64,000 bases of DNA from a virus. A model generated the notes under the pieces. That model was not told where the DNA came from. It did no database searches and saw only the letters and a program-made list of their open reading frames with translations. The stretch is from the IMG/VR virus record IMGVR_UViG_3300037089_000506, one strand, 5' to 3'. This document shows, one piece after another, positions 1-64,000 of the stretch. Each line of letters begins with the position of its first letter. Position 1 is the first letter of the stretch. The position numbers and the translations under genes are program-made.

Positions 1-1
1 C

Positions 2-502
2 CGGAACTCCTACAACAAGACGGAACGCCTCGGATTTGGGTACGGATGCGCTCGCCTCCGCTGCACCAATGGCATGGCTCTTCTCGTTTCCGAGACTTCC
101 CTGTTCTATCGCCACAATCAGGAATTCGACCTTGAGAAAATCAAGAATGTTCTCTTCGAGCGAATCCAAGAGAACAGTTCCCTCGTGGAGAAGGTCTACG
201 CTCGCCTGAATCAGGAGAAGGGCATCAACTATCTTCAGAACCTCATCAATGGCGATTTCCCTGCCAAATTTAAGCTCGCTGTTATTGAGAAAATGACACC
301 CTATGCCACCATCAAGAGCGTTAGAAGGCCCCTGGTAGAGGGCGAGAAGAGGGAAGTGCTGGAAATTGAGAGCATCAAAACAAATGCTTCCGGTTGGGCA
401 GTCTACAACGTCGCTACCGATGTTTCCACCCATCAGATTACCTCCGCTGTGGAGCAGGACGTTCTGGACCGCAGGATCGCCAGAGCCTTCAACGTAAGGT
501 AA
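2..502 (+). CDS. DUF932-family protein, 5' end outside the window
   Basis: The frame is open from base 2 and reads RNSYNKTERLGFGYGCARLRCTNGM, matching the NSxD...RLxCxNG signature of DUF932 phage/plasmid proteins. Confidence 0.65.
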   Translation, partial: RNSYNKTERLGFGYGCARLRCTNGMALLVSETSLFYRHNQEFDLEKIKNVLFERIQENSSLVEKVYARLNQEKGINYLQNLINGDFPAKFKLAVIEKMTPYATIKSVRRPLVEGEKREVLEIESIKTNASGWAVYNVATDVSTHQITSAVEQDVLDRRIARAFNVR

Positions 503-513
503 AGTAAGTATAA

Positions 514-540
514 AGGGGGAGGAAACTTCCCCTATTTTTT
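514..540 (+). terminator. Rho-independent terminator
   Basis: GGGGAG-GAAA-CTTCCCC hairpin followed by a T-run just after the DUF932 stop. Confidence 0.7.
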
Positions 541-552
541 AAGGAGAATAAT

Positions 553-729
553 ATGACAACAGAAGACAAAAAATTCAAAGACAAGATATATGAAGCTGTT
601 GATAGTCATTATCCTCTTATGATCACCAAACAGGAAAATAATAAACTGGATGAATTGATAGAACGAGGGTATATTAATCCCTTTTTTCTTATTATGTCAA
701 GGAGATTTAAAATCGTCGTGAAACAATAA
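553..729 (+). CDS. Small hypothetical protein (58 aa), missed by the ORF track
   Basis: AAGGAG ribosome-binding site, then ATG at 553 (MTTEDKKFKDKIYEAV...). Confidence 0.6.
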   Translation: MTTEDKKFKDKIYEAVDSHYPLMITKQENNKLDELIERGYINPFFLIMSRRFKIVVKQ

Positions 730-747
730 AAAATAATACGAATTATA

Positions 748-776
748 TTGACACCCTTCCTAATAAGATGTATATT
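748..776 (+). promoter_or_regulatory. Sigma70-type early promoter
   Basis: TTGACA-N17-TATATT. It implies the downstream gene starts at ATG 804. Confidence 0.7.
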
Positions 777-803
777 ATTATTAGCTTAGATGAAGGAGAG
801 TGT

Positions 804-1715
804 ATGAATACTGTTGGAATGGGTAGGAAGCCTTTTGTATCTGAGGCTGTTGAGCAGTTCAAAATTGCCAACTCCCATGTGGACTTTACTGACACTTCTA
901 TAATGAGCGCTTACAATCTCTATCGGGATTGGGCTCAAATGACTGGAAAGAAAGAAGTGTCCTACGTCTCTTTTCTCCATACCTTCGAGGCTCCTGAAGC
1001 TCCCGTCAAGAAGGAAAACCTTCTGAGCCTCACTGAGCAGTTTGACCTTTTGGAGAGGTATGTGAAGATAGTGGACAGCGGAATTCTTAAAGCTCTCTAC
1101 GTTCATGGAGAGCCTGGAATAGGCAAGACATTGACAGTGGAGAAGCTTCTTCCCAAGACCAATGACAAGTATCAGTACTTCTCTGGTGGAGTTAAAGGTA
1201 GCTATGAACTTGCTAAGATTCTCTACAATAACAGGGAAGGTAAGGTACTGATATTTGACGACTTTGACTCTGTGTTCAAGACCCAAACCCAGGTAGACGT
1301 ATTGAAGATAGCACTCCAGAACAAGCCTGTAAGGACTATTACCTGGATGGACGGAACCAAGAGGACGAAGGGAGACAAGCTTCCTGAGAACTTCGAGTTC
1401 ACCTCCTCCATTATCTTCATCTCTAACAAGTGTAGATTGGACGCTGCTATTCAGTCCCGCTGCAAAATCATGGGTTTCAATACCTCTAAGATGCAGGTTC
1501 TAGACTATATCAAGAGCAAGTTTGGAACCTTCATGAAGGAGATTCCCCTTTCGGTGAGGATAGAGGTTTACAACTTCTTCGCTTCTAATCTTGCCTCGTT
1601 CCCCAGGGTGGACTTCAATCTCTTCTACAACGTGTCGATAGATTGCTTTCTGGATTATCAGGATAAGCGCACTGATGGCCACTGGAAGTTAGCTGCACTT
1701 AATGGAGTTGTATGA
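804..1715 (+). CDS. Phage P-loop/AAA+ ATPase
   Basis: Walker A GEPGIGKT, Walker B LIFDDFD and sensor IIFISN. RBS AAGGAG lies before ATG 804. Confidence 0.75.
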   Translation: MNTVGMGRKPFVSEAVEQFKIANSHVDFTDTSIMSAYNLYRDWAQMTGKKEVSYVSFLHTFEAPEAPVKKENLLSLTEQFDLLERYVKIVDSGILKALYVHGEPGIGKTLTVEKLLPKTNDKYQYFSGGVKGSYELAKILYNNREGKVLIFDDFDSVFKTQTQVDVLKIALQNKPVRTITWMDGTKRTKGDKLPENFEFTSSIIFISNKCRLDAAIQSRCKIMGFNTSKMQVLDYIKSKFGTFMKEIPLSVRIEVYNFFASNLASFPRVDFNLFYNVSIDCFLDYQDKRTDGHWKLAALNGVV

Positions 1716-1912
1716 TGTTGCACTTTCTGTTTCACAGAATATTTACTAAAGAAATGAAGATAGACTTTATAGGGGTTTTATATGCCATCAAAGAACATAA
1801 AAAAATCTATGAAGTCTATCTTCAGGGAAAGAAGAGGTATTTTATTGCTTGGAATCTTGAGAATGCACAAACAAAATACCCTGGGCATATAGTTAGAAAA
1901 GTTTGGATATAA
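1712..1912 (+). CDS. Hypothetical protein
   Basis: ATGA overlap with the upstream gene; sits in a co-directional run. Confidence 0.5.
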   Translation: MMLHFLFHRIFTKEMKIDFIGVLYAIKEHKKIYEVYLQGKKRYFIAWNLENAQTKYPGHIVRKVWI

Positions 1913-1924
1913 GGAGAAAAGAAA

Positions 1925-2179
1925 ATGCAAGTGAAAATGAAAATGAAGTATGTAATGAATGAAAATGACACTTTTGTTCTCATTCCTATTTTTATGCCTC
2001 ATACTACTTTAGGGTTTCAAGTAATTTCTGCTGGGTTTGTAAATTTTGATACCTACGAAGATGACTGTAAGAATCTTTGTTTAAGGGCTCTTTGTTATGG
2101 AGAATCAACAGGGCTTGGAGTAGAATCAAGAGAAGAGGATAGTAGTATTATCACTAAAGGACTTCAGTTTAATCTATAA
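1925..2179 (+). CDS. Hypothetical protein
   Basis: AAGGAG RBS; ends GESTGLGVESREEDSSII, a common small phage-protein ending. Confidence 0.55.
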   Translation: MQVKMKMKYVMNENDTFVLIPIFMPHTTLGFQVISAGFVNFDTYEDDCKNLCLRALCYGESTGLGVESREEDSSIITKGLQFNL

Positions 2180-2190
2180 GGAGAAAAGAA

Positions 2191-2598
2191 ATGGAAATCA
2201 AAGAAGTTAAACCAGGGCGCTATACTGGGACAGAGAAGGTCCTATTGAGGGAGTTTGGTTATTTTTATTTAGACAAGTATATGCCTAACTTTGAGTCAGT
2301 TCCAGAAGGCACTCTTACTTATGCTCAAATAAATCAGTATCATTCTGCTTATGCTAAAGCTGATAAAGATATACTTATGCTAGGTATAACTCGATTTCAG
2401 TTTAATGAAGATGATGGTATTCTTACCATTCAACTTCATCGTCCTGGCATATTCATAGGGTCCATAGGGGATAATCTGTATGGTATAGAGAAGAAACTGA
2501 AGGAAGAGAATCCTAGTCTCAAAAAGATAAAGCTAGTAGAGGAAACATTGAATGACTTCATCTATCCTGTTGATTATACAGAAGAGGAGGATTATTGA
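2191..2598 (+). CDS. KH type-II domain protein resembling the N-terminal KH domain of ribosomal protein S3
   Basis: ILTIQLHRPGIFIGSIGDNLYGIEKKL aligns by eye with the S3 segment [22 protein letters not shown]. Confidence 0.6.
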   Translation: MEIKEVKPGRYTGTEKVLLREFGYFYLDKYMPNFESVPEGTLTYAQINQYHSAYAKADKDILMLGITRFQFNEDDGILTIQLHRPGIFIGSIGDNLYGIEKKLKEENPSLKKIKLVEETLNDFIYPVDYTEEEDY

Positions 2599-2599
2599 T

Positions 2600-2779
2600 A
2601 TGAATACACCTAATCCCTGTTCTACTTGTGGTTTTCTCTATGTAGACTGTATGTATCAGGATGATCCTAATTATGCTGCTGAATGCATAAAGAACTTAAA
2701 AATGGGAAATTTGGCATGCTCTAGTTATAAGTATTATAAGCAGGTAACACAGGAAGAGAAGTGGGGCATGACTAAATAA
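2600..2779 (+). CDS. Small Cys-rich hypothetical protein
   Basis: GAGGAGG RBS before ATG 2600; contains CxxC...C...C...C. Confidence 0.5.
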   Translation: MNTPNPCSTCGFLYVDCMYQDDPNYAAECIKNLKMGNLACSSYKYYKQVTQEEKWGMTK

Positions 2780-2781
2780 CT

Positions 2782-3231
2782 ATGGAAATACTTACATTTG
2801 GTAATGAAATTCTAACTCGTAAAGCTAAAGAGGTTACAGACTTTACTGTAATCCCTAAACTGGTATCAGACATGTTTGAAGTTTTAGATAAAGGAGGAAT
2901 AGGTTTGGCTGCTCCTCAAGTAGGAGTTTCACTACGTTTATTTATTACAGACGTAGTGGGAGATAAAAAAAGAATATTCATAAACCCTAAAATAACATCT
3001 ATCTCTGCTATGACTTGTAGCATGGAGGAAGGCTGTCTGTCTTTTCCTGGAATCTATTTTCCTGTAGAAAGGCCGGAAGGGATAATGATTGAGTATTATG
3101 ACGAGGAAAATAAAAAACAGGGTATGTGGGCATCAGGTATGTTAGCACGGGTAATCCAACATGAATATGACCATCTTGACGGAATTCTATTTATCAAGTA
3201 TTATAATTGGGAGGTTAAACATGAAAAATAA
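2782..3231 (+). CDS. def: Peptide deformylase
   Basis: All three PDF motifs are present: GIGLAAPQVG, EGCLS and QHEYDHLDG. Confidence 0.95.
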   Translation: MEILTFGNEILTRKAKEVTDFTVIPKLVSDMFEVLDKGGIGLAAPQVGVSLRLFITDVVGDKKRIFINPKITSISAMTCSMEEGCLSFPGIYFPVERPEGIMIEYYDEENKKQGMWASGMLARVIQHEYDHLDGILFIKYYNWEVKHEK

Positions 3232-3529
3232 ACATACTGTTGGAAAATGGTGGGTAGGGGATAGCTATGAAGGCCAGAGGGAAGGGTATGTAGGCATACA
3301 TAGTCCTGAATGGGCGGCATTAGCAGAAGTCTGTATTGAGGTGGATAATGAAAAATCAGAGGAGGGTTGGGATAATGCCTATCTGATGGCTGCTTCAATA
3401 GAATTATATGATGCGTGTAGGGCATTTGTAAAGGCAATGAAAACTGATGGGAATAAGGGGCTTAATAAAGCATATCAATTGGCACAAGAAGCTATAGCAA
3501 AAGCAAAGAGCAGAGGAAACATAATATGA
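3221..3529 (+). CDS. Hypothetical phage protein of the HTxGxW...NAxLxAA type
   Basis: GGAGG RBS before ATG 3221; reads KHTVGKWWV...DNAYLMAASIELY. Confidence 0.55.
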   Translation: MKNKHTVGKWWVGDSYEGQREGYVGIHSPEWAALAEVCIEVDNEKSEEGWDNAYLMAASIELYDACRAFVKAMKTDGNKGLNKAYQLAQEAIAKAKSRGNII

Positions 3530-3735
3530 GTGATGTTGTAGAGGTTCAGAAAAAAGTAATAGAAGCTCAGTTTAGCGAAGTGCCAGAAGCTCTACTAAAA
3601 TTAATAAATGTAAAACAAAGCTTGAATGATCTTATTTCTGATCCTCAAGCATCACAAATGCCCCCAGATTTACTGAAGATACTCACTATGTGTAATACTA
3701 CATTATGTTCTTTTAATTTTGTGGATGAAAACTAA
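3526..3735 (+). CDS. Hypothetical protein
   Basis: ATGA overlap with the upstream gene. Confidence 0.5.
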   Translation: MSDVVEVQKKVIEAQFSEVPEALLKLINVKQSLNDLISDPQASQMPPDLLKILTMCNTTLCSFNFVDEN

Positions 3736-3746
3736 GGAGAAATACT

Positions 3747-3899
3747 ATGAATGATGATGAGAGAAACTTAAAATTCCTTATTGAATCAGGGGAACTGAGT
3801 ATAGAGGACTTATATCCTAAAGATATATTAATAGAAAGGCAGCCAGGAGAGGTTTCCAAAATAGCAACTCCTTACAATCATCCTGAGTGGAGAGAATAG
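3747..3899 (+). CDS. Small hypothetical protein (50 aa), missed by the ORF track
   Basis: AAGGAG RBS, ATG 3747 (MNDDERNLKFLIESG...). Confidence 0.5.
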   Translation: MNDDERNLKFLIESGELSIEDLYPKDILIERQPGEVSKIATPYNHPEWRE

Positions 3900-4276
3900 T
3901 GAATGTATTTATTTTAGAGGACGACCCTAGCAACTATAGAATACCCTTATTTCAAGAGAAGCTACAAAATCATACTCTTTACATTGCTAAAGATGTAGAA
4001 CAGGGTAAAAAAACTTTAGAGTATATCTTAAAAGAAGGTATCCATATTGATTTTATTTTCCTTGATCATGACTTAGGTGGTAGAGTCTATGTTAGTTCTG
4101 ATGATTCTAATGTAGGTACCCGCATAGCAGAATTCCTCCAAGCTCATGAAGAGTTTAATAATACTAAAGTATATTTTCATACTCAAAACAGAGTAGGGGC
4201 TCAAGCAATGCAGGTGATACTTCCAAAAGGTATAATATACCCCTTCCCTGAACTAATACAAAATTTATCAGGATAA
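3887..4276 (+). CDS. Cyclic-phosphate-processing receiver (cREC-like) domain protein; probable start GTG 3899
   Basis: FILEDD, FLDHDLGG and HTQNxxGAxAM motifs. Confidence 0.7.
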   Translation: MERIVNVFILEDDPSNYRIPLFQEKLQNHTLYIAKDVEQGKKTLEYILKEGIHIDFIFLDHDLGGRVYVSSDDSNVGTRIAEFLQAHEEFNNTKVYFHTQNRVGAQAMQVILPKGIIYPFPELIQNLSG

Positions 4277-4324
4277 TTCTTGATATTTACCTTTATAGGT
4301 AGTATACTTCTTATAGGAGGGAAT

Positions 4325-4558
4325 ATGAACTGGTATTTTAGATTTATGTTCAAGCAGCCTCTCTTGAAGAGTAGATTTGTGAAGATTGCTGGAACATGCA
4401 ATGAAACAAGAACTACTCTCTATAATATCATTGGTGATAAGTGGGGCTTTCAATATGAGGAAGAAGCATTTCTACCTCAAATTGATTACTACCACTTGAC
4501 TGAGATTTCTTTAGATGAACTGGAGAAGAATCCCCAGTTACTAGATTATGATGAGTGA
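4325..4558 (+). CDS. Hypothetical phage protein
   Basis: GGAGG RBS before ATG 4325; reads NWYFxF...VKIxGT...WGFQYEE. Confidence 0.55.
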   Translation: MNWYFRFMFKQPLLKSRFVKIAGTCNETRTTLYNIIGDKWGFQYEEEAFLPQIDYYHLTEISLDELEKNPQLLDYDE

Positions 4559-4841
4559 GGAGGAGAATATGAAATTTTTTAGGAATATACTACAAACAAT
4601 GGCAACGGAATGTATTCATCAAATGGTTTCAAATAATCATTTAGGCGATGAGAATAGTATATACTATAAGTTGAACTTACAAGTCTATAAAGAAAAATTA
4701 TGGAAAGTGAATAACTTATTATATGATATACTCAGTTGGAACAGACTTAAATTTCTTGCTAGAATCCATGGTATCAAAGTAAAAAAGTATCCTAAGTATA
4801 CCTGCTCACTGGAAGTGGAGGAACTATTTAAGGTGAAATAA
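4548..4841 (+). CDS. Hypothetical protein
   Basis: Last gene of the + strand run; converges on 4844. Confidence 0.5.
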   Translation: MMSEEENMKFFRNILQTMATECIHQMVSNNHLGDENSIYYKLNLQVYKEKLWKVNNLLYDILSWNRLKFLARIHGIKVKKYPKYTCSLEVEELFKVK

Positions 4842-4843
4842 AT

Positions 4844-7447
4844 TTACCAATTCAATCCCTGGTCTTTTGGAGAAGTATCTGAGGTTTCCCCTGCTGTTTC
4901 CATACCACCAGTAGTATTCACTATACCATAATCTAAATCTTTACCTATTTGCTCTGGAGATACTTCTTTACCATAGCATTTTATTAATGCCCATCTAATT
5001 ATACCACATATATATGTTTGAAGCTCCTCACCACCCTCGTTTCTTCCAATATTTGTTGTATCTCTTGTGGGTTTATATAACTTTTTGAAAATATTAATTG
5101 CCTGTTTATACGGAATCTTATCTGTTCCATTAGTTGGGGTTGGGTCATGAAAAAGTCTTCCTTCTAATGTTCCATCATTATACCATCCCACTAAATCTTG
5201 TTGTTTCTTTGGATTTATCAACATATTATATAATAATTGGAGGTTTGCTTCTTGGAGGTGGGCACTCTCATTCATCCCCATCTTATTCTGTAATTCATAC
5301 CTACAAATAGCAAATAGTTTTTTTAGCTGTTTTACATAAGGTAAATCAACAGCCTTTAGAAATCCTTGTTCATCATTATTCATAATAGCATTTACAGCCT
5401 CAATGGACTCTTCAGAGTTATCAGGATTATTACCACCATAAGATGCTACTCTAAAATGCTCAAAGTCAAAGAAGCCCTGAGCAGTATGCTGTCCTTTGTT
5501 GGTAGTACCAATTTCTAGCATATCTTTAGTTTCATCAGAGCCAGCTATAACCATTACCTCATTATAATGGTGGGTATATGCCCAATCCATAGCAGCATTG
5601 AAATCAGTAATTTCTTTATCAAAACAGCATTTTATTTTAGTCAACTCCTCTATTATTTGTGCTCTTTGCTTCACTGAAACTTCATCACCACTAAATGTCT
5701 TATCCCTTTGTAAAAACACTATAGCCTCTGCCTGCTGGTGGTCTGCTGTAGCTTTTACTTTCTTCAGCATTTCAAAGTGTTGTTTAGTTGGAGGATTGAA
5801 TGAACCAAAGGCACATACTAATTTTTTACCTGGAACCTTATTATCTTCTTCGGTTGGAGGAGCTGGCAACCCCTTGTTAGGGTCTTCCATATCTGCCTTA
5901 CCTTTAGGTTCTTCAGGATTCTCTTCACCAGTCTGTTCTTTATTACCAGGAAAAGAATCTATTTCATGTAGGGGGTTTCTATCTCTTTTGATTAAAGAAA
6001 GGGTAAAATCATTAGAATTATTACTATTAGCTACAATCTTATTATAAATTGGAAATGCTAATTGAATAGTTTCTGCCAATACTTTAGACATATGGGCATG
6101 AGAATATTCAAGTAATGTAGACTCAAAGGTAATAATATCAGGGCTATTTTCTTTGATGAAATTCAATGTCTCCTGTATCATCTGTTGATAGCGTTGTTCT
6201 TCAGCTCCCGTCTCAAATTGGATAACTATTTCTTTGAGTTTAGATAGGCTTTCATAGAGAGAAGTTCGTGTATCTACATTTAATTTCATAGGGAGCTCAA
6301 ATTCATAGTTCTCATATTTTGAGTCTAACTCTAAAACACGATGTTTTAGGTGCTCTACAGTATTATTAAACCATGTTCTATATTGCTTTCCCTCTACTTC
6401 TTGTATAAGCATAGGACCATAAGGTGATTGAACTGTACTTTCTGGCATAGGTGTTTCCTCTTTATCTAAATTATACTGCTGCGGATTCTCATTGGGGTTC
6501 CCAGGATAAGCTTGGGATTGCTGAATTTGTTGATTTACAGGACTATTAACTGTCCTATTAGCCATTATTTGCTGTGCGGGGTCTTTCTGCTGTAAAGCTT
6601 GTGTCTTGGCCTGATTCACAGGGGTATCAGTAGGGTTTATATCTACTATAGGCTTCACACTTGACCCATGCCCATTTTGAGATGGTATAGGGGCTTTTGG
6701 GGCAGCAGTAGGTGGAGGGGTAGGGTTTGATTCCCCTGGCAAATTAGGGTTCCTAATTTGTTTTAGCACGGACCCCGCTATTTGATTTAGGAAAAATTTA
6801 ATATGAACAAAAAACTCTAATGTATGCTTTGTTAGAATACTATTCATAGGGTGAATATCCAGCCATCCCATTCTTGTTTTACCATCAGGACCTAAATGTT
6901 TATGTGTTGGAGGAATATTTGTAGGCCATAAAGCCCCCCCTAACTGTGATAATTTATAATTAGCCCCCTGATATTGCCAAGAAACATCATCACAAAAAAT
7001 CTTAAAATCAGTATCTGTTAGGAACGCCTTAATTTCCTCTATAGAGATGTTGTTTACTGGAGTATTAGATTTTCGAGTATCTTGGGGATTAAATTTCTTT
7101 TTTTGCTGTCTTGATTTTGCTAAAGCATATAACTTATTTAACCCCAAAAAAGAAATATAAATAGTGTAAAGTCCTGAAGGGTCTCTTTCTATAGCAAAAT
7201 CTTTCTGAGGGTTTACAGATTTATATATATGGGTGGGACCATACTTTTCCGTAGCAGTAACAAGAAGAGAACACTCAATAGTATTTTTCTCTTTATTTAA
7301 TTTTACTTCAATTAATTTCGTACTTTTTGGTGCATCACCCTCAATAGATGTTCTTTCTTTTGAGTACCACCGAGTAGTAGCAGAGGCTAAATCAAAATCT
7401 TTTCTCTTAGAAAGGTCTCTAAGGCTAAATTCATCAAATTCTTCCAT
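4844..7447 (-). CDS. Large multidomain protein (867 aa) with a C-terminal HIGH-like nucleotidyltransferase (cytidyltransferase-like) domain
   Basis: GSFNPPTKQH followed by VIAGSD and FRVASYG...PD. A Pro/Gln-rich linker is present and a late-type motif lies upstream. Confidence 0.6.
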   Translation of the reverse strand: MEEFDEFSLRDLSKRKDFDLASATTRWYSKERTSIEGDAPKSTKLIEVKLNKEKNTIECSLLVTATEKYGPTHIYKSVNPQKDFAIERDPSGLYTIYISFLGLNKLYALAKSRQQKKKFNPQDTRKSNTPVNNISIEEIKAFLTDTDFKIFCDDVSWQYQGANYKLSQLGGALWPTNIPPTHKHLGPDGKTRMGWLDIHPMNSILTKHTLEFFVHIKFFLNQIAGSVLKQIRNPNLPGESNPTPPPTAAPKAPIPSQNGHGSSVKPIVDINPTDTPVNQAKTQALQQKDPAQQIMANRTVNSPVNQQIQQSQAYPGNPNENPQQYNLDKEETPMPESTVQSPYGPMLIQEVEGKQYRTWFNNTVEHLKHRVLELDSKYENYEFELPMKLNVDTRTSLYESLSKLKEIVIQFETGAEEQRYQQMIQETLNFIKENSPDIITFESTLLEYSHAHMSKVLAETIQLAFPIYNKIVANSNNSNDFTLSLIKRDRNPLHEIDSFPGNKEQTGEENPEEPKGKADMEDPNKGLPAPPTEEDNKVPGKKLVCAFGSFNPPTKQHFEMLKKVKATADHQQAEAIVFLQRDKTFSGDEVSVKQRAQIIEELTKIKCCFDKEITDFNAAMDWAYTHHYNEVMVIAGSDETKDMLEIGTTNKGQHTAQGFFDFEHFRVASYGGNNPDNSEESIEAVNAIMNNDEQGFLKAVDLPYVKQLKKLFAICRYELQNKMGMNESAHLQEANLQLLYNMLINPKKQQDLVGWYNDGTLEGRLFHDPTPTNGTDKIPYKQAINIFKKLYKPTRDTTNIGRNEGGEELQTYICGIIRWALIKCYGKEVSPEQIGKDLDYGIVNTTGGMETAGETSDTSPKDQGLNW

Positions 7448-7455
7448 ATACTCAA

Positions 7456-8055
7456 TTAGTCTTTATTTTCTTTATAGTATTCCCAATGAAAACCTCCTGA
7501 AGTCTTTATTTTTCTTTTACATGCCATACAAATATTACTAGCGTGTACACCATATTTAATAGCAGCTTTATCAATAGAAGGGAAAACTTCTTGTGTTTCA
7601 ATACAAAATACAGATTTTACTCCACATTTTCTTTCTTTTTTAGTTTTAGATATTCTTTTTAATGTAGCTAAAGAGTGCCTCCTACCATAAAAAGGATTCT
7701 TTTTACCTATCATACACCTTCCCATCCTTTTTCTTACTTCTAGGGTGGGTATTCCATAATTATCTCCCCCGTTAGTCATATTATAACCTTTATCTATATT
7801 TGTGGTGTCATAAAAGGCTATCCAGTATATTTCTCTTTCTAAAAGTTTTTCTCTTGTTTCTGTTTCTTCTAATACCCCCCAAATAAAAGAATTTTCCCCA
7901 TATTCTCGAATAGCCCTATAAAAATGATAATCTAATCTTTTGTGTTTAGACTCATAAATATGAAAATACTTTCTTTTTTCTAAAGCTCTTACAGTTTGCC
8001 CTATATACCTTTTATTATTAAGTATATTAAGAGCATAATAAATAATACCATACAT
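7456..8055 (-). CDS. GIY-YIG homing endonuclease with NUMOD-type C-terminal DNA-binding repeats
   Basis: GIIY...RYIGQT...R, EIYWI, GYNMTNGG, KNPFYGRRHS and a C-terminal helix-turn-helix. Confidence 0.85.
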   Translation of the reverse strand: MYGIIYYALNILNNKRYIGQTVRALEKRKYFHIYESKHKRLDYHFYRAIREYGENSFIWGVLEETETREKLLEREIYWIAFYDTTNIDKGYNMTNGGDNYGIPTLEVRKRMGRCMIGKKNPFYGRRHSLATLKRISKTKKERKCGVKSVFCIETQEVFPSIDKAAIKYGVHASNICMACKRKIKTSGGFHWEYYKENKD

Positions 8056-8214
8056 TGTAGTTCCTTTACCTTTTAAGTTGTTAGTGCAACTGGGTAATTA
8101 ATTAGTATAAAAGGAAGTTAGACTAAGCGAACTACTCTTAGCCAGCAGTCACTAAACTGGTGTCCTTCCATCTTACTTCTAGCAGTGATATCTTTTATCA
8201 ATGCTGCCCATTCA

Positions 8215-8397
8215 TTAACGTGGATCACAATCACTATAAACAAGAAAAGCAGTATTAACAGCAGGATGTACTTCTACCCTATCTACAAACGCTACATGAG
8301 CATATCCTGTAGCAGTCCTACCAACATCAATAAAATCATTGATGTCTTTAGCTAAGCCACCTGTCTCTACAATGCTAAATGCCTTCATTTGTGTCAT
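8215..8397 (-). CDS. Hypothetical protein
   Basis: GGAG RBS; co-directional with neighbours. Confidence 0.45.
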   Translation of the reverse strand: MTQMKAFSIVETGGLAKDINDFIDVGRTATGYAHVAFVDRVEVHPAVNTAFLVYSDCDPR

Positions 8398-8399
8398 AT

Positions 8400-8687
8400 T
8401 TACTCCTTTTTCTCAACCTTAGATAGAGTACCACTTGCCATATCCAAAGAGGTATCGCCTAAATTATATTTAGCCGTTACTAATTTCCACCACTTTGATT
8501 CTTGATACTTAGCCTCTGCTAGATTCTCACCAGCAGCTTTATAAAAGGCTGAAATTAAATTAGCTTCCATTTCCTTTGGAAATTCCGTTCTATTCATAGC
8601 GGAGTCTGCCGTGACTTTCTTCGATACAATCATCCTGATACTCTCTAGTTCCTCATCAGTCAATTTCACATCTAATGCTTCTGCCAT
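8400..8687 (-). CDS. Hypothetical protein
   Basis: AAGGAG RBS before ATG 8687 (MAEALDVKL...). Confidence 0.55.
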   Translation of the reverse strand: MAEALDVKLTDEELESIRMIVSKKVTADSAMNRTEFPKEMEANLISAFYKAAGENLAEAKYQESKWWKLVTAKYNLGDTSLDMASGTLSKVEKKE

Positions 8688-8697
8688 TTCTATCTCC

Positions 8698-9186
8698 TTA
8701 TATATTAGTGTAACTTCGTTTTTCTTGTAAAAGAGTGGTGACTCCTCCTGAATCAATATCGTATATCTCTACATCCCCTTCAGTTTGTCTCATCAGGGTA
8801 ATCTTATCATGATATTCCATTATATTTTCTTTTATAGCCCAATAACAAAAATCTTTTATTTCTGGTTTTCTTAATGCTACTACATCACACCCTACCAACC
8901 AAAAACCCGTAAACCCATTATTTGTGCTTATGGTATAATAACGTATACGCAACCACCCCTCTATGAATAATTTTTTCATTATTTGTTCGGGCAATAAGGG
9001 TTCAATAGAAATATCAATATCAAATAGTGAAGGATTATCCAACACAAATTGGAAGTGTCCATCATTATTACCTATGTTATATATTTTAGAGCCCTTAACC
9101 CAATATCCTTTTTGGAGGGTACCTTCTTGTAAAGTGCCTATATACTCCATAGGATGAAAATCTGATTTAATATCATTTATGTCCAT
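8698..9186 (-). CDS. Hypothetical protein, paralogue of the N-terminal half of 9201..10367
   Basis: Shared MxIxDIxSDFHxMEYIG, GYW, H-x-QF and GWxRxRxY motifs. Confidence 0.65.
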   Translation of the reverse strand: MDINDIKSDFHPMEYIGTLQEGTLQKGYWVKGSKIYNIGNNDGHFQFVLDNPSLFDIDISIEPLLPEQIMKKLFIEGWLRIRYYTISTNNGFTGFWLVGCDVVALRKPEIKDFCYWAIKENIMEYHDKITLMRQTEGDVEIYDIDSGGVTTLLQEKRSYTNI

Positions 9187-9200
9187 GTCTATCCTTGTTT

Positions 9201-10367
9201 TTATCTAATTCTTACCCAGTATTTTGTAGGTCTTCCTTCCTTATATGCTTGTAATCCATTCCAGCGCTCTAATATATGATACTCATACCATTTAATTTTA
9301 TGTTCAGCAATGAAAGCAAAAGGTTTACGTTGATTCTTATTAGCATGAAGTAGTTGAGAATTGGCATATTGTAAAACTTCAGGATTAAAGGTAATAACAG
9401 AATTACCTAAAGCATTTTTAGCTACACGTTGTTTAAAGGACACACCTTTGTCCCCAATATGATATTCTTTATTACCATCAACAAAATCCTTAGTGTAAAA
9501 AATAGCAAAAACTTTCGTATTCTTATGAATTATAGACTTTTGATTAAACTTTTTTCCAAGTTCAATTGATTCATCTAGGGGCATACCTAAAATAAAGTAT
9601 GAAAACTCTGGGGCATTATCATATACAGCCGCCTGTTCAATATAGCCATATCCCTCTCCTTTTAGATAAAGTTTTAATTTTTCTCCTGCTTCTAAATCCA
9701 GTTTTAGCGCATCTTCTTTACTAATATCAGATTTACCCTCATCTAGGTTCCAGCCATTTATCTTATTTATTCCTCTACAACCAGAAACTATACTGAACAT
9801 AGTACCATTTTCTATATGCTTAATAATAGTACTATAAGAAGATTCTTTTACTTTAGATTCTTCCATTAAGAAATTTTGTATCCCTCCTGACTGGAAGTCA
9901 TATAAATCTCTATAGTCGTCTTCATATCCTAAAATAATTGCCTCATCATGATATCCCATGACTTTTTTATCTAAAGCCCAATTAACAAAGTCTCTCAAAT
10001 TCTCTTTTCTAAGCTTTACTCTATCACATTGAATAGACCAATAGTCTCTAGGTTTAATATAATGACGCACCCTGATCCAGCCATCCTGAGCAACAAGTTT
10101 TATTATTTCTTCTCGTGCCTTTCCTTCACGAGTAGCCGCAGTTTGAAACTCTTCTCCATTTTTATTAAATATAGATTTTATCTCATCTATAGTAAGATTA
10201 AATAAATCTGGATGTTCAACAATAAACTGGATATGATGGCTACCGGATACTTCATATACTGTAGTTCCATGCGCCCAGTAACCCCCCATTAATGTAGCCT
10301 CGGGAAACTCTGAGGGTCCTATATACTCCATTGAGTGGAAATCCGATAAAATGTCTTTTATGTTCAT
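9201..10367 (-). CDS. Two-domain protein; C-terminal half DUF3293-like
   Basis: The N-half matches 8698..9186. The C-half has FSIVS...GYGY...EFSY...LGKKFNQKSII. Confidence 0.55.
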   Translation of the reverse strand: MNIKDILSDFHSMEYIGPSEFPEATLMGGYWAHGTTVYEVSGSHHIQFIVEHPDLFNLTIDEIKSIFNKNGEEFQTAATREGKAREEIIKLVAQDGWIRVRHYIKPRDYWSIQCDRVKLRKENLRDFVNWALDKKVMGYHDEAIILGYEDDYRDLYDFQSGGIQNFLMEESKVKESSYSTIIKHIENGTMFSIVSGCRGINKINGWNLDEGKSDISKEDALKLDLEAGEKLKLYLKGEGYGYIEQAAVYDNAPEFSYFILGMPLDESIELGKKFNQKSIIHKNTKVFAIFYTKDFVDGNKEYHIGDKGVSFKQRVAKNALGNSVITFNPEVLQYANSQLLHANKNQRKPFAFIAEHKIKWYEYHILERWNGLQAYKEGRPTKYWVRIR

Positions 10368-10903
10368 AATACAGCCTTTGGTATAACAAAAAGAATAGTA
10401 TGACTGCTATTATCTTTTACTAATACCGATTGTTGCTTAAAGGAACGGGCTATCTCAGCCCCAATAACACAAACTAAGTCAAAAGGAATATCAATGATTT
10501 CTATTGAAAGAGAGTTTTCATCATATAAATACCCATCTTGAGCTTTATACTTCCCCTTGAATAGCTTACCTATAGAATAACCAAACACTTCAGGATGCTT
10601 CAAATTTTGATTTATCCTGTTAGTGATAGACTCCCATGCACCCATTAATGCCTTCTTCATAGGAGAAGCGTCAGGGTACTGCTGTTCTATTTGAGCATTT
10701 ACATCTACAGCAAATACAATAATGCCACCATTATAAGTAGGAGCAGCAGTTTCATAAGGTTGCTCATTTCCTACCTCTGTAAAGTTAGACAAAATATTAT
10801 GAAGAAAAATAGTTCCATTCCAGCGAGTAGCCTCTATCCAGCCTACTGTTGGACTATAGGTTGAGAAGGTAAACTCTTTCTTTAAAATATCTAATAATTT
10901 CAC
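10364..10903 (-). CDS. DUF3293-like hypothetical protein
   Basis: GYSI...ENSLSIEI...IARSFKQQSVLV, the same ExS...QxS(V/I)L pattern. Confidence 0.45.
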   Translation of the reverse strand: MKLLDILKKEFTFSTYSPTVGWIEATRWNGTIFLHNILSNFTEVGNEQPYETAAPTYNGGIIVFAVDVNAQIEQQYPDASPMKKALMGAWESITNRINQNLKHPEVFGYSIGKLFKGKYKAQDGYLYDENSLSIEIIDIPFDLVCVIGAEIARSFKQQSVLVKDNSSHTILFVIPKAVL

Positions 10904-10934
10904 TCTAATTCTCGCTATGACTATACATCTCAGC

Positions 10935-11008
10935 AGCCATTTCCAGGACTTGAACCCGGCACATCAGCATTACAGGTGCTGCGCTCTAACCAGATGAGCT
11001 AAAATGGC
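10935..11008 (-). tRNA. tRNA-Thr(UGU) with atypical C33; CCA not encoded
   Basis: Acceptor GCCATTT/AAATGGC, D-arm GCTC/GAGC, anticodon arm CAGCA-CCTGTAA-TGCTG, T-arm CCGGG-TTCAAGT-CCTGG. Confidence 0.9.
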
Positions 11009-11020
11009 ATTTACATTATT

Positions 11021-11049
11021 AGTGTAAACTAGAACTTCACTATTGTCAA
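11021..11049 (-). promoter_or_regulatory. Sigma70-type promoter for the tRNA
   Basis: TTGACA-N17-TACACT ending 12 nt before the tRNA 5' end. Confidence 0.7.
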
Positions 11050-11056
11050 TACCCTA

Positions 11057-12025
11057 TTAATTAGTCATATAACTTTCTGCTAAATCTAGTATAGATTTAT
11101 CATATTGAGCATCCTTCTTCCAGAACGCAAATAATTTAGCATTAGTGAACTCTTCCTTATTTCCTAATACGCCTAAATCAGTCAAACCTTCAGTATCTAT
11201 CTCAGCAGAATATAGTGTTTTATGAATATAAATATCTCCATACTGCTCTTGAGCTATCTCGGGCGAAGCGCAATTTTCTATAGTCCAGATTGGATATTTA
11301 GCTTCTACTTCAGGCAGAGGATTAGGAAACCTAACTGTATAGTAATCGCATAGAGTAGGCAAAGGTATAATCTTTTTATTTTCATCAAATACCCAGAAGG
11401 CTCTAGATTTATTAGCCTCGGAAGTAGAATTAGGAACTACAGAACCAATATAATGTTTAGCAGGATTATGCTGGTGCCCTAAACATATATATTTAGCCTT
11501 TATCTTACTTATGTTTACAGTTCTTTCTTTTATATCCATTAGAGAAGTATCAGTAAAATGCCCAAAAAGAATATCACAATCAGTATCTATCTTCTCATAG
11601 TCCTCCCATTTCATTTTCGAATCTGAAAACAGGTAAGGCATAAACAATATATTCTTATTTTCAATAGTAGTCTCAAGTAATTCATCCACTACAGTTATTT
11701 TAGTACGGGAGAACAATCTACTGACAGATTTAGATTGTAAAAACTTATAGCTTAAAACAAGCTTGCCCTGTTTATTTGGTTTTTTATCGTGGTTCCCTAC
11801 TAATACATATACCTCTTTATAGTTCAGATTGGAGAATAAAATTAATAATAAATCAGTAATGAGCCCCGAGGGGAATGCAGTCTCAGTCAAGTCCCCTAGT
11901 AATACTAGTGTATTCTCCTTGACATTATACTCACTATCAATAATAGTTTTTATTATTTCCTTGGATACATTATAAGACCAAGACCGGGCATCTGAGCAAT
12001 GCAAATCTCCCCAGGCTACTATCAT
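11057..12025 (-). CDS. SbcD/Mre11/gp47-like metallophosphoesterase nuclease
   Basis: WGDLH, LGD, GNHD, FGHF and LGHQH motifs. An SbcC partner is at 22688. Confidence 0.8.
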   Translation of the reverse strand: MIVAWGDLHCSDARSWSYNVSKEIIKTIIDSEYNVKENTLVLLGDLTETAFPSGLITDLLLILFSNLNYKEVYVLVGNHDKKPNKQGKLVLSYKFLQSKSVSRLFSRTKITVVDELLETTIENKNILFMPYLFSDSKMKWEDYEKIDTDCDILFGHFTDTSLMDIKERTVNISKIKAKYICLGHQHNPAKHYIGSVVPNSTSEANKSRAFWVFDENKKIIPLPTLCDYYTVRFPNPLPEVEAKYPIWTIENCASPEIAQEQYGDIYIHKTLYSAEIDTEGLTDLGVLGNKEEFTNAKLFAFWKKDAQYDKSILDLAESYMTN

Positions 12026-12127
12026 TATGCATTCCTATAAAACCAATTGAGTATAATTTTTTGTATCCAGTTTGGTTTTACTTTATATTTAATGACAAGC
12101 CAATCATTCAACTTAATCTCTGTTTTC

Positions 12128-12679
12128 TTAGCCAATTACTTCCTCCACAATAATATTATTATTAGTATAAATACAGATTTCAGAGGCTATTTCTAAAGAT
12201 TTACGTGCAATTAGACTAGCATTTTCTGGAATATCAAAAGCATTATAAGCATACATTAATGCTTTTGAAGCAGCTAGAGCATATTGTCCTCCAGAGCCAA
12301 TAGCAAGACTATTATTTTCAGCTTCAATGACATCTCCTGATCCGGAAAGAAGAAGAATATTATCCTTATCTGCTAAAAGCAATTCTGCTTCTAGTTTACC
12401 AAATATTCTATTTGTCCTCCATTCTTTAGCTAAAGCTACAGCAGCACGTTCCATGTTTTTAGTAGTATTTATTTTCTTTTCAAAGAAATCTAATAGTGAG
12501 GTAGCGTCAGCTACACTACCAGCAAAGCCTACTATAATTTTTCCATCAAGGAACTTCCTGATTTTACGTACATTAGATTTTAACACTATATCTCCAGCAG
12601 TAGCCTGTCCATCAGCAGCCATAGTGGTACGCCCATTATAGCGTACTGCTAGTATTGTAGTTCCATGTAATTTTATCAT
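12128..12679 (-). CDS. hslV: HslV (ClpQ) threonine protease subunit
   Basis: HG|TTILAV propeptide and catalytic Thr, ADGQ, RKIRK, GFAGSVADA, IGSGG and CIYTN. Confidence 0.95.
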   Translation of the reverse strand: MIKLHGTTILAVRYNGRTTMAADGQATAGDIVLKSNVRKIRKFLDGKIIVGFAGSVADATSLLDFFEKKINTTKNMERAAVALAKEWRTNRIFGKLEAELLLADKDNILLLSGSGDVIEAENNSLAIGSGGQYALAASKALMYAYNAFDIPENASLIARKSLEIASEICIYTNNNIIVEEVIG

Positions 12680-13893
12680 AGTATAGACTCCTCAGTATTC
12701 TTCACTTCTTTTCCCCTATTGGCATTGTCAAGTACAGAATTAATAATTTTCATGATAGCCTCATCCCCAATATGAGTATCCTCTATCTTTTCCTGCTGTA
12801 GCCAGAACTCCTGAATACGAATATTATCTACAATAGCCTTCAACATAGCATAAGAGATGGCAGCATTCTTCTTTTTCAAGTATATCAAAATCATCCCATG
12901 ATTAGTATACTCGGAAAGATATGTTTGTAAGAATTTTCTTTGACTCTCTTCTGTAGGAGGCTCAAAGGTAATAACCTTATCAATACGTCCGGGGCGCATC
13001 AAGGCAGAATCAAATGTAGAGATAAAGTTCGTAGTAAGGATAAAAACAGCATTAGATACATCTTCAATGCCATCTAAGATTTGTAATAGGGTTCCCAAAA
13101 CATTATTAGAATTGGTTTGTTCCCTATCATCATCTTCATTGTGTTTTCGTTCTTGTACATAAGTATCAAACTCCTCGAATACAAGGATTCGCTTATTTTG
13201 ATTATCTCCCTCTTGATTCTCTAAAAAGTCTCGTGCAGATTTATACGCTCTAAATTCAATTTTATTTTGTATAGCTTGGGACTTTAACCAAGCTAAAGAA
13301 AGGGTCTTGCCATTCCCAGGGGGACCGGAAAAAATAAATCCTCTTTTCTGTTTGATAGAGTACTGCTTACAGAACTTGGCAAAATCCTCATTAATAAGAA
13401 AGTCTAGGATATCTTTTTTAAGCATATCTAAAGGCAAATCAATCAGAGGTGCATGGATAGCGGTGTTTATTTTATTGTCTTTAAGCTGTTTAGCTGCTAA
13501 AATTATATCTTTGATTATATCATTAGGAGCGAGGATAATATCATGTGAGTCCCCCACAAATAAAGGAGTGATTATTTTTAAAAACTTCATCCCCTTAATA
13601 AAACAACGATTTACTTCAGAAAGGATAATGGAATCAAGAAGATTATCATTGTAATCAAAATGGGCATGGATAGTTATAGAGGGGCTTTCCGTTTCAACAC
13701 CCGAACGAATAGGATACATTCCATCTTTATTAAGTTGTACCCCCACATCCTCTTCAATAGGTTCAATTACCTCCGCATAATCTTCGGAATCTGCCAGAAA
13801 GGCGATGCCAAAGTCAGTGACACCAGGGAATTCTTTTTGAATAAGTTTGCCATACAAATTCAATACATAGTAGCCAGGATCATTATTCGCCAT
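12676..13893 (-). CDS. Single-domain classic-clade AAA ATPase (BCS1/FtsH-like; not HslU)
   Basis: GPPGNGKT, VFEEFD, LQILDG and TTN...DSALMRPGRIDK (second region of homology). Its stop overlaps the hslV start (ATGA). Confidence 0.85.
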   Translation of the reverse strand: MANNDPGYYVLNLYGKLIQKEFPGVTDFGIAFLADSEDYAEVIEPIEEDVGVQLNKDGMYPIRSGVETESPSITIHAHFDYNDNLLDSIILSEVNRCFIKGMKFLKIITPLFVGDSHDIILAPNDIIKDIILAAKQLKDNKINTAIHAPLIDLPLDMLKKDILDFLINEDFAKFCKQYSIKQKRGFIFSGPPGNGKTLSLAWLKSQAIQNKIEFRAYKSARDFLENQEGDNQNKRILVFEEFDTYVQERKHNEDDDREQTNSNNVLGTLLQILDGIEDVSNAVFILTTNFISTFDSALMRPGRIDKVITFEPPTEESQRKFLQTYLSEYTNHGMILIYLKKKNAAISYAMLKAIVDNIRIQEFWLQQEKIEDTHIGDEAIMKIINSVLDNANRGKEVKNTEESIL

Positions 13894-13911
13894 TTGTGCT
13901 TCCTTTATTAT

Positions 13912-13940
13912 AGTATACTAAACTTCTTAAAAAATGTCAA
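13912..13940 (-). promoter_or_regulatory. Sigma70-type promoter of the AAA-hslV operon
   Basis: TTGACA-N17-TATACT. Confidence 0.75.
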
Positions 13941-14161
13941 TACCCCATACCCCCAGCCTCAGAATCTTTACAAAGAGAGTCCTTTAGAGTTTTGAAACCT
14001 TTCCCTGTAGCCAGTTCTACTTTTATAGGAAATGACCTGCTATGATTAGCATGATTCTGTGCCCAAAAATAATCATGAATACTATATTCATCACTAAAGT
14101 GCCCCCACATAGCAGTACTAGAAAATAATGATGCTCTTACTAATCTAGTAAATATTACCAT
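13937..14161 (-). CDS. Hypothetical protein
   Basis: Downstream of the promoter at 14236..14264. Confidence 0.5.
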   Translation of the reverse strand: MVIFTRLVRASLFSSTAMWGHFSDEYSIHDYFWAQNHANHSRSFPIKVELATGKGFKTLKDSLCKDSEAGGMGY

Positions 14162-14406
14162 ATTGAAGTATCCTTCCAGAATCGTGACTCAGTGATTATT
14201 CTGGTATTTATATAGAGTTCTTCCTTACCAAAACTATCATAGCATACTCTGTGTTTTATGTCAAGACTAGTATAAACTAAATTCTCATTCTGGACTAATG
14301 TATAATCCTTCTTTATTTTATTACGTATAATCTTATCAAAAATAAATTCAGTTTCCATATGAGTTCCTATTATAAATAGGATACTTTTCATAATAATAAG
14401 CACCAA
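14155..14406 (-). CDS. Hypothetical protein
   Basis: Co-directional ORF filling the gap. Confidence 0.35.
   Translation of the reverse strand: MVLIIMKSILFIIGTHMETEFIFDKIIRNKIKKDYTLVQNENLVYTSLDIKHRVCYDSFGKEELYINTRIITESRFWKDTSIW
14236..14264 (-). promoter_or_regulatory. Sigma70-type promoter with extended -10
   Basis: TTGACA-N17-TATGAT preceded by TGC. Confidence 0.6.
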
Positions 14407-14685
14407 TATGAACAGAGAGGGGGCTTCTATTTATATGAGAGAATGTAAACAAACCTAATTTTAGACATTTATGATTCATTTTAGAAGAGGTATTAAAAAC
14501 TAATAAATTTCTGTAAATATTATTTTTCATATATTTTTCCTAATGGAAAGGAAACAATGATTACTACTTACTTTTATCCAGGGATACCTTATAATATAAG
14601 AATGTCTTAAAACGTCAGATGCTTTTTGTAGAGGAGTAAAAGGGCATACCTTGAAGTATATAGGAAGACATCCTTTTCCAATCAT

Positions 14686-14901
14686 TTAATAATCCTCGAT
14701 TACTTTAGCAGCGGTCCAAAAACACCGTATAATTTTAAGATGCTTTTGAGACACAAAAAATCTACGAGTTGCTAGAAATTGTCTAGTATAAAACTTATTT
14801 TCATCATCTCTATGATATTCATCTATAGCATGAGCATTAAGAATTTTTTTATATATACTATCAGAAATATATTCTACTCGATGTGTTCGTTTTTGTATCA
14901 T
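14686..14901 (-). CDS. Hypothetical protein
   Basis: ATGA overlap with the exonuclease gene. Confidence 0.45.
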   Translation of the reverse strand: MIQKRTHRVEYISDSIYKKILNAHAIDEYHRDDENKFYTRQFLATRRFFVSQKHLKIIRCFWTAAKVIEDY

Positions 14902-15851
14902 GGGTTCACCCGAGGCATAGTAACCCCAAATTGAAATTCATCTGGATCTTCACCATACACTTTTTTACGCATAGTCTTCAACATAGCTGAAGAGTTTCTC
15001 CCTGTAGTGAAAATAGCGTTAAAATGGTTTTCAGCCACAGGTATAGCCACTAACATTTGATATGCTAATCTAATATCTGCTTCTCTATCTTTTATCATAA
15101 CAACAAAAGGACTTGTTGTAATATTATTACTAGCATTCAACATAAAATCTTGAACATCATCAAAGTGTTCTACAATATACTTCTTTAGTTCTGGCTTTAA
15201 GTCAGGGAATACAGCATCAATATGGTCTGCTTGGTCCCCCCATAATATCTTATTTAAGATTATCTTTCCTTCTAATGGTTCGTATCCATTCTTCTCTATG
15301 AAACCTTGTCTATCAAGGGGATTCCAATACAAATCTGGAAGAGTATGAACAGTTTCTGACATATATCTGCACCAATCAGAATCATTAGAAATTAAAAGAG
15401 TAGTACCTAAACATTTTTCCAAACAACGAGGAATTAAATCATCAGCTTCAAGATTGGGAATATGCGCAGTATGATATTCTTTAGTTTGTATAAGGTAGTA
15501 ATATCGCACTACATCTAATGTATTATAGAATTCCATCTTTTGTCTAATACGAGTAGATTTATACTCCTTATTTACTTTACGCCTATTATCGCTTTCTTTC
15601 AAAGGGCGAAGAAGCCTATTAAGTTCATCCCTACTCTCATAATTGTCAAAAAGGAATATTATTTGTCCATTTTCATCTAGAAATTTATTCTTTAATATTT
15701 CTACTGTCTCAATAAAGTTTTTTAGGAAAAATCTATAAACTCTTTTGTCCTGGAAAGTAATGATTTCGGATATATTTTCTTTTACATGTTGAGTATTATT
15801 AAAAATAATATATCCGGTATTTACAGCATCAAAAATAAGATTATTATACAT
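14898..15851 (-). CDS. 5'-3' exonuclease / flap endonuclease (T4 RNase H-like)
   Basis: LIFD, FLFD, RRKVNKEYKSTR, EADDLI, ISNDSDW and ILWGDQAD. Confidence 0.8.
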   Translation of the reverse strand: MYNNLIFDAVNTGYIIFNNTQHVKENISEIITFQDKRVYRFFLKNFIETVEILKNKFLDENGQIIFLFDNYESRDELNRLLRPLKESDNRRKVNKEYKSTRIRQKMEFYNTLDVVRYYYLIQTKEYHTAHIPNLEADDLIPRCLEKCLGTTLLISNDSDWCRYMSETVHTLPDLYWNPLDRQGFIEKNGYEPLEGKIILNKILWGDQADHIDAVFPDLKPELKKYIVEHFDDVQDFMLNASNNITTSPFVVMIKDREADIRLAYQMLVAIPVAENHFNAIFTTGRNSSAMLKTMRKKVYGEDPDEFQFGVTMPRVNP

Positions 15852-16026
15852 TTTTTATCCTATTATATGACAATGAATAAAAACGTTGAAAATTACTACT
15901 TATTTTAAAATATCGTAATTTAAGGGGATAATCAGAAGTTATATGCATAATATGTCTAGCATTAATTATATTTTTAGTTTTAATGAGAAGATGCCCAAAT
16001 TGATTTATATCCTTATAGAGTACCAT
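15844..16026 (-). CDS. Hypothetical protein
   Basis: Follows the promoter at 16033..16061. Confidence 0.4.
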   Translation of the reverse strand: MVLYKDINQFGHLLIKTKNIINARHIMHITSDYPLKLRYFKISSNFQRFYSLSYNRIKNV

Positions 16027-16032
16027 AAGAAG

Positions 16033-16061
16033 ATGGTATTCTATTTTTAGATAAATGTCAA
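16033..16061 (-). promoter_or_regulatory. Sigma70-type promoter
   Basis: TTGACA-N17-TACCAT. Confidence 0.6.
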
Positions 16062-16208
16062 CTACTCTATCATACGAGTCAGAACACGATAGGATTGTTC
16101 GTCCTCCTGGATAAGACGAATATTCTTGTCTTTCTTCTTCTCCTCTAACTCTTGAGGGGTTACAGGGACTCCATTAATCTTTATCACTACTTCCTTCAAT
16201 TCTTCCAT
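16062..16208 (-). CDS. Small hypothetical protein (48 aa), missed by the ORF track
   Basis: Reads MEELKEVVIKINGVPVTPQELEE...RVLTRMIE and fills the gap exactly. Confidence 0.55.
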   Translation of the reverse strand: MEELKEVVIKINGVPVTPQELEEKKKDKNIRLIQEDEQSYRVLTRMIE

Positions 16209-16578
16209 CTTCTTTCTCCTTCAATTTATTTAGTAAAGATTCATACATTTGGGTGCCAATGATTCGCTCCCACCATACTCTTTTTTCCTCTTTTGTAATA
16301 GGATTACCATCAATAGGACATCGCATTGTATCTAAACATTCATGGCTATACCTATTTAATTTTACTATATTATTAATGTCATATATAAGTTTAGGGTAAG
16401 AGCCTACTCCGAATACATGAGCTGGGTCAAATCGATTAAGCATAATACCAGCATTTTTTTGTAGAATAAGGAACTCTACTGCTGTTAGAACTTGTATTAC
16501 TCTACAACTCTTATCCCGAGCAAAGACAATTTTTTTGGCTTCTTGCCATTGCTCATCATCTTTATCTCTACGCATCAC
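16174..16578 (-). CDS. HNH-like endonuclease
   Basis: RDKSC...DPAHVF...YDINNIVKLNRYSH. Confidence 0.55.
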   Translation of the reverse strand: MMRRDKDDEQWQEAKKIVFARDKSCRVIQVLTAVEFLILQKNAGIMLNRFDPAHVFGVGSYPKLIYDINNIVKLNRYSHECLDTMRCPIDGNPITKEEKRVWWERIIGTQMYESLLNKLKEKEDGRIEGSSDKD

Positions 16579-17146
16579 TATTCATCTCAGACTTACTTTG
16601 AATTTCATTCATTAACTCACTATTCTTGAAGAAAAAATCAGCCCCTGTATATGAATCTAATCTTCCCTTTCGCATATCAGTAAGAAAAAAAATACAGCTT
16701 CTTTTCATATGATATCTAAATTTTTGATGCGTCTGCAAGTCCTCCACAATAAAGATATCTTTGTATGAAATAACTTTATCTATTAAAAATAAATATTCCT
16801 TTCGTACATATTTTTTTGTAGGTACTTCTACTACAGGGGTACCAGCTATCGCCATCTGAACTTGTTCATCCTTAGTTAAAGGAACCTCTACCCTTTCTAT
16901 TCTAGTAATAATAGGATACCATTTTGCCTTTATGAGGGTTTGTTTTATTCCATAAATAAATGTCTTTATAGGTATAGAAAAGTCCCACTCAAAAGAAAAT
17001 ATATTATCTGTATCCTCATTCAATAGTTCTACTCCTGTAGGAGAAGTAGCATAGGATATCCGCATTGGTGCCTTTTCGGCAAAATTATCCATCTTCCTTC
17101 TAAAGGCTGAGATATACGTTTGTGAGTCGGTTTTTGAACATAACAT
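16568..17146 (-). CDS. Hypothetical protein
   Basis: 192-aa ORF in a co-directional run. Confidence 0.55.
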   Translation of the reverse strand: MLCSKTDSQTYISAFRRKMDNFAEKAPMRISYATSPTGVELLNEDTDNIFSFEWDFSIPIKTFIYGIKQTLIKAKWYPIITRIERVEVPLTKDEQVQMAIAGTPVVEVPTKKYVRKEYLFLIDKVISYKDIFIVEDLQTHQKFRYHMKRSCIFFLTDMRKGRLDSYTGADFFFKNSELMNEIQSKSEMNSDA

Positions 17147-17164
17147 TTATTGCCCCTTTATAAA

Positions 17165-17632
17165 TTAGTTGGCAATAATTATTTTACCATCACCACCTAT
17201 AATACTTTGTTTAGGCTGTGCTCTGCCCTCACCACCTAGAATAGCTTGCTTAGGCTTTGCTTCCTTCTTAGTTATTTTTATTTTAGTTCCTACAAGGTGC
17301 TTATGGATAGCAGAGATATCCTCACTAGCCACAAGTCCTAATCTAACCATATCTTTCCCTAAGAATGCATTCACCCTATTAGTAGAAATTTGTATGATAT
17401 CCCCTACTTCCACTTTACCCCTTACAGCTTCATCAATGTCCTCTGCTAAAGCCAACACTACAAGATAAGGGTTGACTACGATACCAGTGCTCATAGCATC
17501 TTCCTGAACTATGATACCGCCTTTAGTAGTTCGTGTTGTGTCTTTCTCTACTACCTCTACTAATACAGCTCCATTCACAGGCACAGGATCGGCATAGGTC
17601 TTCTCAAAATCCTCTACATTCATTTGTGTCAT
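17165..17632 (-). CDS. GroES/gp31-like co-chaperonin
   Basis: PVNGAVLVE...TKGGIIV (mobile loop) and VEVGDII. Confidence 0.7.
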   Translation of the reverse strand: MTQMNVEDFEKTYADPVPVNGAVLVEVVEKDTTRTTKGGIIVQEDAMSTGIVVNPYLVVLALAEDIDEAVRGKVEVGDIIQISTNRVNAFLGKDMVRLGLVASEDISAIHKHLVGTKIKITKKEAKPKQAILGGEGRAQPKQSIIGGDGKIIIAN

Positions 17633-17905
17633 TTATTCTTCCTCCCCTTTTATAGCTTCATCTTTTTGTATTTCCTTCCCACAAGAACTTCCATCTGAAA
17701 AAATATAATGCTCCATAAAATCCTTATAGCTAACCCAGTTAAATGTCCTTACACTGTCTTCATCTTGAGCCATTACCATAGTCTTAATTACTTTTGGAGG
17801 AAGACCCTCCTGAATCCATGTTCCTATAACTTTACTACCAATAAGATCATCATTAAAATCAAATGGTACTATCATCTTTATCATCTTTATCTCCTTTTTC
17901 TTCAT
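17633..17905 (-). CDS. Hypothetical protein
   Basis: Abuts the GroES-like gene. Confidence 0.5.
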   Translation of the reverse strand: MKKKEIKMIKMIVPFDFNDDLIGSKVIGTWIQEGLPPKVIKTMVMAQDEDSVRTFNWVSYKDFMEHYIFSDGSSCGKEIQKDEAIKGEEE

Positions 17906-18218
17906 CAGGCTCAGAGGTACCTACCGCTCTCCCCCAAGCATCATCCACATGCAGTAAATTATCACATTGAGTATATTCTTCTTGATATACAATAGCATTC
18001 ATATTTCCTGTTGAACCACCATCAGAATCTCGTCTCAATCCCACTAATAACCCAAAATGTTGATCTATTGGAATTGTTTTTAAGAATCCAACTATACAAT
18101 TACAAGTATCATGCCCTGGTGTTATTGATAATACTGTACCTGCTACAATACCATAATTGTAGCCTTTACCAATAACTCTATCTCCTACTACTGCTTCACG
18201 CCCATTTCTATAGTGAAT
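17859..18218 (-). CDS. Hypothetical phage protein of the HYxNGREAxxGD type, with an apparent ATT start
   Basis: AAGGAGG-N6-ATT CAC TAT AGA AAT GGG. The frame is open to 17859 and has an in-frame TAA 15 nt upstream. Confidence 0.6.
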   Translation of the reverse strand: MHYRNGREAVVGDRVIGKGYNYGIVAGTVLSITPGHDTCNCIVGFLKTIPIDQHFGLLVGLRRDSDGGSTGNMNAIVYQEEYTQCDNLLHVDDAWGRAVGTSEPDEEKGDKDDKDDSTI

Positions 18219-18564
18219 TTTGTGCCTCCTTTATTTCTAAATCTAATATTTTTTCTTTCTCTTCCTTCTTTCTTTTTGCTTCTTCTATTTTATATATTTG
18301 TCTCTCTATTTCTTTTACTCTTTTAGCATGAGTCTTGTTTCGTAGTTTTTGTATCTCTTGTGGGGTTCTACCCTTGCGAACTGATTTAGGTAAATGAGTA
18401 TTCCTAATATCCAATTCAAGTTGTAATCTTGAAGCTTCTTCTTCTGGTGTTTCTTCAGGAGTTTTTATTTCTACTTTTTCTTGAGGTTTTACCTCAATAG
18501 TAGGTTCTATTACTTCAGCATGTATCTCTTCCATTATTTTATCCTTCTCCTTAATTTTCGCCAT
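18208..18564 (-). CDS. Charged coiled-coil hypothetical protein
   Basis: Lys/Glu-rich ORF. Confidence 0.5.
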   Translation of the reverse strand: MAKIKEKDKIMEEIHAEVIEPTIEVKPQEKVEIKTPEETPEEEASRLQLELDIRNTHLPKSVRKGRTPQEIQKLRNKTHAKRVKEIERQIYKIEEAKRKKEEKEKILDLEIKEAQNSL

Positions 18565-18680
18565 TGTATAGGCTTATTTTCCATTTTTAAATGTTTTTCA
18601 GGCTTACCCACTTCAATATTGAGAGGATAGCCAAACGCTCTTGTTTCCTTTATTCGCTCTTTCTCAGATAATATCTTCAT
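18534..18680 (-). CDS. Small basic hypothetical protein (48 aa), missed by the ORF track
   Basis: AGGAGG RBS, ATG 18680 (MKILSEKERIKETRAFGYP...). Confidence 0.45.
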   Translation of the reverse strand: MKILSEKERIKETRAFGYPLNIEVGKPEKHLKMENKPIQWRKLRRRIK

Positions 18681-18699
18681 TTTTCCTCCTTATATTTAT

Positions 18700-19689
18700 T
18701 TACATAAACTCAATCTCTTCACCAAAACCACCCTGTTCCCTATACTCTTTCACTGTCATATTTAGTATAGTTGGTATTTCATCCACATCTTTTATGGCAG
18801 GATTAGATAAATACCATACATGTAAATTACCTTTATATATTTCTTTTAATTTGACTGCCATTTCATACCCAGCATCATCCATATCTCTAACTAAAGTAAT
18901 TGAAGGAAACTGTTGGAGCTGCTTTAGTTGAAAATCTGAAAATAAGCATCCCATAGTAGTAGTAGAGTTGGCAAAAAAAGTATCAGTACGAGCTACAGCC
19001 ATTTTTATTAGTCCCTCAAATAAGTATAGTGTTTCTGCACAGTTTTGTCTATACCACTCATATAAAGGTTTAATTCCTTTTTTAGGATAAAGACATTTTA
19101 GAGTATCACTCCCGTTAATTTCTCTACCTTCCACATTTATATAGTTGCCATCTTCATCATAGACAGGAATGATAATTCTATCTACAAAATGAGTACCATT
19201 TATATATGCCTCCTTACAATACATAAACTGCATAGCATCAGCTACATCCTTAGATATGCCTCGTCTTTTTATATATCCTAAAGCCTTATCAGAATTGTAG
19301 TAAGGAATAAACCTACCTCGAATATCAAGAGAAGAAAATACTTTTCTAACTAATGGTTTCTCATAGGGTTCAGAGGGATTTAAAGTATCCCAATCATCCA
19401 TTTTATTTAAAACTACTGTTATTGGTTTACCAAAGGCTTCATATTCACGAGAGAGCGCACTTAGGCTACCACCTTTACCACATTGAAAACAATAGTATTG
19501 CCCTCGACTGAAACTAACACTCAATGAAGGATTCCAGTCCTCATGAAAAGGACATTCAATTACAGCAGTATCTTGACTTATTGACTTTACTTTCAAGCCC
19601 TTATGACGAATGAGAAGTTTAATAAATTCAAAATAATCATTGGTATTCAATCTTGACAATTTATAGTCCTCACATAGAGTATAAGACAA
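18700..19689 (-). CDS. DNA primase (CHC2 zinc finger plus TOPRIM); probable start TTG 19659
   Basis: CPFHEDWNPS...YCFQCG, RIIIP, FEG and DMDDAG. GAGGA lies 7 nt before TTG 19659. Confidence 0.85.
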   Translation of the reverse strand: MSYTLCEDYKLSRLNTNDYFEFIKLLIRHKGLKVKSISQDTAVIECPFHEDWNPSLSVSFSRGQYYCFQCGKGGSLSALSREYEAFGKPITVVLNKMDDWDTLNPSEPYEKPLVRKVFSSLDIRGRFIPYYNSDKALGYIKRRGISKDVADAMQFMYCKEAYINGTHFVDRIIIPVYDEDGNYINVEGREINGSDTLKCLYPKKGIKPLYEWYRQNCAETLYLFEGLIKMAVARTDTFFANSTTTMGCLFSDFQLKQLQQFPSITLVRDMDDAGYEMAVKLKEIYKGNLHVWYLSNPAIKDVDEIPTILNMTVKEYREQGGFGEEIEFM

Positions 19690-19705
19690 AAAATAAAAAA
19701 GTCAA
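19678..19705 (-). promoter_or_regulatory. Possible sigma70-type promoter for primase
   Basis: TTGACT-N16-TATACT. Confidence 0.45.
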
Positions 19706-19708
19706 GTA

Positions 19709-20209
19709 CTACCTACCACCGCCTTTCCTACCCAAAAAACGTGAGATAAATCCTTCCCTGTCAGTATCCTTCTTCTCTAAAGATACTGTTAGATTCTCTA
19801 CGGAACTTTTAGATGGAGCATTGAACCCCATCTTATTCAGTGCATCTAATAGAGGTGTCTTCTCTGTCAGCATATGCTTTACAGGCTTTTTAGTTTTTTT
19901 ACTATCAACTAAATTTTGAATTGAATCTAAGTAAGGAGCATCAGCTTCACTATGAGGGGTTAGATGAGTTACTGTCATATCTACAGTGTTTAATAAGTGA
20001 AAAGAAGTATCTCGCATACTTTCATATACATCATGAACTAGGGAAGGATAATGGTCCTTTATCATTTGCATAAAAGAATCCATATTCATTAGTCTTCTTG
20101 AAGGTGATCCATCCATATAGTACCACGTTGCGTTGCGGTCTAACCAATTCTGGTAAATGAGATACTGGAATTGAATTTCTGGATATTTAAACCTACCATA
20201 CTCATCCAT
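19709..20209 (-). CDS. Hypothetical protein
   Basis: ATG 20209 overlaps the stop of the GIY-YIG gene. Confidence 0.5.
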   Translation of the reverse strand: MDEYGRFKYPEIQFQYLIYQNWLDRNATWYYMDGSPSRRLMNMDSFMQMIKDHYPSLVHDVYESMRDTSFHLLNTVDMTVTHLTPHSEADAPYLDSIQNLVDSKKTKKPVKHMLTEKTPLLDALNKMGFNAPSKSSVENLTVSLEKKDTDREGFISRFLGRKGGGR

Positions 20210-21062
20210 AATAATATTCCCACTGGTAGTTACCAGTTTGTTTTTGTTTACCTTTACAACATTTTGTAATTGCACTATTATCTACATTATATTTTCCTGC
20301 TGCTAACTTAATATAAGCAAAAACTTCTCCGGTAGTAATACACCTAACCTGTCTACACCCTACATTTTTTTGGCCTAGCTTACACTCTCTTAATTTTTGT
20401 TTAGTTATTTCAGAGCGAGGTACCCCTAATTTACTCTGACTTATTTTTCTTTTATGCTCTTCAGACTTAGGATTATGCATATGTTGTTTATGCTTTTCAG
20501 TTTTAGGCTTTCCTTTACTGGCTAAACTCATTTTACTTTTTGTTTCAGTGGATATTGTTTTCCCCTTATGAAGATTACTTAATCTTTCCTTTGTTTCCTT
20601 AGAATGATGCTTACCCAGCATATTTAAATTTCCTACATGAGCTTTACCCATTAGTTTTTTTTCTTCTTCAGTATGCTTTCTACCATAATTTGGATTTTTA
20701 TCTCCTGCAAACCTTCCCTTCAATGATACAGATATTTTATTCCTAACTTCTTGATTCGGGCTGTTACCTATCTCTCCTCCTAAAGTCATATTATACCCTA
20801 ATTCCTTAAAATTAGTCCCAAACATTTCAATATAAATTTGTTCTAGCATACAAGCTTCTTCATCCGTTTGAGCTATGTCTAGCGTTTTCCAACAAAATTT
20901 ATTAAACCCATGCTTTCTTATAGAAGTATAAAATAGAGTATTAGTCCCACTTTTAGCATGGGACTTATGGCCTAATATTCTATTTCTTAGGTTTTGTTTA
21001 GTTTTTCCAATATATATTTTATTATTCACCATGTTAATAGCACAATATATTATTATACTCAT
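20202..21062 (-). CDS. GIY-YIG homing endonuclease with multiple NUMOD3 repeats
   Basis: IIYC...IYIGKT, EQIYI and GYNMTLGG; repeats of KHTEEEK, KHHSKETK and KSEEHKRKIS. Confidence 0.85.
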   Translation of the reverse strand: MSIIIYCAINMVNNKIYIGKTKQNLRNRILGHKSHAKSGTNTLFYTSIRKHGFNKFCWKTLDIAQTDEEACMLEQIYIEMFGTNFKELGYNMTLGGEIGNSPNQEVRNKISVSLKGRFAGDKNPNYGRKHTEEEKKLMGKAHVGNLNMLGKHHSKETKERLSNLHKGKTISTETKSKMSLASKGKPKTEKHKQHMHNPKSEEHKRKISQSKLGVPRSEITKQKLRECKLGQKNVGCRQVRCITTGEVFAYIKLAAGKYNVDNSAITKCCKGKQKQTGNYQWEYYYG

Positions 21063-21086
21063 GCATAGTTAGTATGAATTAGCTAA

Positions 21087-21275
21087 TCAGTCACCTCCCG
21101 GCCCATTCATAATAAAATTCACTACCTTATCTCTTTTTTCTTTCTCAGACATTTTAGATACAACTTCATCTTGATATTTTACTATTTTAGTTAGTTTATC
21201 ATAATATGCCTGTCCATGCTCATCAATTATTTCTTGTTCAGAATTTAGAAACTTAAATTCATTTTCTTCGAGCAT
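21087..21275 (-). CDS. Hypothetical protein
   Basis: GGAGG RBS. Confidence 0.5.
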   Translation of the reverse strand: MLEENEFKFLNSEQEIIDEHGQAYYDKLTKIVKYQDEVVSKMSEKEKRDKVVNFIMNGPGGD

Positions 21276-21294
21276 TATACCTCCTTATTATGTT

Positions 21295-21816
21295 TTATAG
21301 AGCTGTATCCGTTGACCCTAAAGCTCCAATTCCTCGTTCTGTTATTGTATTAAAAATCTCACTTTCTTTTACTATTTTTATTTCATCATAGAATACAGGC
21401 ACCCTTACCACTTGGGTTAATTTCTGTTCAGGCAGAATAATAGTAGCCAAGTCGGAATAGTTCTGCATACTGATGAACAGCTCACCCTGATAATCTTGAT
21501 CAATATTACATGCCAATAATGTTAATCTAGGCTCCCAGGATATTGAACCTCTATTTAGAGCAATAAGAGTAGAATCCTCCTGCTCTAAAAAATTTACTAG
21601 TAATCCTGTAGGAATCATTACTTGTCCATGAGGGTATACAAAAATATTATGATGTGAATCATCGTAGTATGCCATAGAACGGGCGTGGTTATTTCTGGAA
21701 TTAAACGTCTTTATGAAAGCATCATCCATCTTAGGACAAAAAATATCTATACCTGAAGATTTCGAAGTACCTCTAGAAGGAATACGAGTATCACGAATCA
21801 GAGCAAATTCAATCAT
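21295..21816 (-). CDS. dut: Trimeric dUTPase
   Basis: SGIDI, RGS, NIDQDYQGEL, LTQ and RGIGALGST correspond to motifs 1-5. Confidence 0.9.
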   Translation of the reverse strand: MIEFALIRDTRIPSRGTSKSSGIDIFCPKMDDAFIKTFNSRNNHARSMAYYDDSHHNIFVYPHGQVMIPTGLLVNFLEQEDSTLIALNRGSISWEPRLTLLACNIDQDYQGELFISMQNYSDLATIILPEQKLTQVVRVPVFYDEIKIVKESEIFNTITERGIGALGSTDTAL

Positions 21817-21834
21817 TATAATTCTCCTTACTAT

Positions 21835-21863
21835 ATATTAGTATATATGCTTAAAATTGTCAA
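21835..21863 (-). promoter_or_regulatory. Sigma70-type promoter for dut
   Basis: TTGACA-N17-TAATAT. Confidence 0.6.
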
Positions 21864-21866
21864 CAG

Positions 21867-21883
21867 GGAGGAGAATCCTCCCT
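21867..21883. other. GC-rich hairpin next to the dut promoter
   Basis: GGGAGGA-GAA-TCCTCCC. Confidence 0.5.
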
Positions 21884-21970
21884 AATATTAATCTTATTAT
21901 ATTTATTGTATTATACTAATAATGTTACCCTAGTATATGAAGATTCATATATTCAAACCATCAATACTTC

Positions 21971-21992
21971 TATATAGTAGAATTACTATATA
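21971..21992. repeat. Perfect 9-bp inverted repeat in the divergent intergenic region
   Basis: TATATAGTA-GAAT-TACTATATA. Confidence 0.6.
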
Positions 21993-22041
21993 AGTAGACA
22001 AAACTAAATAGAAAGACTACTCTCTATATAAGGAGATACCT

Positions 22042-22359
22042 ATGGGCTCACTAAATTCCGTTGTTATTGAAGGTATTGCTACGTATGAACCTAAAGTTCA
22101 TGTTACTTCTACTCAAAATCTTGTTGTTTCTTTTATTATTAGCTGCACTCGCACCTATAAAGTAGATGAAGAGTATAAAAAAGAAATCTCCTATTTCATG
22201 GTAGAAGCATGGGGAGACATAGCTACAGTAGCCAAAGAGAAAGTAAAATATGGTGTTCCTGTACGAGTCATAGGTAGACTAAAGCAAGATAGATGGGATT
22301 CAGCAGAGGGAGAACATCTAACCCGAGTTAAGATAATGGCATCCAGTATAGACTATTGA
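22042..22359 (+). CDS. ssb: Bacterial-type single-stranded DNA-binding protein, OB fold only
   Basis: LNSVVIEG...SFII...VEAWG...VRVIGRLKQDRW; no acidic C-terminal tail. Confidence 0.85.
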   Translation: MGSLNSVVIEGIATYEPKVHVTSTQNLVVSFIISCTRTYKVDEEYKKEISYFMVEAWGDIATVAKEKVKYGVPVRVIGRLKQDRWDSAEGEHLTRVKIMASSIDY

Positions 22360-22384
22360 CAATCACTACCATCTGTGGTATACT
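22356..22384 (+). promoter_or_regulatory. Sigma70-type promoter with extended -10
   Basis: TTGACA-N17-TATACT preceded by TGG. Confidence 0.7.
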
Positions 22385-22403
22385 CTTTTGTGGAGGATCA
22401 AAA

Positions 22404-22691
22404 ATGGCATATCTCAAGATAACTGATGTAAGTGGAATTGAATATGATTTACAAGTTTTAGACGAAGATAGAAATATTCTCATATCCAAAGAATTTGGAA
22501 GATTTATTCCCTTAGAGGAGTTTACAAAAATTGAAATTGGGGGATATGAAGATAAAATATCTGATTTAGAATCAGATGTTGAAGATGCTAAAGATGCTGT
22601 TATTGATGCTGAAGATGAAGCCTTTGTGTATAAGGAAAGGGCTGAAGAATGGGAAAATAAATATAATATTCTACTTAAGGAACATTCATGA
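22404..22691 (+). CDS. Acidic coiled-coil hypothetical protein
   Basis: GGAGG RBS before ATG 22404. Confidence 0.55.
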   Translation: MAYLKITDVSGIEYDLQVLDEDRNILISKEFGRFIPLEEFTKIEIGGYEDKISDLESDVEDAKDAVIDAEDEAFVYKERAEEWENKYNILLKEHS

Positions 22692-24745
22692 TACAATTCT
22701 TAGATTTAAAAAACTGGATGAATATTTCTGATGCTCATTTAGAATTTATTGAGGGTATAAATCTAATCCAAGGTATTGTTGGTTCAGGTAAATCAGCAGT
22801 ATTTGCTGCTATAGCCTACGCCATTTCTGATTATAGGCGAGGAGATACATGGAGAGAATATATCAAGACTGGTGAAAAGTTTTTTGAGATTAGACTCGGC
22901 TATGTATTCGGAAACAATAAAGAGTCACCTATGGTACTGGTCATTAGGGGTGATACCGGAAGGGCTTCAGTTTCAAAAGAAGCATCATATAAAGGTAATA
23001 CCTATAAAAATTCAGAAGTTGACCAATTCCTTGGATTAAAGTTCGACTTGGATATTATGAGTAAAGTCATATTCAATCTCCAAGGTAAGCAACCATTAGC
23101 ATTAATGACACCAACAGAGAGAAGAGATATATTCAAGAAATTATTTAATTCAGATTTTATAGATATTGTAGAGAAAATAAAAATTGATAAGGACGAAATA
23201 CAGAAATCTATAATAGCAAAAAAAGCAGGAATAAATGCATTAAAAAATATGGAGTATCCCTTGTTTAGAGTTATTTCAGTGGATGAATCAGAATTAACTC
23301 AATTACAAGATGAATTAAAACAGGCGCATCTAACAGAGTATCTTTATGAGAAATTGGATATATATACTGATAAGTTAAATCAGTTAAATTCAACCCAACA
23401 AAAAATAGAAAAAGCTCAAAGAGAAGTTCAAAATTATTTGGTAAGAGAAGAAAGAACAAAAGAAATGCTAATTAAAATCCAAACGGATTATGAAGTAAAG
23501 AAAAATGAAATACAGCCTTTAATAGAGTCTATAGAAAGAATAAAAATATATATAGTACATAATAAGAAAGAAATGGATGGGTATAAATCCAAATTTAATA
23601 TAGAAGAAGTATATAAAGATTTACAAACCCAAGAAAACAAATTAATAGAATTAAAATCAGAAATAAGTATAAATAAAAAGTATTTAGAGACACATAAAAA
23701 AGGGAAATGTACAGAATGTGGTCAAGACTGCTCAATAGAGGGAATAGAAAAATTTACTAGTATTATTACTAAGTTCAATGAAGAAAAATTCCATATTGAA
23801 ACTAATATTACTATAGATAAAGGAACAATACAGAATTATGAAGAGGAAATGAAAAAATCTGACCGTATAGATTTAGATTATAAACAAGAAATAGAAAAAA
23901 AGGAAAATGAACTGGGGTATATTAGGCAAACCTTATCAGGGTATGAAGCCCGTATGGAGGAGATAAAAGAAGAGCTTATTCAACATAGTATTAGTATAGA
24001 TACTGCTCAAAAAAATATTAATGATACTCAAAAGGAAATGGTTAAGATTCAAGAATGGCTAGAAATAAATCCTAAACCTGAAATTAACGAAGCTACTAAT
24101 AAGTCTGTAAAAGATATTCAGGCTGCTATTGATGATATTCAGAAAAGAATTCAAAGCAATATAACTAAAGCTGAGATGAATGAGAAGTCAAAAAAAGCTA
24201 AAGAAAAAGATGAGAATACTATTATTAATTTGAACTTGGAGATAAATGCATTAGAGTCTAAAGTGAATAACCTCAATCTGGTTAATCAGATTTATACTAT
24301 TGACTTCCCTTCCTTTATTAATATGAAGGCGTGTAAGCTTCTAGAGTCTCATATGAATAGTTTCTTTGCTACTACTAAGGATCATTTTGAGGTAGCATTG
24401 CAATCTGACAAAAAAGGAATTTCATTCTATTATAAATCTAATTTAGAACCAGAATGGAGAAGTTTGAGGATGGTTTCCGGCTTTGAATCAGCGTTATCTA
24501 CATTAGGGTTTAATGTATCTGTAGCTCGTGCTTTTGGTTCTGACATGATTTTCTTAGATGAGCCTGAAGCAAATGCAGACCCACAAACAGCGGAAAAGCT
24601 GTTCGAAACAATAGCTTCCATAGGGGGCTTTAAGCAACTATTTGTAATTACACATAAAGAAAATGTACTCCCTATCCTTAGATATCAAGGAGCTAAAATC
24701 TATAAGGTAAAGGGAGGGGTATTTGAAAATAACATAGACTACTAA
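22688..24745 (+). CDS. SbcC/Rad50/gp46-like SMC ATPase
   Basis: GIVGSGKS, coiled coil with zinc hook CTECGQ, signature VSGFE, Walker B FLDEPE and H-loop ITH. Confidence 0.9.
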   Translation: MIQFLDLKNWMNISDAHLEFIEGINLIQGIVGSGKSAVFAAIAYAISDYRRGDTWREYIKTGEKFFEIRLGYVFGNNKESPMVLVIRGDTGRASVSKEASYKGNTYKNSEVDQFLGLKFDLDIMSKVIFNLQGKQPLALMTPTERRDIFKKLFNSDFIDIVEKIKIDKDEIQKSIIAKKAGINALKNMEYPLFRVISVDESELTQLQDELKQAHLTEYLYEKLDIYTDKLNQLNSTQQKIEKAQREVQNYLVREERTKEMLIKIQTDYEVKKNEIQPLIESIERIKIYIVHNKKEMDGYKSKFNIEEVYKDLQTQENKLIELKSEISINKKYLETHKKGKCTECGQDCSIEGIEKFTSIITKFNEEKFHIETNITIDKGTIQNYEEEMKKSDRIDLDYKQEIEKKENELGYIRQTLSGYEARMEEIKEELIQHSISIDTAQKNINDTQKEMVKIQEWLEINPKPEINEATNKSVKDIQAAIDDIQKRIQSNITKAEMNEKSKKAKEKDENTIINLNLEINALESKVNNLNLVNQIYTIDFPSFINMKACKLLESHMNSFFATTKDHFEVALQSDKKGISFYYKSNLEPEWRSLRMVSGFESALSTLGFNVSVARAFGSDMIFLDEPEANADPQTAEKLFETIASIGGFKQLFVITHKENVLPILRYQGAKIYKVKGGVFENNIDY

Positions 24746-24755
24746 AAGGAGCATC

Positions 24756-25217
24756 ATGAATAAGAGGTTTTCACGTAAGTTATACGAAGAGAATGATAAA
24801 AAAGGTAAGGAAGTTGCAATACAGTTTTTAAGGCAATTAGGTTATGGAGATTTAGACCCTACAGAGATGCTGAAAGATGGCGATATTCAAATGAAATTAA
24901 ATGGGCATAATTATATTGCTGAAGTAGAAATAAAATCTCAATGGAAGAATGAATCTAATTGGCAGACAATATGGCCAGATATCAGGGTTCCTCATAGGAA
25001 GGCAACGAGTAAGGCTAATTTTTATGTTATGTTCAATCATAATTGTACATGTTTAGGCATGATTGATATGAGTATAATAAAGGAATCTAAAATAACCCAA
25101 GTATCAAATAGGTTCATGGATAATGAGGATTTCTTTTCTATTCCTTATCAGCAGTGGACATTCTACCGGAGAGTAGAGACGGGCTGGGAGACTATTGACA
25201 ATTCACTAGAAGTTTAG
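24756..25217 (+). CDS. PD-(D/E)XK-type phage nuclease
   Basis: GDI...AEVEIK...VPHRK. Confidence 0.5.
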   Translation: MNKRFSRKLYEENDKKGKEVAIQFLRQLGYGDLDPTEMLKDGDIQMKLNGHNYIAEVEIKSQWKNESNWQTIWPDIRVPHRKATSKANFYVMFNHNCTCLGMIDMSIIKESKITQVSNRFMDNEDFFSIPYQQWTFYRRVETGWETIDNSLEV

Positions 25218-25223
25218 TATAGT
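25195..25223 (+). promoter_or_regulatory. Sigma70-type promoter of the radical SAM operon
   Basis: TTGACA-N17-TATAGT. Confidence 0.7.
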
Positions 25224-25240
25224 AATATAAGGAGCCTAAC

Positions 25241-26329
25241 ATGGCGATGAGCACCATAGTCAAGAATGTGAAATATTATAAGTCTAATAATTATAATTAT
25301 ACTTTTAATATGAAAACAGGACATTTCATGCGATGGGGTAGAACCATAAGTGATGATCCTCTATATTCTCCCTATGGTCCAGAAATACTAGATATTGAAA
25401 TAGCTTCTGGGGGTTGCAAGGGCGGCTGTCAATTTTGCTATAAGGGTAATCAACCTAATCTTCCTATAGAGTATATGGATATAGATACATATATAAAACT
25501 TTTTGAAAAAATAAATGTTCCTACTCTAACTCAAATAGCTTTTGGAATAACTGATATTGATGCTAATCCTGACTTTTGGAATATATTAAAATATACGAGG
25601 GATAGAGATATTATCCCTAATTATACTACTAATGGTATTGATGTTACTGAAGAAGTTGCAAAAAAAACAAAAGAATTATGTGGCGCTGTAGCTGTAAGTG
25701 TTTACAAGCATAATAAAGAAACAGCATATAACGCAATTAAGCTTTATACTGATACTGGCATGGACCAAGTAAATATACATTTTATGCTAGCTAAAGAGAC
25801 TTTAGATTTTGCTCATGAGGTTCTCCATGATATGAATGAAGACCCCCGGCTACGGAATATGAACGCTATTGTATTCTTACAATATAAGGATAAAAACCCT
25901 AAAGCCCATTATCATCCTCCTTCATTTCAAGAGTTTAAAACTTTAGTGGATTTTTGTTTATCTGATATGGTTAAATTTGGTTTTGATTCTTGCTCTTCTG
26001 CAATGTTCATGAAAGCAGTAGCAGATAGAGAAGATGCAGAAAAACTAATTCAATCAGTAGATAATTGTGAATCTACTTTGTTCTCTTTTTATATTGATGT
26101 TGATGGCAATGGCTACCCATGCTCATTTTTACAAGGACAAACTGAAGAGTGGAAAGAGGGTATTGACATTTTATCAATAGAGGATTATATTAAAGATGTA
26201 TGGTTCAATCCACGAGTAATACAATATAGAAAAACTCTATTGAATTCAAGTAAAAATTGTAATTGTAAGTATAGTGGAATGTGTAGGTCATGTTTTGTCT
26301 ATGATGTTAATGATTGTAAGGATAGATAA
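25241..26329 (+). CDS. Radical SAM enzyme with SPASM/Twitch-like C-terminus
   Basis: CKGGCQFC (CxxxCxxC); CES...IDVDGNGYPCSF; C-terminal CNC...CRSC...C. Confidence 0.9.
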   Translation: MAMSTIVKNVKYYKSNNYNYTFNMKTGHFMRWGRTISDDPLYSPYGPEILDIEIASGGCKGGCQFCYKGNQPNLPIEYMDIDTYIKLFEKINVPTLTQIAFGITDIDANPDFWNILKYTRDRDIIPNYTTNGIDVTEEVAKKTKELCGAVAVSVYKHNKETAYNAIKLYTDTGMDQVNIHFMLAKETLDFAHEVLHDMNEDPRLRNMNAIVFLQYKDKNPKAHYHPPSFQEFKTLVDFCLSDMVKFGFDSCSSAMFMKAVADREDAEKLIQSVDNCESTLFSFYIDVDGNGYPCSFLQGQTEEWKEGIDILSIEDYIKDVWFNPRVIQYRKTLLNSSKNCNCKYSGMCRSCFVYDVNDCKDR

Positions 26330-26538
26330 TGAAAGCAATTATTATTGAGGAATGTCGCTTTGCTGAGATTAGAGATGTACTAGATCTTCAAGCACAGAAG
26401 ATTTCAGAAGAAAATCCTAATCCTGAAATATGGGATAATGAATTGTGGAAAACTGTTGTATTAAAAGTATACAGAAATATCAATTATTATTTTGTTCGGT
26501 GGGCACAGGAACAGGGTGCTTCTGGTCTACATAAATAG
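26329..26538 (+). CDS. Hypothetical protein
   Basis: TAATG coupling with the radical SAM gene. Confidence 0.55.
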   Translation: MKAIIIEECRFAEIRDVLDLQAQKISEENPNPEIWDNELWKTVVLKVYRNINYYFVRWAQEQGASGLHK

Positions 26539-26548
26539 GGGGATTATA

Positions 26549-26908
26549 ATGAAAATTAGAGAAGGCTTTGTATCTAACAGTTCATCATCTTCATTTATTA
26601 TTGTTTGTAAATCTGTTACAATAGAAAATATTGATGATACTGATATTTGGTTTGAGGGTCATGGTTTGAGTGAGGGTATAGATTTTTTTGAGTTGGAGCC
26701 TGAAACTAAAGAAATAATCAAGACTAGGGGATTACCAGAGGATTGTTATCTACTTAAAGTAGCTAAGTATTCCTGTGAATATGATATGAATATTGATGAT
26801 GATTTCTCTTCCTTAGCAAAAAAAGGATATACAATTAAATCTATTGAAGTTGACAATTGGACATCTCAAGAGGCAGGTATATTTGAGGAGGAATACTATG
26901 AAGAGTAG
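26549..26908 (+). CDS. SNSS-motif protein 1
   Basis: Starts MKIREGFVSNSSSSSFII. Confidence 0.75.
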   Translation: MKIREGFVSNSSSSSFIIVCKSVTIENIDDTDIWFEGHGLSEGIDFFELEPETKEIIKTRGLPEDCYLLKVAKYSCEYDMNIDDDFSSLAKKGYTIKSIEVDNWTSQEAGIFEEEYYEE

Positions 26909-27398
26909 GGAAGGATTTGTATCAAATTCAAGTTCAAGTTCTTTTATTATTGGATATGGAATAATTAAGGACGAAAATTCTTTTAAGTCCTATATTAAAA
27001 AGAATAAAATCATAATAGATGGAACACAGGATTATAACACATATCAGAGTGAAGATTGGAATAGTATTATTAGCGTATTTGATACTTTTTATGAAATGAA
27101 AGCAGACAATAGAATTCTTTGTGGGGGAAATGATACTGAACTATTAGTCCCACAGAGCCTTAATAATTATTGGAATAAGAGAATAGCTATTGTAGAAATT
27201 CATAATGATGAAGGTGATGGCCCTCCTTTTATTTATGAAGAGAATGAAATGGATGGAACAGGTAACTTTAACTACGAAGTCGCCAAAAAAGAATCTTTTT
27301 ATTCTGAACGACAGCAATCTATTATCAATCTTTTCAAAGAAGAAACAGGTATATTGACAGATTGTAAAGTAGTTATTGGTGCGGAGAGAAATGGATGA
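26898..27398 (+). CDS. SNSS-motif protein 2
   Basis: Starts MKSREGFVSNSSSSSFII after a GAGGAGG RBS. Confidence 0.75.
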   Translation: MKSREGFVSNSSSSSFIIGYGIIKDENSFKSYIKKNKIIIDGTQDYNTYQSEDWNSIISVFDTFYEMKADNRILCGGNDTELLVPQSLNNYWNKRIAIVEIHNDEGDGPPFIYEENEMDGTGNFNYEVAKKESFYSERQQSIINLFKEETGILTDCKVVIGAERNG

Positions 27399-27775
27399 AA
27401 ATTAGATTAGGTTTTATATCAAATTCCTCAACTACCTCCTTTATTTTAGATGGAACAAAATATTCAGCTTCATTGATACGAGAAGTAATTGAAAATGTAT
27501 TAAAGGCTGTTTCTCTTATTGATAAAGAAGAATTTATTGTTGATGATATTTGTGAAATCTATGAAAGGTCAAGTGGACAAGAATTTCTAAATCAAATAAA
27601 GGGATTCTATGAAGGTATGAATCATGACTATTATGATGAGGAAATAAAATATTTAGATAAGGGTCAATTTGATAAACCTGCTATTATTGTGGATTCTACT
27701 TTTAGCAATTCTATTCCATGGCCTGTGCAAGAATTTTTAGAAGGAATTGCTATCAAAAGGCAGCATTGGGGGTAA
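27395..27775 (+). CDS. SNSS-motif protein 3
   Basis: Starts MKIRLGFISNSSTTSFIL. Confidence 0.75.
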   Translation: MKIRLGFISNSSTTSFILDGTKYSASLIREVIENVLKAVSLIDKEEFIVDDICEIYERSSGQEFLNQIKGFYEGMNHDYYDEEIKYLDKGQFDKPAIIVDSTFSNSIPWPVQEFLEGIAIKRQHWG

Positions 27776-27776
27776 T

Positions 27777-27965
27777 ATGAAATATCAATGCCCTTCCTGT
27801 AAATATGTATATGAAACTCCTCCCCTTAATATTGAATTTTATTCTACATCTAATCCTAATTATTATGATAGATACTATGGTAAAGGCTTTATAAGATATG
27901 AATCAGAGGAGATTGAATGTGGGGAATGTGGGTATAAATTTACACTTAAATTGGAGGACTTATGA
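27777..27965 (+). CDS. Small zinc-ribbon protein
   Basis: CPSC...CGECG. Confidence 0.6.
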   Translation: MKYQCPSCKYVYETPPLNIEFYSTSNPNYYDRYYGKGFIRYESEEIECGECGYKFTLKLEDL

Positions 27966-28486
27966 AGATACGTAAAGGTTTTGTTTCAAATAGTTCCACT
28001 ACAAGCTTTGTTTGTGATATATGTGGAGCTTCAGAAGCGGGTATGGATGCTTCCCCCCAAGATTTTGGTTTCATACAATGCCAAAATGAGCATATTATAT
28101 GTGAAGATGAAGCATTAGAAGGATATATTATCTATGATAATACTGGTAATAATGGTGATCCTGATGAATATTCATCTGAAATTCGTAATGCAGTAGATAT
28201 GATTGGTTCATGCATTTCCGAGGAATTTTGCCCTATTTGTCAATTTGAAGTAGCATCTAATAAAGATATTGATAGATACTTAAGTAAAAAATTTCCACAA
28301 TATACCCATGAGGACGTTTTTATAAAAGTAAAAGAAATAAATAAAAGAAGAAAGAAATTATATCCTAGTGAATATATACAATATGTATACGAAAAAACAG
28401 GGCTTAATGAAACTAAAATACTTTCTGAAATAAAAGAAACTTATAATGAGAAATATTCAAAATTCAAAGAATTTCTATTAGGTTGA
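27962..28486 (+). CDS. SNSS-motif protein 4 with Cys/His metal-binding motifs
   Basis: Starts MKIRKGFVSNSSTTSFVCDICG; also has CQNEH and CPIC. Confidence 0.75.
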   Translation: MKIRKGFVSNSSTTSFVCDICGASEAGMDASPQDFGFIQCQNEHIICEDEALEGYIIYDNTGNNGDPDEYSSEIRNAVDMIGSCISEEFCPICQFEVASNKDIDRYLSKKFPQYTHEDVFIKVKEINKRRKKLYPSEYIQYVYEKTGLNETKILSEIKETYNEKYSKFKEFLLG

Positions 28487-28511
28487 CATTTATCTTCAGT
28501 TGTAGTATACT
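28483..28511 (+). promoter_or_regulatory. Sigma70-type promoter
   Basis: TTGACA-N17-TATACT. Confidence 0.7.
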
Positions 28512-28527
28512 CTAAGGAGAGAATAAA

Positions 28528-28740
28528 ATGTTTGTATTACTTCGTATAACTGCTACTTTAATTATTCTATTAGGACTAGGGATTGTTGGTATCAATAGAG
28601 GATTAAAGCTTCAAGAGCATGATGCAAATTCTCCTGAAGATATTCTTGGTAGAAATTTACAAGTAGCAGGAGCTATAGTCACTACAGTTGCTGGTGTAGG
28701 GTTATTTGCTGCTTTATTGGTATTTATTTGGATATTATAA
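28528..28740 (+). CDS. Small two-TM membrane protein
   Basis: Two hydrophobic segments flanking a polar loop. Confidence 0.6.
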   Translation: MFVLLRITATLIILLGLGIVGINRGLKLQEHDANSPEDILGRNLQVAGAIVTTVAGVGLFAALLVFIWIL

Positions 28741-28750
28741 GGAGTATATT

Positions 28751-28885
28751 ATGGGTAAGAGAGGACGACCAGTGGGATATAAGGTACAGGAATCTACTAA
28801 AGCTTTGATTAGAGCTACACGAGCTACTAATAAAGCTAGAAAAGACAAGGCAGAAGAAAGGATAAAGGGGGATACCAATGTTTAA
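28751..28885 (+). CDS. Small basic protein with an AT-hook-like KRGRP (44 aa), missed by the ORF track
   Basis: AAGGAG RBS; reads MGKRGRPVGYKVQESTKALIRATR.... Confidence 0.55.
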   Translation: MGKRGRPVGYKVQESTKALIRATRATNKARKDKAEERIKGDTNV

Positions 28886-29183
28886 TAAAAAGAGAACTTT
28901 TTGGAAATTAGATATAGATTATACTATAAGTATAAGAACATCCCCTTTCCAACGTGAAGATTCATTTAGAACAGAGGGTCATGAATATGAATTTAATTTT
29001 CCTAATTATGAAGCTGCCTCTCTTTTTAAAAAAGAATTAGAAGAAAAAGGAAAGGCATATACAAATAATCAAAGTTTCTGTATAATGAAGGTAGAAGGAG
29101 TAGAACTTTTTGTAGAGAATTATTCTATAAGAGAATTAGAATGTAGAGAATCAGACTGGATTGAGATGTTTTCTACTAATTGA
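28878..29183 (+). CDS. Hypothetical protein
   Basis: GGGGGA RBS. Confidence 0.5.
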   Translation: MFNKKRTFWKLDIDYTISIRTSPFQREDSFRTEGHEYEFNFPNYEAASLFKKELEEKGKAYTNNQSFCIMKVEGVELFVENYSIRELECRESDWIEMFSTN

Positions 29184-29185
29184 GC

Positions 29186-29515
29186 ATGAAAGTAAAGATT
29201 GGCTATCTTACCTATGAAGTAAGAGAAGTCCCCTATATTGAAGTAAATGGAAATGAGGCTGCTAATGGAGAAGCAGATTATGAAAAGATAGAGATACAAA
29301 TAAGAAAAGCACTATTACCTCCTAAAAAAAGAGAGGTATTATTACATGAGATTCTTCATTGTGTCTGTGTAGATGGTAATATTGAATTATCAGAAAATGA
29401 GATAGAGGTTTTAGCAGCAGGATTAACACGATTTTTGGTAGATAATATTTCTTTAGTAAAGAAAGAAGTTCTTCAGGTAGAACGAGAGGCTATTGACAAT
29501 AAAGTAAAGAAGTGA
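29186..29515 (+). CDS. HExxH metallopeptidase-like phage protein
   Basis: EVLLHEILHC...E. Confidence 0.65.
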   Translation: MKVKIGYLTYEVREVPYIEVNGNEAANGEADYEKIEIQIRKALLPPKKREVLLHEILHCVCVDGNIELSENEIEVLAAGLTRFLVDNISLVKKEVLQVEREAIDNKVKK

Positions 29516-29521
29516 TAATAT
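29493..29521 (+). promoter_or_regulatory. Sigma70-type promoter with extended -10
   Basis: TTGACA-N17-TAATAT preceded by TGA. Confidence 0.6.
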
Positions 29522-29576
29522 CAGAGTTAAACACTCAAACATTAAAAGAAGGCCAGAGTGCCTATAAGGAGTTTTT

Positions 29577-30917
29577 ATGGCAAAGGTAGAGGACGATGAA
29601 TTTAAGGCTGCTGCAAGGCAAGCAGATGCCGAAGAGAAGGCAAGGCAAGCAGAGCGTAAGGCTCGGGCTGCTGCTGGTGGATTTGAGAAAATAAAATGGA
29701 CAGGGGTTTCCCAAACCCCAGGTATGCTTATCTTGAGGTTTCTAGGTAAGAAACCCGATTTGCATTATGGTACTACAATACCAACAATAACGCCTATTGA
29801 TGCTCGTGTTGTCAACCTAGCGAGGGTTATAGCCGACAATGGTAAGCAGATGGAGGTGGTATTGCCTTTATATGATAGGGATTCTAATCATATCATGTGG
29901 AGGATATATGATAGAATTAATACCATTGCTTGGGTAGAAGTAAAAGACGACAAAGACCCTACAAAAAAGAAGAGTGAGAAGTTCTATGTCAATAGAACTA
30001 AATATCCTGAGATATTTAACATTATTAACTATAATGGCTTGAATGAGAATGACCCACAACGAAAGTTTGGTTTACAGGGTAAGGGCTGGAAGGGAAAAGA
30101 AGTTCTTATTGTCAATGTCATTGATAGGGCTCTCTACGATTGGCACCATGCTAATAAACATTCTGTTTTGTTAGCAAAGAAAATAACCAATAAGACCTAT
30201 GCCGATGGAACACAAAATGAATTCGTAGAGAAGGGTGTACCTGCCTATGGACTTTCTGGACCTCTCACAAAGATTCGCATGGTATATGGAGATTGGGAGC
30301 AATATGATATCGCTTTCGAGCGCACAGGCTTGAAAGAGACTCCTGGTGAGGCTTTCAATGCCTCTAAGAATCCAGAGAAAGTATTAGACGAGACTCTACA
30401 GACTTTAATCTCCTCTGAGCCTCTGACTGAAGAAGAAGCATCATGGGAAAAATACGATCTTGACCATCTTTTTTCTCCTTCTACTTACACTAAGCTTTGG
30501 AATAGATTGCATTTGACTATAGAGAAAATAGATGCCCAACTTGGCACTTTTTACGCTGATGAGCTAAAGAATCTCGCTGACAAGGAAGTTGAAAGTAAGA
30601 TGGATTTTCCTCCTAGAGACGAAGGTGAATCAGAGTCCGAAAATGAGGAAAAATCCCCACCAGCTCCTCTTGCACGTAAGCTCTCCCCTGCTATTCCAGC
30701 AGTCCTTACTCCACAGGACCTACCCGGATGGACTTTTCTCAATGAGAAAGAGAAAGAATTGATTGTATCAATAAGTGCTCCTAGTGCTGGTAAAGCCTAT
30801 AAAATAGTCTTTAGCCCCCTAGCATCCAAGAGAATAGGGCCATGCCCTGAATGTAAGACTGATTCAACCGAGGACTTTACCCATTGTCCTGCATGTGGAG
30901 TTAAATTCGTGTACTAA
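29577..30917 (+). CDS. Possible gp32-like phage ssDNA-binding protein with a C-terminal zinc ribbon
   Basis: LILRFLG and LIVNVIDR strands, an acidic/Pro linker and CPEC...CPACG. It has its own promoter and terminator. Confidence 0.4.
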   Translation: MAKVEDDEFKAAARQADAEEKARQAERKARAAAGGFEKIKWTGVSQTPGMLILRFLGKKPDLHYGTTIPTITPIDARVVNLARVIADNGKQMEVVLPLYDRDSNHIMWRIYDRINTIAWVEVKDDKDPTKKKSEKFYVNRTKYPEIFNIINYNGLNENDPQRKFGLQGKGWKGKEVLIVNVIDRALYDWHHANKHSVLLAKKITNKTYADGTQNEFVEKGVPAYGLSGPLTKIRMVYGDWEQYDIAFERTGLKETPGEAFNASKNPEKVLDETLQTLISSEPLTEEEASWEKYDLDHLFSPSTYTKLWNRLHLTIEKIDAQLGTFYADELKNLADKEVESKMDFPPRDEGESESENEEKSPPAPLARKLSPAIPAVLTPQDLPGWTFLNEKEKELIVSISAPSAGKAYKIVFSPLASKRIGPCPECKTDSTEDFTHCPACGVKFVY

Positions 30918-30921
30918 AATG

Positions 30922-30949
30922 AATACCCTCAAAAATGAGGGTATTTTTT
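30922..30949. terminator. Terminator between convergent blocks
   Basis: AATACCCTCA-AAAA-TGAGGGTATT plus a T-run. Confidence 0.75.
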
Positions 30950-31466
30950 ATGGCTCTAAATATGAAATTTTAATAGGAAGGAATTCCCAATATGTATTTC
31001 CCTGTCGCTTACACATATCAAATAACATCTGTACTGATCGTCTATACTCATCTTTATAATAAAGATAACTCTCACTTAATGCTATTTTATTAGAATGTCT
31101 AACTCTTTGTACTGCTATTCCTTCTCGTTTTATGCTTTCTTCTGAATGTCGAGTAAACCAATTAATAGCATACTCAGGGGTTATTATACCTTTATTTTCT
31201 AAACTCCTAAAAAAATTACTATGAGTAATATCTCCTAATTCTCTATTCTCCTCATACCCTTCCATATATAAATCACCAGTAGGAGATATAAACCCACGAG
31301 AACCAGTAGCTATAAACTTTTTAATTTCATCTATAGTAGGGTTTACATAAGTATAAAAATCACCTCTAATACATTTAGTATAATCAAAAAAGTTTTCTTG
31401 GATACCCCAATAATTAGGACCAGAGAAATAATCAAAAAACACTTCTTGGAGTAAACGCAAATCCAT
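30948..31466 (-). CDS. Hypothetical late protein
   Basis: GFISPTG...ITH...SESY; ACTAA motif 11 nt upstream. Confidence 0.55.
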   Translation of the reverse strand: MDLRLLQEVFFDYFSGPNYWGIQENFFDYTKCIRGDFYTYVNPTIDEIKKFIATGSRGFISPTGDLYMEGYEENRELGDITHSNFFRSLENKGIITPEYAINWFTRHSEESIKREGIAVQRVRHSNKIALSESYLYYKDEYRRSVQMLFDMCKRQGNTYWEFLPIKISYLEP

Positions 31467-31563
31467 ATTAAATTAGTCTTAACGGTAGGGGGGATGATCC
31501 CCTCTCATAAACTATTTAAGCTCATGGCACACTCCACCTATACCAACCCGTCACCAGGAGAAG

Positions 31564-32049
31564 TTAATCTCCAGAGCTTAAACCATCCCCAGTGGTTGTG
31601 GTAGTGGCTTGAGCATCTTTCCTTTTTTTATATTCAATGAGTAAACGGTTAAGCATATCCATAGCTTGTAGACTCTCCTTTGTAGCACTATTGTATAGTT
31701 TATCTTCTGGATGCATGTCTTTACGTTCATTATCTAATAAAGGTACCCTATCTCCATCTTTAGGAATAAAGGGAGATAATATCTCTTTAAGCCTAAAATT
31801 CTCATTTGTTTCCCTATTCTCTAAATGATGTGCTATTTCAGACCAATTAGCTTCAGGTAATCTATCTAATAGATGAGATTTTAGTTCATTATTATACTCA
31901 TCCTCACTATCAAATCTGTCTGCTATCTTCTTCAATAACGAAACAATAGTAGTAGATACTTCAGAATGAGGATTAAAAGCTGTTAAAGTAGTATTTTCCA
32001 TATCTTTCAATGATACATTAGCTAATTCTAATTCTGTTTTTTCCTTCAT
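31564..32049 (-). CDS. Hypothetical protein
   Basis: ATGA overlap with 32046..32507. Confidence 0.55.
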   Translation of the reverse strand: MKEKTELELANVSLKDMENTTLTAFNPHSEVSTTIVSLLKKIADRFDSEDEYNNELKSHLLDRLPEANWSEIAHHLENRETNENFRLKEILSPFIPKDGDRVPLLDNERKDMHPEDKLYNSATKESLQAMDMLNRLLIEYKKRKDAQATTTTTGDGLSSGD

Positions 32050-32507
32050 TTTTCACTCATCTTTTTTATATCTCTGAATATCTGTCCATCTATAAAGGAT
32101 TTTAACTGTTGTACTCTAATGCCATATTTTATTGTATTCAGTTTATTTATATCTATCTTTTCTTTTATTTCATCCCAATCCATATTATCAATTTCTCTAT
32201 AGTAATAGCATAAAGAAGTTATAATAGAATCCTTATAATCTTCTTCTGTAGGAAAGGTAATAGTCTTACCCCCACATACAGAAATAAGTTTAGCAAATTC
32301 AACTGAACCTAAAATAGTAAATAAGTGCATTAGTAGCTTCCAGGCTTCGTCGTCTGACTTTTGTGTTACTTTAGCTTTCTCAAAGGTATATATTTGTTGT
32401 AATTTGAATATATCTTCGAAGAAGGCCGATGATTTAGTTTCACGAGTTAGAATATCATTTACTCGTTGTTCAAATAATGATCTTGGATTTGTATATACTT
32501 TTTCCAT
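32046..32507 (-). CDS. Hypothetical protein, weakly Mor-activator-like
   Basis: FAKLISVCGGKTITFPT resembles the GG-x-x-I-x-x-P segment of the Mor family. Confidence 0.4.
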   Translation of the reverse strand: MEKVYTNPRSLFEQRVNDILTRETKSSAFFEDIFKLQQIYTFEKAKVTQKSDDEAWKLLMHLFTILGSVEFAKLISVCGGKTITFPTEEDYKDSIITSLCYYYREIDNMDWDEIKEKIDINKLNTIKYGIRVQQLKSFIDGQIFRDIKKMSEK

Positions 32508-32524
32508 ATACAGTTAGTATAAAT

Positions 32525-32929
32525 CTATTTTATTGCAGACTCAGCTACTACACCTAATAGTAATCCAGCAGCACCTGTAATTCCACCTATAATAAAATCT
32601 CGTTTTAGCCCATGATTGGCTTTATAATTATCAAATTTTATTTTAGAATTTTTCAAATCAATATTGTCCTGTTGCTTCTGGATTTTATCCTTCTGAATCT
32701 GTCCATCCTTTTGAGCAATGATTACATCTCTAGCGGCTAATTGTAATACATATTTATCTGTAGTATCTTTTATAGCTATTGCAACAGCATCATCTACTGC
32801 CTTCTGTATTTCTTTAGTTACTTCTGTCTTTATTGCATTCTCTAATGCAGTTTTATCAATAGTAATAGTTTGAGCATAAATAGGTAGTGTAAATAGGAAT
32901 ATACATAATGCTAATAAGAATTTTTTCAT
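32525..32929 (-). CDS. Secreted coiled-coil protein with a C-terminal TM segment (spanin-like)
   Basis: N-terminal signal peptide, heptad region and C-terminal FIIGGITGAAGLLLGVVA. Confidence 0.45.
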   Translation of the reverse strand: MKKFLLALCIFLFTLPIYAQTITIDKTALENAIKTEVTKEIQKAVDDAVAIAIKDTTDKYVLQLAARDVIIAQKDGQIQKDKIQKQQDNIDLKNSKIKFDNYKANHGLKRDFIIGGITGAAGLLLGVVAESAIK

Positions 32930-32960
32930 TTTGTCTCCTCAATAAGTTAGTAATAGAAGC

Positions 32961-32993
32961 AAAAAAAGAGGGACGATTTCTCGTCCCTCTTTA
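32961..32993 (-). terminator. Rho-independent terminator
   Basis: AAAGAGGGACGA-GAAA-TCGTCCCTCTTT followed by a T-run. Confidence 0.8.
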
Positions 32994-32995
32994 TA

Positions 32996-34870
32996 TTAGC
33001 TAAACTTTTCTATTTGCATTGTCAAGTTCACATTTCCTTGTAATGCTGGATTCGAGAAGTTAATGTAATAATTTACATCAGCAGGATAATTAGCTACAGA
33101 ATAAGTAGTACTAGCAGGAGCAGTAACACCAGGAGCAAAGTATGGAGGTTGTCCACCAGGATTATTCAAGTCAGTATAAGTATAGGCAATCCCTGTTGAG
33201 CCAGCTAAAGTACATACTGTAGTTGTAGTTTGTGAACCAAAGGCAACTAAGTTCTGGAATACTGGGGCAGGACCTACAATAGTAACAGTAGTAGAAGCAG
33301 GGGTAATCGTATACCCATTCAATGTGAACCCTTGCTGATACACAGGAGATGCGGCTAGTACAGGGGCCGCAACAGCGCCAGCACTAAAAGTAGGAACTGA
33401 CATATAACCAGGAGTCTGTGCAATCATAACTACAGCAGCACCCGTTGGGTTATAGCATATCCATCCACCAGCGTCTCCAGGCTTACCAGGGACGTTTGCT
33501 AATGTAGCTAAAGCAGCCGCAGTTGTAGAAGCAGTACCAGAGGAAGTAAATAGAGCACCATTTAGGTAGTTGGTACCACCTGATGATGAAGATATTGTAA
33601 AGTAATAGAAAGCGCACCCAGAAGCTACTAAACAGGACTGAGCTACAGTCAAAGCAGTAGTAGCAACGGCAGGCATAGGTATTAGAGTGCCATTGATAGC
33701 GTATAAACCAGCAGTAGCAGTAGAACCAGCAGTAGCAATAGTAACAGTATTAGTAATAGGAGTAATACTATCATTCACGTATTGAGGAATTGTAAACCCT
33801 AACTGGGAATAAATAGTAACTACAGTGTTAGAACCTAATGCAGCAAGAGTAGGAATAGGAGTAGCACCAGGACGGGTAGCAAAGAAATATACAGTAGTAC
33901 TTGAACCTGAAGCTATAATAGTCCAACCAGGAACATAAGCAGCATTCAATGCTACGTTCCATGCTGTCTGGTTACCACCAGTAACAACAGTAACTCCATT
34001 AATTGTCATTGACACGTTTGCTACCCATGTCATTGTAGCTACATACATTGACCTTCCGCCTAATACTAATCCCATCTGAGGTGCAGTTAATGCTGTACCA
34101 GAAGCATAAGGAATAGTTACTGTTTGCCCACAAAGGTTGTAAGTACCACCAGCGGTTTCCGTAGTTGTTAGAGTAGTAGTAATACTATTTCCGTTATATG
34201 AAGAGTTAGTTAGAGGAGTATAAATACCAGGGGTTGAAGGAGGAGTAACTAATGGAAGTAAGCTTACAGAAGCAGCGGTAGTTGCTGGAATCCATGTAGG
34301 TGATAGATATGTAGTATCTACTGATCCTGTTGTAGTGTGAACAAAAGCACCAAAAGTAGCAGCACCAGTTGAAGATAATGTAGGTGCAGTAGATACAGCA
34401 CCAGGAACAGCACCCGTTAGAACAATATTAGCTCCATTGGAGGTTACATTGAAAGCCATAATGTTTCCAGCAACTCCTGTAAGAGTTCCTATCGTTGATG
34501 TAATGTTATAAACAATAGCAGCAGCAGAAGCTGCTAACTGTAAAGCACCAGTAACACCACCAGGTAGAGCTGCGATAGCTGTAGCTTGAGCTGCACTTAC
34601 AACGGTACCAGCATTAACAACGCCACCACCCCAAGTACAAGTACCAGTACCTGTATATGCTGAAGTTACAGTAATTGTGTAAACATCATTTACACCAATA
34701 ACCTTACCTAATGAAATTGTTCCTGTCCCTGCTAACTGTCCAGGATTTTCTACAATTAAAGCATCTAATACTTTGAATCCACGAGGGACTGTAAAGTAAT
34801 CCCCTGACGTTGCTCCTTTAATCCACCAGCGAGCTAGTCCACCTTTCTTTACTTTCTTTAACAAAGCCAT
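32996..34870 (-). CDS. Thr/Gly/Ala-rich virion surface protein (fibre or decoration), paralogue A
   Basis: Shares ARWxIKGATSGDYFTVPRGFK and NFSNPAxQGNVN termini with 34949..37156. Confidence 0.65.
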   Translation of the reverse strand: MALLKKVKKGGLARWWIKGATSGDYFTVPRGFKVLDALIVENPGQLAGTGTISLGKVIGVNDVYTITVTSAYTGTGTCTWGGGVVNAGTVVSAAQATAIAALPGGVTGALQLAASAAAIVYNITSTIGTLTGVAGNIMAFNVTSNGANIVLTGAVPGAVSTAPTLSSTGAATFGAFVHTTTGSVDTTYLSPTWIPATTAASVSLLPLVTPPSTPGIYTPLTNSSYNGNSITTTLTTTETAGGTYNLCGQTVTIPYASGTALTAPQMGLVLGGRSMYVATMTWVANVSMTINGVTVVTGGNQTAWNVALNAAYVPGWTIIASGSSTTVYFFATRPGATPIPTLAALGSNTVVTIYSQLGFTIPQYVNDSITPITNTVTIATAGSTATAGLYAINGTLIPMPAVATTALTVAQSCLVASGCAFYYFTISSSSGGTNYLNGALFTSSGTASTTAAALATLANVPGKPGDAGGWICYNPTGAAVVMIAQTPGYMSVPTFSAGAVAAPVLAASPVYQQGFTLNGYTITPASTTVTIVGPAPVFQNLVAFGSQTTTTVCTLAGSTGIAYTYTDLNNPGGQPPYFAPGVTAPASTTYSVANYPADVNYYINFSNPALQGNVNLTMQIEKFS

Positions 34871-34935
34871 ACAAAATCTCCTATTTACCCTCAGAGGGTT
34901 CCTAACATGGGCTTTGATAGCCCTATTAAATTAGT
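34871..34935 (-). promoter_or_regulatory. Late motif plus two-hairpin 5' UTR (copy A)
   Basis: ACTAATTT; GGGCT-ATCAA-AGCCC; ACCCT-CTG-AGGGT; AGGAG. Confidence 0.6.
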
Positions 34936-34948
34936 TCTAAAAAACATA

Positions 34949-37156
34949 TTAATTATACTTTAGCATTATAGCAGTTACGTTTACGTTTCCTTGCATTGCA
35001 GGATTAGAGAAATTTAGATAATAGTTATAATCTCCTGGTAATGAAACTACAGATACTGTTTGTGAAGTAGGCACAGTAATAGCATTTAATATTGGGGGTT
35101 GTGCTCCTGCATTATTTATATAATCAGCAAAAATATAATTTCCTCCTGTTGTTCCTACTACTGAATACAGTGTAGCATAAGTAGTAGTAGTAGCGGGAGA
35201 GGGGGCAGTAATAACAGGAGAGGGTCCTGACCATGAAGTAGAACCAGTAGTAGTAGAAGTATTATATGCAGATACATATCCAGCTAGAGTAAATCCTTGC
35301 TGGAAAGTATTGGAACCAATTACAGGAGCTGCAACAGCGCCAGCACTAAAGGTAGGAACTGCCATGTACCCAGGGTTTTGTGCTATCATCAATACTATTG
35401 ATGAAGCTTGGGTAACTATTGTCCATCCACCAGCATCAGTAGCTTTACCAGGAACATTTACTAAGTTTCCTAAGTTCGTAGCTGTAGTAGCACCAGAAAC
35501 AGCAGCAGTAAATGAAACACCATTAATATAATTTGTACCAGCAGTACCACTTGTTACTGTAAAGTAATAGTAAGCACATCCAGAGAATACCTGAGCAATC
35601 TGTGATGCTGTCATGGTATTCAAAATATTTACTGGAGTCCCATTTATTGCATATACACCAGCAGAAGCTGCTGTAGAAGTAAATGTAGTAGTAGCGGTAA
35701 TAGCAGTAGTACTGTCATTTACATAGCCAGGAATTGAGAATCCCATTTGGCTTACTATTGTACCTATTGTAAGGTAAGTAGTATAACCAGAACCAAAAGT
35801 AGGTAATGGCATTGGACCAGAACGGGTTGAATACATATAAACTACGTTTGAAGCTCCAGGAACTGCTACCATCCAGCCAGGGATTACAGCAGAAGCAATA
35901 GCGGCAGCAGTAGTAGCTGAGTTTGTAGCAGCGGTTATTGATACTCCATTGATTGTAAATGAACCACCAGATACATATGTTACTGTAAACTGGTAATATG
36001 ATCTACCTCCCATAAAGAATCCTGTATTAGGGGCGGTAAGTCCGTTAGGAATAGTTACTGTATTTCCACAAATATTGTAGGAACCAGCAGCAGTAGCAGT
36101 AGTAGTATATGTAGCTGTTAATTGAGCACCAGAGTAAGAGTTGTTAGTCAAAGGAGAGTTAGCTACAGGGAAATTAACTATAGGGGACGTAACAAAAGAA
36201 GGACCACCATTATATACTGTAGTACCTGTTGTTGAAACTCCTGTAATAGAAGCATAGCCAATACCTGCTTGTAGAGGTGGGGCATATATAGCTTTACTAC
36301 CTATAAAAATATTTATAGCGGTAGAGCCTACTTGTGTTACTGTCCACGCCTGTCCAGAGGCGGTGCCTGAAGCAAAAGAAGTTGCAGCTATATCAGCAGC
36401 TACTTGTGTTGCTGTGTGACCTTGAGCAGTGGTACATGAAATTCCATCTACAGTAATTACAGTTCCTGAGCCACCAACGGTACCTATCCATGTTATAGTT
36501 TGATAAGGAATAGTAGTGGGAGAAGCATAATTCATAGTAATTAATGATACTGAAGTAGGCGTCAATGCTGGAACCATAGAAGGAACCATGTAAGAGGTAT
36601 CTGTTGATCCTGTGGTTACTGAAGCAGCAGTTGCGCTTGTAACGGTAATACCTGTGGAACCTACACCAAAGGTAGGTGCAGAAGAACCAGCACCAGGAAC
36701 CATACCAGTAATATAAATTACTGCTCCGACTGAAGATAATGCCCACTGTTGTATATTTCCAGAAGTACCTAACAATGTTGGTGTCATCTGACAAATTAAA
36801 GCAGCAGTAGCCGCTAACTGTAATGCACCTGTAGCTCCACCTACTAATCCAGTAACTGTTGCTAATTGTGCTGAAGTAATCTGAGCTGTAGTAGAAATAA
36901 TTCCACCTGCCCATGTCCAGTTTGTTGCAGCAGTAGTAATAGCACTAGTAATTGTCATTGAATATACAGCATTAACACCAGGAACTTTACCTAAAGATAG
37001 AGTACCAGTTCCACTCAACGGTGCATTTCCGTTCTCTACAATAACAGCATCTAAAAGTTTAAATCCACGAGGAACAGTGAAATAATCTCCTGAGGTAGCT
37101 CCTTTTATTGTCCAGCGAGCAATACCTTGTTTCTTCAATCTCTTTACAATAGCCAT
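34949..37156 (-). CDS. Thr/Gly/Ala-rich virion surface protein, paralogue B
   Basis: Colinear with paralogue A and carries an extra internal module. Confidence 0.65.
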   Translation of the reverse strand: MAIVKRLKKQGIARWTIKGATSGDYFTVPRGFKLLDAVIVENGNAPLSGTGTLSLGKVPGVNAVYSMTITSAITTAATNWTWAGGIISTTAQITSAQLATVTGLVGGATGALQLAATAALICQMTPTLLGTSGNIQQWALSSVGAVIYITGMVPGAGSSAPTFGVGSTGITVTSATAASVTTGSTDTSYMVPSMVPALTPTSVSLITMNYASPTTIPYQTITWIGTVGGSGTVITVDGISCTTAQGHTATQVAADIAATSFASGTASGQAWTVTQVGSTAINIFIGSKAIYAPPLQAGIGYASITGVSTTGTTVYNGGPSFVTSPIVNFPVANSPLTNNSYSGAQLTATYTTTATAAGSYNICGNTVTIPNGLTAPNTGFFMGGRSYYQFTVTYVSGGSFTINGVSITAATNSATTAAAIASAVIPGWMVAVPGASNVVYMYSTRSGPMPLPTFGSGYTTYLTIGTIVSQMGFSIPGYVNDSTTAITATTTFTSTAASAGVYAINGTPVNILNTMTASQIAQVFSGCAYYYFTVTSGTAGTNYINGVSFTAAVSGATTATNLGNLVNVPGKATDAGGWTIVTQASSIVLMIAQNPGYMAVPTFSAGAVAAPVIGSNTFQQGFTLAGYVSAYNTSTTTGSTSWSGPSPVITAPSPATTTTYATLYSVVGTTGGNYIFADYINNAGAQPPILNAITVPTSQTVSVVSLPGDYNYYLNFSNPAMQGNVNVTAIMLKYN

Positions 37157-37219
37157 AATCTCTCCTATTTACCCTTAGAGGGTCCCTAACTGAGACTTTA
37201 ATAGTCCTAATAAATTAGT
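37157..37219 (-). promoter_or_regulatory. Late motif plus two-hairpin 5' UTR (copy B)
   Basis: ACTAATTT; GGACT-ATTAA-AGTCT; ACCCT-CTA-AGGGT; AGGAG. Confidence 0.6.
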
Positions 37220-37225
37220 AATTGT

Positions 37226-37588
37226 TTATTGTTGAGGTGGTTCCTCGGCAGTACCTGATACTCTAGGATTTATTTGTGATACTGCTGGCATAGTCGTAGT
37301 AGTTGTAGACATAAAAGGCTGTGTATTATACCCACTCCACGATTGTGAATATTGATTTTCACCAAAACTTTGTGCAGCTTTTCCACCAAAAGCTATTGTT
37401 CCTAATACACCAATAAGCCCGATGAATGCGCCTAGAGGAAAAGGCTTGCCTAACAAAGCAAATATAATAGCTGCTATAGCTACTATCGAAGAAAGAATAA
37501 TAATATATTTTATCATCCACAAAAAGGCAATTCGCATTGCACTTATTTTAGAATCAGTTTGTATTGCATCTTTCTCTAATTTATTCAT
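37226..37588 (-). CDS. Two-TM membrane protein (holin-like)
   Basis: Two TM helices and GKAAQSFGE; located among late genes. Confidence 0.45.
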   Translation of the reverse strand: MNKLEKDAIQTDSKISAMRIAFLWMIKYIIILSSIVAIAAIIFALLGKPFPLGAFIGLIGVLGTIAFGGKAAQSFGENQYSQSWSGYNTQPFMSTTTTTMPAVSQINPRVSGTAEEPPQQ

Positions 37589-37932
37589 TTCAAGTCCTTG
37601 ATAACAGCATCAGCAGCATCTTGTGATGCTTTGTCTACAACATCTTGAATATTAATTTGTGCTGGTACCGATAGTGTCTGTATAGCTTCAGTAGTAGTTT
37701 CCATATTTATGGATGCTACTGTTTGTGCTGCTGTTTGATTTATATTTGTAACTTGTTGAGCTGTATTCATATCTATTTTAGCATCTTGGGCTTTTACATC
37801 AATATTGGGAATTAATGATTGTCCACCTTTGTTAGTAAACCATTCCACTGCTAGAATAGTAGCAATAGCACCACCAATAACCTCTGCTACCACTTTCCAA
37901 TGCTTTTTAAGCCATGCTAAAATCTTTTTCAT
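37585..37932 (-). CDS. N-terminally anchored membrane protein (i-spanin-like)
   Basis: Basic N-terminus, one TM segment and a Q/T/A-rich helical body. Confidence 0.4.
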   Translation of the reverse strand: MKKILAWLKKHWKVVAEVIGGAIATILAVEWFTNKGGQSLIPNIDVKAQDAKIDMNTAQQVTNINQTAAQTVASINMETTTEAIQTLSVPAQINIQDVVDKASQDAADAVIKDLK

Positions 37933-37944
37933 TTTAAGCTCCTT

Positions 37945-40900
37945 TTATCTATTTAGTATCAATACCCAAATTCGCTCTATGCTAAAATCCGTTTTAGTTT
38001 GAACTACCTTACCAATAATAACACCAGGAATAAATCTATCAAAGAACATAGCCCGAGTGGCAAACCCATCTTTATCAGATATAAGTAAATCCCCTATGTT
38101 TAATGGTTCCTTTACCTTTACTTTTACCCGTCCAGTTAATCCTACAGGAGTTTTAGTTGTCTCATCTTGAGCGCCTAGAGCATAGCCAAAGGTATCAGAA
38201 TGAATACCAATAACTGTTTTATCTGCTCTCTTATCTGCTTTTTTTACCCCATTATTAGTAATTACTAATACATCTCCAGCTTCCGAAATACCCTCTCTAT
38301 GGATAAATTCTGCCATATCATTCCATATAGCATTATACATTTTAGTAGCATAGAGATACCCATTATATCCTAGTACTGCTGTTCCTGAAGGAGAAGTTAA
38401 ATTATATTGTAATACTCCAGCAGAACTTATCTGTAGTGTTCCCCCTATAAGAACATTAGCGTTTGTAGCCAAATCATAAGAAACATTAGGGGCCGTATTT
38501 ATTGATAGATAGCCTACGAACTCAAAAGTACCAGCATTTCCACTATATCCTGCAAATGTCAATTGAAGAGAAGCAGAGTTTGATGAGTTGGCACTATACA
38601 GAATATTGGCGCTCGCTATCTCCCCAAAACCTATCTGACCACTAGTGGATTTCAGATTAAACATAGTACCTGTGTTGATACCACTTATATTCGTAACTGT
38701 AGAGCCCGCTGTAGACCCTATGTTTATAGTAGAAGCGGTAGCAGTGAATATGTTCATGGTAGATTGATTAGTGAGAATTGTAGCTGTGTTTACATTAAAA
38801 GTACCTGCTATAGTCAATGTTGAACCGCCAGGGACAGTAGTGGTTCCAGTAAGGGTATTTGCAGAACTTCCATTTCCAATGTATATAGCAGTGGTAGAAG
38901 TTGTACCTATATTGATTGTAGCTGTATTAATAAGAATATTAGCAGTGGAGGAAGTAGATGTCATTGAAGAATAGATAGTAAGAGCACCAGTAGTGTTAGT
39001 CCCTACAGTTAGGTTATTAGTAGCAAAGCCATCGTAAAAATAAAGCTCTCCATCATAGTTTAGACGAACTGTGTTATGTGCAGGACTACTTGCACTTCTA
39101 TCAAAATACCCTGACCCTTGAACATTGTAGGCAGCAGTAAAATCTACAAGCCCTAAGGACCATACTTGGTTCATCTTCTGGTCCATATTATAATCAAAAT
39201 ATTTATTATATCTCTCAGTCTTATAAATTATTACCCTGAATTGCCATGTATTATCGATAGCTACATAGTTAGCAGGAGGAGATTGTCCATAAAGATAGTA
39301 GGCAAGTCCATCATCAGCGAAGTTTACTCGCACATATCCAGTAGTATCTGACTGCAATTGATAACCATATCTCTTATAACTCAAACCAGAATTATAAGTA
39401 ATAGTAATAGGATTAGGATCAATTTTATAAATACTTACATATTTATAAACATAGATTTCAGCAAATAAAGAAGTAAAATCAGGATTGTAAGAGAAAGTAG
39501 TAATAGGAACTTCGATATATTGAGTAGGTGTACCACTTGTACATCCACTAGGTAGTGCTCCCCATGTGGTCCACCCAGTATCATACCTAAATGAGGGGGC
39601 CTGTGGAGGATTGGATTGATACCAATTAGAATATTTTATTTCAGTTGCTGGTGTAGAAGTAGGAGGTAATCCAAAAGTAGTAGTACCATTCCCACCAAAG
39701 GTAGTTCCAATAACATTGAATAAATCGGGATAGGAAGAGATATTTGGAGTAGACCCATCACACGTTAGATACCCAGTATCCAGACTTGCTGGTTTAGCAA
39801 TAATAGAGCCAATCTGATTTCCATCAGATTTCTGAGTGTTATAACTTATATTTACATAGATAGAGCTAGGGGATTCCACGTATCCTAAAGGAGAAGCTAT
39901 GTCTGAATAGTAAGAAAGAGTAGCTAGGTTAGTAGTAAACCCACCATTGATATCAGCATATACTGGGGAGCCTGTTGATAGCCCTGACCATGCAGCAGAC
40001 GTTGTTACACCTACTTTTTGTATAACTACAGGGGTCTGCGCTATTATCTGTCCACCAAAATATATAGTTCGTGTTGTAGCTGATTGTGCTATAACAGAGA
40101 ATAATTGTAATGTTGGAGACCAAGACATAGTAGTCCATGTACTTGCATTCAAATTAGTAGGGGTAAATGAAACCCATGTTTTTCCATCAGAAGAATATGC
40201 TGCTGTGGCTGTAGTAGTATTACTAGCAATGGCTACAAATATATTTCTGTCAGGGCACCATTCTAATGTACTCCAATTAGAAGATGCTCCTGCTGCTGGC
40301 AATGATGAGGATTGCGCCCAGTTAACACCATCTACAGAAGACATTGACGTTCCTGTACCTACATTCGCAGCAGGGTTTACAGCAACGAATAACTTTAGGG
40401 TAGATGAGTATTTTACAGAAGTACCACCACCTGCGGGCATCCCAGTTCCACCAGCATTCCAAGTAATACCATCAGTAGAATAAGAGGAAGTTGCTGATCC
40501 TGAGGCTATAGCAACAAGTCTACCAGAGTCAGGGGACCAGTCAAGGGATGTCCACGTTGCTGAAGCAATATTAGTAGTTGGTGTCCATCCAGTTAATCCT
40601 GTTGAAGAGTATGCTGTAGTAGTTGATCCACTACATATGGCTACAAATTTTGTTAGAGAAGCACACCACTTGACTGCTACCCATGCTGCTGCTGAAGGCA
40701 TTGACATTGTTGTCCATACCTTCCCATCAGGAGAGGTGGCGGCTTGAGTATCACTAGTAGATATAGCAACCAATCGTCCTATTGATGGTGACCATGTTAC
40801 ATCTACCCAGTTCTTGGAAGCAGGGAGGGAAACTTGATTCCAGGTAACAGCATCAGTAGACCAATATGCATATGTAGAAGAAGAACCTAGAGCTACAAAT

Positions 40901-42432
40901 AATCCTAGTTCTGCTACCCACAATACTTTCTTTATAGTGGAGATTCCAATAGTTCCTGAATTAGTACTATACGTATTGGCATAACCAGTATTAGCTCCAA
41001 CTAAGAATCCAATGGGAGTATTTCTATTTACTGTTGCTATAGGCGTTAATGTTACTGTTGATGTACTTGATGTAGCTGTCCATGAGATGTTTCCACTAAA
41101 TGCATTTGCTATAGCTGTGGCAGTAAGTATAGTAGTAGTTTGGACTGCTGGATTTAATGATACTACAACACCAGCAATATTTACCGTATTTGATGTTCCA
41201 GCGATAGCAGTAACTGTTATCTGTGTTTGTGCAGCGTAGGAATACTGTAAGGATAATGCAGAGATAGTAACCCCAGTAGAAGCAACAGCCAAGGAAGGTA
41301 CGGCTACAGCAGTTAAGACTGTCATTGTTACTGCTGTTCCTTGGGCGGATACTGTCCATCCTGTAGGTAAACTCTGCGTCATTTTGTATGCTACCTGAGC
41401 AGCAGTATCAGAAGCCGCTACAGTTACAGTTCCACTTGCTGATCCTGACCACGTTAGAGTTCCTCCTGCGGAGGCTCCTGTCAATACAGAAAAAGTGATA
41501 ACTGTGGATTGAACTTGTATTTGGGTAAGCCCCACACCACAAGCATTATTGGTAATCAATACTTTGGGTTGAACATTATTATATGATTTTCTTCTATCCG
41601 CAGTATAAATAAGTCCATCAGAACCCATTGAAACTACTACAGGAGCTGCTGTATTGGGAATAACTTCACCAGCATTGGCGGTAATTTGGGTTAGTCCTGT
41701 CGCTCCTCTAACATCTCCTTGAAGGTCAATAATCATAGAAGATATAGATGTAACTACACCTACTTCTATTAAAGGTGAACCAGAGGAAGCAGCCAAGGAT
41801 CGAGAGGTAGTTAATTGTGGGTTAGAGCCTAAAGTTCCTGATGCTGTATAAGTAGAAGCCGCTGCTGGATATAAATAAAGAGGTAGTCCAATATCGGAAG
41901 TGTTAAAAGCAGTAGAAGCAAAGTTATAGGGACCCTCTGAGGCAACTTCAATAGCAAGACCAAAGGTTAGAGTCTGCGATCCTGTTACAGTCATTGCATT
42001 GCTTAATGTAACTTGGCTGCTTGAGTCTACTGAGCCTACAACTGTATTCACAGGCACACCAGTTCCTGTTACTAGAACTGGACCTGAAGTAAGCATAGTG
42101 TTAAGAGCAGCGGTAGAACCTGTTCCTGTAATGGTGTAAGACCCCGTTGCTAATGTTCCGGTTAATGTAATAGGAGTGGTAGCTGCCACTGTATTCATGG
42201 CTATACCGATTATTGCGGTTACGGAATTTGAATCCGCAATGGCTACCGTATTAGTAGGAGTAGTTTGTACTGCTACAGCATAACCTTTATATATGGTTTG
42301 TGCTGAACTTACCATATACCATGTTGAGGGTTGGAAGGAGAAATTCACTCCATGAATGTTTGTTGCTAATTGCTGTCTAGTAGAGTCACCTAAGATGAAT
42401 ACATCACCGTGCTCACTGGGATAATTTGCCAT
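37945..42432 (-). CDS. Long tail fibre / receptor-binding protein (1495 aa)
   Basis: Asp-box beta-propeller repeats (SxDGxxW), tail-collar domain (GYLTCDG...YPDLFNVIG...FGLP) and a C-terminal intramolecular-chaperone-like domain (NDMAEF...VGLTGRVKVKV). Confidence 0.8.
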   Translation of the reverse strand: MANYPSEHGDVFILGDSTRQQLATNIHGVNFSFQPSTWYMVSSAQTIYKGYAVAVQTTPTNTVAIADSNSVTAIIGIAMNTVAATTPITLTGTLATGSYTITGTGSTAALNTMLTSGPVLVTGTGVPVNTVVGSVDSSSQVTLSNAMTVTGSQTLTFGLAIEVASEGPYNFASTAFNTSDIGLPLYLYPAAASTYTASGTLGSNPQLTTSRSLAASSGSPLIEVGVVTSISSMIIDLQGDVRGATGLTQITANAGEVIPNTAAPVVVSMGSDGLIYTADRRKSYNNVQPKVLITNNACGVGLTQIQVQSTVITFSVLTGASAGGTLTWSGSASGTVTVAASDTAAQVAYKMTQSLPTGWTVSAQGTAVTMTVLTAVAVPSLAVASTGVTISALSLQYSYAAQTQITVTAIAGTSNTVNIAGVVVSLNPAVQTTTILTATAIANAFSGNISWTATSSTSTVTLTPIATVNRNTPIGFLVGANTGYANTYSTNSGTIGISTIKKVLWVAELGLFVALGSSSTYAYWSTDAVTWNQVSLPASKNWVDVTWSPSIGRLVAISTSDTQAATSPDGKVWTTMSMPSAAAWVAVKWCASLTKFVAICSGSTTTAYSSTGLTGWTPTTNIASATWTSLDWSPDSGRLVAIASGSATSSYSTDGITWNAGGTGMPAGGGTSVKYSSTLKLFVAVNPAANVGTGTSMSSVDGVNWAQSSSLPAAGASSNWSTLEWCPDRNIFVAIASNTTTATAAYSSDGKTWVSFTPTNLNASTWTTMSWSPTLQLFSVIAQSATTRTIYFGGQIIAQTPVVIQKVGVTTSAAWSGLSTGSPVYADINGGFTTNLATLSYYSDIASPLGYVESPSSIYVNISYNTQKSDGNQIGSIIAKPASLDTGYLTCDGSTPNISSYPDLFNVIGTTFGGNGTTTFGLPPTSTPATEIKYSNWYQSNPPQAPSFRYDTGWTTWGALPSGCTSGTPTQYIEVPITTFSYNPDFTSLFAEIYVYKYVSIYKIDPNPITITYNSGLSYKRYGYQLQSDTTGYVRVNFADDGLAYYLYGQSPPANYVAIDNTWQFRVIIYKTERYNKYFDYNMDQKMNQVWSLGLVDFTAAYNVQGSGYFDRSASSPAHNTVRLNYDGELYFYDGFATNNLTVGTNTTGALTIYSSMTSTSSTANILINTATINIGTTSTTAIYIGNGSSANTLTGTTTVPGGSTLTIAGTFNVNTATILTNQSTMNIFTATASTINIGSTAGSTVTNISGINTGTMFNLKSTSGQIGFGEIASANILYSANSSNSASLQLTFAGYSGNAGTFEFVGYLSINTAPNVSYDLATNANVLIGGTLQISSAGVLQYNLTSPSGTAVLGYNGYLYATKMYNAIWNDMAEFIHREGISEAGDVLVITNNGVKKADKRADKTVIGIHSDTFGYALGAQDETTKTPVGLTGRVKVKVKEPLNIGDLLISDKDGFATRAMFFDRFIPGVIIGKVVQTKTDFSIERIWVLILNR

Positions 42433-42462
42433 TAAAAAGCCTCTATCTAATTAGTCAGGATT

Positions 42463-45400
42463 TTATGAACCTATACGTTCTATTGTTATTCTAGGAGCCC
42501 CTGGAGTTGTTAGTCCTTGTAAGAATGTCCCTGAAGTGTTAGAATAAGAAACTACTACTTGAACATAATCACCTGCACGTAATCGTATTGTTTTATTCCC
42601 CCCAAGAACAAATATATTAGGAGTGGATGCCAAAACAGCGGTAGATGTCCAGGAGTTTATAGTAGAGAAGTAAGTACCATTCTTATAGAGATAAAGGAGC
42701 CACGTTTCTCCTGCGGCGAAGGCTTTTGCTGTTGCTAAACCTATATTAGTTTCTACAGAATATACTCCAGGTTGAGGTGCTGTAAACTTCCATCCTATAC
42801 CAGGAAGAACAGATGTATGAGTATCCTCAACGAGAGTGTCAAAGTTTACCACATTTCCTGATGTTGGAATTGTAGAAGATACAATAGCATACTCAGCACG
42901 AATTACTGGTGGTTGCTCTGCTGTATTACCTTGAGAACGTTTACGAAGCCTCCAATACCATGTGGTTATTGAAGACCACAATACTGTAGGAGAAGCTGCT
43001 GAAAAGAAATTTACACTTAAAGTAGTAGAGTTTATCGTAGTAACAGTTACCCCATATGCTGTAGTTCCATTTGTATAATAGCCTATTCCCAATTGATCAG
43101 GAGTCAACCATGAAGAGGTGGATACAGCAGGATTCATAAACTCTAAAATATAATCATCTCTATTAGTAAGAGTTTTCTGAAATTGAACATATTTTTGTAT
43201 TGATGTTAATGAAGAAGGGCTATATCCATAGATTAATGTACCATTGGCTCCATAGGCGAAAGAAGTAGTATCAGTAGTAGCATTAGCACTGCTGTTATAG
43301 CTATACTCTTGATAATCAGTAGAAAGATTAGTAGGAACGTTCCATTGGGCAATAGGAAGGCGTACATTATAATGAAACTCCAAAGATGCTGTAGTTAGCC
43401 CTGTCGTAGCAGAACCACAAATAGCCTCAGCAGTAGCAGAAGTAGAATAATAAAGTTTGAAAGAAGATAGAGATACTGAAGGAACAACATAAGCATGGGC
43501 TATATAATAATTACCACTAAAAAAGACTCGTCCTTCTCCTTGAATCTGAATAGGATTAGAATAAGAAGCAGAAGGAGCTATTTTAGTCCAGTCAATAGTC
43601 AGTCCAGAAGGTAATGGAAATAGATAATCACCAGAACCAGCATTATTATTTCCAACAGCATTAATAACCATATGGTAAGATAATTCCATATCGCTACCAT
43701 TTCTACTCCATTGTGCTATATAGTCATAGAAGGTCCCAGTACTACCAAAGGTAGGAGGGGTGACAGTTGCACCTAATTGTAATACACCATTAGCACCACC
43801 ATTAGTATACTGTGTCCATCCATTTATCATAGAAGAGGTTGTATTCAATAAATTTTGAGGAGTTACAGATACTGCGTTGAACTGGAAATATTCTCCTGTT
43901 CCGTTCCATCCTGTAGCACAATGAAATAATAGTCTGTATTGTGAAGAGGAAGAAGGTAAGAATGTAGCCAAGAACATAGAAGGAGAACCAGAGGTAGCTA
44001 GTACTGACTGTGTAGATAAGGGAATAAAGTTTAGATTAGCCTTATCATACAGATAAATCATAACATCACCAGAAGTGAAGTTATACGTATTGAATAAGAA
44101 AGAAATTTGGAATACCTGTGTAGTCATTCCATAATCTATAGAGAAGTCATAGGAAACACCCTGGCCTAATGAAGAAGCACCACCATAGGTGAGTCTCATA
44201 TCATAACTACCAAATAGTACAGAAGTATTTGTTGTTGAGAATACTACATTGGAAGCAGTTCCTCCTAATCCATTTGTAGGAACGGCAGTAGTATCGTTAT
44301 AGGCAAAATAACCTAATGGGACTGAAGCATTCTGCGGAGTATAATAAATATATGTAGATAATTGTAAACCAATAGACCTACCTACAAACTGTGCAGCATA
44401 TAGAGTACCATTATAGTTTAATCGTGTAAGAGTAGAGGGAGGATAGGATGTACCTGCATCAAATGACCCTACTGTTGAAGTAGTGCCGGTTATTGTTAAA
44501 TTTCCTGTAGCAGTTATGTTAGAAAATGTTTGAGTACCACTAAAACTCACCACACCTGCATACGTTATATTTCCACCAACAGTAAGATTATTACAGGTAA
44601 AATTATTTACATTAAAGGTTCCGCCATAGTTTAGTACTGTTGTAGCGCCTAAGGAAGAGGGTGATCTAGTGTGAGTCCAATAACCACTTGTTGGACCAGG
44701 AACACCACCGGGAGCAGTAGCTACTGTTCCAAAATAAGCACTAAAGATACCATTACTAGCAGCATCTTGAAATGCTAATGCTATTGAAGCACCAACACCA
44801 TTTATAGTAAATATATAGGGACCTGTTCCTGTAACACCAAAAGTAAAACAAGAAGTTAAATCATATGTTTCAGCATAATTACCAGCATTATTACCAGAAG
44901 CGATAAGCCCTAAAAAGTTAGGCCCTAAAATAGAATTAGCAGTAGTGCTGCTATTAGGATCAGCAGAATTTAATCCTAAATAAAACTCATAAATACCATT
45001 AGAAGTTCTATCATTAGAAACAGCAGTAACAATAATATTAGAAGCATTTCCTGTTGTTGTAAACGGACTATTAAATCCTAATGCAGATGCCCCTGAATTT
45101 AATGCTGCTTCAAAGGCTTGGGTGAAGGAAAGCATAGTAGTATAGAGTCCCGCCCCCACAGTACAAATCGTTGTTTTTCCAGCATATTTACTATCATTAA
45201 TACCTAAAATAAAAGTAGCAGGATAAGATAAGGTTAAATTAAAAGAAGGTACATTTGCTCCATATAATCTGAAGGACATTGCTATTGTAGAAGTATCGTT
45301 AGTATTATATCTAAGCCTATTATTCATATAGGCTAACAATGCTGTAGTAGTACTAAAAGGAGAACCATTTGCAGGAGAAGCATCATTAAAAGTTATAGTT

Positions 45401-45924
45401 CTAAAATTAGAGTTACTTACATTTATTGTAGTAGTACCGGCATTGTATACAATACTATTCCCCACTGCTACAGTAAACCCTAGAGGGCTTGTAGAGCCTA
45501 AGGCAAAAGTAGAAGAAGCAGAACAATTGAAAGTATGTGCTGTAGAGTAAAGATTAGAATAAGGAGTAGTTGGGCCAGAAAATAGAGACAGAGGAATACC
45601 AGAATAAAACTCTCCTGCGTATTCATTTAATCCATTATAAGTAACATATCCTATTGCTATGCTTCCAGATATAATAGACCTAGATTCTATATTAGAAATA
45701 CGAGTAGTATTATCAATAGCATTGACAAATAGATTATAAAAGTTGGTATTTATTGCCTCGCCTGTGAAAGGAGAAACTACAGTGCTATTGGTTCCTACAG
45801 CGGAAGAGGTGCTGCCTGAAAATGGATAAGTTGTAGTGCTACTATCTGTTCCCGTAGGATCGGTGCCTACAATTGTTGGTGGTCTTAGAAGTGTTGCTAA
45901 TGTAGTAAGTGAAAAATATGCCAT
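42463..45924 (-). CDS. Tail fibre-like protein with a C-terminal C1q/TNF-like domain (1153 aa)
   Basis: VNFDT...FTAPQPGVYSV...LYKNG...LRAGDYVQV. Confidence 0.65.
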   Translation of the reverse strand: MAYFSLTTLATLLRPPTIVGTDPTGTDSSTTTYPFSGSTSSAVGTNSTVVSPFTGEAINTNFYNLFVNAIDNTTRISNIESRSIISGSIAIGYVTYNGLNEYAGEFYSGIPLSLFSGPTTPYSNLYSTAHTFNCSASSTFALGSTSPLGFTVAVGNSIVYNAGTTTINVSNSNFRTITFNDASPANGSPFSTTTALLAYMNNRLRYNTNDTSTIAMSFRLYGANVPSFNLTLSYPATFILGINDSKYAGKTTICTVGAGLYTTMLSFTQAFEAALNSGASALGFNSPFTTTGNASNIIVTAVSNDRTSNGIYEFYLGLNSADPNSSTTANSILGPNFLGLIASGNNAGNYAETYDLTSCFTFGVTGTGPYIFTINGVGASIALAFQDAASNGIFSAYFGTVATAPGGVPGPTSGYWTHTRSPSSLGATTVLNYGGTFNVNNFTCNNLTVGGNITYAGVVSFSGTQTFSNITATGNLTITGTTSTVGSFDAGTSYPPSTLTRLNYNGTLYAAQFVGRSIGLQLSTYIYYTPQNASVPLGYFAYNDTTAVPTNGLGGTASNVVFSTTNTSVLFGSYDMRLTYGGASSLGQGVSYDFSIDYGMTTQVFQISFLFNTYNFTSGDVMIYLYDKANLNFIPLSTQSVLATSGSPSMFLATFLPSSSSQYRLLFHCATGWNGTGEYFQFNAVSVTPQNLLNTTSSMINGWTQYTNGGANGVLQLGATVTPPTFGSTGTFYDYIAQWSRNGSDMELSYHMVINAVGNNNAGSGDYLFPLPSGLTIDWTKIAPSASYSNPIQIQGEGRVFFSGNYYIAHAYVVPSVSLSSFKLYYSTSATAEAICGSATTGLTTASLEFHYNVRLPIAQWNVPTNLSTDYQEYSYNSSANATTDTTSFAYGANGTLIYGYSPSSLTSIQKYVQFQKTLTNRDDYILEFMNPAVSTSSWLTPDQLGIGYYTNGTTAYGVTVTTINSTTLSVNFFSAASPTVLWSSITTWYWRLRKRSQGNTAEQPPVIRAEYAIVSSTIPTSGNVVNFDTLVEDTHTSVLPGIGWKFTAPQPGVYSVETNIGLATAKAFAAGETWLLYLYKNGTYFSTINSWTSTAVLASTPNIFVLGGNKTIRLRAGDYVQVVVSYSNTSGTFLQGLTTPGAPRITIERIGS

Positions 45925-45932
45925 TTATTCCT

Positions 45933-46871
45933 CTATTGTGATAACAAGTTCTGTAATTTAGTCTGATTCTCAGGATTCAGTACCAATGATCCTATAATGA
46001 GAGTTTGTGCTGCTGGATTAAATTGGATATAACCGTCAATAATCAAAATACCCCCAATATCCGTAAAAGAGTGAGCACCAAGAACCAAACTGTTAGTATT
46101 AACAGAATAAGTTGATAGTGCTTGGACATATAGAGTATTTGTATTTGCTGTATAATAAAAATCAGGACTACAGAATAAGTATGAAGTATTCGCACTATTC
46201 AAGAAAGGTATTGACCCCGATGGATAAGAGGAAGTATAGAAAGAAACTAAAGATACTTCTTCCTTAGTACCTGTATTTTTCTTTCTAAAGGAATCGGAGG
46301 CAGGGTCATAGGTAATATAGTTTGCATCATTAGATATAGTAAAGTTACTTCCTGAAAAATAAAGATTATAGTCTTGTAACGTTGTTCCTGACAAAGACAA
46401 CATGCTAGAATCTAAATACGAAGTTCCCAACTGTATCATTGAACTTTGAATGTTAGTAATAGAAGCAGACTGAGCAGTAAGGGAGGAAGTAAGAACTAAA
46501 CTATTGTGAGTTACATCTGAGGTAGGGGTTAAGGACTGCATGAAGTCCATAGGGTCTACAATATCTACAATAAAACTACATTGAATAGATAATAAACCTA
46601 TTGCTGCCTGTGTACCTATCTGTATGTTTCTATATATTTGATTTCCTGCTGTTTCTGATAAATATATATTCTGGTTTACAAATATAATATCAGTGCCTAA
46701 TATTCCAGAAGAAAGTACAGTGCTACCATTATTAACTACAAAGCCCTTGGAAGTAAAAAAATCATTAGAGAATGATACTACATCTCCTATTTTATTTTGG
46801 GAAGTGTCTAAAGTAAGAGATATAGGTGGGTATCCACCAGGGTTAAAGGGTAATTTCCAATACTGATCCAT
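45933..46871 (-). CDS. Tail/baseplate-associated structural protein
   Basis: Position between baseplate and fibre genes; beta-rich composition. Confidence 0.45.
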   Translation of the reverse strand: MDQYWKLPFNPGGYPPISLTLDTSQNKIGDVVSFSNDFFTSKGFVVNNGSTVLSSGILGTDIIFVNQNIYLSETAGNQIYRNIQIGTQAAIGLLSIQCSFIVDIVDPMDFMQSLTPTSDVTHNSLVLTSSLTAQSASITNIQSSMIQLGTSYLDSSMLSLSGTTLQDYNLYFSGSNFTISNDANYITYDPASDSFRKKNTGTKEEVSLVSFYTSSYPSGSIPFLNSANTSYLFCSPDFYYTANTNTLYVQALSTYSVNTNSLVLGAHSFTDIGGILIIDGYIQFNPAAQTLIIGSLVLNPENQTKLQNLLSQ

Positions 46872-48049
46872 TATGATAATCCTAAGTCTGAAGCTTTCCA
46901 GACGGGTAGTTTGAATCGTGAGTGTGCGTTAACTGCTCCTATTTCAGTAGCCCCTGCATTCTTAAATATAACCGTTGCCTCGGGCCAGCAGTTACTTGTA
47001 TAAGTAGAAGTATTCAGGGTTGCCCTGTCTCTAATCAATACCAGGATGGTATAGCCTATCCCGTTTAGGGGGTAGTTTGGGACTCCTGCTAGATAGTCTA
47101 TAATCTGTTGCTGCGTAGAGGAAGTAGATAGGGTAAAACTTCCTTTTTTTTGTAGAAAACTTTCCCATACAATTGAAGAGGTGTGTAGTATTTCATCACT
47201 TTTTACTCGTAAGAAGTCAATTTGATAATAAGTGGAGAGCGCACCAGTAATGTTCAGAATAGCACCTGTATTATAATTTGTAATATAATTTAGAATTCCT
47301 AAAGGGGGGTTTATAATAGTAGTGTATGCATTCCCTGCTGTTCCTGGATATACGGGAGAAGCACTCCAGTTAGAAAGGGTTTCTGTAGATAGGAAGTTAT
47401 CCCCCACAAATGCCGACCCCTGTGCTACATACAGCCCTGATCCATCTGATGCGAATTGTACTAGATACTGTTCATTCTTTGTATAGAGTCTATTAAAAGT
47501 ATCTCTATTACTCTGCCCCTCATAACTTACATGGAATAAATTAGCATTATGTGCAGTATTAGCAGCCACATTATTTAATAAAGAAGCTATCAGTACTAGA
47601 TTACCATTCCCTGAGAATGCATATCCAGAGAGTCCTGAATCCGATACAAGACTAAATGCGGCATAGATTGTTGCTGTATCTGAAGTACTGTATGTCCAAT
47701 CGGCAATTAGGTGTAATCGGGGCGAACCAGATAAACCATCCCACGTTGCTTTAGAAATTGAATACGTATAGTTATTTGTCAAAATTATCTTTCCAATAAA
47801 AGTTCCCGTAGTGTTAAAGGGGTCTTGGGCTTGTCGCTGAAAAAGCAGTGTAGTTCCAGCAGCAATAGTCAAATAAAGGGAACTACCATCATATGAAACA
47901 CTAGATATTTGAGGAGTTGTCCCCAAATAATTGCCTGTTCCTGGCTTCATTATACCATAGAGTATTTCATTACCAAAAACTGAAGAAAGATATTGTGCAG
48001 GATATATAGAAACCTGCTGTTGACCATTATTTACTGTAGTTCCACCCAT
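46871..48049 (-). CDS. Baseplate/tail-associated structural protein
   Basis: Position, composition and late motif upstream. Confidence 0.45.
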   Translation of the reverse strand: MGGTTVNNGQQQVSIYPAQYLSSVFGNEILYGIMKPGTGNYLGTTPQISSVSYDGSSLYLTIAAGTTLLFQRQAQDPFNTTGTFIGKIILTNNYTYSISKATWDGLSGSPRLHLIADWTYSTSDTATIYAAFSLVSDSGLSGYAFSGNGNLVLIASLLNNVAANTAHNANLFHVSYEGQSNRDTFNRLYTKNEQYLVQFASDGSGLYVAQGSAFVGDNFLSTETLSNWSASPVYPGTAGNAYTTIINPPLGILNYITNYNTGAILNITGALSTYYQIDFLRVKSDEILHTSSIVWESFLQKKGSFTLSTSSTQQQIIDYLAGVPNYPLNGIGYTILVLIRDRATLNTSTYTSNCWPEATVIFKNAGATEIGAVNAHSRFKLPVWKASDLGLS

Positions 48050-48064
48050 ATATAATTAGTCCTT

Positions 48065-51000
48065 TTAGTTAGCAATAAGGAGATTGAATGCCAAATGATA
48101 ATTATTACTATTGTATATAACAGGAGGAAAAGTAGCATAGGCTACCATAGTATTAGTACCATCAAAAATTCCTATCTCAGTAATAGCAACATTAGAAGTT
48201 GTAGTACCTAGTTTGTATTGCTCATCTATATACATATTTTCTAATACATAATTACTAGGACTGGTGGCTTCGTAGGTATTAGATAGCATACCATTAGGAT
48301 TATATTGTAACTTCATGCCAATAGCACCCTGTACATGGTCTACATAGAAATATTGGGGATTATTTAGCGTATCATACATCAATGTTAATCTACCTTTAAT
48401 AGCAGTTATTTCATTTGTAAGTTCATACGTATTCAAAACTCTATCCCAGATTCTTATATCTGATAAATAGCCTTTATAATTATAGGAAGAAGCAGAAAAC
48501 CCCCCAATAAGAAGAGATAGCCCAGAGTCGGTAAGATAAACCCCGCTCCCTACAGTTCCCGCTGTGGCTGTTACAATAATTCCATCCACATATACTAAAA
48601 TACTCCCAGGCCCCGTTGTAGCAGAAAAAGCAAGAGTAATTCTATGCCACCCAGTAGCAGGGATAGCAATTGTCCAGGTACCATTAGTAGTAGCAAAAGC
48701 AGATTTGAAAGTAAGAGTAGCGGTACTTCCACTTGAATATGTCATATAAAGCCCCCAACCAGCAGAAAAAGAAGAGGTTTGCTTGGCTACTAGTACTGTA
48801 GAAGTGTTAGCATTGGTATTAAGATTATAGGAAAAAGCCAAACTCATTCCATTAGTTTTTGGCATATCTCTGTTTAAAGCAAGAGAGTCCGCAACAGTAA
48901 TATAGGCTGTAGAACCATCATAGGAATATCCATTTTTTACATAGCCAGTAATAACAGATACTGTTCCATGGACTGTTCCATTCTGTTGATTATAATAACT
49001 ATCAGTGAGAGTTGTTATTGAGGAGGTATCGTTTCTATAATCACCAATAAGATTTTCGTATAAAGAAGGGAACATATCTATATTGTAAAGTTGAAGAGGT
49101 AATAGTGCTTGTAATTGTGCTGTTGGTAGATAGGAATTGCTGGATAAGTTTTCAAACGTATTGTCCATAGTATACCCAAAATAAGTAGAAGTATTAGCGA
49201 GTTCAGTATAGGGGTTTATATAAACCATATAAATAGTATATACCGTTACATTTGATATAATGCTGGTCCCCCAACTTATTGTCCAGTTAGGAATAGTAGT
49301 AGCTACTATTCTTTCTGCAATGCTCTGGTAGGTGTCAGTTTCATAGATATCTATTATTGTATTGTTAATAGTAATGTATGTTCCGCTTTGTGGCGAAATA
49401 ACAGAGGAAATAGTAAAGCTATAGGAATAAGGAAGCACTCCACTCTTAGTTATTGGCCCTATTCCGATTCCTGGGGCTGTAGATACTACAACGGTAGGGA
49501 TAGCTGCTATCATATTCTGAACCCTATACTTTGGATTGTATATTTGAGCTATAGGGTCTATCTGCTCATACATAAATAAACGTTGGTGTATATCATTGAT
49601 AATAGATATCATAGTAACAGTAGCACCAGTAGCTACCACCCTCCAATTAGGTATAATTGTACCGGCAATAGCAGCAGCGATTTGTGATGTTGTCCAGTTA
49701 TTATATACTGGTATGGTTATAGTTCCTGATGAAACTACAATATAGACATTTCCTCCTGCTGTGGCAGCATGAGTAACAAGAATAGTATAAATAGTATCTA
49801 CAGCCCCACTAGTAAGAGTGAAGGTAACCTGTGTACCAGCATCTGCACTTATAGTAGGTGCTTGGGGTAATACATTAATATTTATGTTAACCTGTACTGC
49901 TCCAGGGGCTATATAAGTATGTACGAATTGTAAGGTGGTAGTGTAAGCTAAAGTAGGAAGCATATTGCTTCCATTTATTATCATATTAACTACATTCCCA
50001 GTAGTATTGAAACTTCTAGAATGAACAACAGTATTTACTAGAGTATAGGTACCTAAATTAGAAATCTCTCCAATAAGAATTGGAGAAGAATAGAGTGGAT
50101 TTTGTAAATCTATTAATTGTGTTTTATATTGGGCAGATACAGACTCACCCACCTTTACAAATACATTGGTGTCTACTGTTCCTAATATTCTATATACCGA
50201 GGTAGTATCAGGAAGAGGTGACCACGGGGTAGTAGCACTTATATTAATAGTTGTAGTATTATTAGATAGTATTACTCTTGTTTGCCCTGCTCCTGTTCCA
50301 CTTAAGATATATACAGAATAGTTTGCCCAGTTTGTTGTCCATGTTTGAGTAGAGTCTGTTATAGATGTAGAAGTAGATGAAGTCACTACAGATTGTTGTA
50401 CAGAGACTGGGGACGCAAAATCGGTGTACCCCCCAGACCCTATCTTAATATAAGAGGAGTTAGAAGCACTTGTCCATCTTCCCTGGAATACTTGAAACTT
50501 AGCCTGTATATTAGGGTGAGAGTATACGGCATCTGAACCAGAGAGGCTATTAAACCTTCCATCTTTATTAGTTACCAGAGTCATTTGTGTCCCTATCTGT
50601 AAAGTATCTTGAGCACGAGTAACCTCCTGAAGTAAGGTATTTACTGTATCTAAAAAGATATTTTCAAGCAAGGAGGTATGGGTATTTACACTATTAGTGT
50701 GAAGTAATAATCTATCTAAAGCTATCTCTATAAAAAGTCTTTTCCCCGCATTGGTAATTAAGACTTTGGAATCCCAGGCAATAGGGAATGTATTGTTTTG
50801 TGTTACCTTAACATCCCATGCTTGACCTGTATCCCATCGTAAATAAGATGGAGGAATATCAGAAAAGCTAATGAGTCCCTCTATATTCGGGCTTATTGGA
50901 TATACAGAACTTGTTGTTCCAGGAATAGCAATATTGTAGCTTTCGGGGTTTACTATTCTATATATCCTATTAGTTGAGACTTGAATAGAACCAGAGGTTG

Positions 51001-51772
51001 CATTTATTAGTCCTAAATGAACAGTACCTATTCTATGTATTAACTTTATTGGAAGATTGTAGCCATTTAGGCTACCCACCCAACGATGCATGAGCCATAT
51101 TCTTTTTACTATATTACGAAGGAAGTCATTTTCTTTTGTAATATCTAATGCATCCCCCTGCTCCACATTAGTATAAGGGAGAAAAGCTAAAGGAACTTTG
51201 AAATCAAATATAGAAGATATATTGGCTATTTTATCCATAAAAGCTGCTTGGTCCCCATCATAGTAATCTATATTATAAAGGGTTTTAAGCTCATTAAATC
51301 TATCTATCATGTATTGATATTCTGTAACTAGGGCATCACATAATTCAGCATAAAATTCATTTTGCATTAAGGAGTGTATATGTATATAGGGATTTATCAC
51401 TGTTATGTAATCGGGTTGCTGCCGTATATAGGAGCTGATAGAAGTATCTGTTACATTGGTTATCTGATATTTCGAAGTAGCATCAGGGATATTTTTCCAA
51501 TTATTCTGAACAACAAGGCTAGTAGTCCCATTAGAAACTATTGTATTAGTTTGTCCTGCCCCTGTTCCAGAGAGAATGTAGATTGTATATCCTGCATATA
51601 CATTAGTTACCCAAGATTGTGATGTATCATTAAAAACATTTGGTGAATTAGAACCTGAGGAAGTAGAATTTATTACTATTGCTCCATAAGTAGCATCTAT
51701 AGGTATAACCTTTATATAACTGGGGACCGTAGAGGGTAGGGAGCCTAATCGTTCTATTAAAGTAGTGCTCAT
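48065..51772 (-). CDS. Large baseplate wedge-like protein with a LamG/concanavalin domain (1235 aa)
   Basis: GWHRITL...VYVDG...YKGYLSDIRIWDRVL; C-terminal ITEIGIFD...AYATFP; duplicated SGTGAGQ module. Confidence 0.65.
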   Translation of the reverse strand: MSTTLIERLGSLPSTVPSYIKVIPIDATYGAIVINSTSSGSNSPNVFNDTSQSWVTNVYAGYTIYILSGTGAGQTNTIVSNGTTSLVVQNNWKNIPDATSKYQITNVTDTSISSYIRQQPDYITVINPYIHIHSLMQNEFYAELCDALVTEYQYMIDRFNELKTLYNIDYYDGDQAAFMDKIANISSIFDFKVPLAFLPYTNVEQGDALDITKENDFLRNIVKRIWLMHRWVGSLNGYNLPIKLIHRIGTVHLGLINATSGSIQVSTNRIYRIVNPESYNIAIPGTTSSVYPISPNIEGLISFSDIPPSYLRWDTGQAWDVKVTQNNTFPIAWDSKVLITNAGKRLFIEIALDRLLLHTNSVNTHTSLLENIFLDTVNTLLQEVTRAQDTLQIGTQMTLVTNKDGRFNSLSGSDAVYSHPNIQAKFQVFQGRWTSASNSSYIKIGSGGYTDFASPVSVQQSVVTSSTSTSITDSTQTWTTNWANYSVYILSGTGAGQTRVILSNNTTTINISATTPWSPLPDTTSVYRILGTVDTNVFVKVGESVSAQYKTQLIDLQNPLYSSPILIGEISNLGTYTLVNTVVHSRSFNTTGNVVNMIINGSNMLPTLAYTTTLQFVHTYIAPGAVQVNININVLPQAPTISADAGTQVTFTLTSGAVDTIYTILVTHAATAGGNVYIVVSSGTITIPVYNNWTTSQIAAAIAGTIIPNWRVVATGATVTMISIINDIHQRLFMYEQIDPIAQIYNPKYRVQNMIAAIPTVVVSTAPGIGIGPITKSGVLPYSYSFTISSVISPQSGTYITINNTIIDIYETDTYQSIAERIVATTIPNWTISWGTSIISNVTVYTIYMVYINPYTELANTSTYFGYTMDNTFENLSSNSYLPTAQLQALLPLQLYNIDMFPSLYENLIGDYRNDTSSITTLTDSYYNQQNGTVHGTVSVITGYVKNGYSYDGSTAYITVADSLALNRDMPKTNGMSLAFSYNLNTNANTSTVLVAKQTSSFSAGWGLYMTYSSGSTATLTFKSAFATTNGTWTIAIPATGWHRITLAFSATTGPGSILVYVDGIIVTATAGTVGSGVYLTDSGLSLLIGGFSASSYNYKGYLSDIRIWDRVLNTYELTNEITAIKGRLTLMYDTLNNPQYFYVDHVQGAIGMKLQYNPNGMLSNTYEATSPSNYVLENMYIDEQYKLGTTTSNVAITEIGIFDGTNTMVAYATFPPVIYNSNNYHLAFNLLIAN

Positions 51773-51781
51773 GTATTCGCC

Positions 51782-54211
51782 TTATATGGATTGTAACTCT
51801 ATAACAACATCATCTATTACGGTATTATTCTGTAAGATTTGCCCTATTTGAACTATGCTATTAGGGGTATAGGCAGTAAAATTATTGTTTATTGGTTGTG
51901 CCACTATTTCAATGACTACAAAGTCATCCACAGCAGAATCTTGGAAATTAAGATAAGGTTGAGTGGTACTCCCTGGTAGGTATAAAGGAATACTGATAGA
52001 GCCATAGCCTAGCTTTACTACTGAAAGATCAGTAGGTATCAGACTGGTGTAGTCAAAAGAAAAATAAAATGGTATGTATAGATTATTTACATTAGACCCT
52101 ACTACTGCGGGAGTATTTGTCACAGGAATAACATAGGGGGCTGTAGTTCCACTTAGGACATAGTTTGTCATATAATTGTTATCAGTTATTTCAGAAATAT
52201 AGGGATATTCCAACATCTGAAATACCCCAGAAGGTGTGGTAGAGAAGTTTACTCCTATAATACCACTAGAAGCAGGAACATTAATAAAACTTGATCCAGC
52301 ACTAGAGGTTAGGGTTGGGGTAACCTGCATAATACCTGAAGAAGGGGAAAGGGTTATTGTATAAGGAGAAGAACCAGAATTATACGGTGCAACTCCTGGA
52401 TAGACTGTACCACCATAAGTACCACCAACAATAGTGTAATAAATGATATTCATTACAATTGTAGGTGTTGGGGTAGGGCTGGAAGGTATAGTAATTGCTA
52501 TTGTGCTATTGCAGAAGTTTATATTCCCATTTGTGATAGGATTAGTAACTGTGCAGGTATAGGAAATAGTATTGTTGGCAATAGGAACAAAAAATAATGT
52601 TCTGCTATTGGCAAGGCATGCTGTACAAGTGAATATGATATTCATTTTCAAGCAGTACTGATGATTATTATCAAAGCCATATAACGAAGTAAAAGAAGGA
52701 TCAAAATAAAAGCTCTGGGTATAATATCCGGGGTATGAAGAACTGATAGCAAAAGAACTTGCAGGGATGTCTATTACTGCTTCCAGTTGATTGGTTACCT
52801 TTTGAAGGGAGTACTTACTACTGATGTAGGAAATAACAGCAGAGCTATCAAAAGAAGAGTTAAAATTTTGTGTTACTGTTCCATACGTAGAGTAAATATC
52901 ACTTTGAACAGTAGAACCCAAAGATACAAGGTCTGTTGCAACAGAACTATCTACCGACCCCTCAATATTTAATCGTATATGAATAAAGTTAGGATCAATA
53001 TACTGTATTACATCCAAAGGGGAGTTCTTGTCTACTAAAGCAGAGCTAACATCTGCCACAAAGGTAGAATTAGAGCTTTCTACAACATTACCTTCAGTAT
53101 TAATAGCAGAATACATAATAGTATTTTGAGTTAGAGAAGTAGTAGGATCAGTATACATAGCAGTATATACTATAGCCGTCTGAACATAACTAAAACTCTC
53201 TATTACTTTTTTATAAGCTGCTGTGGATATAACTGATCCTCCATTAGTAATATACGCAGTAGGTGCCTTACCCTGTATAGAAGAGATTGTATCTTGTCCC
53301 GCCCCCCCTAATATAGAAGTTAGATTACTACAATAAAGAGTAGAGGATAAAGTAGATACAACAGTATTTACACTATAACTCTTAGTTACATTCCCTGAAG
53401 TACCTAATGAACTTAAATAATAAACAGTTATTGTTGATCCCGATGTTAGCAACGCTCCAGTAGTCCCATCACCGAACCTGATTAAAGTAGCAGATAGGTC
53501 TGTAGGCACTTGTATATCATAAGCATACTCTGTAGGCCCAGCAAGGAATATATCTTCATAGTCTTGCATTGTTATTGAAGAAGAAGACCCATATGGTTGA
53601 TATATAACATTCAAAAAGTTAGAAGAAATACTATTTGAACCATCCTCCATCGTAATATCAGCAATAGAAACTTCCTCAAAGGGGTTCCCTAATATAATAA
53701 TAGAAGTATTTGTTTGTACTCCTTGAATTACAGGAATCTCTAAATACTGCACCCCTTGTGATCCTTGGTATGTCATGTCTTGAGTTGATATAAATTGAAT
53801 GGTAGGAGATACCGAGGTAGAGAATATTGTTCCACGAGGTATAGGAATATCCGCTCCAGAGTAGGTAGATAGGTTAGCCTCTAAGTCCGCTAAAGTAAAA
53901 AGTATAGACCCTAAGTTATTCATTTGGGGGTCATGGGATACATAGATGCTCCCTATTGCTGAAATTCTACGTTGTGGTAAGTAACCTAAATAAGAGGATT
54001 GAGTTACGAAAGAAGAGAGATTTTGTGCATATCTCCACTTGCTTTCCGATAGTAGATTTTCCATATAACGAACTGACTCAGCCTCCGACTCTCCAATTCC
54101 ATCAATAAGACTAGTGGTAGCAGAATCACCTAGAATCTGTGACCAGTATTGGGTTGAAGATAAAGTGAATTTTAGTCGTGTTGATACTGATATAGGATCA
54201 AATTGTTTCAT
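51782..54211 (-). CDS. Baseplate wedge protein, gp6/baseplate-J-like
   Basis: IPIPRGTIFST, IRFGDG, GGAGQDTI...APxxY...VISxxAYK; adjacent to the gp25-like gene. Confidence 0.7.
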   Translation of the reverse strand: MKQFDPISVSTRLKFTLSSTQYWSQILGDSATTSLIDGIGESEAESVRYMENLLSESKWRYAQNLSSFVTQSSYLGYLPQRRISAIGSIYVSHDPQMNNLGSILFTLADLEANLSTYSGADIPIPRGTIFSTSVSPTIQFISTQDMTYQGSQGVQYLEIPVIQGVQTNTSIIILGNPFEEVSIADITMEDGSNSISSNFLNVIYQPYGSSSSITMQDYEDIFLAGPTEYAYDIQVPTDLSATLIRFGDGTTGALLTSGSTITVYYLSSLGTSGNVTKSYSVNTVVSTLSSTLYCSNLTSILGGAGQDTISSIQGKAPTAYITNGGSVISTAAYKKVIESFSYVQTAIVYTAMYTDPTTSLTQNTIMYSAINTEGNVVESSNSTFVADVSSALVDKNSPLDVIQYIDPNFIHIRLNIEGSVDSSVATDLVSLGSTVQSDIYSTYGTVTQNFNSSFDSSAVISYISSKYSLQKVTNQLEAVIDIPASSFAISSSYPGYYTQSFYFDPSFTSLYGFDNNHQYCLKMNIIFTCTACLANSRTLFFVPIANNTISYTCTVTNPITNGNINFCNSTIAITIPSSPTPTPTIVMNIIYYTIVGGTYGGTVYPGVAPYNSGSSPYTITLSPSSGIMQVTPTLTSSAGSSFINVPASSGIIGVNFSTTPSGVFQMLEYPYISEITDNNYMTNYVLSGTTAPYVIPVTNTPAVVGSNVNNLYIPFYFSFDYTSLIPTDLSVVKLGYGSISIPLYLPGSTTQPYLNFQDSAVDDFVVIEIVAQPINNNFTAYTPNSIVQIGQILQNNTVIDDVVIELQSI

Positions 54212-54603
54212 GAAGCTGGTACCCCCAAATTAATCTGAGTTGTCAAATTATTATATGTATCAGAAAATAATATAGTAACAATGAATTGCTTACCTTGTGT
54301 ATCTATACTAGTAGATATTTTATTGATAACAATGTTAGTATAATTAGATAGAGCATCCCTAATTTTAGTTTCTAACACTTGTTGGTTGGAAGGAGTTAAT
54401 TGGGCTCCAATTATCTCAAATAATTGACCCCCTTTTCCTATAGTTCTACCATAATCACCTTGAGCGGAGAACAAATACATCTTTATTACATTTTTTATAG
54501 CATCTATACTCTTTATTTGAGCTGTAGAGCCCTCACTTACTATGGTTCCATTATAATCAAGATCAACATATTGAGTTACGTCTACACTATTTATATTTGC
54601 CAT
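54208..54603 (-). CDS. gp25/GPW-like baseplate protein
   Basis: AIKNVIKMYL...GDYGR...IRDALSNY...IV. Confidence 0.6.
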   Translation of the reverse strand: MANINSVDVTQYVDLDYNGTIVSEGSTAQIKSIDAIKNVIKMYLFSAQGDYGRTIGKGGQLFEIIGAQLTPSNQQVLETKIRDALSNYTNIVINKISTSIDTQGKQFIVTILFSDTYNNLTTQINLGVPAS

Positions 54604-54611
54604 GTGTCCCT

Positions 54612-55175
54612 TTACAAAGCACCTACATACCTAGCACTTGTATCAAAATACATGTGTCCGCATGAAAAAGAAACCTCTAACTCTATAGGATTATTTTCCG
54701 ACCAATCATATGAAGGATAAGAAAGAGATTTTGGGATTGCATCCTCTACTATGAGTACACCAGCGTGAGTATGATTATCGTTTAAAGATATTTTTATAGT
54801 TCCTGTTGGGTTCACGCCTGCGAAATAATAATGATTTATAAAATCATAAATTTTATTCAACCAATCCTTAAATATGCTTAATAAATCATATGTAGAATTT
54901 TCTTTAAATGTAAGAGTTATGCCTTTTATTCTATCTGGTCCTTTTATTATAAAGTTTTGAATAGCCTCATTATATTCCATTGTATTACCAAAAGAACCCT
55001 CAAAAGTAACTTTTTTTACTCTAGAGGTAGTTAATAAAGAGGTGAGTTTAGTATTTATGTCTGATAAACTGTTAGTATTAGTATCAATAAGAACTTCAAA
55101 AAGATTTGGAAATGCCCGAGAACTTTCAACATTTAGAAGAGTAGATATTTGTTTTCCATCATCTGTAGGGGTCAT
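54612..55175 (-). CDS. Tube-fold protein (tube initiator, gp54/gp48-like)
   Basis: FEV...ITLTFKE...FKDWL...PKSLSYPSYDW...LEVSF; follows the tube gene. Confidence 0.55.
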   Translation of the reverse strand: MTPTDDGKQISTLLNVESSRAFPNLFEVLIDTNTNSLSDINTKLTSLLTTSRVKKVTFEGSFGNTMEYNEAIQNFIIKGPDRIKGITLTFKENSTYDLLSIFKDWLNKIYDFINHYYFAGVNPTGTIKISLNDNHTHAGVLIVEDAIPKSLSYPSYDWSENNPIELEVSFSCGHMYFDTSARYVGAL

Positions 55176-55187
55176 ATATAATTAGTA

Positions 55188-55213
55188 TAAAAAAGCCCTT
55201 CGTGGAAGGGCTT
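55188..55213 (-). terminator. Rho-independent terminator after the tail tube gene
   Basis: AAGCCCTTC-CAC-GAAGGGCTT followed by a T-run. Confidence 0.8.
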
Positions 55214-55217
55214 AATT

Positions 55218-55907
55218 TTAAAGTTGAGTGGTGAGCTTAGGAGAAGAATCCCTATTCTGAACATCTCCAATATTATTGGTATTGATTGATGACCATGGTT
55301 CTACATATCTACCAAAGATAAATTCAGCAGTAGTAGTAACTGCATCTGCTCCTGATCTTTGGAAATTAGGAGTTCCTACTTTACTACATATTACATCAAA
55401 AAAAATCCATTGAGCACCTAAGGTTGAATTGTTTAGAGTACCAGAAGAAGGATCAGTATACCCATCTAACGGAGTAGAGACATTATAAGCAACTACAACA
55501 ATCGTACCATAATTTGTTAGATCTGAGGTTACTGCTGTACCATTATCAGATAATGATCCTGGTTGAACATTCCCTTCTCCTGAAGGGTCTGCCCATATAT
55601 GTTTCCAGCTCATTAGGTCCCCATAAAGATTATAAGCAGTATCTTGTCTAAACTCAATAGTAAAAGTTCTTTCTCCTTGTAATTTAGGTGCTTGTTTGGT
55701 TAATTGAACAGCTTTATAGTCAGAATTGTATGTCATTAAACTTAATTCTGGAGGTTGAAACCCCATAGCACGAACACTATAATTATATCCAGATGCATTA
55801 CCGTACTGAGGATACGATATTGCACCAGGAAGTGTTATCTTTATATCATAAAGATTAGTAAATGCATCAATACCTGCGTTCATCAAAAGGGTTATTTCAC
55901 CACTCAT
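55218..55907 (-). CDS. Tail tube protein (gp19-like)
   Basis: Directly follows the sheath gene; FTIEFRQD...LMSW...WIFFDV...P.F...VTTTAEF. Confidence 0.65.
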   Translation of the reverse strand: MSGEITLLMNAGIDAFTNLYDIKITLPGAISYPQYGNASGYNYSVRAMGFQPPELSLMTYNSDYKAVQLTKQAPKLQGERTFTIEFRQDTAYNLYGDLMSWKHIWADPSGEGNVQPGSLSDNGTAVTSDLTNYGTIVVVAYNVSTPLDGYTDPSSGTLNNSTLGAQWIFFDVICSKVGTPNFQRSGADAVTTTAEFIFGRYVEPWSSINTNNIGDVQNRDSSPKLTTQL

Positions 55908-55938
55908 TATTATTCCCCCATCCTTCTAATTAGTCTTT

Positions 55939-58617
55939 TTATGCCGAAGTCACATTGGAAGTTTGACCAACGTTATTGAAAATCAAGGTTACGTACTCAC
56001 TGAATGGCGTTACTTTTACCCTTATCTTCATCATAAAGTTATTCTGTGCCATAGTAGAAGGAGTATTTACCTGAGTAATAAATACTTGCCCAGAATTCCA
56101 TATTGCTGTAGGTCCTGATAATCTTTGACTTAGATATATATTAGATTGGTCTGTTCGAAGCTGCATATGGTAACTATCTATTAATTTACCAATCTGAGGT
56201 AGCATTACATTTTGTCGTATTTGCGCCTCAAACAAATCGAAGGACATTTGGTGGCCCAAATAAGACCAGTCTGTAAGTATAATAGGTGATTGGGCTGTCT
56301 TCTCAGAGGTAATCATAAGATTATAATAAGAATCCAGAATAATTGGATTTATTCCCGCTGCATCAAGTGAATCTAAATGCGAGGCTTGGAGGGTATACTT
56401 TGCCCACTGCACACTCTTATTAATCTGCCCACCTACTGCTGGTGAACCTTCATTAGTAAACATAGGAGCGGCACCACCAAGTTTTACATCCATTATGAGT
56501 GCCAACATTGAAGCTACAGCACCTAAAGGAATATTGTAATAAGAGGTACTGTTGTAAGACTCTGACATCCAGAACTCATTACAGTAATAAGCCAATCCAG
56601 TAAGATTAGGATAGGATGCCCGAGCAGTAATTATATCATTTACAATAGTATTAACTGCTGAAGTTGAAGTAGCGGCTAGGTCTGAAACCTTTATGCCAGT
56701 GATAAAGGTGGCAAATGGATAGGTAGATGTTCTCAAAGAAGCCATTATAGTAGGAATATTGTAGGAGTCACATTCAGGATCAAAGAATATATTAGTATTT
56801 TGTAGCGCTGGAATACTTAGCATGTTCCACCCAGATACCAATATTGAACTTAGTTGTAGTGGTGTTATAGTAGAAGTAGTAGCTGCTCGTGTTCCTATCA
56901 TAGAAAAACTAAAAGAATTGGGAAACTGGAACCCTGGAACCATATTAGTAAAAGATTGATAGCAAATAGCACCTAAGAAATTATCTCCTGTCAATACTGT
57001 AGGAGCATATTGAGAGTTCCCTGCCCCATCTGTTTGGGTTGAAAGAGGACTTAAAACATAATTATTTGTATAAGTATTTCCAGGATAGGATAGTTCATTA
57101 TAATTGAAGGCAATAGTATTGTAGTTATAGTTAGTCTGGGCTGTGCCTAGAGTGGCAACAGGAGAGGTAGTAAGGGCTGCTGAGAATCCTAGCCATGTAG
57201 AGCCTAATACCAAAGTGGGTATAGGTAAAGACTGCGCATAAGTTATGATTATAGTATTTGTACTGGCAGTTACTGCATAGTTTCCAGTAGCACCTGTAAC
57301 AGCAGGAGAGGCTATGGTAGCAATAGCTGTGGCTAAACCAGTATTTGTGGTTACTGCTGAACCAGAGTAATTTAATATGTATCCACCAATAGTTATTGTT
57401 CCAGAGGTTACTGATCCTGAGCCACTTAATGTGTAAATTGTAACATTATTTACAGTAAATCCTGTAGTGTTTGTTCCAAGAGTTAACGTAGGGGCAGCAA
57501 GATTTCTGGCTGCTGTTATTGATACCGTAGTTGTACCGAAAGTAGCATTATACCCAACAGGGAGTACATAACCCCCTGATGTTATATTACTTGACATGGA
57601 GGCTACTACCTGCGTAGGCGTGGTTAGTGTAGAACCAGCTACAGCAGATACAACTATACCACAAATAGTAAAATAGTAAGTGCTTGCACTTGTTATAGAC
57701 CCTGAGCCCCCCAAAGTAAATGTATATGTAGTTTGGGGATAAACAGGATTTTGTAAATCAACCTTAGCATTGGATACAGTACCTGATATTGCTCGTGGAG
57801 AGTTTTGGTATAATGACATAATAGCGAGAGATTGAAGATTATATATCCATTGAACTACTATATTATTTGTAGCTATTGAAGTAATAACAGTTGTGCCTGT
57901 TTGGAAATTTAGGTCAGAATAAGAACCATTAAGATAAGTAGTGAAAGGCCCTGAGTTAGCACCATTTATGGTTATTTGAGTACCACTAGAAGATACTGCT
58001 CCAGCGGCTGATGTTAATGTAGCACCACCATTAGGATTCACTACACTTATTGTTGTTGCTGTTGCATTTACCGTAAAGGTAATTGAAGCTGTAGTACCAT
58101 CGCTTCTGGTAAAGGATAATACTAATCCAGATACATTTGCTAACTGGAAAAATGCTTGGGGTATGCCTGTAATAGTAATCTGATAAGAACTATATACTAT
58201 AGCCGCATTCCCCGATAGAGGAGAACCATCACCAACCTGTACAGCAGTTAGAAAGTTTACTGAGGGGATACCTGTATTGCTTTCTGTCACTTGATAGAAG
58301 GGCTCAAAAGACCCTAAAGTTGTAAGATACCCACCACCAAAATAACTATAGGAATTAGATGCTGGAATTGTACCACCAGGGGCTGAAAGCCAAAGACTAT
58401 AATTATTGATAAAGTCTAATGCTTCTTGCACTCCTGGATACTGCGAAGACGGTGCTCCATACAAATTCAAGAGAGTTTGAGTATCTCCCTTATTTACTAG
58501 GTGAGGATACGCAAGTCCTTTTGATGCTTTTATTACAGTAGCACCAGTAATAGCTGTCTGGGTACCTACTGAGAAAGATTGGTCTATATTCTGGAAGCGT
58601 AATCTATTAGTTACCAT
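55939..58617 (-). CDS. Contractile tail sheath protein with large insertions (892 aa)
   Basis: C-terminal LDAAGINPI...NTP...IRVKVTPFSEYVTLIF pattern of sheath proteins. Confidence 0.8.
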   Translation of the reverse strand: MVTNRLRFQNIDQSFSVGTQTAITGATVIKASKGLAYPHLVNKGDTQTLLNLYGAPSSQYPGVQEALDFINNYSLWLSAPGGTIPASNSYSYFGGGYLTTLGSFEPFYQVTESNTGIPSVNFLTAVQVGDGSPLSGNAAIVYSSYQITITGIPQAFFQLANVSGLVLSFTRSDGTTASITFTVNATATTISVVNPNGGATLTSAAGAVSSSGTQITINGANSGPFTTYLNGSYSDLNFQTGTTVITSIATNNIVVQWIYNLQSLAIMSLYQNSPRAISGTVSNAKVDLQNPVYPQTTYTFTLGGSGSITSASTYYFTICGIVVSAVAGSTLTTPTQVVASMSSNITSGGYVLPVGYNATFGTTTVSITAARNLAAPTLTLGTNTTGFTVNNVTIYTLSGSGSVTSGTITIGGYILNYSGSAVTTNTGLATAIATIASPAVTGATGNYAVTASTNTIIITYAQSLPIPTLVLGSTWLGFSAALTTSPVATLGTAQTNYNYNTIAFNYNELSYPGNTYTNNYVLSPLSTQTDGAGNSQYAPTVLTGDNFLGAICYQSFTNMVPGFQFPNSFSFSMIGTRAATTSTITPLQLSSILVSGWNMLSIPALQNTNIFFDPECDSYNIPTIMASLRTSTYPFATFITGIKVSDLAATSTSAVNTIVNDIITARASYPNLTGLAYYCNEFWMSESYNSTSYYNIPLGAVASMLALIMDVKLGGAAPMFTNEGSPAVGGQINKSVQWAKYTLQASHLDSLDAAGINPIILDSYYNLMITSEKTAQSPIILTDWSYLGHQMSFDLFEAQIRQNVMLPQIGKLIDSYHMQLRTDQSNIYLSQRLSGPTAIWNSGQVFITQVNTPSTMAQNNFMMKIRVKVTPFSEYVTLIFNNVGQTSNVTSA

Positions 58618-58657
58618 TGAGTTTCCTCTTTATTTATAATTAGTCCCTATTTTTTTA

Positions 58658-59743
58658 TTAGGTATAGCCTATAATACCAGGGATTTGAACCCCATTCTCC
58701 CCTGCCAGGGTAGTAGCCTGTGTTATATACTTTGTAATATTGCCATTATCAGAGGTAAACCACACAGTAATATTATAGGTTGAGTCAGAATGTAAATCGG
58801 TTAGGATATAAGATAGCTGGTTCATTGGAGCCGTATAATTATCAGCACCATTTACATTTATTACTACTGTATTTTCTGTATAATAGGGCATTACAGCTTG
58901 ATTGTATGCCCACGTTACTGTGATGGAATTAGCAGTTATCTCCTCGGTAGATACTATACCTAATAGTTCAGGATCGGCTGTAAATACTCCCTTAATCTCC
59001 ATATTATAATTATCCTGATCATAAAAGGTATTTTGGAACTTATAGGATAGGAAATCTAATAATACATTTTCCGTAATAACGGGGGAATCTTGAACAAAGA
59101 AAGTAGAAGATTGAGGAGTTTGTGGAATCTGGCTCATAATCACAGAACGTAAATGAATATCAAAGTTAATAGGAATAATATGAGCTTTTTCTAACCATTC
59201 ATCTTCATTATAGGAGGGCATCCATTGAATATTCTCTACTTCAAAAAGAATAGGTATTTGTATAGCATAGCCTAAGTATGTCAAGGACCCATAATTAAAC
59301 TGCTGTGGTGCTGGGTTTTGAATCCATACTAAAGTTTCATAGGCTAATTGTGCGTCGTCAGTACGGCTAAAAAAAGCAGTACAGTTGAATATAATCTGTC
59401 CTTGTAGAAACCGAATATTCTGAAATCCTATAGAACTATCAGGAAACCCCACTAATCCCGCAGTAGCATTCTGCACCGCTGGTCTATCGTCTATCTGCCA
59501 GTTGCCTGTCCAGAAATAACGCATAAAAGGCAAATCCAGCTCCTGAATAGAAGGGTTGCCATTTTTAGATTTTAGATTCAATCTCTGTCTAAATGCATAA
59601 TTTTCTGAGGCAAAGATAACCCTACTCAAATCACTTCTTAATAGGTTATTGGCAAAATAAGTTTCTATCGCCATTCTAATAAGGGTAAGTGAGTCTGAGT
59701 ATAAAGATAAATCATAATAAGAGGGAGGGGTAATCAATGCCAT
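58658..59743 (-). CDS. Tail completion/neck-like protein with a C-terminal FN3-like domain
   Basis: Upstream of the sheath gene; ITANSITVTW...LTDLHSDSTYNITVW. Confidence 0.45.
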   Translation of the reverse strand: MALITPPSYYDLSLYSDSLTLIRMAIETYFANNLLRSDLSRVIFASENYAFRQRLNLKSKNGNPSIQELDLPFMRYFWTGNWQIDDRPAVQNATAGLVGFPDSSIGFQNIRFLQGQIIFNCTAFFSRTDDAQLAYETLVWIQNPAPQQFNYGSLTYLGYAIQIPILFEVENIQWMPSYNEDEWLEKAHIIPINFDIHLRSVIMSQIPQTPQSSTFFVQDSPVITENVLLDFLSYKFQNTFYDQDNYNMEIKGVFTADPELLGIVSTEEITANSITVTWAYNQAVMPYYTENTVVINVNGADNYTAPMNQLSYILTDLHSDSTYNITVWFTSDNGNITKYITQATTLAGENGVQIPGIIGYT

Positions 59744-59754
59744 GTCTAATTAGT

Positions 59755-60504
59755 CTATAGAACACCCGCCAATCTATTCCTAATTTCTAGTAAAGATACT
59801 TCATATATTTCTTCTATCTCCGAAGTAAAGAACAATTCCTTGAATTTATCTAAAGTCTTGGCTTTTTCTATGAATTGGTAAATACCAATACATATAATAT
59901 AAAATTGATGTAACGTAGTGCATTTATATAAATCCTTTATTACTGTCATCATGTTATTTATAGCATCTGTTTCTTTATTAAAAAGATAGTTAGCAGGATC
60001 ATCAATAATATCATTATCATATGGCCTAAATAGATAAGTAAAATTATAGCTCTCAGATAGTTCCCCTAGCTCCGTTTCTCTAGTTCTACCATTCTCTATA
60101 TGTTCATTCAGAGAGGTAATTCTGTCAGCAGCTTTTATTTTAGGCCCATACAGTGACTCTAATACTTTAAATGATAATAGACCAGCAAAAGAAGCTCTAG
60201 TCTTAAAATCTTGCTTCTCATATTGAGACATGAATTTAACTGTAGATTCTAACGCAGTGTCATCAACAATATCGGGAGGTAAGAATATTTTACCTTTAGT
60301 CTTTTTCAATATAAGTGAACGGGCATAGGGTACTAATTCTTTGAACATTTGATGATATATTGCTACTTCACTATCAGTGGGAACCCCCTCTAATTTAGAT
60401 ATACCCTCTTTTATCTCTATTCTTTTTTCTCTTTCTTTTAGATACTCTTCTTCTAATTTTGTCAATAATAGTTCTGTAGCGGGTTTCTGTTTACTCCTAG
60501 CCAT
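59755..60504 (-). CDS. Candidate phage late sigma factor (sigma70 region-2-like)
   Basis: LVPYARSLI...DDTALESTVKFMSQYEKQDF...SFAGLLSFKV resembles region 2.2-2.3. AGGAG lies before ATG 60504. Confidence 0.4.
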   Translation of the reverse strand: MARSKQKPATELLLTKLEEEYLKEREKRIEIKEGISKLEGVPTDSEVAIYHQMFKELVPYARSLILKKTKGKIFLPPDIVDDTALESTVKFMSQYEKQDFKTRASFAGLLSFKVLESLYGPKIKAADRITSLNEHIENGRTRETELGELSESYNFTYLFRPYDNDIIDDPANYLFNKETDAINNMMTVIKDLYKCTTLHQFYIICIGIYQFIEKAKTLDKFKELFFTSEIEEIYEVSLLEIRNRLAGVL

Positions 60505-60520
60505 AAAATCTCCTGTATAT

Positions 60521-60549
60521 AGTATAATGTAAATATAGGAGATTGTCCA
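60521..60549 (-). promoter_or_regulatory. Sigma70-type promoter for the candidate sigma gene
   Basis: TGGACA-N17-TATACT. Confidence 0.6.
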
Positions 60550-60553
60550 CTTT

Positions 60554-61054
60554 TTAGAGATTTTTGAGGTGTTTGAGTTTTGATAATATAGATTCAGAAA
60601 AGAAAGCATCTACGGTTGCAGTCTTATTCGGACTGTTAGGTAGTGCTCCAGAGTGCTCATCACCTTTATTAGAGTTACCAGTATTTATCTGATTGATAAT
60701 CTTCATTTCAGTTTCTGCTCTTTTTTCTACAGGAACTATAATGCTCTTTCTTTGGTGTCCAGACTCTTCTTGGGCAAGAGTATCGCAATAAATTTGTGCT
60801 TCGTCTTCGCTTTGGAACGTATCTGAATCGTAATCAACAATACCCCCATCAGATATAAGTAAGCTAAAGGCGACAAAATTAATCCCCATGGCTTTTTCTC
60901 CATCAGGATCAGGGAAACGAGTAAAATTTGCTTGGGTTTGGGAGCCTAAAGTTCTGTCTGAAGAGGAATATTTATTATCAGAGGGATTATCGCTTTTAGC
61001 ATAATAATTGTTATTAGATGCAAATGCATAACTGTTTTTCTGGCCTGGGTTCAT
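60554..61054 (-). CDS. Hypothetical late protein
   Basis: ACTAA motif 11 nt upstream of the ATG. Confidence 0.55.
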   Translation of the reverse strand: MNPGQKNSYAFASNNNYYAKSDNPSDNKYSSSDRTLGSQTQANFTRFPDPDGEKAMGINFVAFSLLISDGGIVDYDSDTFQSEDEAQIYCDTLAQEESGHQRKSIIVPVEKRAETEMKIINQINTGNSNKGDEHSGALPNSPNKTATVDAFFSESILSKLKHLKNL

Positions 61055-61069
61055 GCCTAATTAGTCTTA

Positions 61070-61627
61070 CTACTTGCATATCCTCCTAACTATTTTGTTT
61101 GAGGGTAATAAAAGTGAGGGGTCATGCAAATCTTTAATATAATCTATTGGAGTTAATACTCCATAAGAGGTATTGGGGGATTTATGTATTGTGTGCCCTT
61201 CAATAAATATACCTCTAATTATACGATCAAATAATTTTTTCGTATCCATAATAAGCTCTAAATCATGATTGCTTCCTTTTACCCATTTTAAATTTTCTTT
61301 ATCTTCACGTAAGAATCTATAAATAAATACTGACACTTTTTCCAGATACGCTTTATAAATCCCCCCTACAATGCCGCTCTGACTAAAAAATTCCATAAAA
61401 GTTCTACCAGTATATCTATTTATACTAGGGTTATCTTCAACATGACTATCTAATTTTACTTCTACTACTCTTGTATCCCTATTAATATAAGTATCAAACC
61501 AATCTAAACTTCTATTATTTTTTTCTTCTCTAGTTTTTAGTACAATACAATCAGGATGATCCTTTTGAATAATAGTTAGTCCACTTTCTTCTGCTATGAC
61601 ATCAGATTCAAATTTAAAATGTCCCAT
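61070..61627 (-). CDS. Hypothetical protein
   Basis: AAGGAG RBS. Confidence 0.55.
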   Translation of the reverse strand: MGHFKFESDVIAEESGLTIIQKDHPDCIVLKTREEKNNRSLDWFDTYINRDTRVVEVKLDSHVEDNPSINRYTGRTFMEFFSQSGIVGGIYKAYLEKVSVFIYRFLREDKENLKWVKGSNHDLELIMDTKKLFDRIIRGIFIEGHTIHKSPNTSYGVLTPIDYIKDLHDPSLLLPSNKIVRRICK

Positions 61628-61641
61628 TTATTGCTCCTTTT

Positions 61642-62562
61642 TCAAAATTCACCGAAAGCTTTATCCTTTTTCTTTCCATATAGCTTTTTAGCTTCAGTTG
61701 TCCATCTTTTTTCCACATCATCCATATCAATATCATCACTAAAATCTATCTCACTACCCTCAGGAGAAGAAGTAAGCCTTTTACGTGCAATCTCACAATA
61801 CTCTTCTGATATGTCAATACCTATAAATCTCCTTTCCAATAATTTTGCCATTTTAGTTGTAGTTCCACTACCATTGAATGGGTCTAGTATTAAATCACCC
61901 TTATTTGTCCATGTCAATATATGGTCCCCTACTAATCCTTCAGGGAATATTGCTGGATGTTTGGAAGCAAAGTCATCAGAAGATGAATAGTTTTTTCCTG
62001 TAGCATACTTCCATATATTTGTTCTTGGGGATAAATCAGCAACAGGCCTTCTGTCTATTTCAACCAATTCACCATCTCTTTCCCTTTTTGTCATTTTACC
62101 AAAACCCTTCCATCCTGCCCAAGCATTAGGCTTGTCTACCAATAGATGTGCAGTTGTTGGTGTTCCCTTTGAGAATACAAACATATATTCAAATACTTGA
62201 GAATATCTATTCCCTGTTATTGATGCTGGAAAGGCAGAAGAATTCTTTTTATATATCATTGTATCATGAAGATTCAACCCTAATTCCATAAAGTATAATG
62301 CTTGTCTAAACGAATTTCCTGTCTCACTTTTATTTTTTACTTGATCTCCAACTACCCAAACAATAACACCACCGGGGGCCAATACTCTTACCAATTGATT
62401 AGCAATTCCCTTGAAATCAAAGTCATATTCTTCTTTTTTATCCTTATTATAGATACGTAAATCATCATAAGGAGGAGAAGTAATAACGCAATCTACCACA
62501 TTATCTTTTATAGTAGATAAAAGTTTGTTAGAATCACCACAATAAATATGATTTATAAGCAT
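61642..62562 (-). CDS. Orphan beta-class N4-C/N6-A DNA methyltransferase
   Basis: TSPPY (motif IV) precedes HPAIFP and ILDPFNGSGTT (motif I). Confidence 0.9.
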   Translation of the reverse strand: MLINHIYCGDSNKLLSTIKDNVVDCVITSPPYDDLRIYNKDKKEEYDFDFKGIANQLVRVLAPGGVIVWVVGDQVKNKSETGNSFRQALYFMELGLNLHDTMIYKKNSSAFPASITGNRYSQVFEYMFVFSKGTPTTAHLLVDKPNAWAGWKGFGKMTKRERDGELVEIDRRPVADLSPRTNIWKYATGKNYSSSDDFASKHPAIFPEGLVGDHILTWTNKGDLILDPFNGSGTTTKMAKLLERRFIGIDISEEYCEIARKRLTSSPEGSEIDFSDDIDMDDVEKRWTTEAKKLYGKKKDKAFGEF

Positions 62563-62820
62563 TTAACCCCTCATTTGAAATAAGAAATAATCTATCTTAT
62601 TCCTGTACACCCTTTCTATCTCTCTATGCACAGCAAGAAATGAATCTATATTGAATTCTTCTTGTGTCTGATCTTTTATACTTTCCAGTGCAGAATTCAA
62701 AAAAAATAAACTTTCTTCTCTAGTCATATTGAATTCCTTACCATCCGTGTGTAGTATAAACGTTTGCTCCTCTTTTTCTAATAGAGCAATCAAAAAAGAT
62801 AAAGTTTCTTCTCTAGTCAT
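62563..62820 (-). CDS. Hypothetical protein with an internal duplication
   Basis: MTREETLSFL and MTREESLFFL repeats. Confidence 0.5.
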   Translation of the reverse strand: MTREETLSFLIALLEKEEQTFILHTDGKEFNMTREESLFFLNSALESIKDQTQEEFNIDSFLAVHREIERVYRNKIDYFLFQMRG

Positions 62821-62883
62821 GTTTTTGTAATTTTTTTTCCATCTCTGTAGTAAACCATTTAACAGATTCTCGCACTTCCATAA

Positions 62884-63195
62884 TTACTCCTTATTAGCTA
62901 TTTCAGCCAGAACATCTCCATGACAATCTAATGGTGAACACCAACAACCTAATATTTTACCTTTTAGTTCTTTGATAATCTCTTCCTCAGTAAAAGCAGT
63001 TTTTATATATTCTTTATATTTTTCTACTACCTCATACCGAGTCCCATCCCTACCTATCTCAAAAGGGTTGCCCCATTTAGAAGGTCTACCTATATAGATA
63101 TCATAAATATCATGTTTACAATGAACTACATAGGGATTTATTTTATTTCTCCTTTCCAAACTATATCTGCATCTTTTCCTGAATGTAAATACCAA
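62884..63195 (-). CDS. DUF4326-family protein (true start uncertain)
   Basis: VVHCK...YIGRPSKWGNPF...LKGKILGCWCSPLDCHGDVL. Confidence 0.8.
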   Translation of the reverse strand: MVFTFRKRCRYSLERRNKINPYVVHCKHDIYDIYIGRPSKWGNPFEIGRDGTRYEVVEKYKEYIKTAFTEEEIIKELKGKILGCWCSPLDCHGDVLAEIANKE

Positions 63196-63841
63196 TAAGT
63201 ACCATCAAAACTTGGTACTAATCCTTTTTCCCATAAAGGTAGAATACAATCAAATTCATATCCATATTTGATGGTAAAAAATGAAGATATATATATGCCC
63301 ACACCGAACTCCACACCGAATTCCACACCGAAACCCACATCGAATTCCTCACCGAAACCCACATCGAATTCCTCACCGAAACCCACACCGAATTCCCCAC
63401 CGAATCCCACATCGAATTCCTCACCGAATCCCCCACCGAATTCCTCACCGAATCCCACACCGAAGCCCATTTTTTTAATTGAACTATATCTGAATCAATA
63501 ACCTCAACTTTAGGTAAAGAAAAAGGATTAATAATTGGCTTTATTATTAATTGAGGTATAATTGTTTTGAAATCTAAACTTCTAACCCATAACTCTGCTG
63601 AAGTAATTATTTCTTCTGAAATATCTGGTTTCCTATACTTATTATCATTTTCAAATTTTTTAGTCAAAGGATTGAATTCAAAGAAATTCCATTTATCTTG
63701 AACTTTTGGGGGTGTATTAAAATGAGTTAAAATATATGTATGGGAATCACAATTTTCTTTCAAATTATCTTTACGATATTCCCAATCTAAATATTTGTAA
63801 TTCCTATAATCATCAGCACAGAAACTAAAAAAATTACACAT
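63138..63841 (-). pseudogene. SVW-repeat phage protein split by a +2 frameshift in (AT)5 at 63287..63296
   Basis: Removing one AT joins ...SVWAY to ISSFFTIKY...LWEKGLVPSFDG...LHSGK. Confidence 0.7.
63296..63463 (-). repeat. 14 tandem 12-bp units TCG-RTG-DGG-RNT encoding S-(V/M)-(W/R/G)-x
   Basis: Units read out directly from the sequence. Confidence 0.95.
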
Positions 63842-64000
63842 TTATTTCTCCTGTAATTTAGGAAGATAAATTTCCTGTCGATTACATCGTAATATAACTG
63901 CTCTATGTTCATTATCCATATAGAAGTCAATAATATCACTAGCATCAAGATTATGGATAAAATCTATCATCGATGTTATTAATACCACTGAAGATACATT
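63842..64000 (-). CDS. 3' end of a hypothetical protein starting beyond the window
   Basis: Open frame ending ...IYLPKLQEK-stop, containing the RBS of the next gene. Confidence 0.5.
   Translation of the reverse strand, partial: NVSSVVLITSMIDFIHNLDASDIIDFYMDNEHRAVILRCNRQEIYLPKLQEK

What the first reader, a model, noticed from the sequence alone, without database searches (positions are those of the whole stretch)
12128..13940. Phage HslV coupled to a non-HslU classic AAA ATPase ending in -SIL: candidate new proteasome-like machine
Seen: a promoter (13912..13940) drives a 405-aa AAA ATPase whose stop overlaps the start of an intact hslV (ATGA at 12676..12679). The HslV keeps the propeptide-Thr1, Lys33 region and GSG. 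The ATPase has the classic-AAA second region of homology (ALMRPGRID), a BCS1-like Walker B (VFEE), a roughly 170-aa unknown N-domain and no HslU I-domain. Established: HslV is normally activated by HslU, whose C-terminal tail (E. coli ...SRFIL) docks between HslV subunits. This ATPase ends ...TEESIL. Inference: the phage has paired HslV with a different unfoldase using a similar -IL docking tail, possibly to degrade host defence or regulatory proteins or to process virion proteins.
Basis: partly seen in the sequence, partly recalled or inferred. Interest (0 to 1): 0.85.

Follow-up and report, generated by a model that had tools for sequence, protein, structure and literature searches.

The report
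Phage HslV coupled to non-HslU ATPase
An uncultured large phage carries a genuine HslV protease gene translationally coupled to a Bcs1/YjoB-type classic AAA ATPase instead of HslU, a pairing conserved in one phage clade that may be a new proteasome-like machine, but so far supported only by gene arrangement.

Summary
A sigma-70-like promoter drives a 405-aa classic AAA ATPase whose stop overlaps (ATGA) the start of an intact HslV. The HslV passes NCBIfam's HslV equivalog cutoff and keeps all catalytic residues. The ATPase is not HslU. By fold and Walker B type it belongs with Bcs1 and YjoB.

The ATPase belongs to a rare phage family of about 30 clusters at 50% identity. It usually sits in DNA-replication modules with no hslV nearby. 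hslV was captured once, in this window's clade, and has co-diverged with the ATPase since (ATPase to about 61% identity, HslV to about 54%).

The terminal [I/V]-L tail is family-wide and older than the capture. Members without hslV carry the exact HslU-type [Y/F]-[I/V]-L. The hslV-linked clade lost that aromatic, partly because its last codons now hold the hslV Shine-Dalgarno. The phage HslV also changed at the published pocket positions F54 and F57.

No hslU lies in the window, but about 134 kb of the genome was unseen. There is no physical evidence of binding. I put a functional ATPase-HslV pair at about 50%. It would be a new variant of a known kind.

The parts
13912..13940 (-). Sigma-70-like promoter TTGACA-17-TATACT in front of the ATPase-hslV pair
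   Evidence: 11 of 12 matches. A comparable TTGAC(A/T) and -10 element lies upstream in L092 and L093. Function is inferred, not shown.
13899..13906 (-). Shine-Dalgarno (AAAGGAAG) of the ATPase gene
   Evidence: Read from the sequence. AAAGGAAGCACAAATG also occurs in L092, and TAGGAGCCATAAATG in L093.
12676..13893 (-). 405-aa classic AAA ATPase of the Bcs1/YjoB type (whole CDS including stop)
13369..13893 (-). N-terminal domain (residues 1 to about 175). It is family-specific in sequence and Bcs1/YjoB-NTD-like in fold. Cys97 and Cys175 are invariant.
   Evidence: Alignment A1. Model. Foldseek top hits are Bcs1 over 373-443 columns. YjoB 7w42_B aligns to model residues 1..389.
12721..13368 (-). 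AAA module (residues 176-391): Walker A 190-197, Walker B 236-243 (VFEEFD; family consensus VFEDFD), sensor-1 N289, second region of homology R300/R303, helical lid
   Evidence: VIA Z 17-18 to Rpt subunits, Mpa, AFG2 and p97 over residues 142-405.
12679..12720 (-). C-terminal tail (residues 392-405, ...RGKEVKNTEESIL), predicted disordered at its end. The terminal [I/V]-L is conserved family-wide.
   Evidence: pLDDT is below 50 for residues 402-405. Tail statistics: 38 of 46 family members against 2 of 74 non-family AAA. New representatives agree.
12688..12693 (-). GAGGAG Shine-Dalgarno for hslV, embedded in ATPase codons -5 and -4 (Glu-Glu), 8 nt before the overlapping ATG
   Evidence: Read from the sequence. 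L093 has the same arrangement, and L092 has AAGGAG with a GTGA overlap.
12128..12679 (-). hslV, 183 aa: 6-residue propeptide, then catalytic Thr1 (residue 7)
   Evidence: NCBIfam NF003964 223.8 bits and TIGR03692 218.7 bits, both above cutoff. Pfam Proteasome. Catalytic residues are kept, while pocket positions 54 and 57 differ from bacterial HslV.

Best explanation
The promoter-ATPase-hslV unit encodes a phage-specific two-component ATP-dependent protease that is probably made early in infection. The ATPase is a ring-forming classic AAA of the Bcs1/YjoB type, with an N-domain cap above an AAA ring. It replaces HslU. Its free C-terminal ...[I/V]-L tails insert into the clefts between HslV subunits, as HslU tails do. 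This activates the phage HslV and hands it substrates chosen by the family-specific N-domain. The ATPase family is older than this partnership. One lineage captured a bacterial hslV directly behind the ATPase gene, fused the two by translational coupling, and the tail and the HslV pocket then changed together.

Shown: gene identities, the coupling, single capture, co-divergence, tail conservation and the pocket changes. Inferred: physical docking, activation, substrate hand-over and timing.
For: (1) HslV is a bona fide, catalytically intact HslV under purifying selection across a clade spanning 54-100% identity.
(2) The stop/start overlap, with the hslV SD inside the ATPase's last codons, is conserved in the window, L092 and L093. 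Matching contig lengths pair P0003/P0123, P0006/P0125, P0007/P0126, P0008/P0128 and P0010/P0136.
(3) All hslV-linked ATPases form one clade, and the phage HslVs form one clade with support 0.999. That fits one capture followed by long co-inheritance. hslV GC content equals that of the phage.
(4) The family has a conserved, disordered C-terminal tail ending in [I/V]-L. In most members it is [Y/F]-[I/V]-L, the same as real HslU tails: EDLSKYIL and EDLSRYIL in L166 and L167, and EDLSRFIL in E. coli (PMC4106860). The tail is absent from 74 other AAA proteins retrieved in the same search.
(5) On the capture branch both sides changed. The tail lost its -3 aromatic. The HslV pocket positions that hold that aromatic (F54 and F57, per PMC6429459) became T/V/I and L, with further changes at 76, 84, 87 and 88 on the adjoining helix.
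(6) There is no HslU in the window. The only other viral HslVs I found sit in ordinary hslV-hslU operons.
(7) The ATPase motifs are intact, and an aromatic-hydrophobic pair sits at the pore-loop-1 position.
Against: The ATPase family normally lives without hslV, so its core function does not require a phage HslV. The capture is a single evolutionary event, so the tail and pocket co-change is one data point. The loss of the -3 aromatic also has a trivial explanation, because those codons now carry the hslV SD. That aromatic is reported as the key determinant for HslV activation (PMC4106860), and this clade lacks it. The closest structural relatives, Bcs1 and YjoB, act as chamber chaperones or translocases, are not known to dock proteases, and Bcs1 is heptameric (PMC9565160). 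About 134 kb of the genome was not available, so a phage hslU cannot be excluded. The host's HslU could also serve.
Confidence: 0.5

Rival explanations
1. The pairing is coincidental. hslV is a captured host gene that works with the host's HslU, with a phage hslU outside the window, or alone on unfolded proteins. It merely landed behind an unrelated replication-module AAA chaperone or remodeller, and operon compaction then produced the ATGA overlap.
For: Most family members have no hslV and sit among replication genes: a clamp-loader-like ATPase, DHH, PolA, 5'-3' exonuclease, SbcD-like and a phrog_1314 nuclease. Bcs1/YjoB-type ATPases are not known protease partners (PMC9565160). The tail in this clade lacks the activating aromatic (PMC4106860). 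Overlapping stop/start codons are common in phage operons (general knowledge). HslV keeps K28, K33, R/K35 and the general HslV surface.
Against: Pocket positions F54 and F57, which accommodate the HslU tail aromatic in bacterial HslV, are replaced throughout the phage clade. T, V or I at position 54 was seen in none of 111 bacterial sequences. That argues against continued use of a canonical HslU. The neighbour that received hslV happens to be an AAA with an HslU-type tail, which is an unlikely coincidence. The pair stayed fused over deep divergence. No hslU lies in the window.
Confidence: 0.3
2. HslV is activated by the ATPase tail only as an allosteric switch, as synthetic HslU peptides do. 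There is no substrate threading. The Bcs1/YjoB-like chamber holds or releases specific folded clients, and HslV degrades only what is released unfolded.
For: HslU C-terminal peptides of 8-12 residues are enough to activate HslV (PMC6429459). YjoB and Bcs1 work through an internal chamber (PMC9565160). Pore loop 1 lacks the canonical glycine.
Against: An aromatic-hydrophobic pair is retained at pore loop 1. Nothing here distinguishes threading from allosteric activation.
Confidence: 0.12
3. HslV serves as a virion-maturation (prohead-type) protease, and the ATPase is irrelevant to it.
For: Phages commonly encode maturation proteases. Unchecked first-reader notes on this genome mention protease-like cleavage motifs in structural proteins.
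Against: The gene lies in the replication region behind a sigma-70-type promoter, far from the head genes. HslV is a self-compartmentalised Ntn protease, unlike known prohead proteases (established knowledge). Only one small clade has it.
Confidence: 0.05

Closest known systems
Bacterial HslUV (ClpYQ) protease
   Same: The same protease component: an HslV equivalog with Thr1, K33 and GSGG. It is encoded in one operon with an AAA+ ring ATPase whose free C-terminal hydrophobic tail ends in -IL. In the wider ATPase family the last three residues are the HslU-type [Y/F]-[I/V]-L (PMC4106860).
   Different: The ATPase is not HslU. It matches no HslU model and has no I-domain. It belongs to the classic AAA clade and not the HslU/ClpX clade. 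The gene order is reversed, with the ATPase first. This clade's tail lacks the key aromatic. HslV pocket residues 54 and 57 are altered.
Proteasome-activating classic AAA ATPases (PAN, Mpa/ARC, Rpt1-6, Cdc48) with 20S proteasomes
   Same: A classic AAA module (VIA Z 17-18 to Rpt subunits and Mpa; best partial NCBIfam hits) paired with an Ntn-threonine protease, with docking proposed through C-terminal tails.
   Different: There is no OB or coiled-coil N-domain and no HbYX or GQYL motif with a penultimate Tyr. The protease is HslV, which has no alpha ring. All scores are far below those families' cutoffs.
Bcs1 (mitochondrial) and B. subtilis YjoB
   Same: These are the best full-length structural matches, N-domain included. 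The family consensus Walker B is the unusual 'ED' type that PMC9565160 describes for Bcs1 and YjoB.
   Different: There is no transmembrane helix and no Pfam BCS1_N match. The window clade has 'EE'. This family has a conserved C-terminal docking-type tail, and in this clade an adjacent protease gene. Neither feature is reported for Bcs1 or YjoB.
Phage proteasome homologs PPH/AAH, and 'HslV without HslU' in jumbo phages (PMC8665760; pSal-SNUABM-04, PMC7823757)
   Same: Phage-encoded proteasome-family peptidases with no HslU in the genome.
   Different: [quoted passage not shown] Here the protease is a true HslV with a conserved, translationally coupled AAA neighbour.

Membership tests
HslV (NCBIfam NF003964 / TIGR03692) | Score above the curated equivalog cutoff | tested here: met
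   223.8 bits (cutoff 137) and 218.7 bits (cutoff 157.75).
HslV (NCBIfam NF003964 / TIGR03692) | N-terminal catalytic Thr exposed after Met or a short propeptide, plus D17, K33 and GSGG | tested here: met
   MIKLHG|TT...; T1, T2, D17, K28, K33 and G124 are invariant in the phage clade and in 111 bacterial HslVs.
HslV (NCBIfam NF003964 / TIGR03692) | Canonical HslU-tail pocket (F54 and F57 in Ec/Hi HslV, per PMC6429459) | tested here: not met
   Position 54 is T/V/I (F in one of nine), and position 57 is L in 9 of 9. Bacteria have F/M/L at 54 and mostly F at 57. This describes partner specificity and is not a criterion for family membership.
HslU | Match to HslU/ClpX-clade models and presence of the I-domain | tested here: not met
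   No HslU family among NCBIfam hits at E<=0.01. blastp against a real HslU (L165) matches only 14 residues at the P-loop. The fold search lists no HslU among the top hits.
HslU | C-terminal ...[F/Y]-I-L with the antepenultimate aromatic (PMC4106860) | tested here: not met
   The window ends in -ESIL. The aromatic is present in family members without hslV but absent from the whole hslV-linked clade.
Classic AAA (Pfam PF00004) | Walker A and B, sensor-1 Asn, second region of homology with two Arg | tested here: met
   PF00004 at 55.3 bits (cutoff 21.2). G193, G195, K196, E240, D243, N289, R300 and R303 are invariant.
Bcs1/YjoB subgroup of classic AAA | 'ED' instead of 'DE' in Walker B (PMC9565160) | tested here: inconclusive
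   The family consensus is VFEDFD (ED). The window clade has VFEEFD (EE).
Bcs1/YjoB subgroup of classic AAA | Bcs1/YjoB-type N-terminal domain capping the AAA ring | tested here: inconclusive
   The Foldseek top hit is Bcs1 9gs2_A (E 6.6e-14, 373 columns). YjoB 7w42_B aligns to model residues 1..389, but at rmsd 9.0. There is no Pfam BCS1_N hit. The N-domain was not folded and searched on its own.
Proteasome-activating nucleotidases (PAN, Mpa) | Score above the family cutoff; HbYX or GQYL C-terminus; OB or coiled-coil N-domain | tested here: not met
   About 52 bits against cutoffs of 500 or more. The C-terminus is -SIL. The N-domain is alpha/beta and Bcs1/YjoB-like.

The most novel reading that the evidence does not exclude
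The whole ATPase family, about 30 clusters found almost only on phage-like contigs, consists of phage-encoded HslU mimics. They are Bcs1/YjoB-type AAA rings that use an HslU-type [Y/F]-[I/V]-L tail to commandeer the HOST's HslV and redirect it to phage-chosen substrates during early infection. The window's lineage later captured its own hslV and evolved an orthogonal tail-pocket pair. This would be the first non-HslU activator of HslV, and a new way for a phage to hijack a host protease.
Probability: 0.2. Interest if true: 0.88.

Novelty: new variant of a known kind. Interest (0 to 1): 0.68.

Why it matters
HslU is described as the only known AAA+ partner of HslV, and it lies outside the classic AAA clade that serves true proteasomes (PMC8665760). 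A classic-clade AAA that has been locked to an HslV for a long evolutionary time would be a second, independent recruitment of an unfoldase or chaperone by a proteasome-like protease. It would bear directly on how proteasome-ATPase partnerships arise. The candidate is also easy to test: two small soluble proteins, an established fluorogenic assay, and a clear tail-deletion control. If the wider family docks host HslV, it would additionally be a new phage strategy for taking over host proteolysis. If the pairing proves coincidental, the finding reduces to a phage auxiliary hslV next to an uncharacterised replication-module AAA ATPase.

Tried and rejected
(1) Complex prediction with HslV residues 7-183 x3 plus ATPase residues 366-405 gave score 0.02 against a mark of 0.32. 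That is no verdict, so it counts neither for nor against binding.

I therefore could not read gene neighbourhoods of database proteins or the rest of the 198-kb contig. Adjacency for five pairs rests on equal contig lengths.

(3) No whole genome is held for the window.

(4) An N-domain-only alignment (A2) was too variable for a metagenome scan.

(5) I tested whether the conserved ~135-aa gene downstream of the ATPase in hslV-less loci is the ~140-aa phage proteasome homolog PPH. This is rejected: hhalign probability to HslV is 0.6%, there is no Pfam or PHROG hit, and the fold search gave a best Z of 5.4 to generic curved-sheet folds and nothing significant in BFVD.

(6) A 182-aa ORF downstream of the ATPase in L001 is not HslV.

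(7) HslV hits in the isolate-phage collection are host fragments or whole hslVU operons.

(8) PF00227 searches of the records behind L001 and L081-L084 found only an archaeal MAG's own proteasome on other contigs. The records are incomplete, so this does not show absence.

(9) The ESM Atlas returned only generic phage AAA clusters.

(10) The HslV tree gives no donor lineage, because the midpoint root separates the phage clade from everything else.

Full report
OBSERVATION. The minus strand of the window holds a 405-aa ORF (12676..13893) and a 183-aa ORF (12128..12679). They overlap in ATGA at 12676..12679. A near-consensus sigma-70-type promoter, TTGACA-17-TATACT, lies at 13940..13912. It is followed by an AAAGGAAG Shine-Dalgarno. 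The same promoter and SD layout precedes the homologous gene in two related metagenome loci.

The downstream protein is a true HslV. It scores 223.8 bits on NCBIfam NF003964 (cutoff 137) and 218.7 bits on TIGR03692 (cutoff 157.75). A six-residue propeptide, MIKLHG, precedes Thr-Thr. D17, K28, K33 and GSGG are invariant.

The upstream protein matches only Pfam AAA (residues 187-311). Its Walker A, Walker B, sensor-1 and second region of homology are intact, and it ends in ...TEESIL. It has no HslU signature. No HslU model hits it. A genuine HslU taken from locus L165 shares only 14 P-loop residues with it.

WHAT THE ATPase IS. A database search found a sharply bounded family. There are 46 clusters at 90% identity with full-length matches (E from 1e-266 to 1e-42). 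After that the hits fall to generic FtsH, Bcs1 and other AAA matches at about E 1e-16. An exhaustive profile search of 1.84 billion representatives found only about 30 full-length clusters at 50% identity before multi-domain p97-type proteins take over. The family is therefore rare.

An AlphaFold model (pLDDT 76.5) shows an alpha/beta N-domain, an AAA core and lid, and a disordered extreme C-terminus. Foldseek's best hits are the heptameric Bcs1 (E 6.6e-14 over 373 columns) and B. subtilis YjoB, followed by proteasomal Rpt subunits. VIA-align gives Z 17-18 for residues 142-405 against Rpt, Mpa, AFG2 and p97, all tied. YjoB is the one entry that aligns from residue 1 to 389.

The family consensus Walker B is VFEDFD. 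This is the unusual 'ED' that PMC9565160 describes as characteristic of Bcs1 and YjoB. The window clade has 'EE'. A profile alignment to AFG2 and p97 places the family's K-[E/D]-[F/Y]-[L/M]-[E/D] on pore loop 1 (KYVG). An aromatic-hydrophobic pair is kept there but the glycine is not. The protein is therefore a classic-clade AAA with Bcs1/YjoB architecture. It is neither an HslU nor a PAN/Mpa orthologue.

THE TAIL. Across the family, 38 of 46 proteins end in [IVLT]-[LIM], and 24 of them have Y, F or M at -3. Among 74 non-family AAA proteins from the same search, none has the three-residue motif and only 2 have the two-residue end. New 50% representatives show the same pattern. The terminal Leu is the most conserved tail residue.

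Real HslU genes fetched here end in EDLSKYIL and EDLSRYIL (L166 and L167). E. coli HslU ends in EDLSRFIL, and the residue third from the end is reported as a strictly conserved key determinant of HslV activation (PMC4106860). Synthetic 8-12-residue HslU tails suffice to activate HslV (PMC6429459). Most of this phage family therefore carries an exact HslU-type end.

IS THE hslV PARTNERSHIP GENERAL? It is not. I fetched family loci from viral, genome and metagenome collections. Searching them with the window HslV by tblastn finds hslV directly downstream only in L092 (81% ATPase identity) and L093 (71%). None of the 13 loci at 44% identity or below with readable downstream sequence has it. The full records behind five such loci have no proteasome-family gene on the phage contig, although these records are incomplete.

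Equal contig lengths pair five further ATPase and HslV clusters, down to 61% and 54% identity. In an ATPase tree every hslV-linked sequence falls in one clade, P0001-P0014. The phage HslVs likewise form one clade with support 0.999 on a long stem. hslV has the phage's GC content. This indicates one old capture followed by co-inheritance.

Elsewhere the ATPase sits in DNA-metabolism modules. Its neighbours include a clamp-loader-like ATPase, DHH, PolA, a phrog_1314 nuclease and another ATPase. In 10 loci it is followed by a conserved ~135-aa protein of unknown fold that is not proteasome-like. The window's own neighbours are a 5'-3' exonuclease, an SbcD-like phosphoesterase, a primase and an SbcC-like ATPase.

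THE TWIST. The hslV-less clades have [Y/F/M]-[I/V]-L. The hslV-linked clade alone has E-[S/G/N/R/E]-[I/V/L]-L. Two observations bear on this.

First, in all three readable loci the last ATPase codons contain the Shine-Dalgarno for hslV. In the window and L093 it is GAG GAG TCn ATA CTA TGA, and in L092 it is AAG GAG TCA TTA TTG TGA. The invariant Glu at -4 and the small or acidic residue at -3 are therefore at least partly imposed by translational coupling.

Second, the phage HslV clade differs from 111 bacterial HslVs at the positions the literature assigns to holding the tail aromatic (F54 and F57; PMC6429459). Position 54 is T, V or I, which was never seen in the bacterial set. Position 57 is L in 9 of 9. 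There are further stem-branch changes at 76, 84, 87 and 88 on the adjoining helix, while all catalytic residues stay fixed.

Both sides of the putative interface therefore changed on the same branch. That fits co-adaptation into an orthogonal pair. It is, however, a single evolutionary event, and it could also reflect release from HslU binding.

OTHER VIRAL HslVs. In the isolate-phage collection, HslV hits are host fragments or ordinary hslVU operons. In IMG/VR only two contigs were found, each with a canonical hslU directly downstream. Jumbo phage pSal-SNUABM-04 was reported to carry 'HslV' genes without HslU and with no proposed partner (PMC7823757). [quoted passage not shown] I found no description of a classic-AAA-hslV operon.

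NO hslU IN THE WINDOW. Pfam scans of all ORFs of 230 aa or more found none. tblastn with a real HslU gave a best E of 1.7. Notes from other windows of this genome mention none. About 134 kb of the genome could not be examined.

MECHANISM AND ODDS. The best-supported reading is a functional two-component protease in which the Bcs1/YjoB-type ring replaces HslU and docks by its ...[I/V]-L tails. I put this at about 0.5. It rests on conserved coupling, long co-inheritance, the HslU-type tail of the family, the paired tail and pocket changes, and the absence of hslU nearby.

The main rival is coincidental adjacency, with HslV served by host HslU or acting alone. I put this at about 0.3. It rests on the family's hslV-independent distribution, its chaperone-type relatives and the missing aromatic.

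The most novel reading not excluded is that the whole family mimics HslU to commandeer host HslV, and that this lineage later internalised the protease. I put this at about 0.2. As weak evidence against it, three MAGs into which family contigs were binned show no HslV. Binning of phage contigs is unreliable, though, and those MAGs are small.

The one complex prediction gave no verdict and is not used as evidence.

VERDICT. If the pair is functional, it is a new variant of a known kind: an HslV protease with a non-HslU, classic-AAA partner. It is well suited to a simple biochemical test.

Noticed in passing
L083:1912-2325, L084:4264-4668, L095:5474-5875, L096:1571-1948, L098:7438-7842, L100:2588-2965, L101:2293-2691, L104:4732-5151, L105:7780-8208 (also partial in L103): A conserved ~126-143-aa gene lies directly downstream of the ATPase in family loci without hslV, in the slot hslV occupies in the window clade. 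It has no Pfam or PHROG match, is not proteasome-like, and its best structural match is Z 5.4 to generic curved alpha+beta sheet folds. It may be the ancestral partner or client of the ATPase.
   Followed up: yes
protein P0241 (672 aa): A family member with an insertion of about 270 aa just after the P-loop region. It aligns to window ATPase residues 9-206 and 185-405. It may be an intein or an inserted domain.
   Followed up: partly
window 13369-13893 (ATPase N-domain): Two cysteines, C97 and C175, are invariant across 32 family members, alongside E37, K106, T109 and D118. They may form a redox or metal site or a structural pair in the N-domain.
   Followed up: no
L081, L082, L083, L084 (genome contigs): Closely syntenic phage-like contigs carrying the family ATPase are binned into MAGs labelled Gammaproteobacteria, Thermoplasmatales archaeon, Spirochaetales and Bacteroidetes. 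This taxonomy is mutually inconsistent, so the contigs are probably mis-binned phage contigs.
   Followed up: partly
L166:4001-5930 and L167:3-1534 (IMG/VR contigs of 60.7 and 53.5 kb): These two viral-classified contigs carry complete canonical hslV-hslU operons, with HslU ending in EDLSKYIL and EDLSRYIL. They are either phage-captured whole operons or host DNA in viral bins.
   Followed up: partly
window 20202-21062 (-): A GIY-YIG plus NUMOD3 homing-endonuclease-type gene lies in the replication region.
   Followed up: no
window 768-1715 (+): A second, unrelated AAA-type ATPase of 315 aa (weak PF00004 and AAA_16 matches).
   Followed up: no
window 11057-12025 (-) and 22688-24745 (+): An SbcD-like phosphoesterase (phrog_100) lies immediately downstream of hslV, and an SbcC/SMC-like ATPase lies about 10 kb away on the other strand. 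The two halves of the nuclease are separated.
   Followed up: no

Follow-up and report, generated by a model that had tools for sequence, protein, structure and literature searches.

The viral DNA window analysed here, a stretch of 64,000 nucleotides from a large uncultured phage, carries a radical SAM gene upstream of four genes whose proteins all begin with the 16-residue tag MKxRxGF(V/I)SNSS(S/T)(S/T)SF (starts at 26549, 26898, 27395 and 27962). We propose that the enzyme binds this tag and covalently modifies it on several client proteins, a putative function to which we give an even chance. Enzyme and tag are also paired in many other phages and in immune operons of bacteria, suggestive of a system for marking whole proteins that has not been described before.

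Layout of the cassette

Positions 25195-28486 on the plus strand form a single promoter-bounded, same-strand unit of abutting or overlapping genes. The radical SAM/SPASM-twitch gene comes first, followed by a 69-aa ORF and the four tagged genes, with a zinc-ribbon ORF placed between the third and fourth of these. The features are as follows.

25195..25223, plus strand: candidate sigma-70-type (early-like) promoter, TTGACA-17-TATAGT, 11/12, called by consensus match only
25241..26329, plus strand: radical SAM enzyme of 362 aa with a SPASM/twitch domain at its C-terminus; belongs to phrog_7293 (Pfam, PHROGs)
26329..26538, plus strand: 69-aa ORF, untagged, not conserved, its start overlapping the enzyme stop
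26549..26908, plus strand: tagged protein 1, 119 aa, pI 4.25, MKIREGFVSNSSSSSF (ORF and tag pattern)
26898..27398, plus strand: tagged protein 2, 166 aa, pI 4.61, ending in GAERNG (ORF and tag pattern)
27395..27775, plus strand: tagged protein 3, 126 aa, pI 4.69, MKIRLGFISNSSTTSF, ending in QHWG (ORF and tag pattern)
27777..27965, plus strand: zinc-ribbon ORF, CxxC...CxxC, 62 aa, untagged (weak Zn_ribbon_4 Pfam match)
27962..28486, plus strand: tagged protein 4, 174 aa, pI 4.84; the tag is immediately followed by a zinc-binding module, and this by a helical bundle (ORF and tag pattern, AlphaFold)
28483..28511, plus strand: next promoter candidate, TTGACA-17-TATACT, 11/12, the downstream edge of the unit

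Every gene part that an earlier note on this DNA had described was found at its coordinates, including the zinc-ribbon gene, which is the CxxC...CxxC ORF at 27777-27965. Between the first promoter candidate and the radical SAM start, 18 nt downstream of it, stands the Shine-Dalgarno sequence AAGGAG. Both promoters named in the earlier note (25195 and 28483) do exist as consensus sites matching at 11/12 positions, but such sites show no enrichment in this AT-rich region (47 found against 43 expected). The region from 24000 to 30000 gave no blastn match among isolated phages.

The 69-aa ORF at 26329-26538 was absent from the earlier note; it had no match in Pfam, PHROGs or NCBIfam. A role of this ORF or the zinc ribbon as a conserved partner, for example as a stand-alone recognition element, was considered and rejected, since neither has a homolog in the collected phage loci.

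The radical SAM enzyme

The enzyme matched Pfam Radical_SAM PF04055 (E 9e-9; 36.1 bits, cut-off 29.5) and Pfam SPASM (22.4 bits, cut-off 21.5). Its residues 8-356 aligned to positions 22-363 of the 384-position profile of phrog_7293 (E 1.6e-85), a group of phage radical SAM proteins without an assigned function. The CX3CX2C motif of the radical SAM superfamily, which lies in the partial TIM barrel and holds the [4Fe-4S] cluster that cleaves SAM, is present as C59-x3-C63-x2-C66 and is invariant in 30 homologs, as are the further cysteines C251, C276, C294 and C351. SPASM domains are defined by two auxiliary clusters and a seven-cysteine pattern that includes CX2CX5CX3C. The four family-wide C-terminal cysteines would fit one auxiliary cluster, as in a twitch-like domain, as the shared minimum, and the window enzyme carries extra C-terminal cysteines. 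The homolog alignment also indicated a conserved 45-residue N-terminal extension, which might contain a small structural equivalent of a RiPP recognition element.

Among solved structures, the nearest sequences are SkfB (E 8.6e-5) and BtrN, which act on peptides or small substrates via twitch domains. The curated NCBIfam maturase models all scored far under their cut-offs, with no match to an anSME or FxsB model, and no PqqD-type Pfam match (the RiPP recognition element) was obtained at E up to 0.1 in either the enzyme or the 69-aa ORF. A literature search returned no functional paper on the phage enzyme.

The N-terminal tag and the proteins that carry it

The degenerate DNA pattern of the 16-mer matched the 64 kb exactly four times, at the four tagged genes, against 0.00 expected from 100 shuffles, and no other SNSS-type start occurs in any frame of the window. 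The four near-identical starts reported earlier are confirmed. Nucleotide identity between the copies is 58-71%, and in pairwise comparison 5-9 of 11-15 identical residues differ in codon, including the TCN/AGY serine switches that the earlier note had read as conservation of the protein rather than the DNA. The synonymous codon differences between copies show that selection is at the protein level; together with the low nucleotide identity, they led us to reject two other readings of the 48 nt, a translation signal and a site for recombination or shuffling of DNA. Within the tag, position 5 is variable, and S9 to S15 are seven consecutive small polar residues that are nearly invariant. Internal tags were also rejected, since proteins with two tags are neighbouring genes run together, each tag having its own Met-Lys.

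Beyond approximately residue 18 the four proteins cannot be aligned, their bodies are unlinked by BLAST or HMM, and the two that were modelled by AlphaFold have different folds, in agreement with the unrelated bodies described earlier. In a set of 258 tagged proteins the bodies split into 91 BLAST clusters with the tag nearly invariant. The body of tagged protein 1 is a singleton in this set by both BLAST and HMM. An iterative HMM search places tagged protein 2 in a subfamily characterised by a C-terminal G-x-x-R/Y-D/N-G end, which also includes the tagged protein of 155 aa from phages RB43 and RB16 (RB16p106). Tagged protein 3 has only 3 homologs in 5.8 billion proteins, and tagged protein 4 falls in a cluster of 25 members in which C18, C40 and C90-P-x-C93 are invariant. 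The earlier note counted two proteins ending in a short motif plus Gly; ERNG and QHWG were confirmed, but three of the four end in Gly, the other end being FLLG.

Searches with the tagged proteins gave no match in Pfam, where no family covers them, NCBIfam or PADLOC, and only a weak N-terminal match in PHROGs (phrog_7397). Matches in the ESM Atlas were to viral hypothetical clusters only, and neither the 126-aa nor the 174-aa protein had a tblastn match among isolated phages. Foldseek (PDB) and VIA-align returned no convincing fold match. The AlphaFold model of tagged protein 2 (pLDDT 63) had weak, ferredoxin-like PDB matches with Z below 5, and the model of tagged protein 4 (pLDDT 86) had no match by Foldseek against the PDB.

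In both models, tag residues 1-12 are a low-confidence coil or tail ahead of the fold: residues 1-12 of tagged protein 2 fall below 50 and the first 10 residues of tagged protein 4 average 53, although the shallow alignments (12 and 24 sequences) may partly explain this low confidence. Both models begin their first beta-strand at residues 13-18 (SSSF plus two aliphatic residues). In neither model is the tag buried as a hairpin of a known fold, a result that would have argued against a tag. This shared strand start is what could be expected if the conserved segment were instead a structural or catalytic element, a Ser-rich strand-plus-loop that binds phosphate, metal or a cofactor and whose link to the enzyme is indirect. 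A hydrophobic strand followed by a Ser-rich loop does recall nucleotide-binding loops. However, the most conserved part, residues 1-12, is unpacked in both models, and the modelled bodies differ: tagged protein 4 has a zinc module with a helical bundle, tagged protein 2 a sandwich that is weakly ferredoxin-like. The bodies form 91 sequence clusters, the tag also occurs on LRR, TIR and HIRAN proteins, and the tie to one enzyme family would be left unexplained, so that we regard this explanation as improbable. The low-confidence tail before two different folds favours a tag over a shared catalytic strand, the two options that the earlier note had left side by side.

Spread of the tag and its tie to the enzyme

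A tag profile search recovered 26,187 clusters at 50% identity, none covered by a Pfam family, and among the 150 matches listed the tag sits at residue 1 in nearly all. Tag motif strings were not found in the literature searched. Of 119 viral loci picked by the motif, 44 contain the enzyme within the stretch covered, mostly just upstream and on the same strand; conversely, all 10 viral loci picked by the enzyme contain tags. A further 49 tagged viral contigs lack the enzyme at the locus, and 27 of them encode it elsewhere, among these 7/7 of the records that are at least 90% complete. The enzyme also lies within 8 kb of the tag in 81/120 motif-picked bacterial or archaeal loci. For isolated phages, 172 of 50,697 records have the enzyme and 174 have an RB43-type tagged protein, with almost equal host-genus counts. 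Enzyme and tagged genes are ~24 kb apart in the RB43-like isolates, and therefore co-transcription is not required.

The form of the tag follows the enzyme clade, with G6/S9 in phages and D6/T9 in bacteria, and the two forms are never mixed within one locus. Enzymes beside G6/S9 tags have a median 41% identity to that of the window, compared with 29% for those beside D6/T9 tags; against the enzymes of D6/T9 and G6/T9 cellular loci the window enzyme shows only 26-33% identity. In the enzyme tree, the window enzyme falls in a 43-row clade (SH-aLRT 100) with G6/S9 tags throughout, and the tag form changes 8 times over the tree versus 41.8 for shuffled labels. This covariation and the strong co-occurrence in viral and cellular sequence uphold the earlier link between tag and enzyme, and the motif was not found to be independent of the enzyme. 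Much of both patterns could reflect co-inheritance of a linked module.

In bacteria, a sister form sits in STAND defence operons of the Avs2 type, where PADLOC matched Avs2 at E ~1e-15. Besides the radical SAM protein, these operons encode an Avs2-like STAND/NACHT protein and small proteins without an assigned function. Tagged proteins in bacteria reach 1,814 aa, and their bodies include LRR, TIR and HIRAN.

These distributions also bear on whether the 16-mer could be addressed to another machine, as a degron, a chaperone signal or a virion-packaging signal, with the enzyme merely a frequent neighbour. Variable small phage proteins that share a conserved N-terminal address have a precedent in the T4 internal proteins with their capsid-targeting sequence, and the occasional wide separation of enzyme and tagged genes in a genome would be compatible with such a role. 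We nevertheless consider it very improbable given the genome-level co-occurrence with one rare enzyme family in phages, bacteria and archaea, and the presence of the tag in Avs2-type operons of bacteria, a setting without virions. Moreover, since position 5 is variable, there is no conserved prohead-protease-type cleavage motif, and a prohead-protease cleavage site was rejected on the same ground.

Proposed mechanism and its significance

We favour a model in which the cassette joins one enzyme to its clients. The SPASM/twitch radical SAM enzyme would recognise the exposed N-terminal tag, here MKxRxGFVSNSSSSSF, on each of the four downstream proteins and install a covalent change inside it via a 5'-deoxyadenosyl radical. 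Likely chemistries would be oxidation of a Ser beta-carbon or a cross-link involving F7 and S9 or N10. The clients, small, acidic, fast-evolving early proteins of unrelated folds, are probably effectors of host takeover or counter-defence, and may need the mark for activity, stability or assembly. Two observations speak against this model: the enzyme has no PqqD-type Pfam match, and its gene is ~24 kb from the tagged genes in RB43-like isolates.

A tag that docks and is not itself modified would produce the same co-occurrence and covariation. It would recruit variable proteins to the enzyme, their bodies acting as interchangeable targeting or regulatory subunits, and the true substrate would be neither enzyme nor tagged protein but another molecule, for example a metabolite, a nucleic acid or a protein of the host. 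The bacterial bodies include binding modules, LRR and HIRAN, and in the KpAvs2 operon the small accessory protein Avap2 binds the STAND protein, with the role of Avap1 left open (PMC11564622). Conversely, the closest SPASM/twitch enzymes act on a bound peptide (PMC10114670), and the near-invariant S9 to S15 seems more than a simple docking strand would require. We therefore consider docking alone unlikely.

Modification of the tag may extend well beyond this cassette. Tentatively, and at somewhat less than even chances, we suggest a general protein-tagging modification in which one radical SAM family marks an invariant N-terminal 16-mer on tens of thousands of unrelated proteins, in early-effector arrays of large phages and in Avs2-type immune operons of bacteria. 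If true, whole proteins in at least 26,000 protein clusters would undergo a radical-based modification directed by a portable address of 16 residues, and this would be a new kind of post-translational modification central to phage-host conflict. Hypothetical genes that form a conserved block in well-known T4-like phages (RB43, RB16, KP15-like Klebsiella phages) would also gain a function. Should the bacterial sister form be the same system, the radical SAM accessory protein of Avs2 operons could have a testable role. Such a tag, short and able to bring an enzyme to any protein, could also be useful as a tool.

Comparison with known systems

By description, the bacterial sister form has the same layout as the KpAvs2-Avap1-Avap2 operon, in which Avap2 is a small accessory protein and Avap1 a radical SAM protein, neither given a definite role in the paper (Bechon et al. 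2024; PMC11564622). The phage cassette differs from it in having no adjacent Avs2-like STAND NTPase. DUF6375 (PF19902), the marker of Avap2 in that paper, had 0 matches in 64 phage and 8 bacterial tagged proteins, and none at E up to 1 in the tagged genes of five genomes; the paper's own assignment was by HHpred, which is more sensitive. With these profile searches giving no match, DUF6375 is unsupported as the identity of the tagged proteins.

Peptides ending in FxSxx are accompanied by radical SAM/SPASM genes in conflict systems (PMC7159879), and FxsB makes cyclophanes (PMC10114670). Tag residues 7-11 (F-V-S-N-S) read FxSxx, a likeness limited to this five-residue pattern. In FxsB systems the motif is C-terminal on a cleaved peptide, whereas the FxSxx-like string of the window is N-terminal.

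The peptide maturases SkfB, SuiB/StrB, CteB and PqqE resemble the window enzyme in having a radical SAM core and a C-terminal Fe-S domain, and their genes likewise adjoin several substrates that share a recognition sequence and are otherwise variable. Here, however, entire proteins of unrelated folds are the putative substrates, 100-300 aa long and in bacteria up to 1,814 aa. Conservation is confined to the extreme N-terminus, itself the likely target, and no recognition-element domain was detected by Pfam.

Modification of a whole protein at Ser has a precedent in anSME/AtsB, the anaerobic sulfatase-maturating SPASM enzyme, which abstracts H from a Ser/Cys beta-carbon near the N-terminal region of a full-length protein (PMC10114670), and the window tag is also serine-rich. 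The sulfatase motif C/S-x-P/A-x-R is missing from the tag and the clients are not sulfatases; here, one enzyme would instead serve many unrelated folds.

Organization of the cassette and its tag

The cassette is a compact unit on the plus strand whose four tagged genes begin with the same 16-residue motif.

Layout of the cassette in the window
25195-25223, +, promoter-like site TTGACA-17-TATAGT, a consensus match preceding a tightly packed gene run
25241-26329, +, radical SAM protein of 362 aa, first gene of the run
26329-26538, +, 69-aa ORF, second gene of the run
starts at 26549, 26898 and 27395, +, three tagged genes, motif MKxRxGF(V/I)SNSS(S/T)(S/T)SF
27777-27965, +, 62-aa CxxC...CxxC ORF between the third and fourth tagged genes
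27962-28486, +, fourth tagged gene, same motif start
28483, +, second promoter match (11 of 12) at the downstream end of the unit

The two bounding promoters are plausible but not proven, because consensus matches in this AT-rich sequence are about as frequent as expected (47 against 43 expected). Searched as degenerate DNA, the 16-mer matches exactly the four cassette starts, against 0.00 in shuffled sequence, and none of the window's remaining frames contains the motif. Between tag copies, roughly half of the shared residues are encoded by different codons, with serines switching between TCN and AGY, and the four are 58–71% identical in nucleotides. The tag is therefore conserved at the protein level, as the earlier note had argued. 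The four proteins do not align past approximately residue 18. All four are acidic (pI 4.25–4.84), and three end in Gly (27384-27395, 27761-27772 and 28472-28483).

Elsewhere in the window, a 286-aa homing endonuclease with a GIY-YIG-type N-terminus (20202-21062, minus strand; phrog_314, E 4.5e-43) lies upstream of an SbcC-like gene. Three very large ORFs of 1,495, 1,153 and 1,235 aa (37945-51772, minus strand), with no PHROG match at E ≤1e-5, lie near a baseplate wedge gene. The phage is far from cultured phages: blastn of the 6-kb stretch 24000-30000 gave no match among isolates.

Tagged proteins and their predicted structures

Searching IMG/VR with the 16-mer DNA pattern returned at least 119 stretches, frequently with same-strand arrays of 2–8 tagged genes. 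BLAST comparison of the bodies sorts the 258 distinct tagged proteins obtained into 91 clusters, with M1, K2, R4, G6, N10, S11, S12 and S15 of the tag near-invariant; their median pI is 4.64, with 91% below 5.5. A tag profile built from 64 representatives and searched against 1.84 billion representative proteins matched 26,187 clusters at E ≤0.001, and in nearly all of the 150 matches listed the match begins at residue 1. Pfam gave no convincing family for any of the 64 representatives, and the motif string was found in no paper in our literature search. Apparent double-tagged proteins were rejected as run-together neighboring genes, each tag having its own Met-Lys.

The window 174-aa protein belongs to a zinc-binding subfamily of 25 members, and the 166-aa protein to one whose C-terminus reads G-x-x-R/Y-D/N-G; the remaining two bodies are orphans. 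The latter subfamily includes the 155-aa tagged RB16p106 of Escherichia phage RB16, which is identical in RB43. At 3078-7468 of the RB16 locus (L251), tagged RB16p111 and RB16p106 flank RB16p109 (739 aa), whose N-terminus carries a vWA domain; all three are annotated as hypothetical. The tagged phage proteins (loci L002-L130) are enriched in C-terminal Gly, which is the last residue in 50 of the 258 proteins and in 18 of the 91 clusters, compared with 6.3% Gly overall; seven BLAST-distinct clusters share the ending [R/Y/W/K]-[D/N]-G. Such an ending might act as a second functional element, located close to the tag in the folded protein.

AlphaFold models of the 174-aa and 166-aa proteins (pLDDT 86 and 63), both from shallow alignments, place the first 10–12 residues in low-confidence coil, and the first strand opens at residue 13 with the SSSF-aliphatic stretch. 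The 174-aa body is modeled as a zinc module joined to a helical bundle, for which no PDB match was found, and the 166-aa body as a beta-alpha sandwich whose only matches are weak, ferredoxin-like ones (Z <5). A coil-like tag before two differing bodies speaks against a tag buried within a single known fold, one of the outcomes that the earlier note had named as refuting its proposal. A shared structural or catalytic loop, to which the strand at residue 13 might belong, is an improbable explanation.

The radical SAM enzyme

Pfam assigns Radical_SAM to the window enzyme, plus SPASM barely over its cut-off, and none of the curated NCBIfam maturase models comes near its own. The enzyme is a full-length member of phrog_7293, a family without assigned function. 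Its closest solved sequences are the twitch-domain peptide maturase SkfB and BtrN; higher-ranking PPR matches were discarded as repeat artefacts. Since C59, C63, C66 (CX3CX2C), C251, C276, C294 and C351 are invariant among 30 aligned homologs, the family minimum looks like one auxiliary cluster, twitch-like. The window enzyme has additional C-terminal cysteines, and its SPASM domain looks fuller than that minimum. The homolog at 87458-88453 of the L082 record (IMG/VR contig of 547,943 bases; CheckV 100% complete) carries one in-frame TAG, which may point to a recoded stop codon in a megaphage or to a gene that is broken.

A strongly conserved N-terminal extension of ~45 residues precedes CX3CX2C (window 25241-25400; columns 20-90 of enzyme alignment A5), with consensus YNYxFxKxxGxFxRWGKTxEDDP...GPEILDIE, and is a candidate tag-binding element. 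Docking without chemistry on the tag is a rival reading that we consider rather unlikely.

Association of enzyme and tag

The earlier note had proposed measuring co-occurrence of tag and enzyme, and it holds in viruses and cells. Among the matches listed, an enzyme homolog lies within the short stretch fetched in 44 of 119 motif-picked viral loci, nearly always directly upstream of the tagged genes on the same strand, and within 8 kb in 81 of 120 stretches from a search of bacterial and archaeal assemblies (at least 120 stretches; pattern relaxed at position 6). Conversely, 10/10 enzyme-picked viral loci have tagged genes within 5 kb. A whole-contig search found the enzyme elsewhere in 27 of 49 tagged contigs whose stretch had none, including 7/7 of the ≥90% complete records. 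Among 50,697 isolated phage records, 172 have the enzyme and 174 an RB43-type tagged protein, with almost identical host-genus counts; in these phages ~24 kb separates the two, and the genes next to the enzyme are untagged. The partnership is therefore stronger at the genome level than as adjacency. Most of the enzyme-negative contigs are small fragments. A tag serving an unrelated machine is the least probable reading we considered.

Most bacterial and archaeal stretches carry the variant tag MKIRTDFVTNSSSSSF. Median identity to the window enzyme is 41% beside G6/S9 tags and 29% beside D6/T9 tags (named by residues 6 and 9), and the G and D forms were never seen mixed in one locus; tag form and enzyme lineage go together. 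In a maximum likelihood tree of 104 enzymes, the window enzyme falls in a 43-row clade (SH-aLRT 100) with G6/S9 tags in 43/43, and tag labels change 8 times versus 41.8 with shuffled labels. On this tree, enzyme and tag form show long, stable co-inheritance, which alone is no proof of co-evolution.

Bacterial loci with tagged proteins
L235 659-5365; L135 1061-6831; L142, L153, L201, L239: operon in the order Avs2-like STAND/NACHT, ~135 aa, tagged ~138 aa, enzyme, ~310 aa M1E1E6-like
L190 3-7816; L228 1186-3414; L133 429-1964: very large D6/T9-tagged proteins, gut Bacillota assemblies

The STAND/NACHT protein matches PADLOC Avs2 (E about 1e-15) and has a SMEK or nuclease-like N-terminus; the M1E1E6-like domain is an integron-cassette domain. 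Other bacterial tagged proteins are large. In gut Bacillota the D6/T9 tag heads proteins of up to 1,814 aa with BspA-type LRR arrays, as well as TIR and HIRAN bodies, so the tag is a portable N-terminal module.

Proposed function and comparison with known systems

Some direct functional partnership of enzyme and tag is very probable. In the best reading, to which we give about even chances, the enzyme would bind the exposed N-terminal tag of several client proteins and then modify it covalently, with Ser beta-carbon oxidation or a cross-link within the FxSxx-like stretch F7-S11 as candidate chemistries. The clients may be host-takeover or counter-defence proteins, as their early-type promoter, acidity, small size and fast body turnover suggest.

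The recurrent bacterial operon resembles KpAvs2-Avap1-Avap2, where defence is aided by a radical SAM protein and a small DUF6375 protein through a mechanism that the study leaves open (PMC11564622). Equivalence of the two operons is unproven because DUF6375 has no match to the tagged proteins. For a tag-modifying enzyme, the closest parallels are the SPASM/twitch maturases that depend on a leader; where the substrate is a whole protein, anSME/AtsB comes closest (PMC10114670). The F7-S11 cross-link would echo FxSxx peptides and the cyclophane-forming enzymes of conflict systems (PMC7159879, PMC10114670). In its general logic, the pairing of a radical SAM enzyme with tagged substrates of its own is already known; new relative to the literature searched are whole-protein clients with unrelated folds, a tag invariant at the extreme N-terminus, phage arrays of multiple clients, and the mirror form within immune operons.
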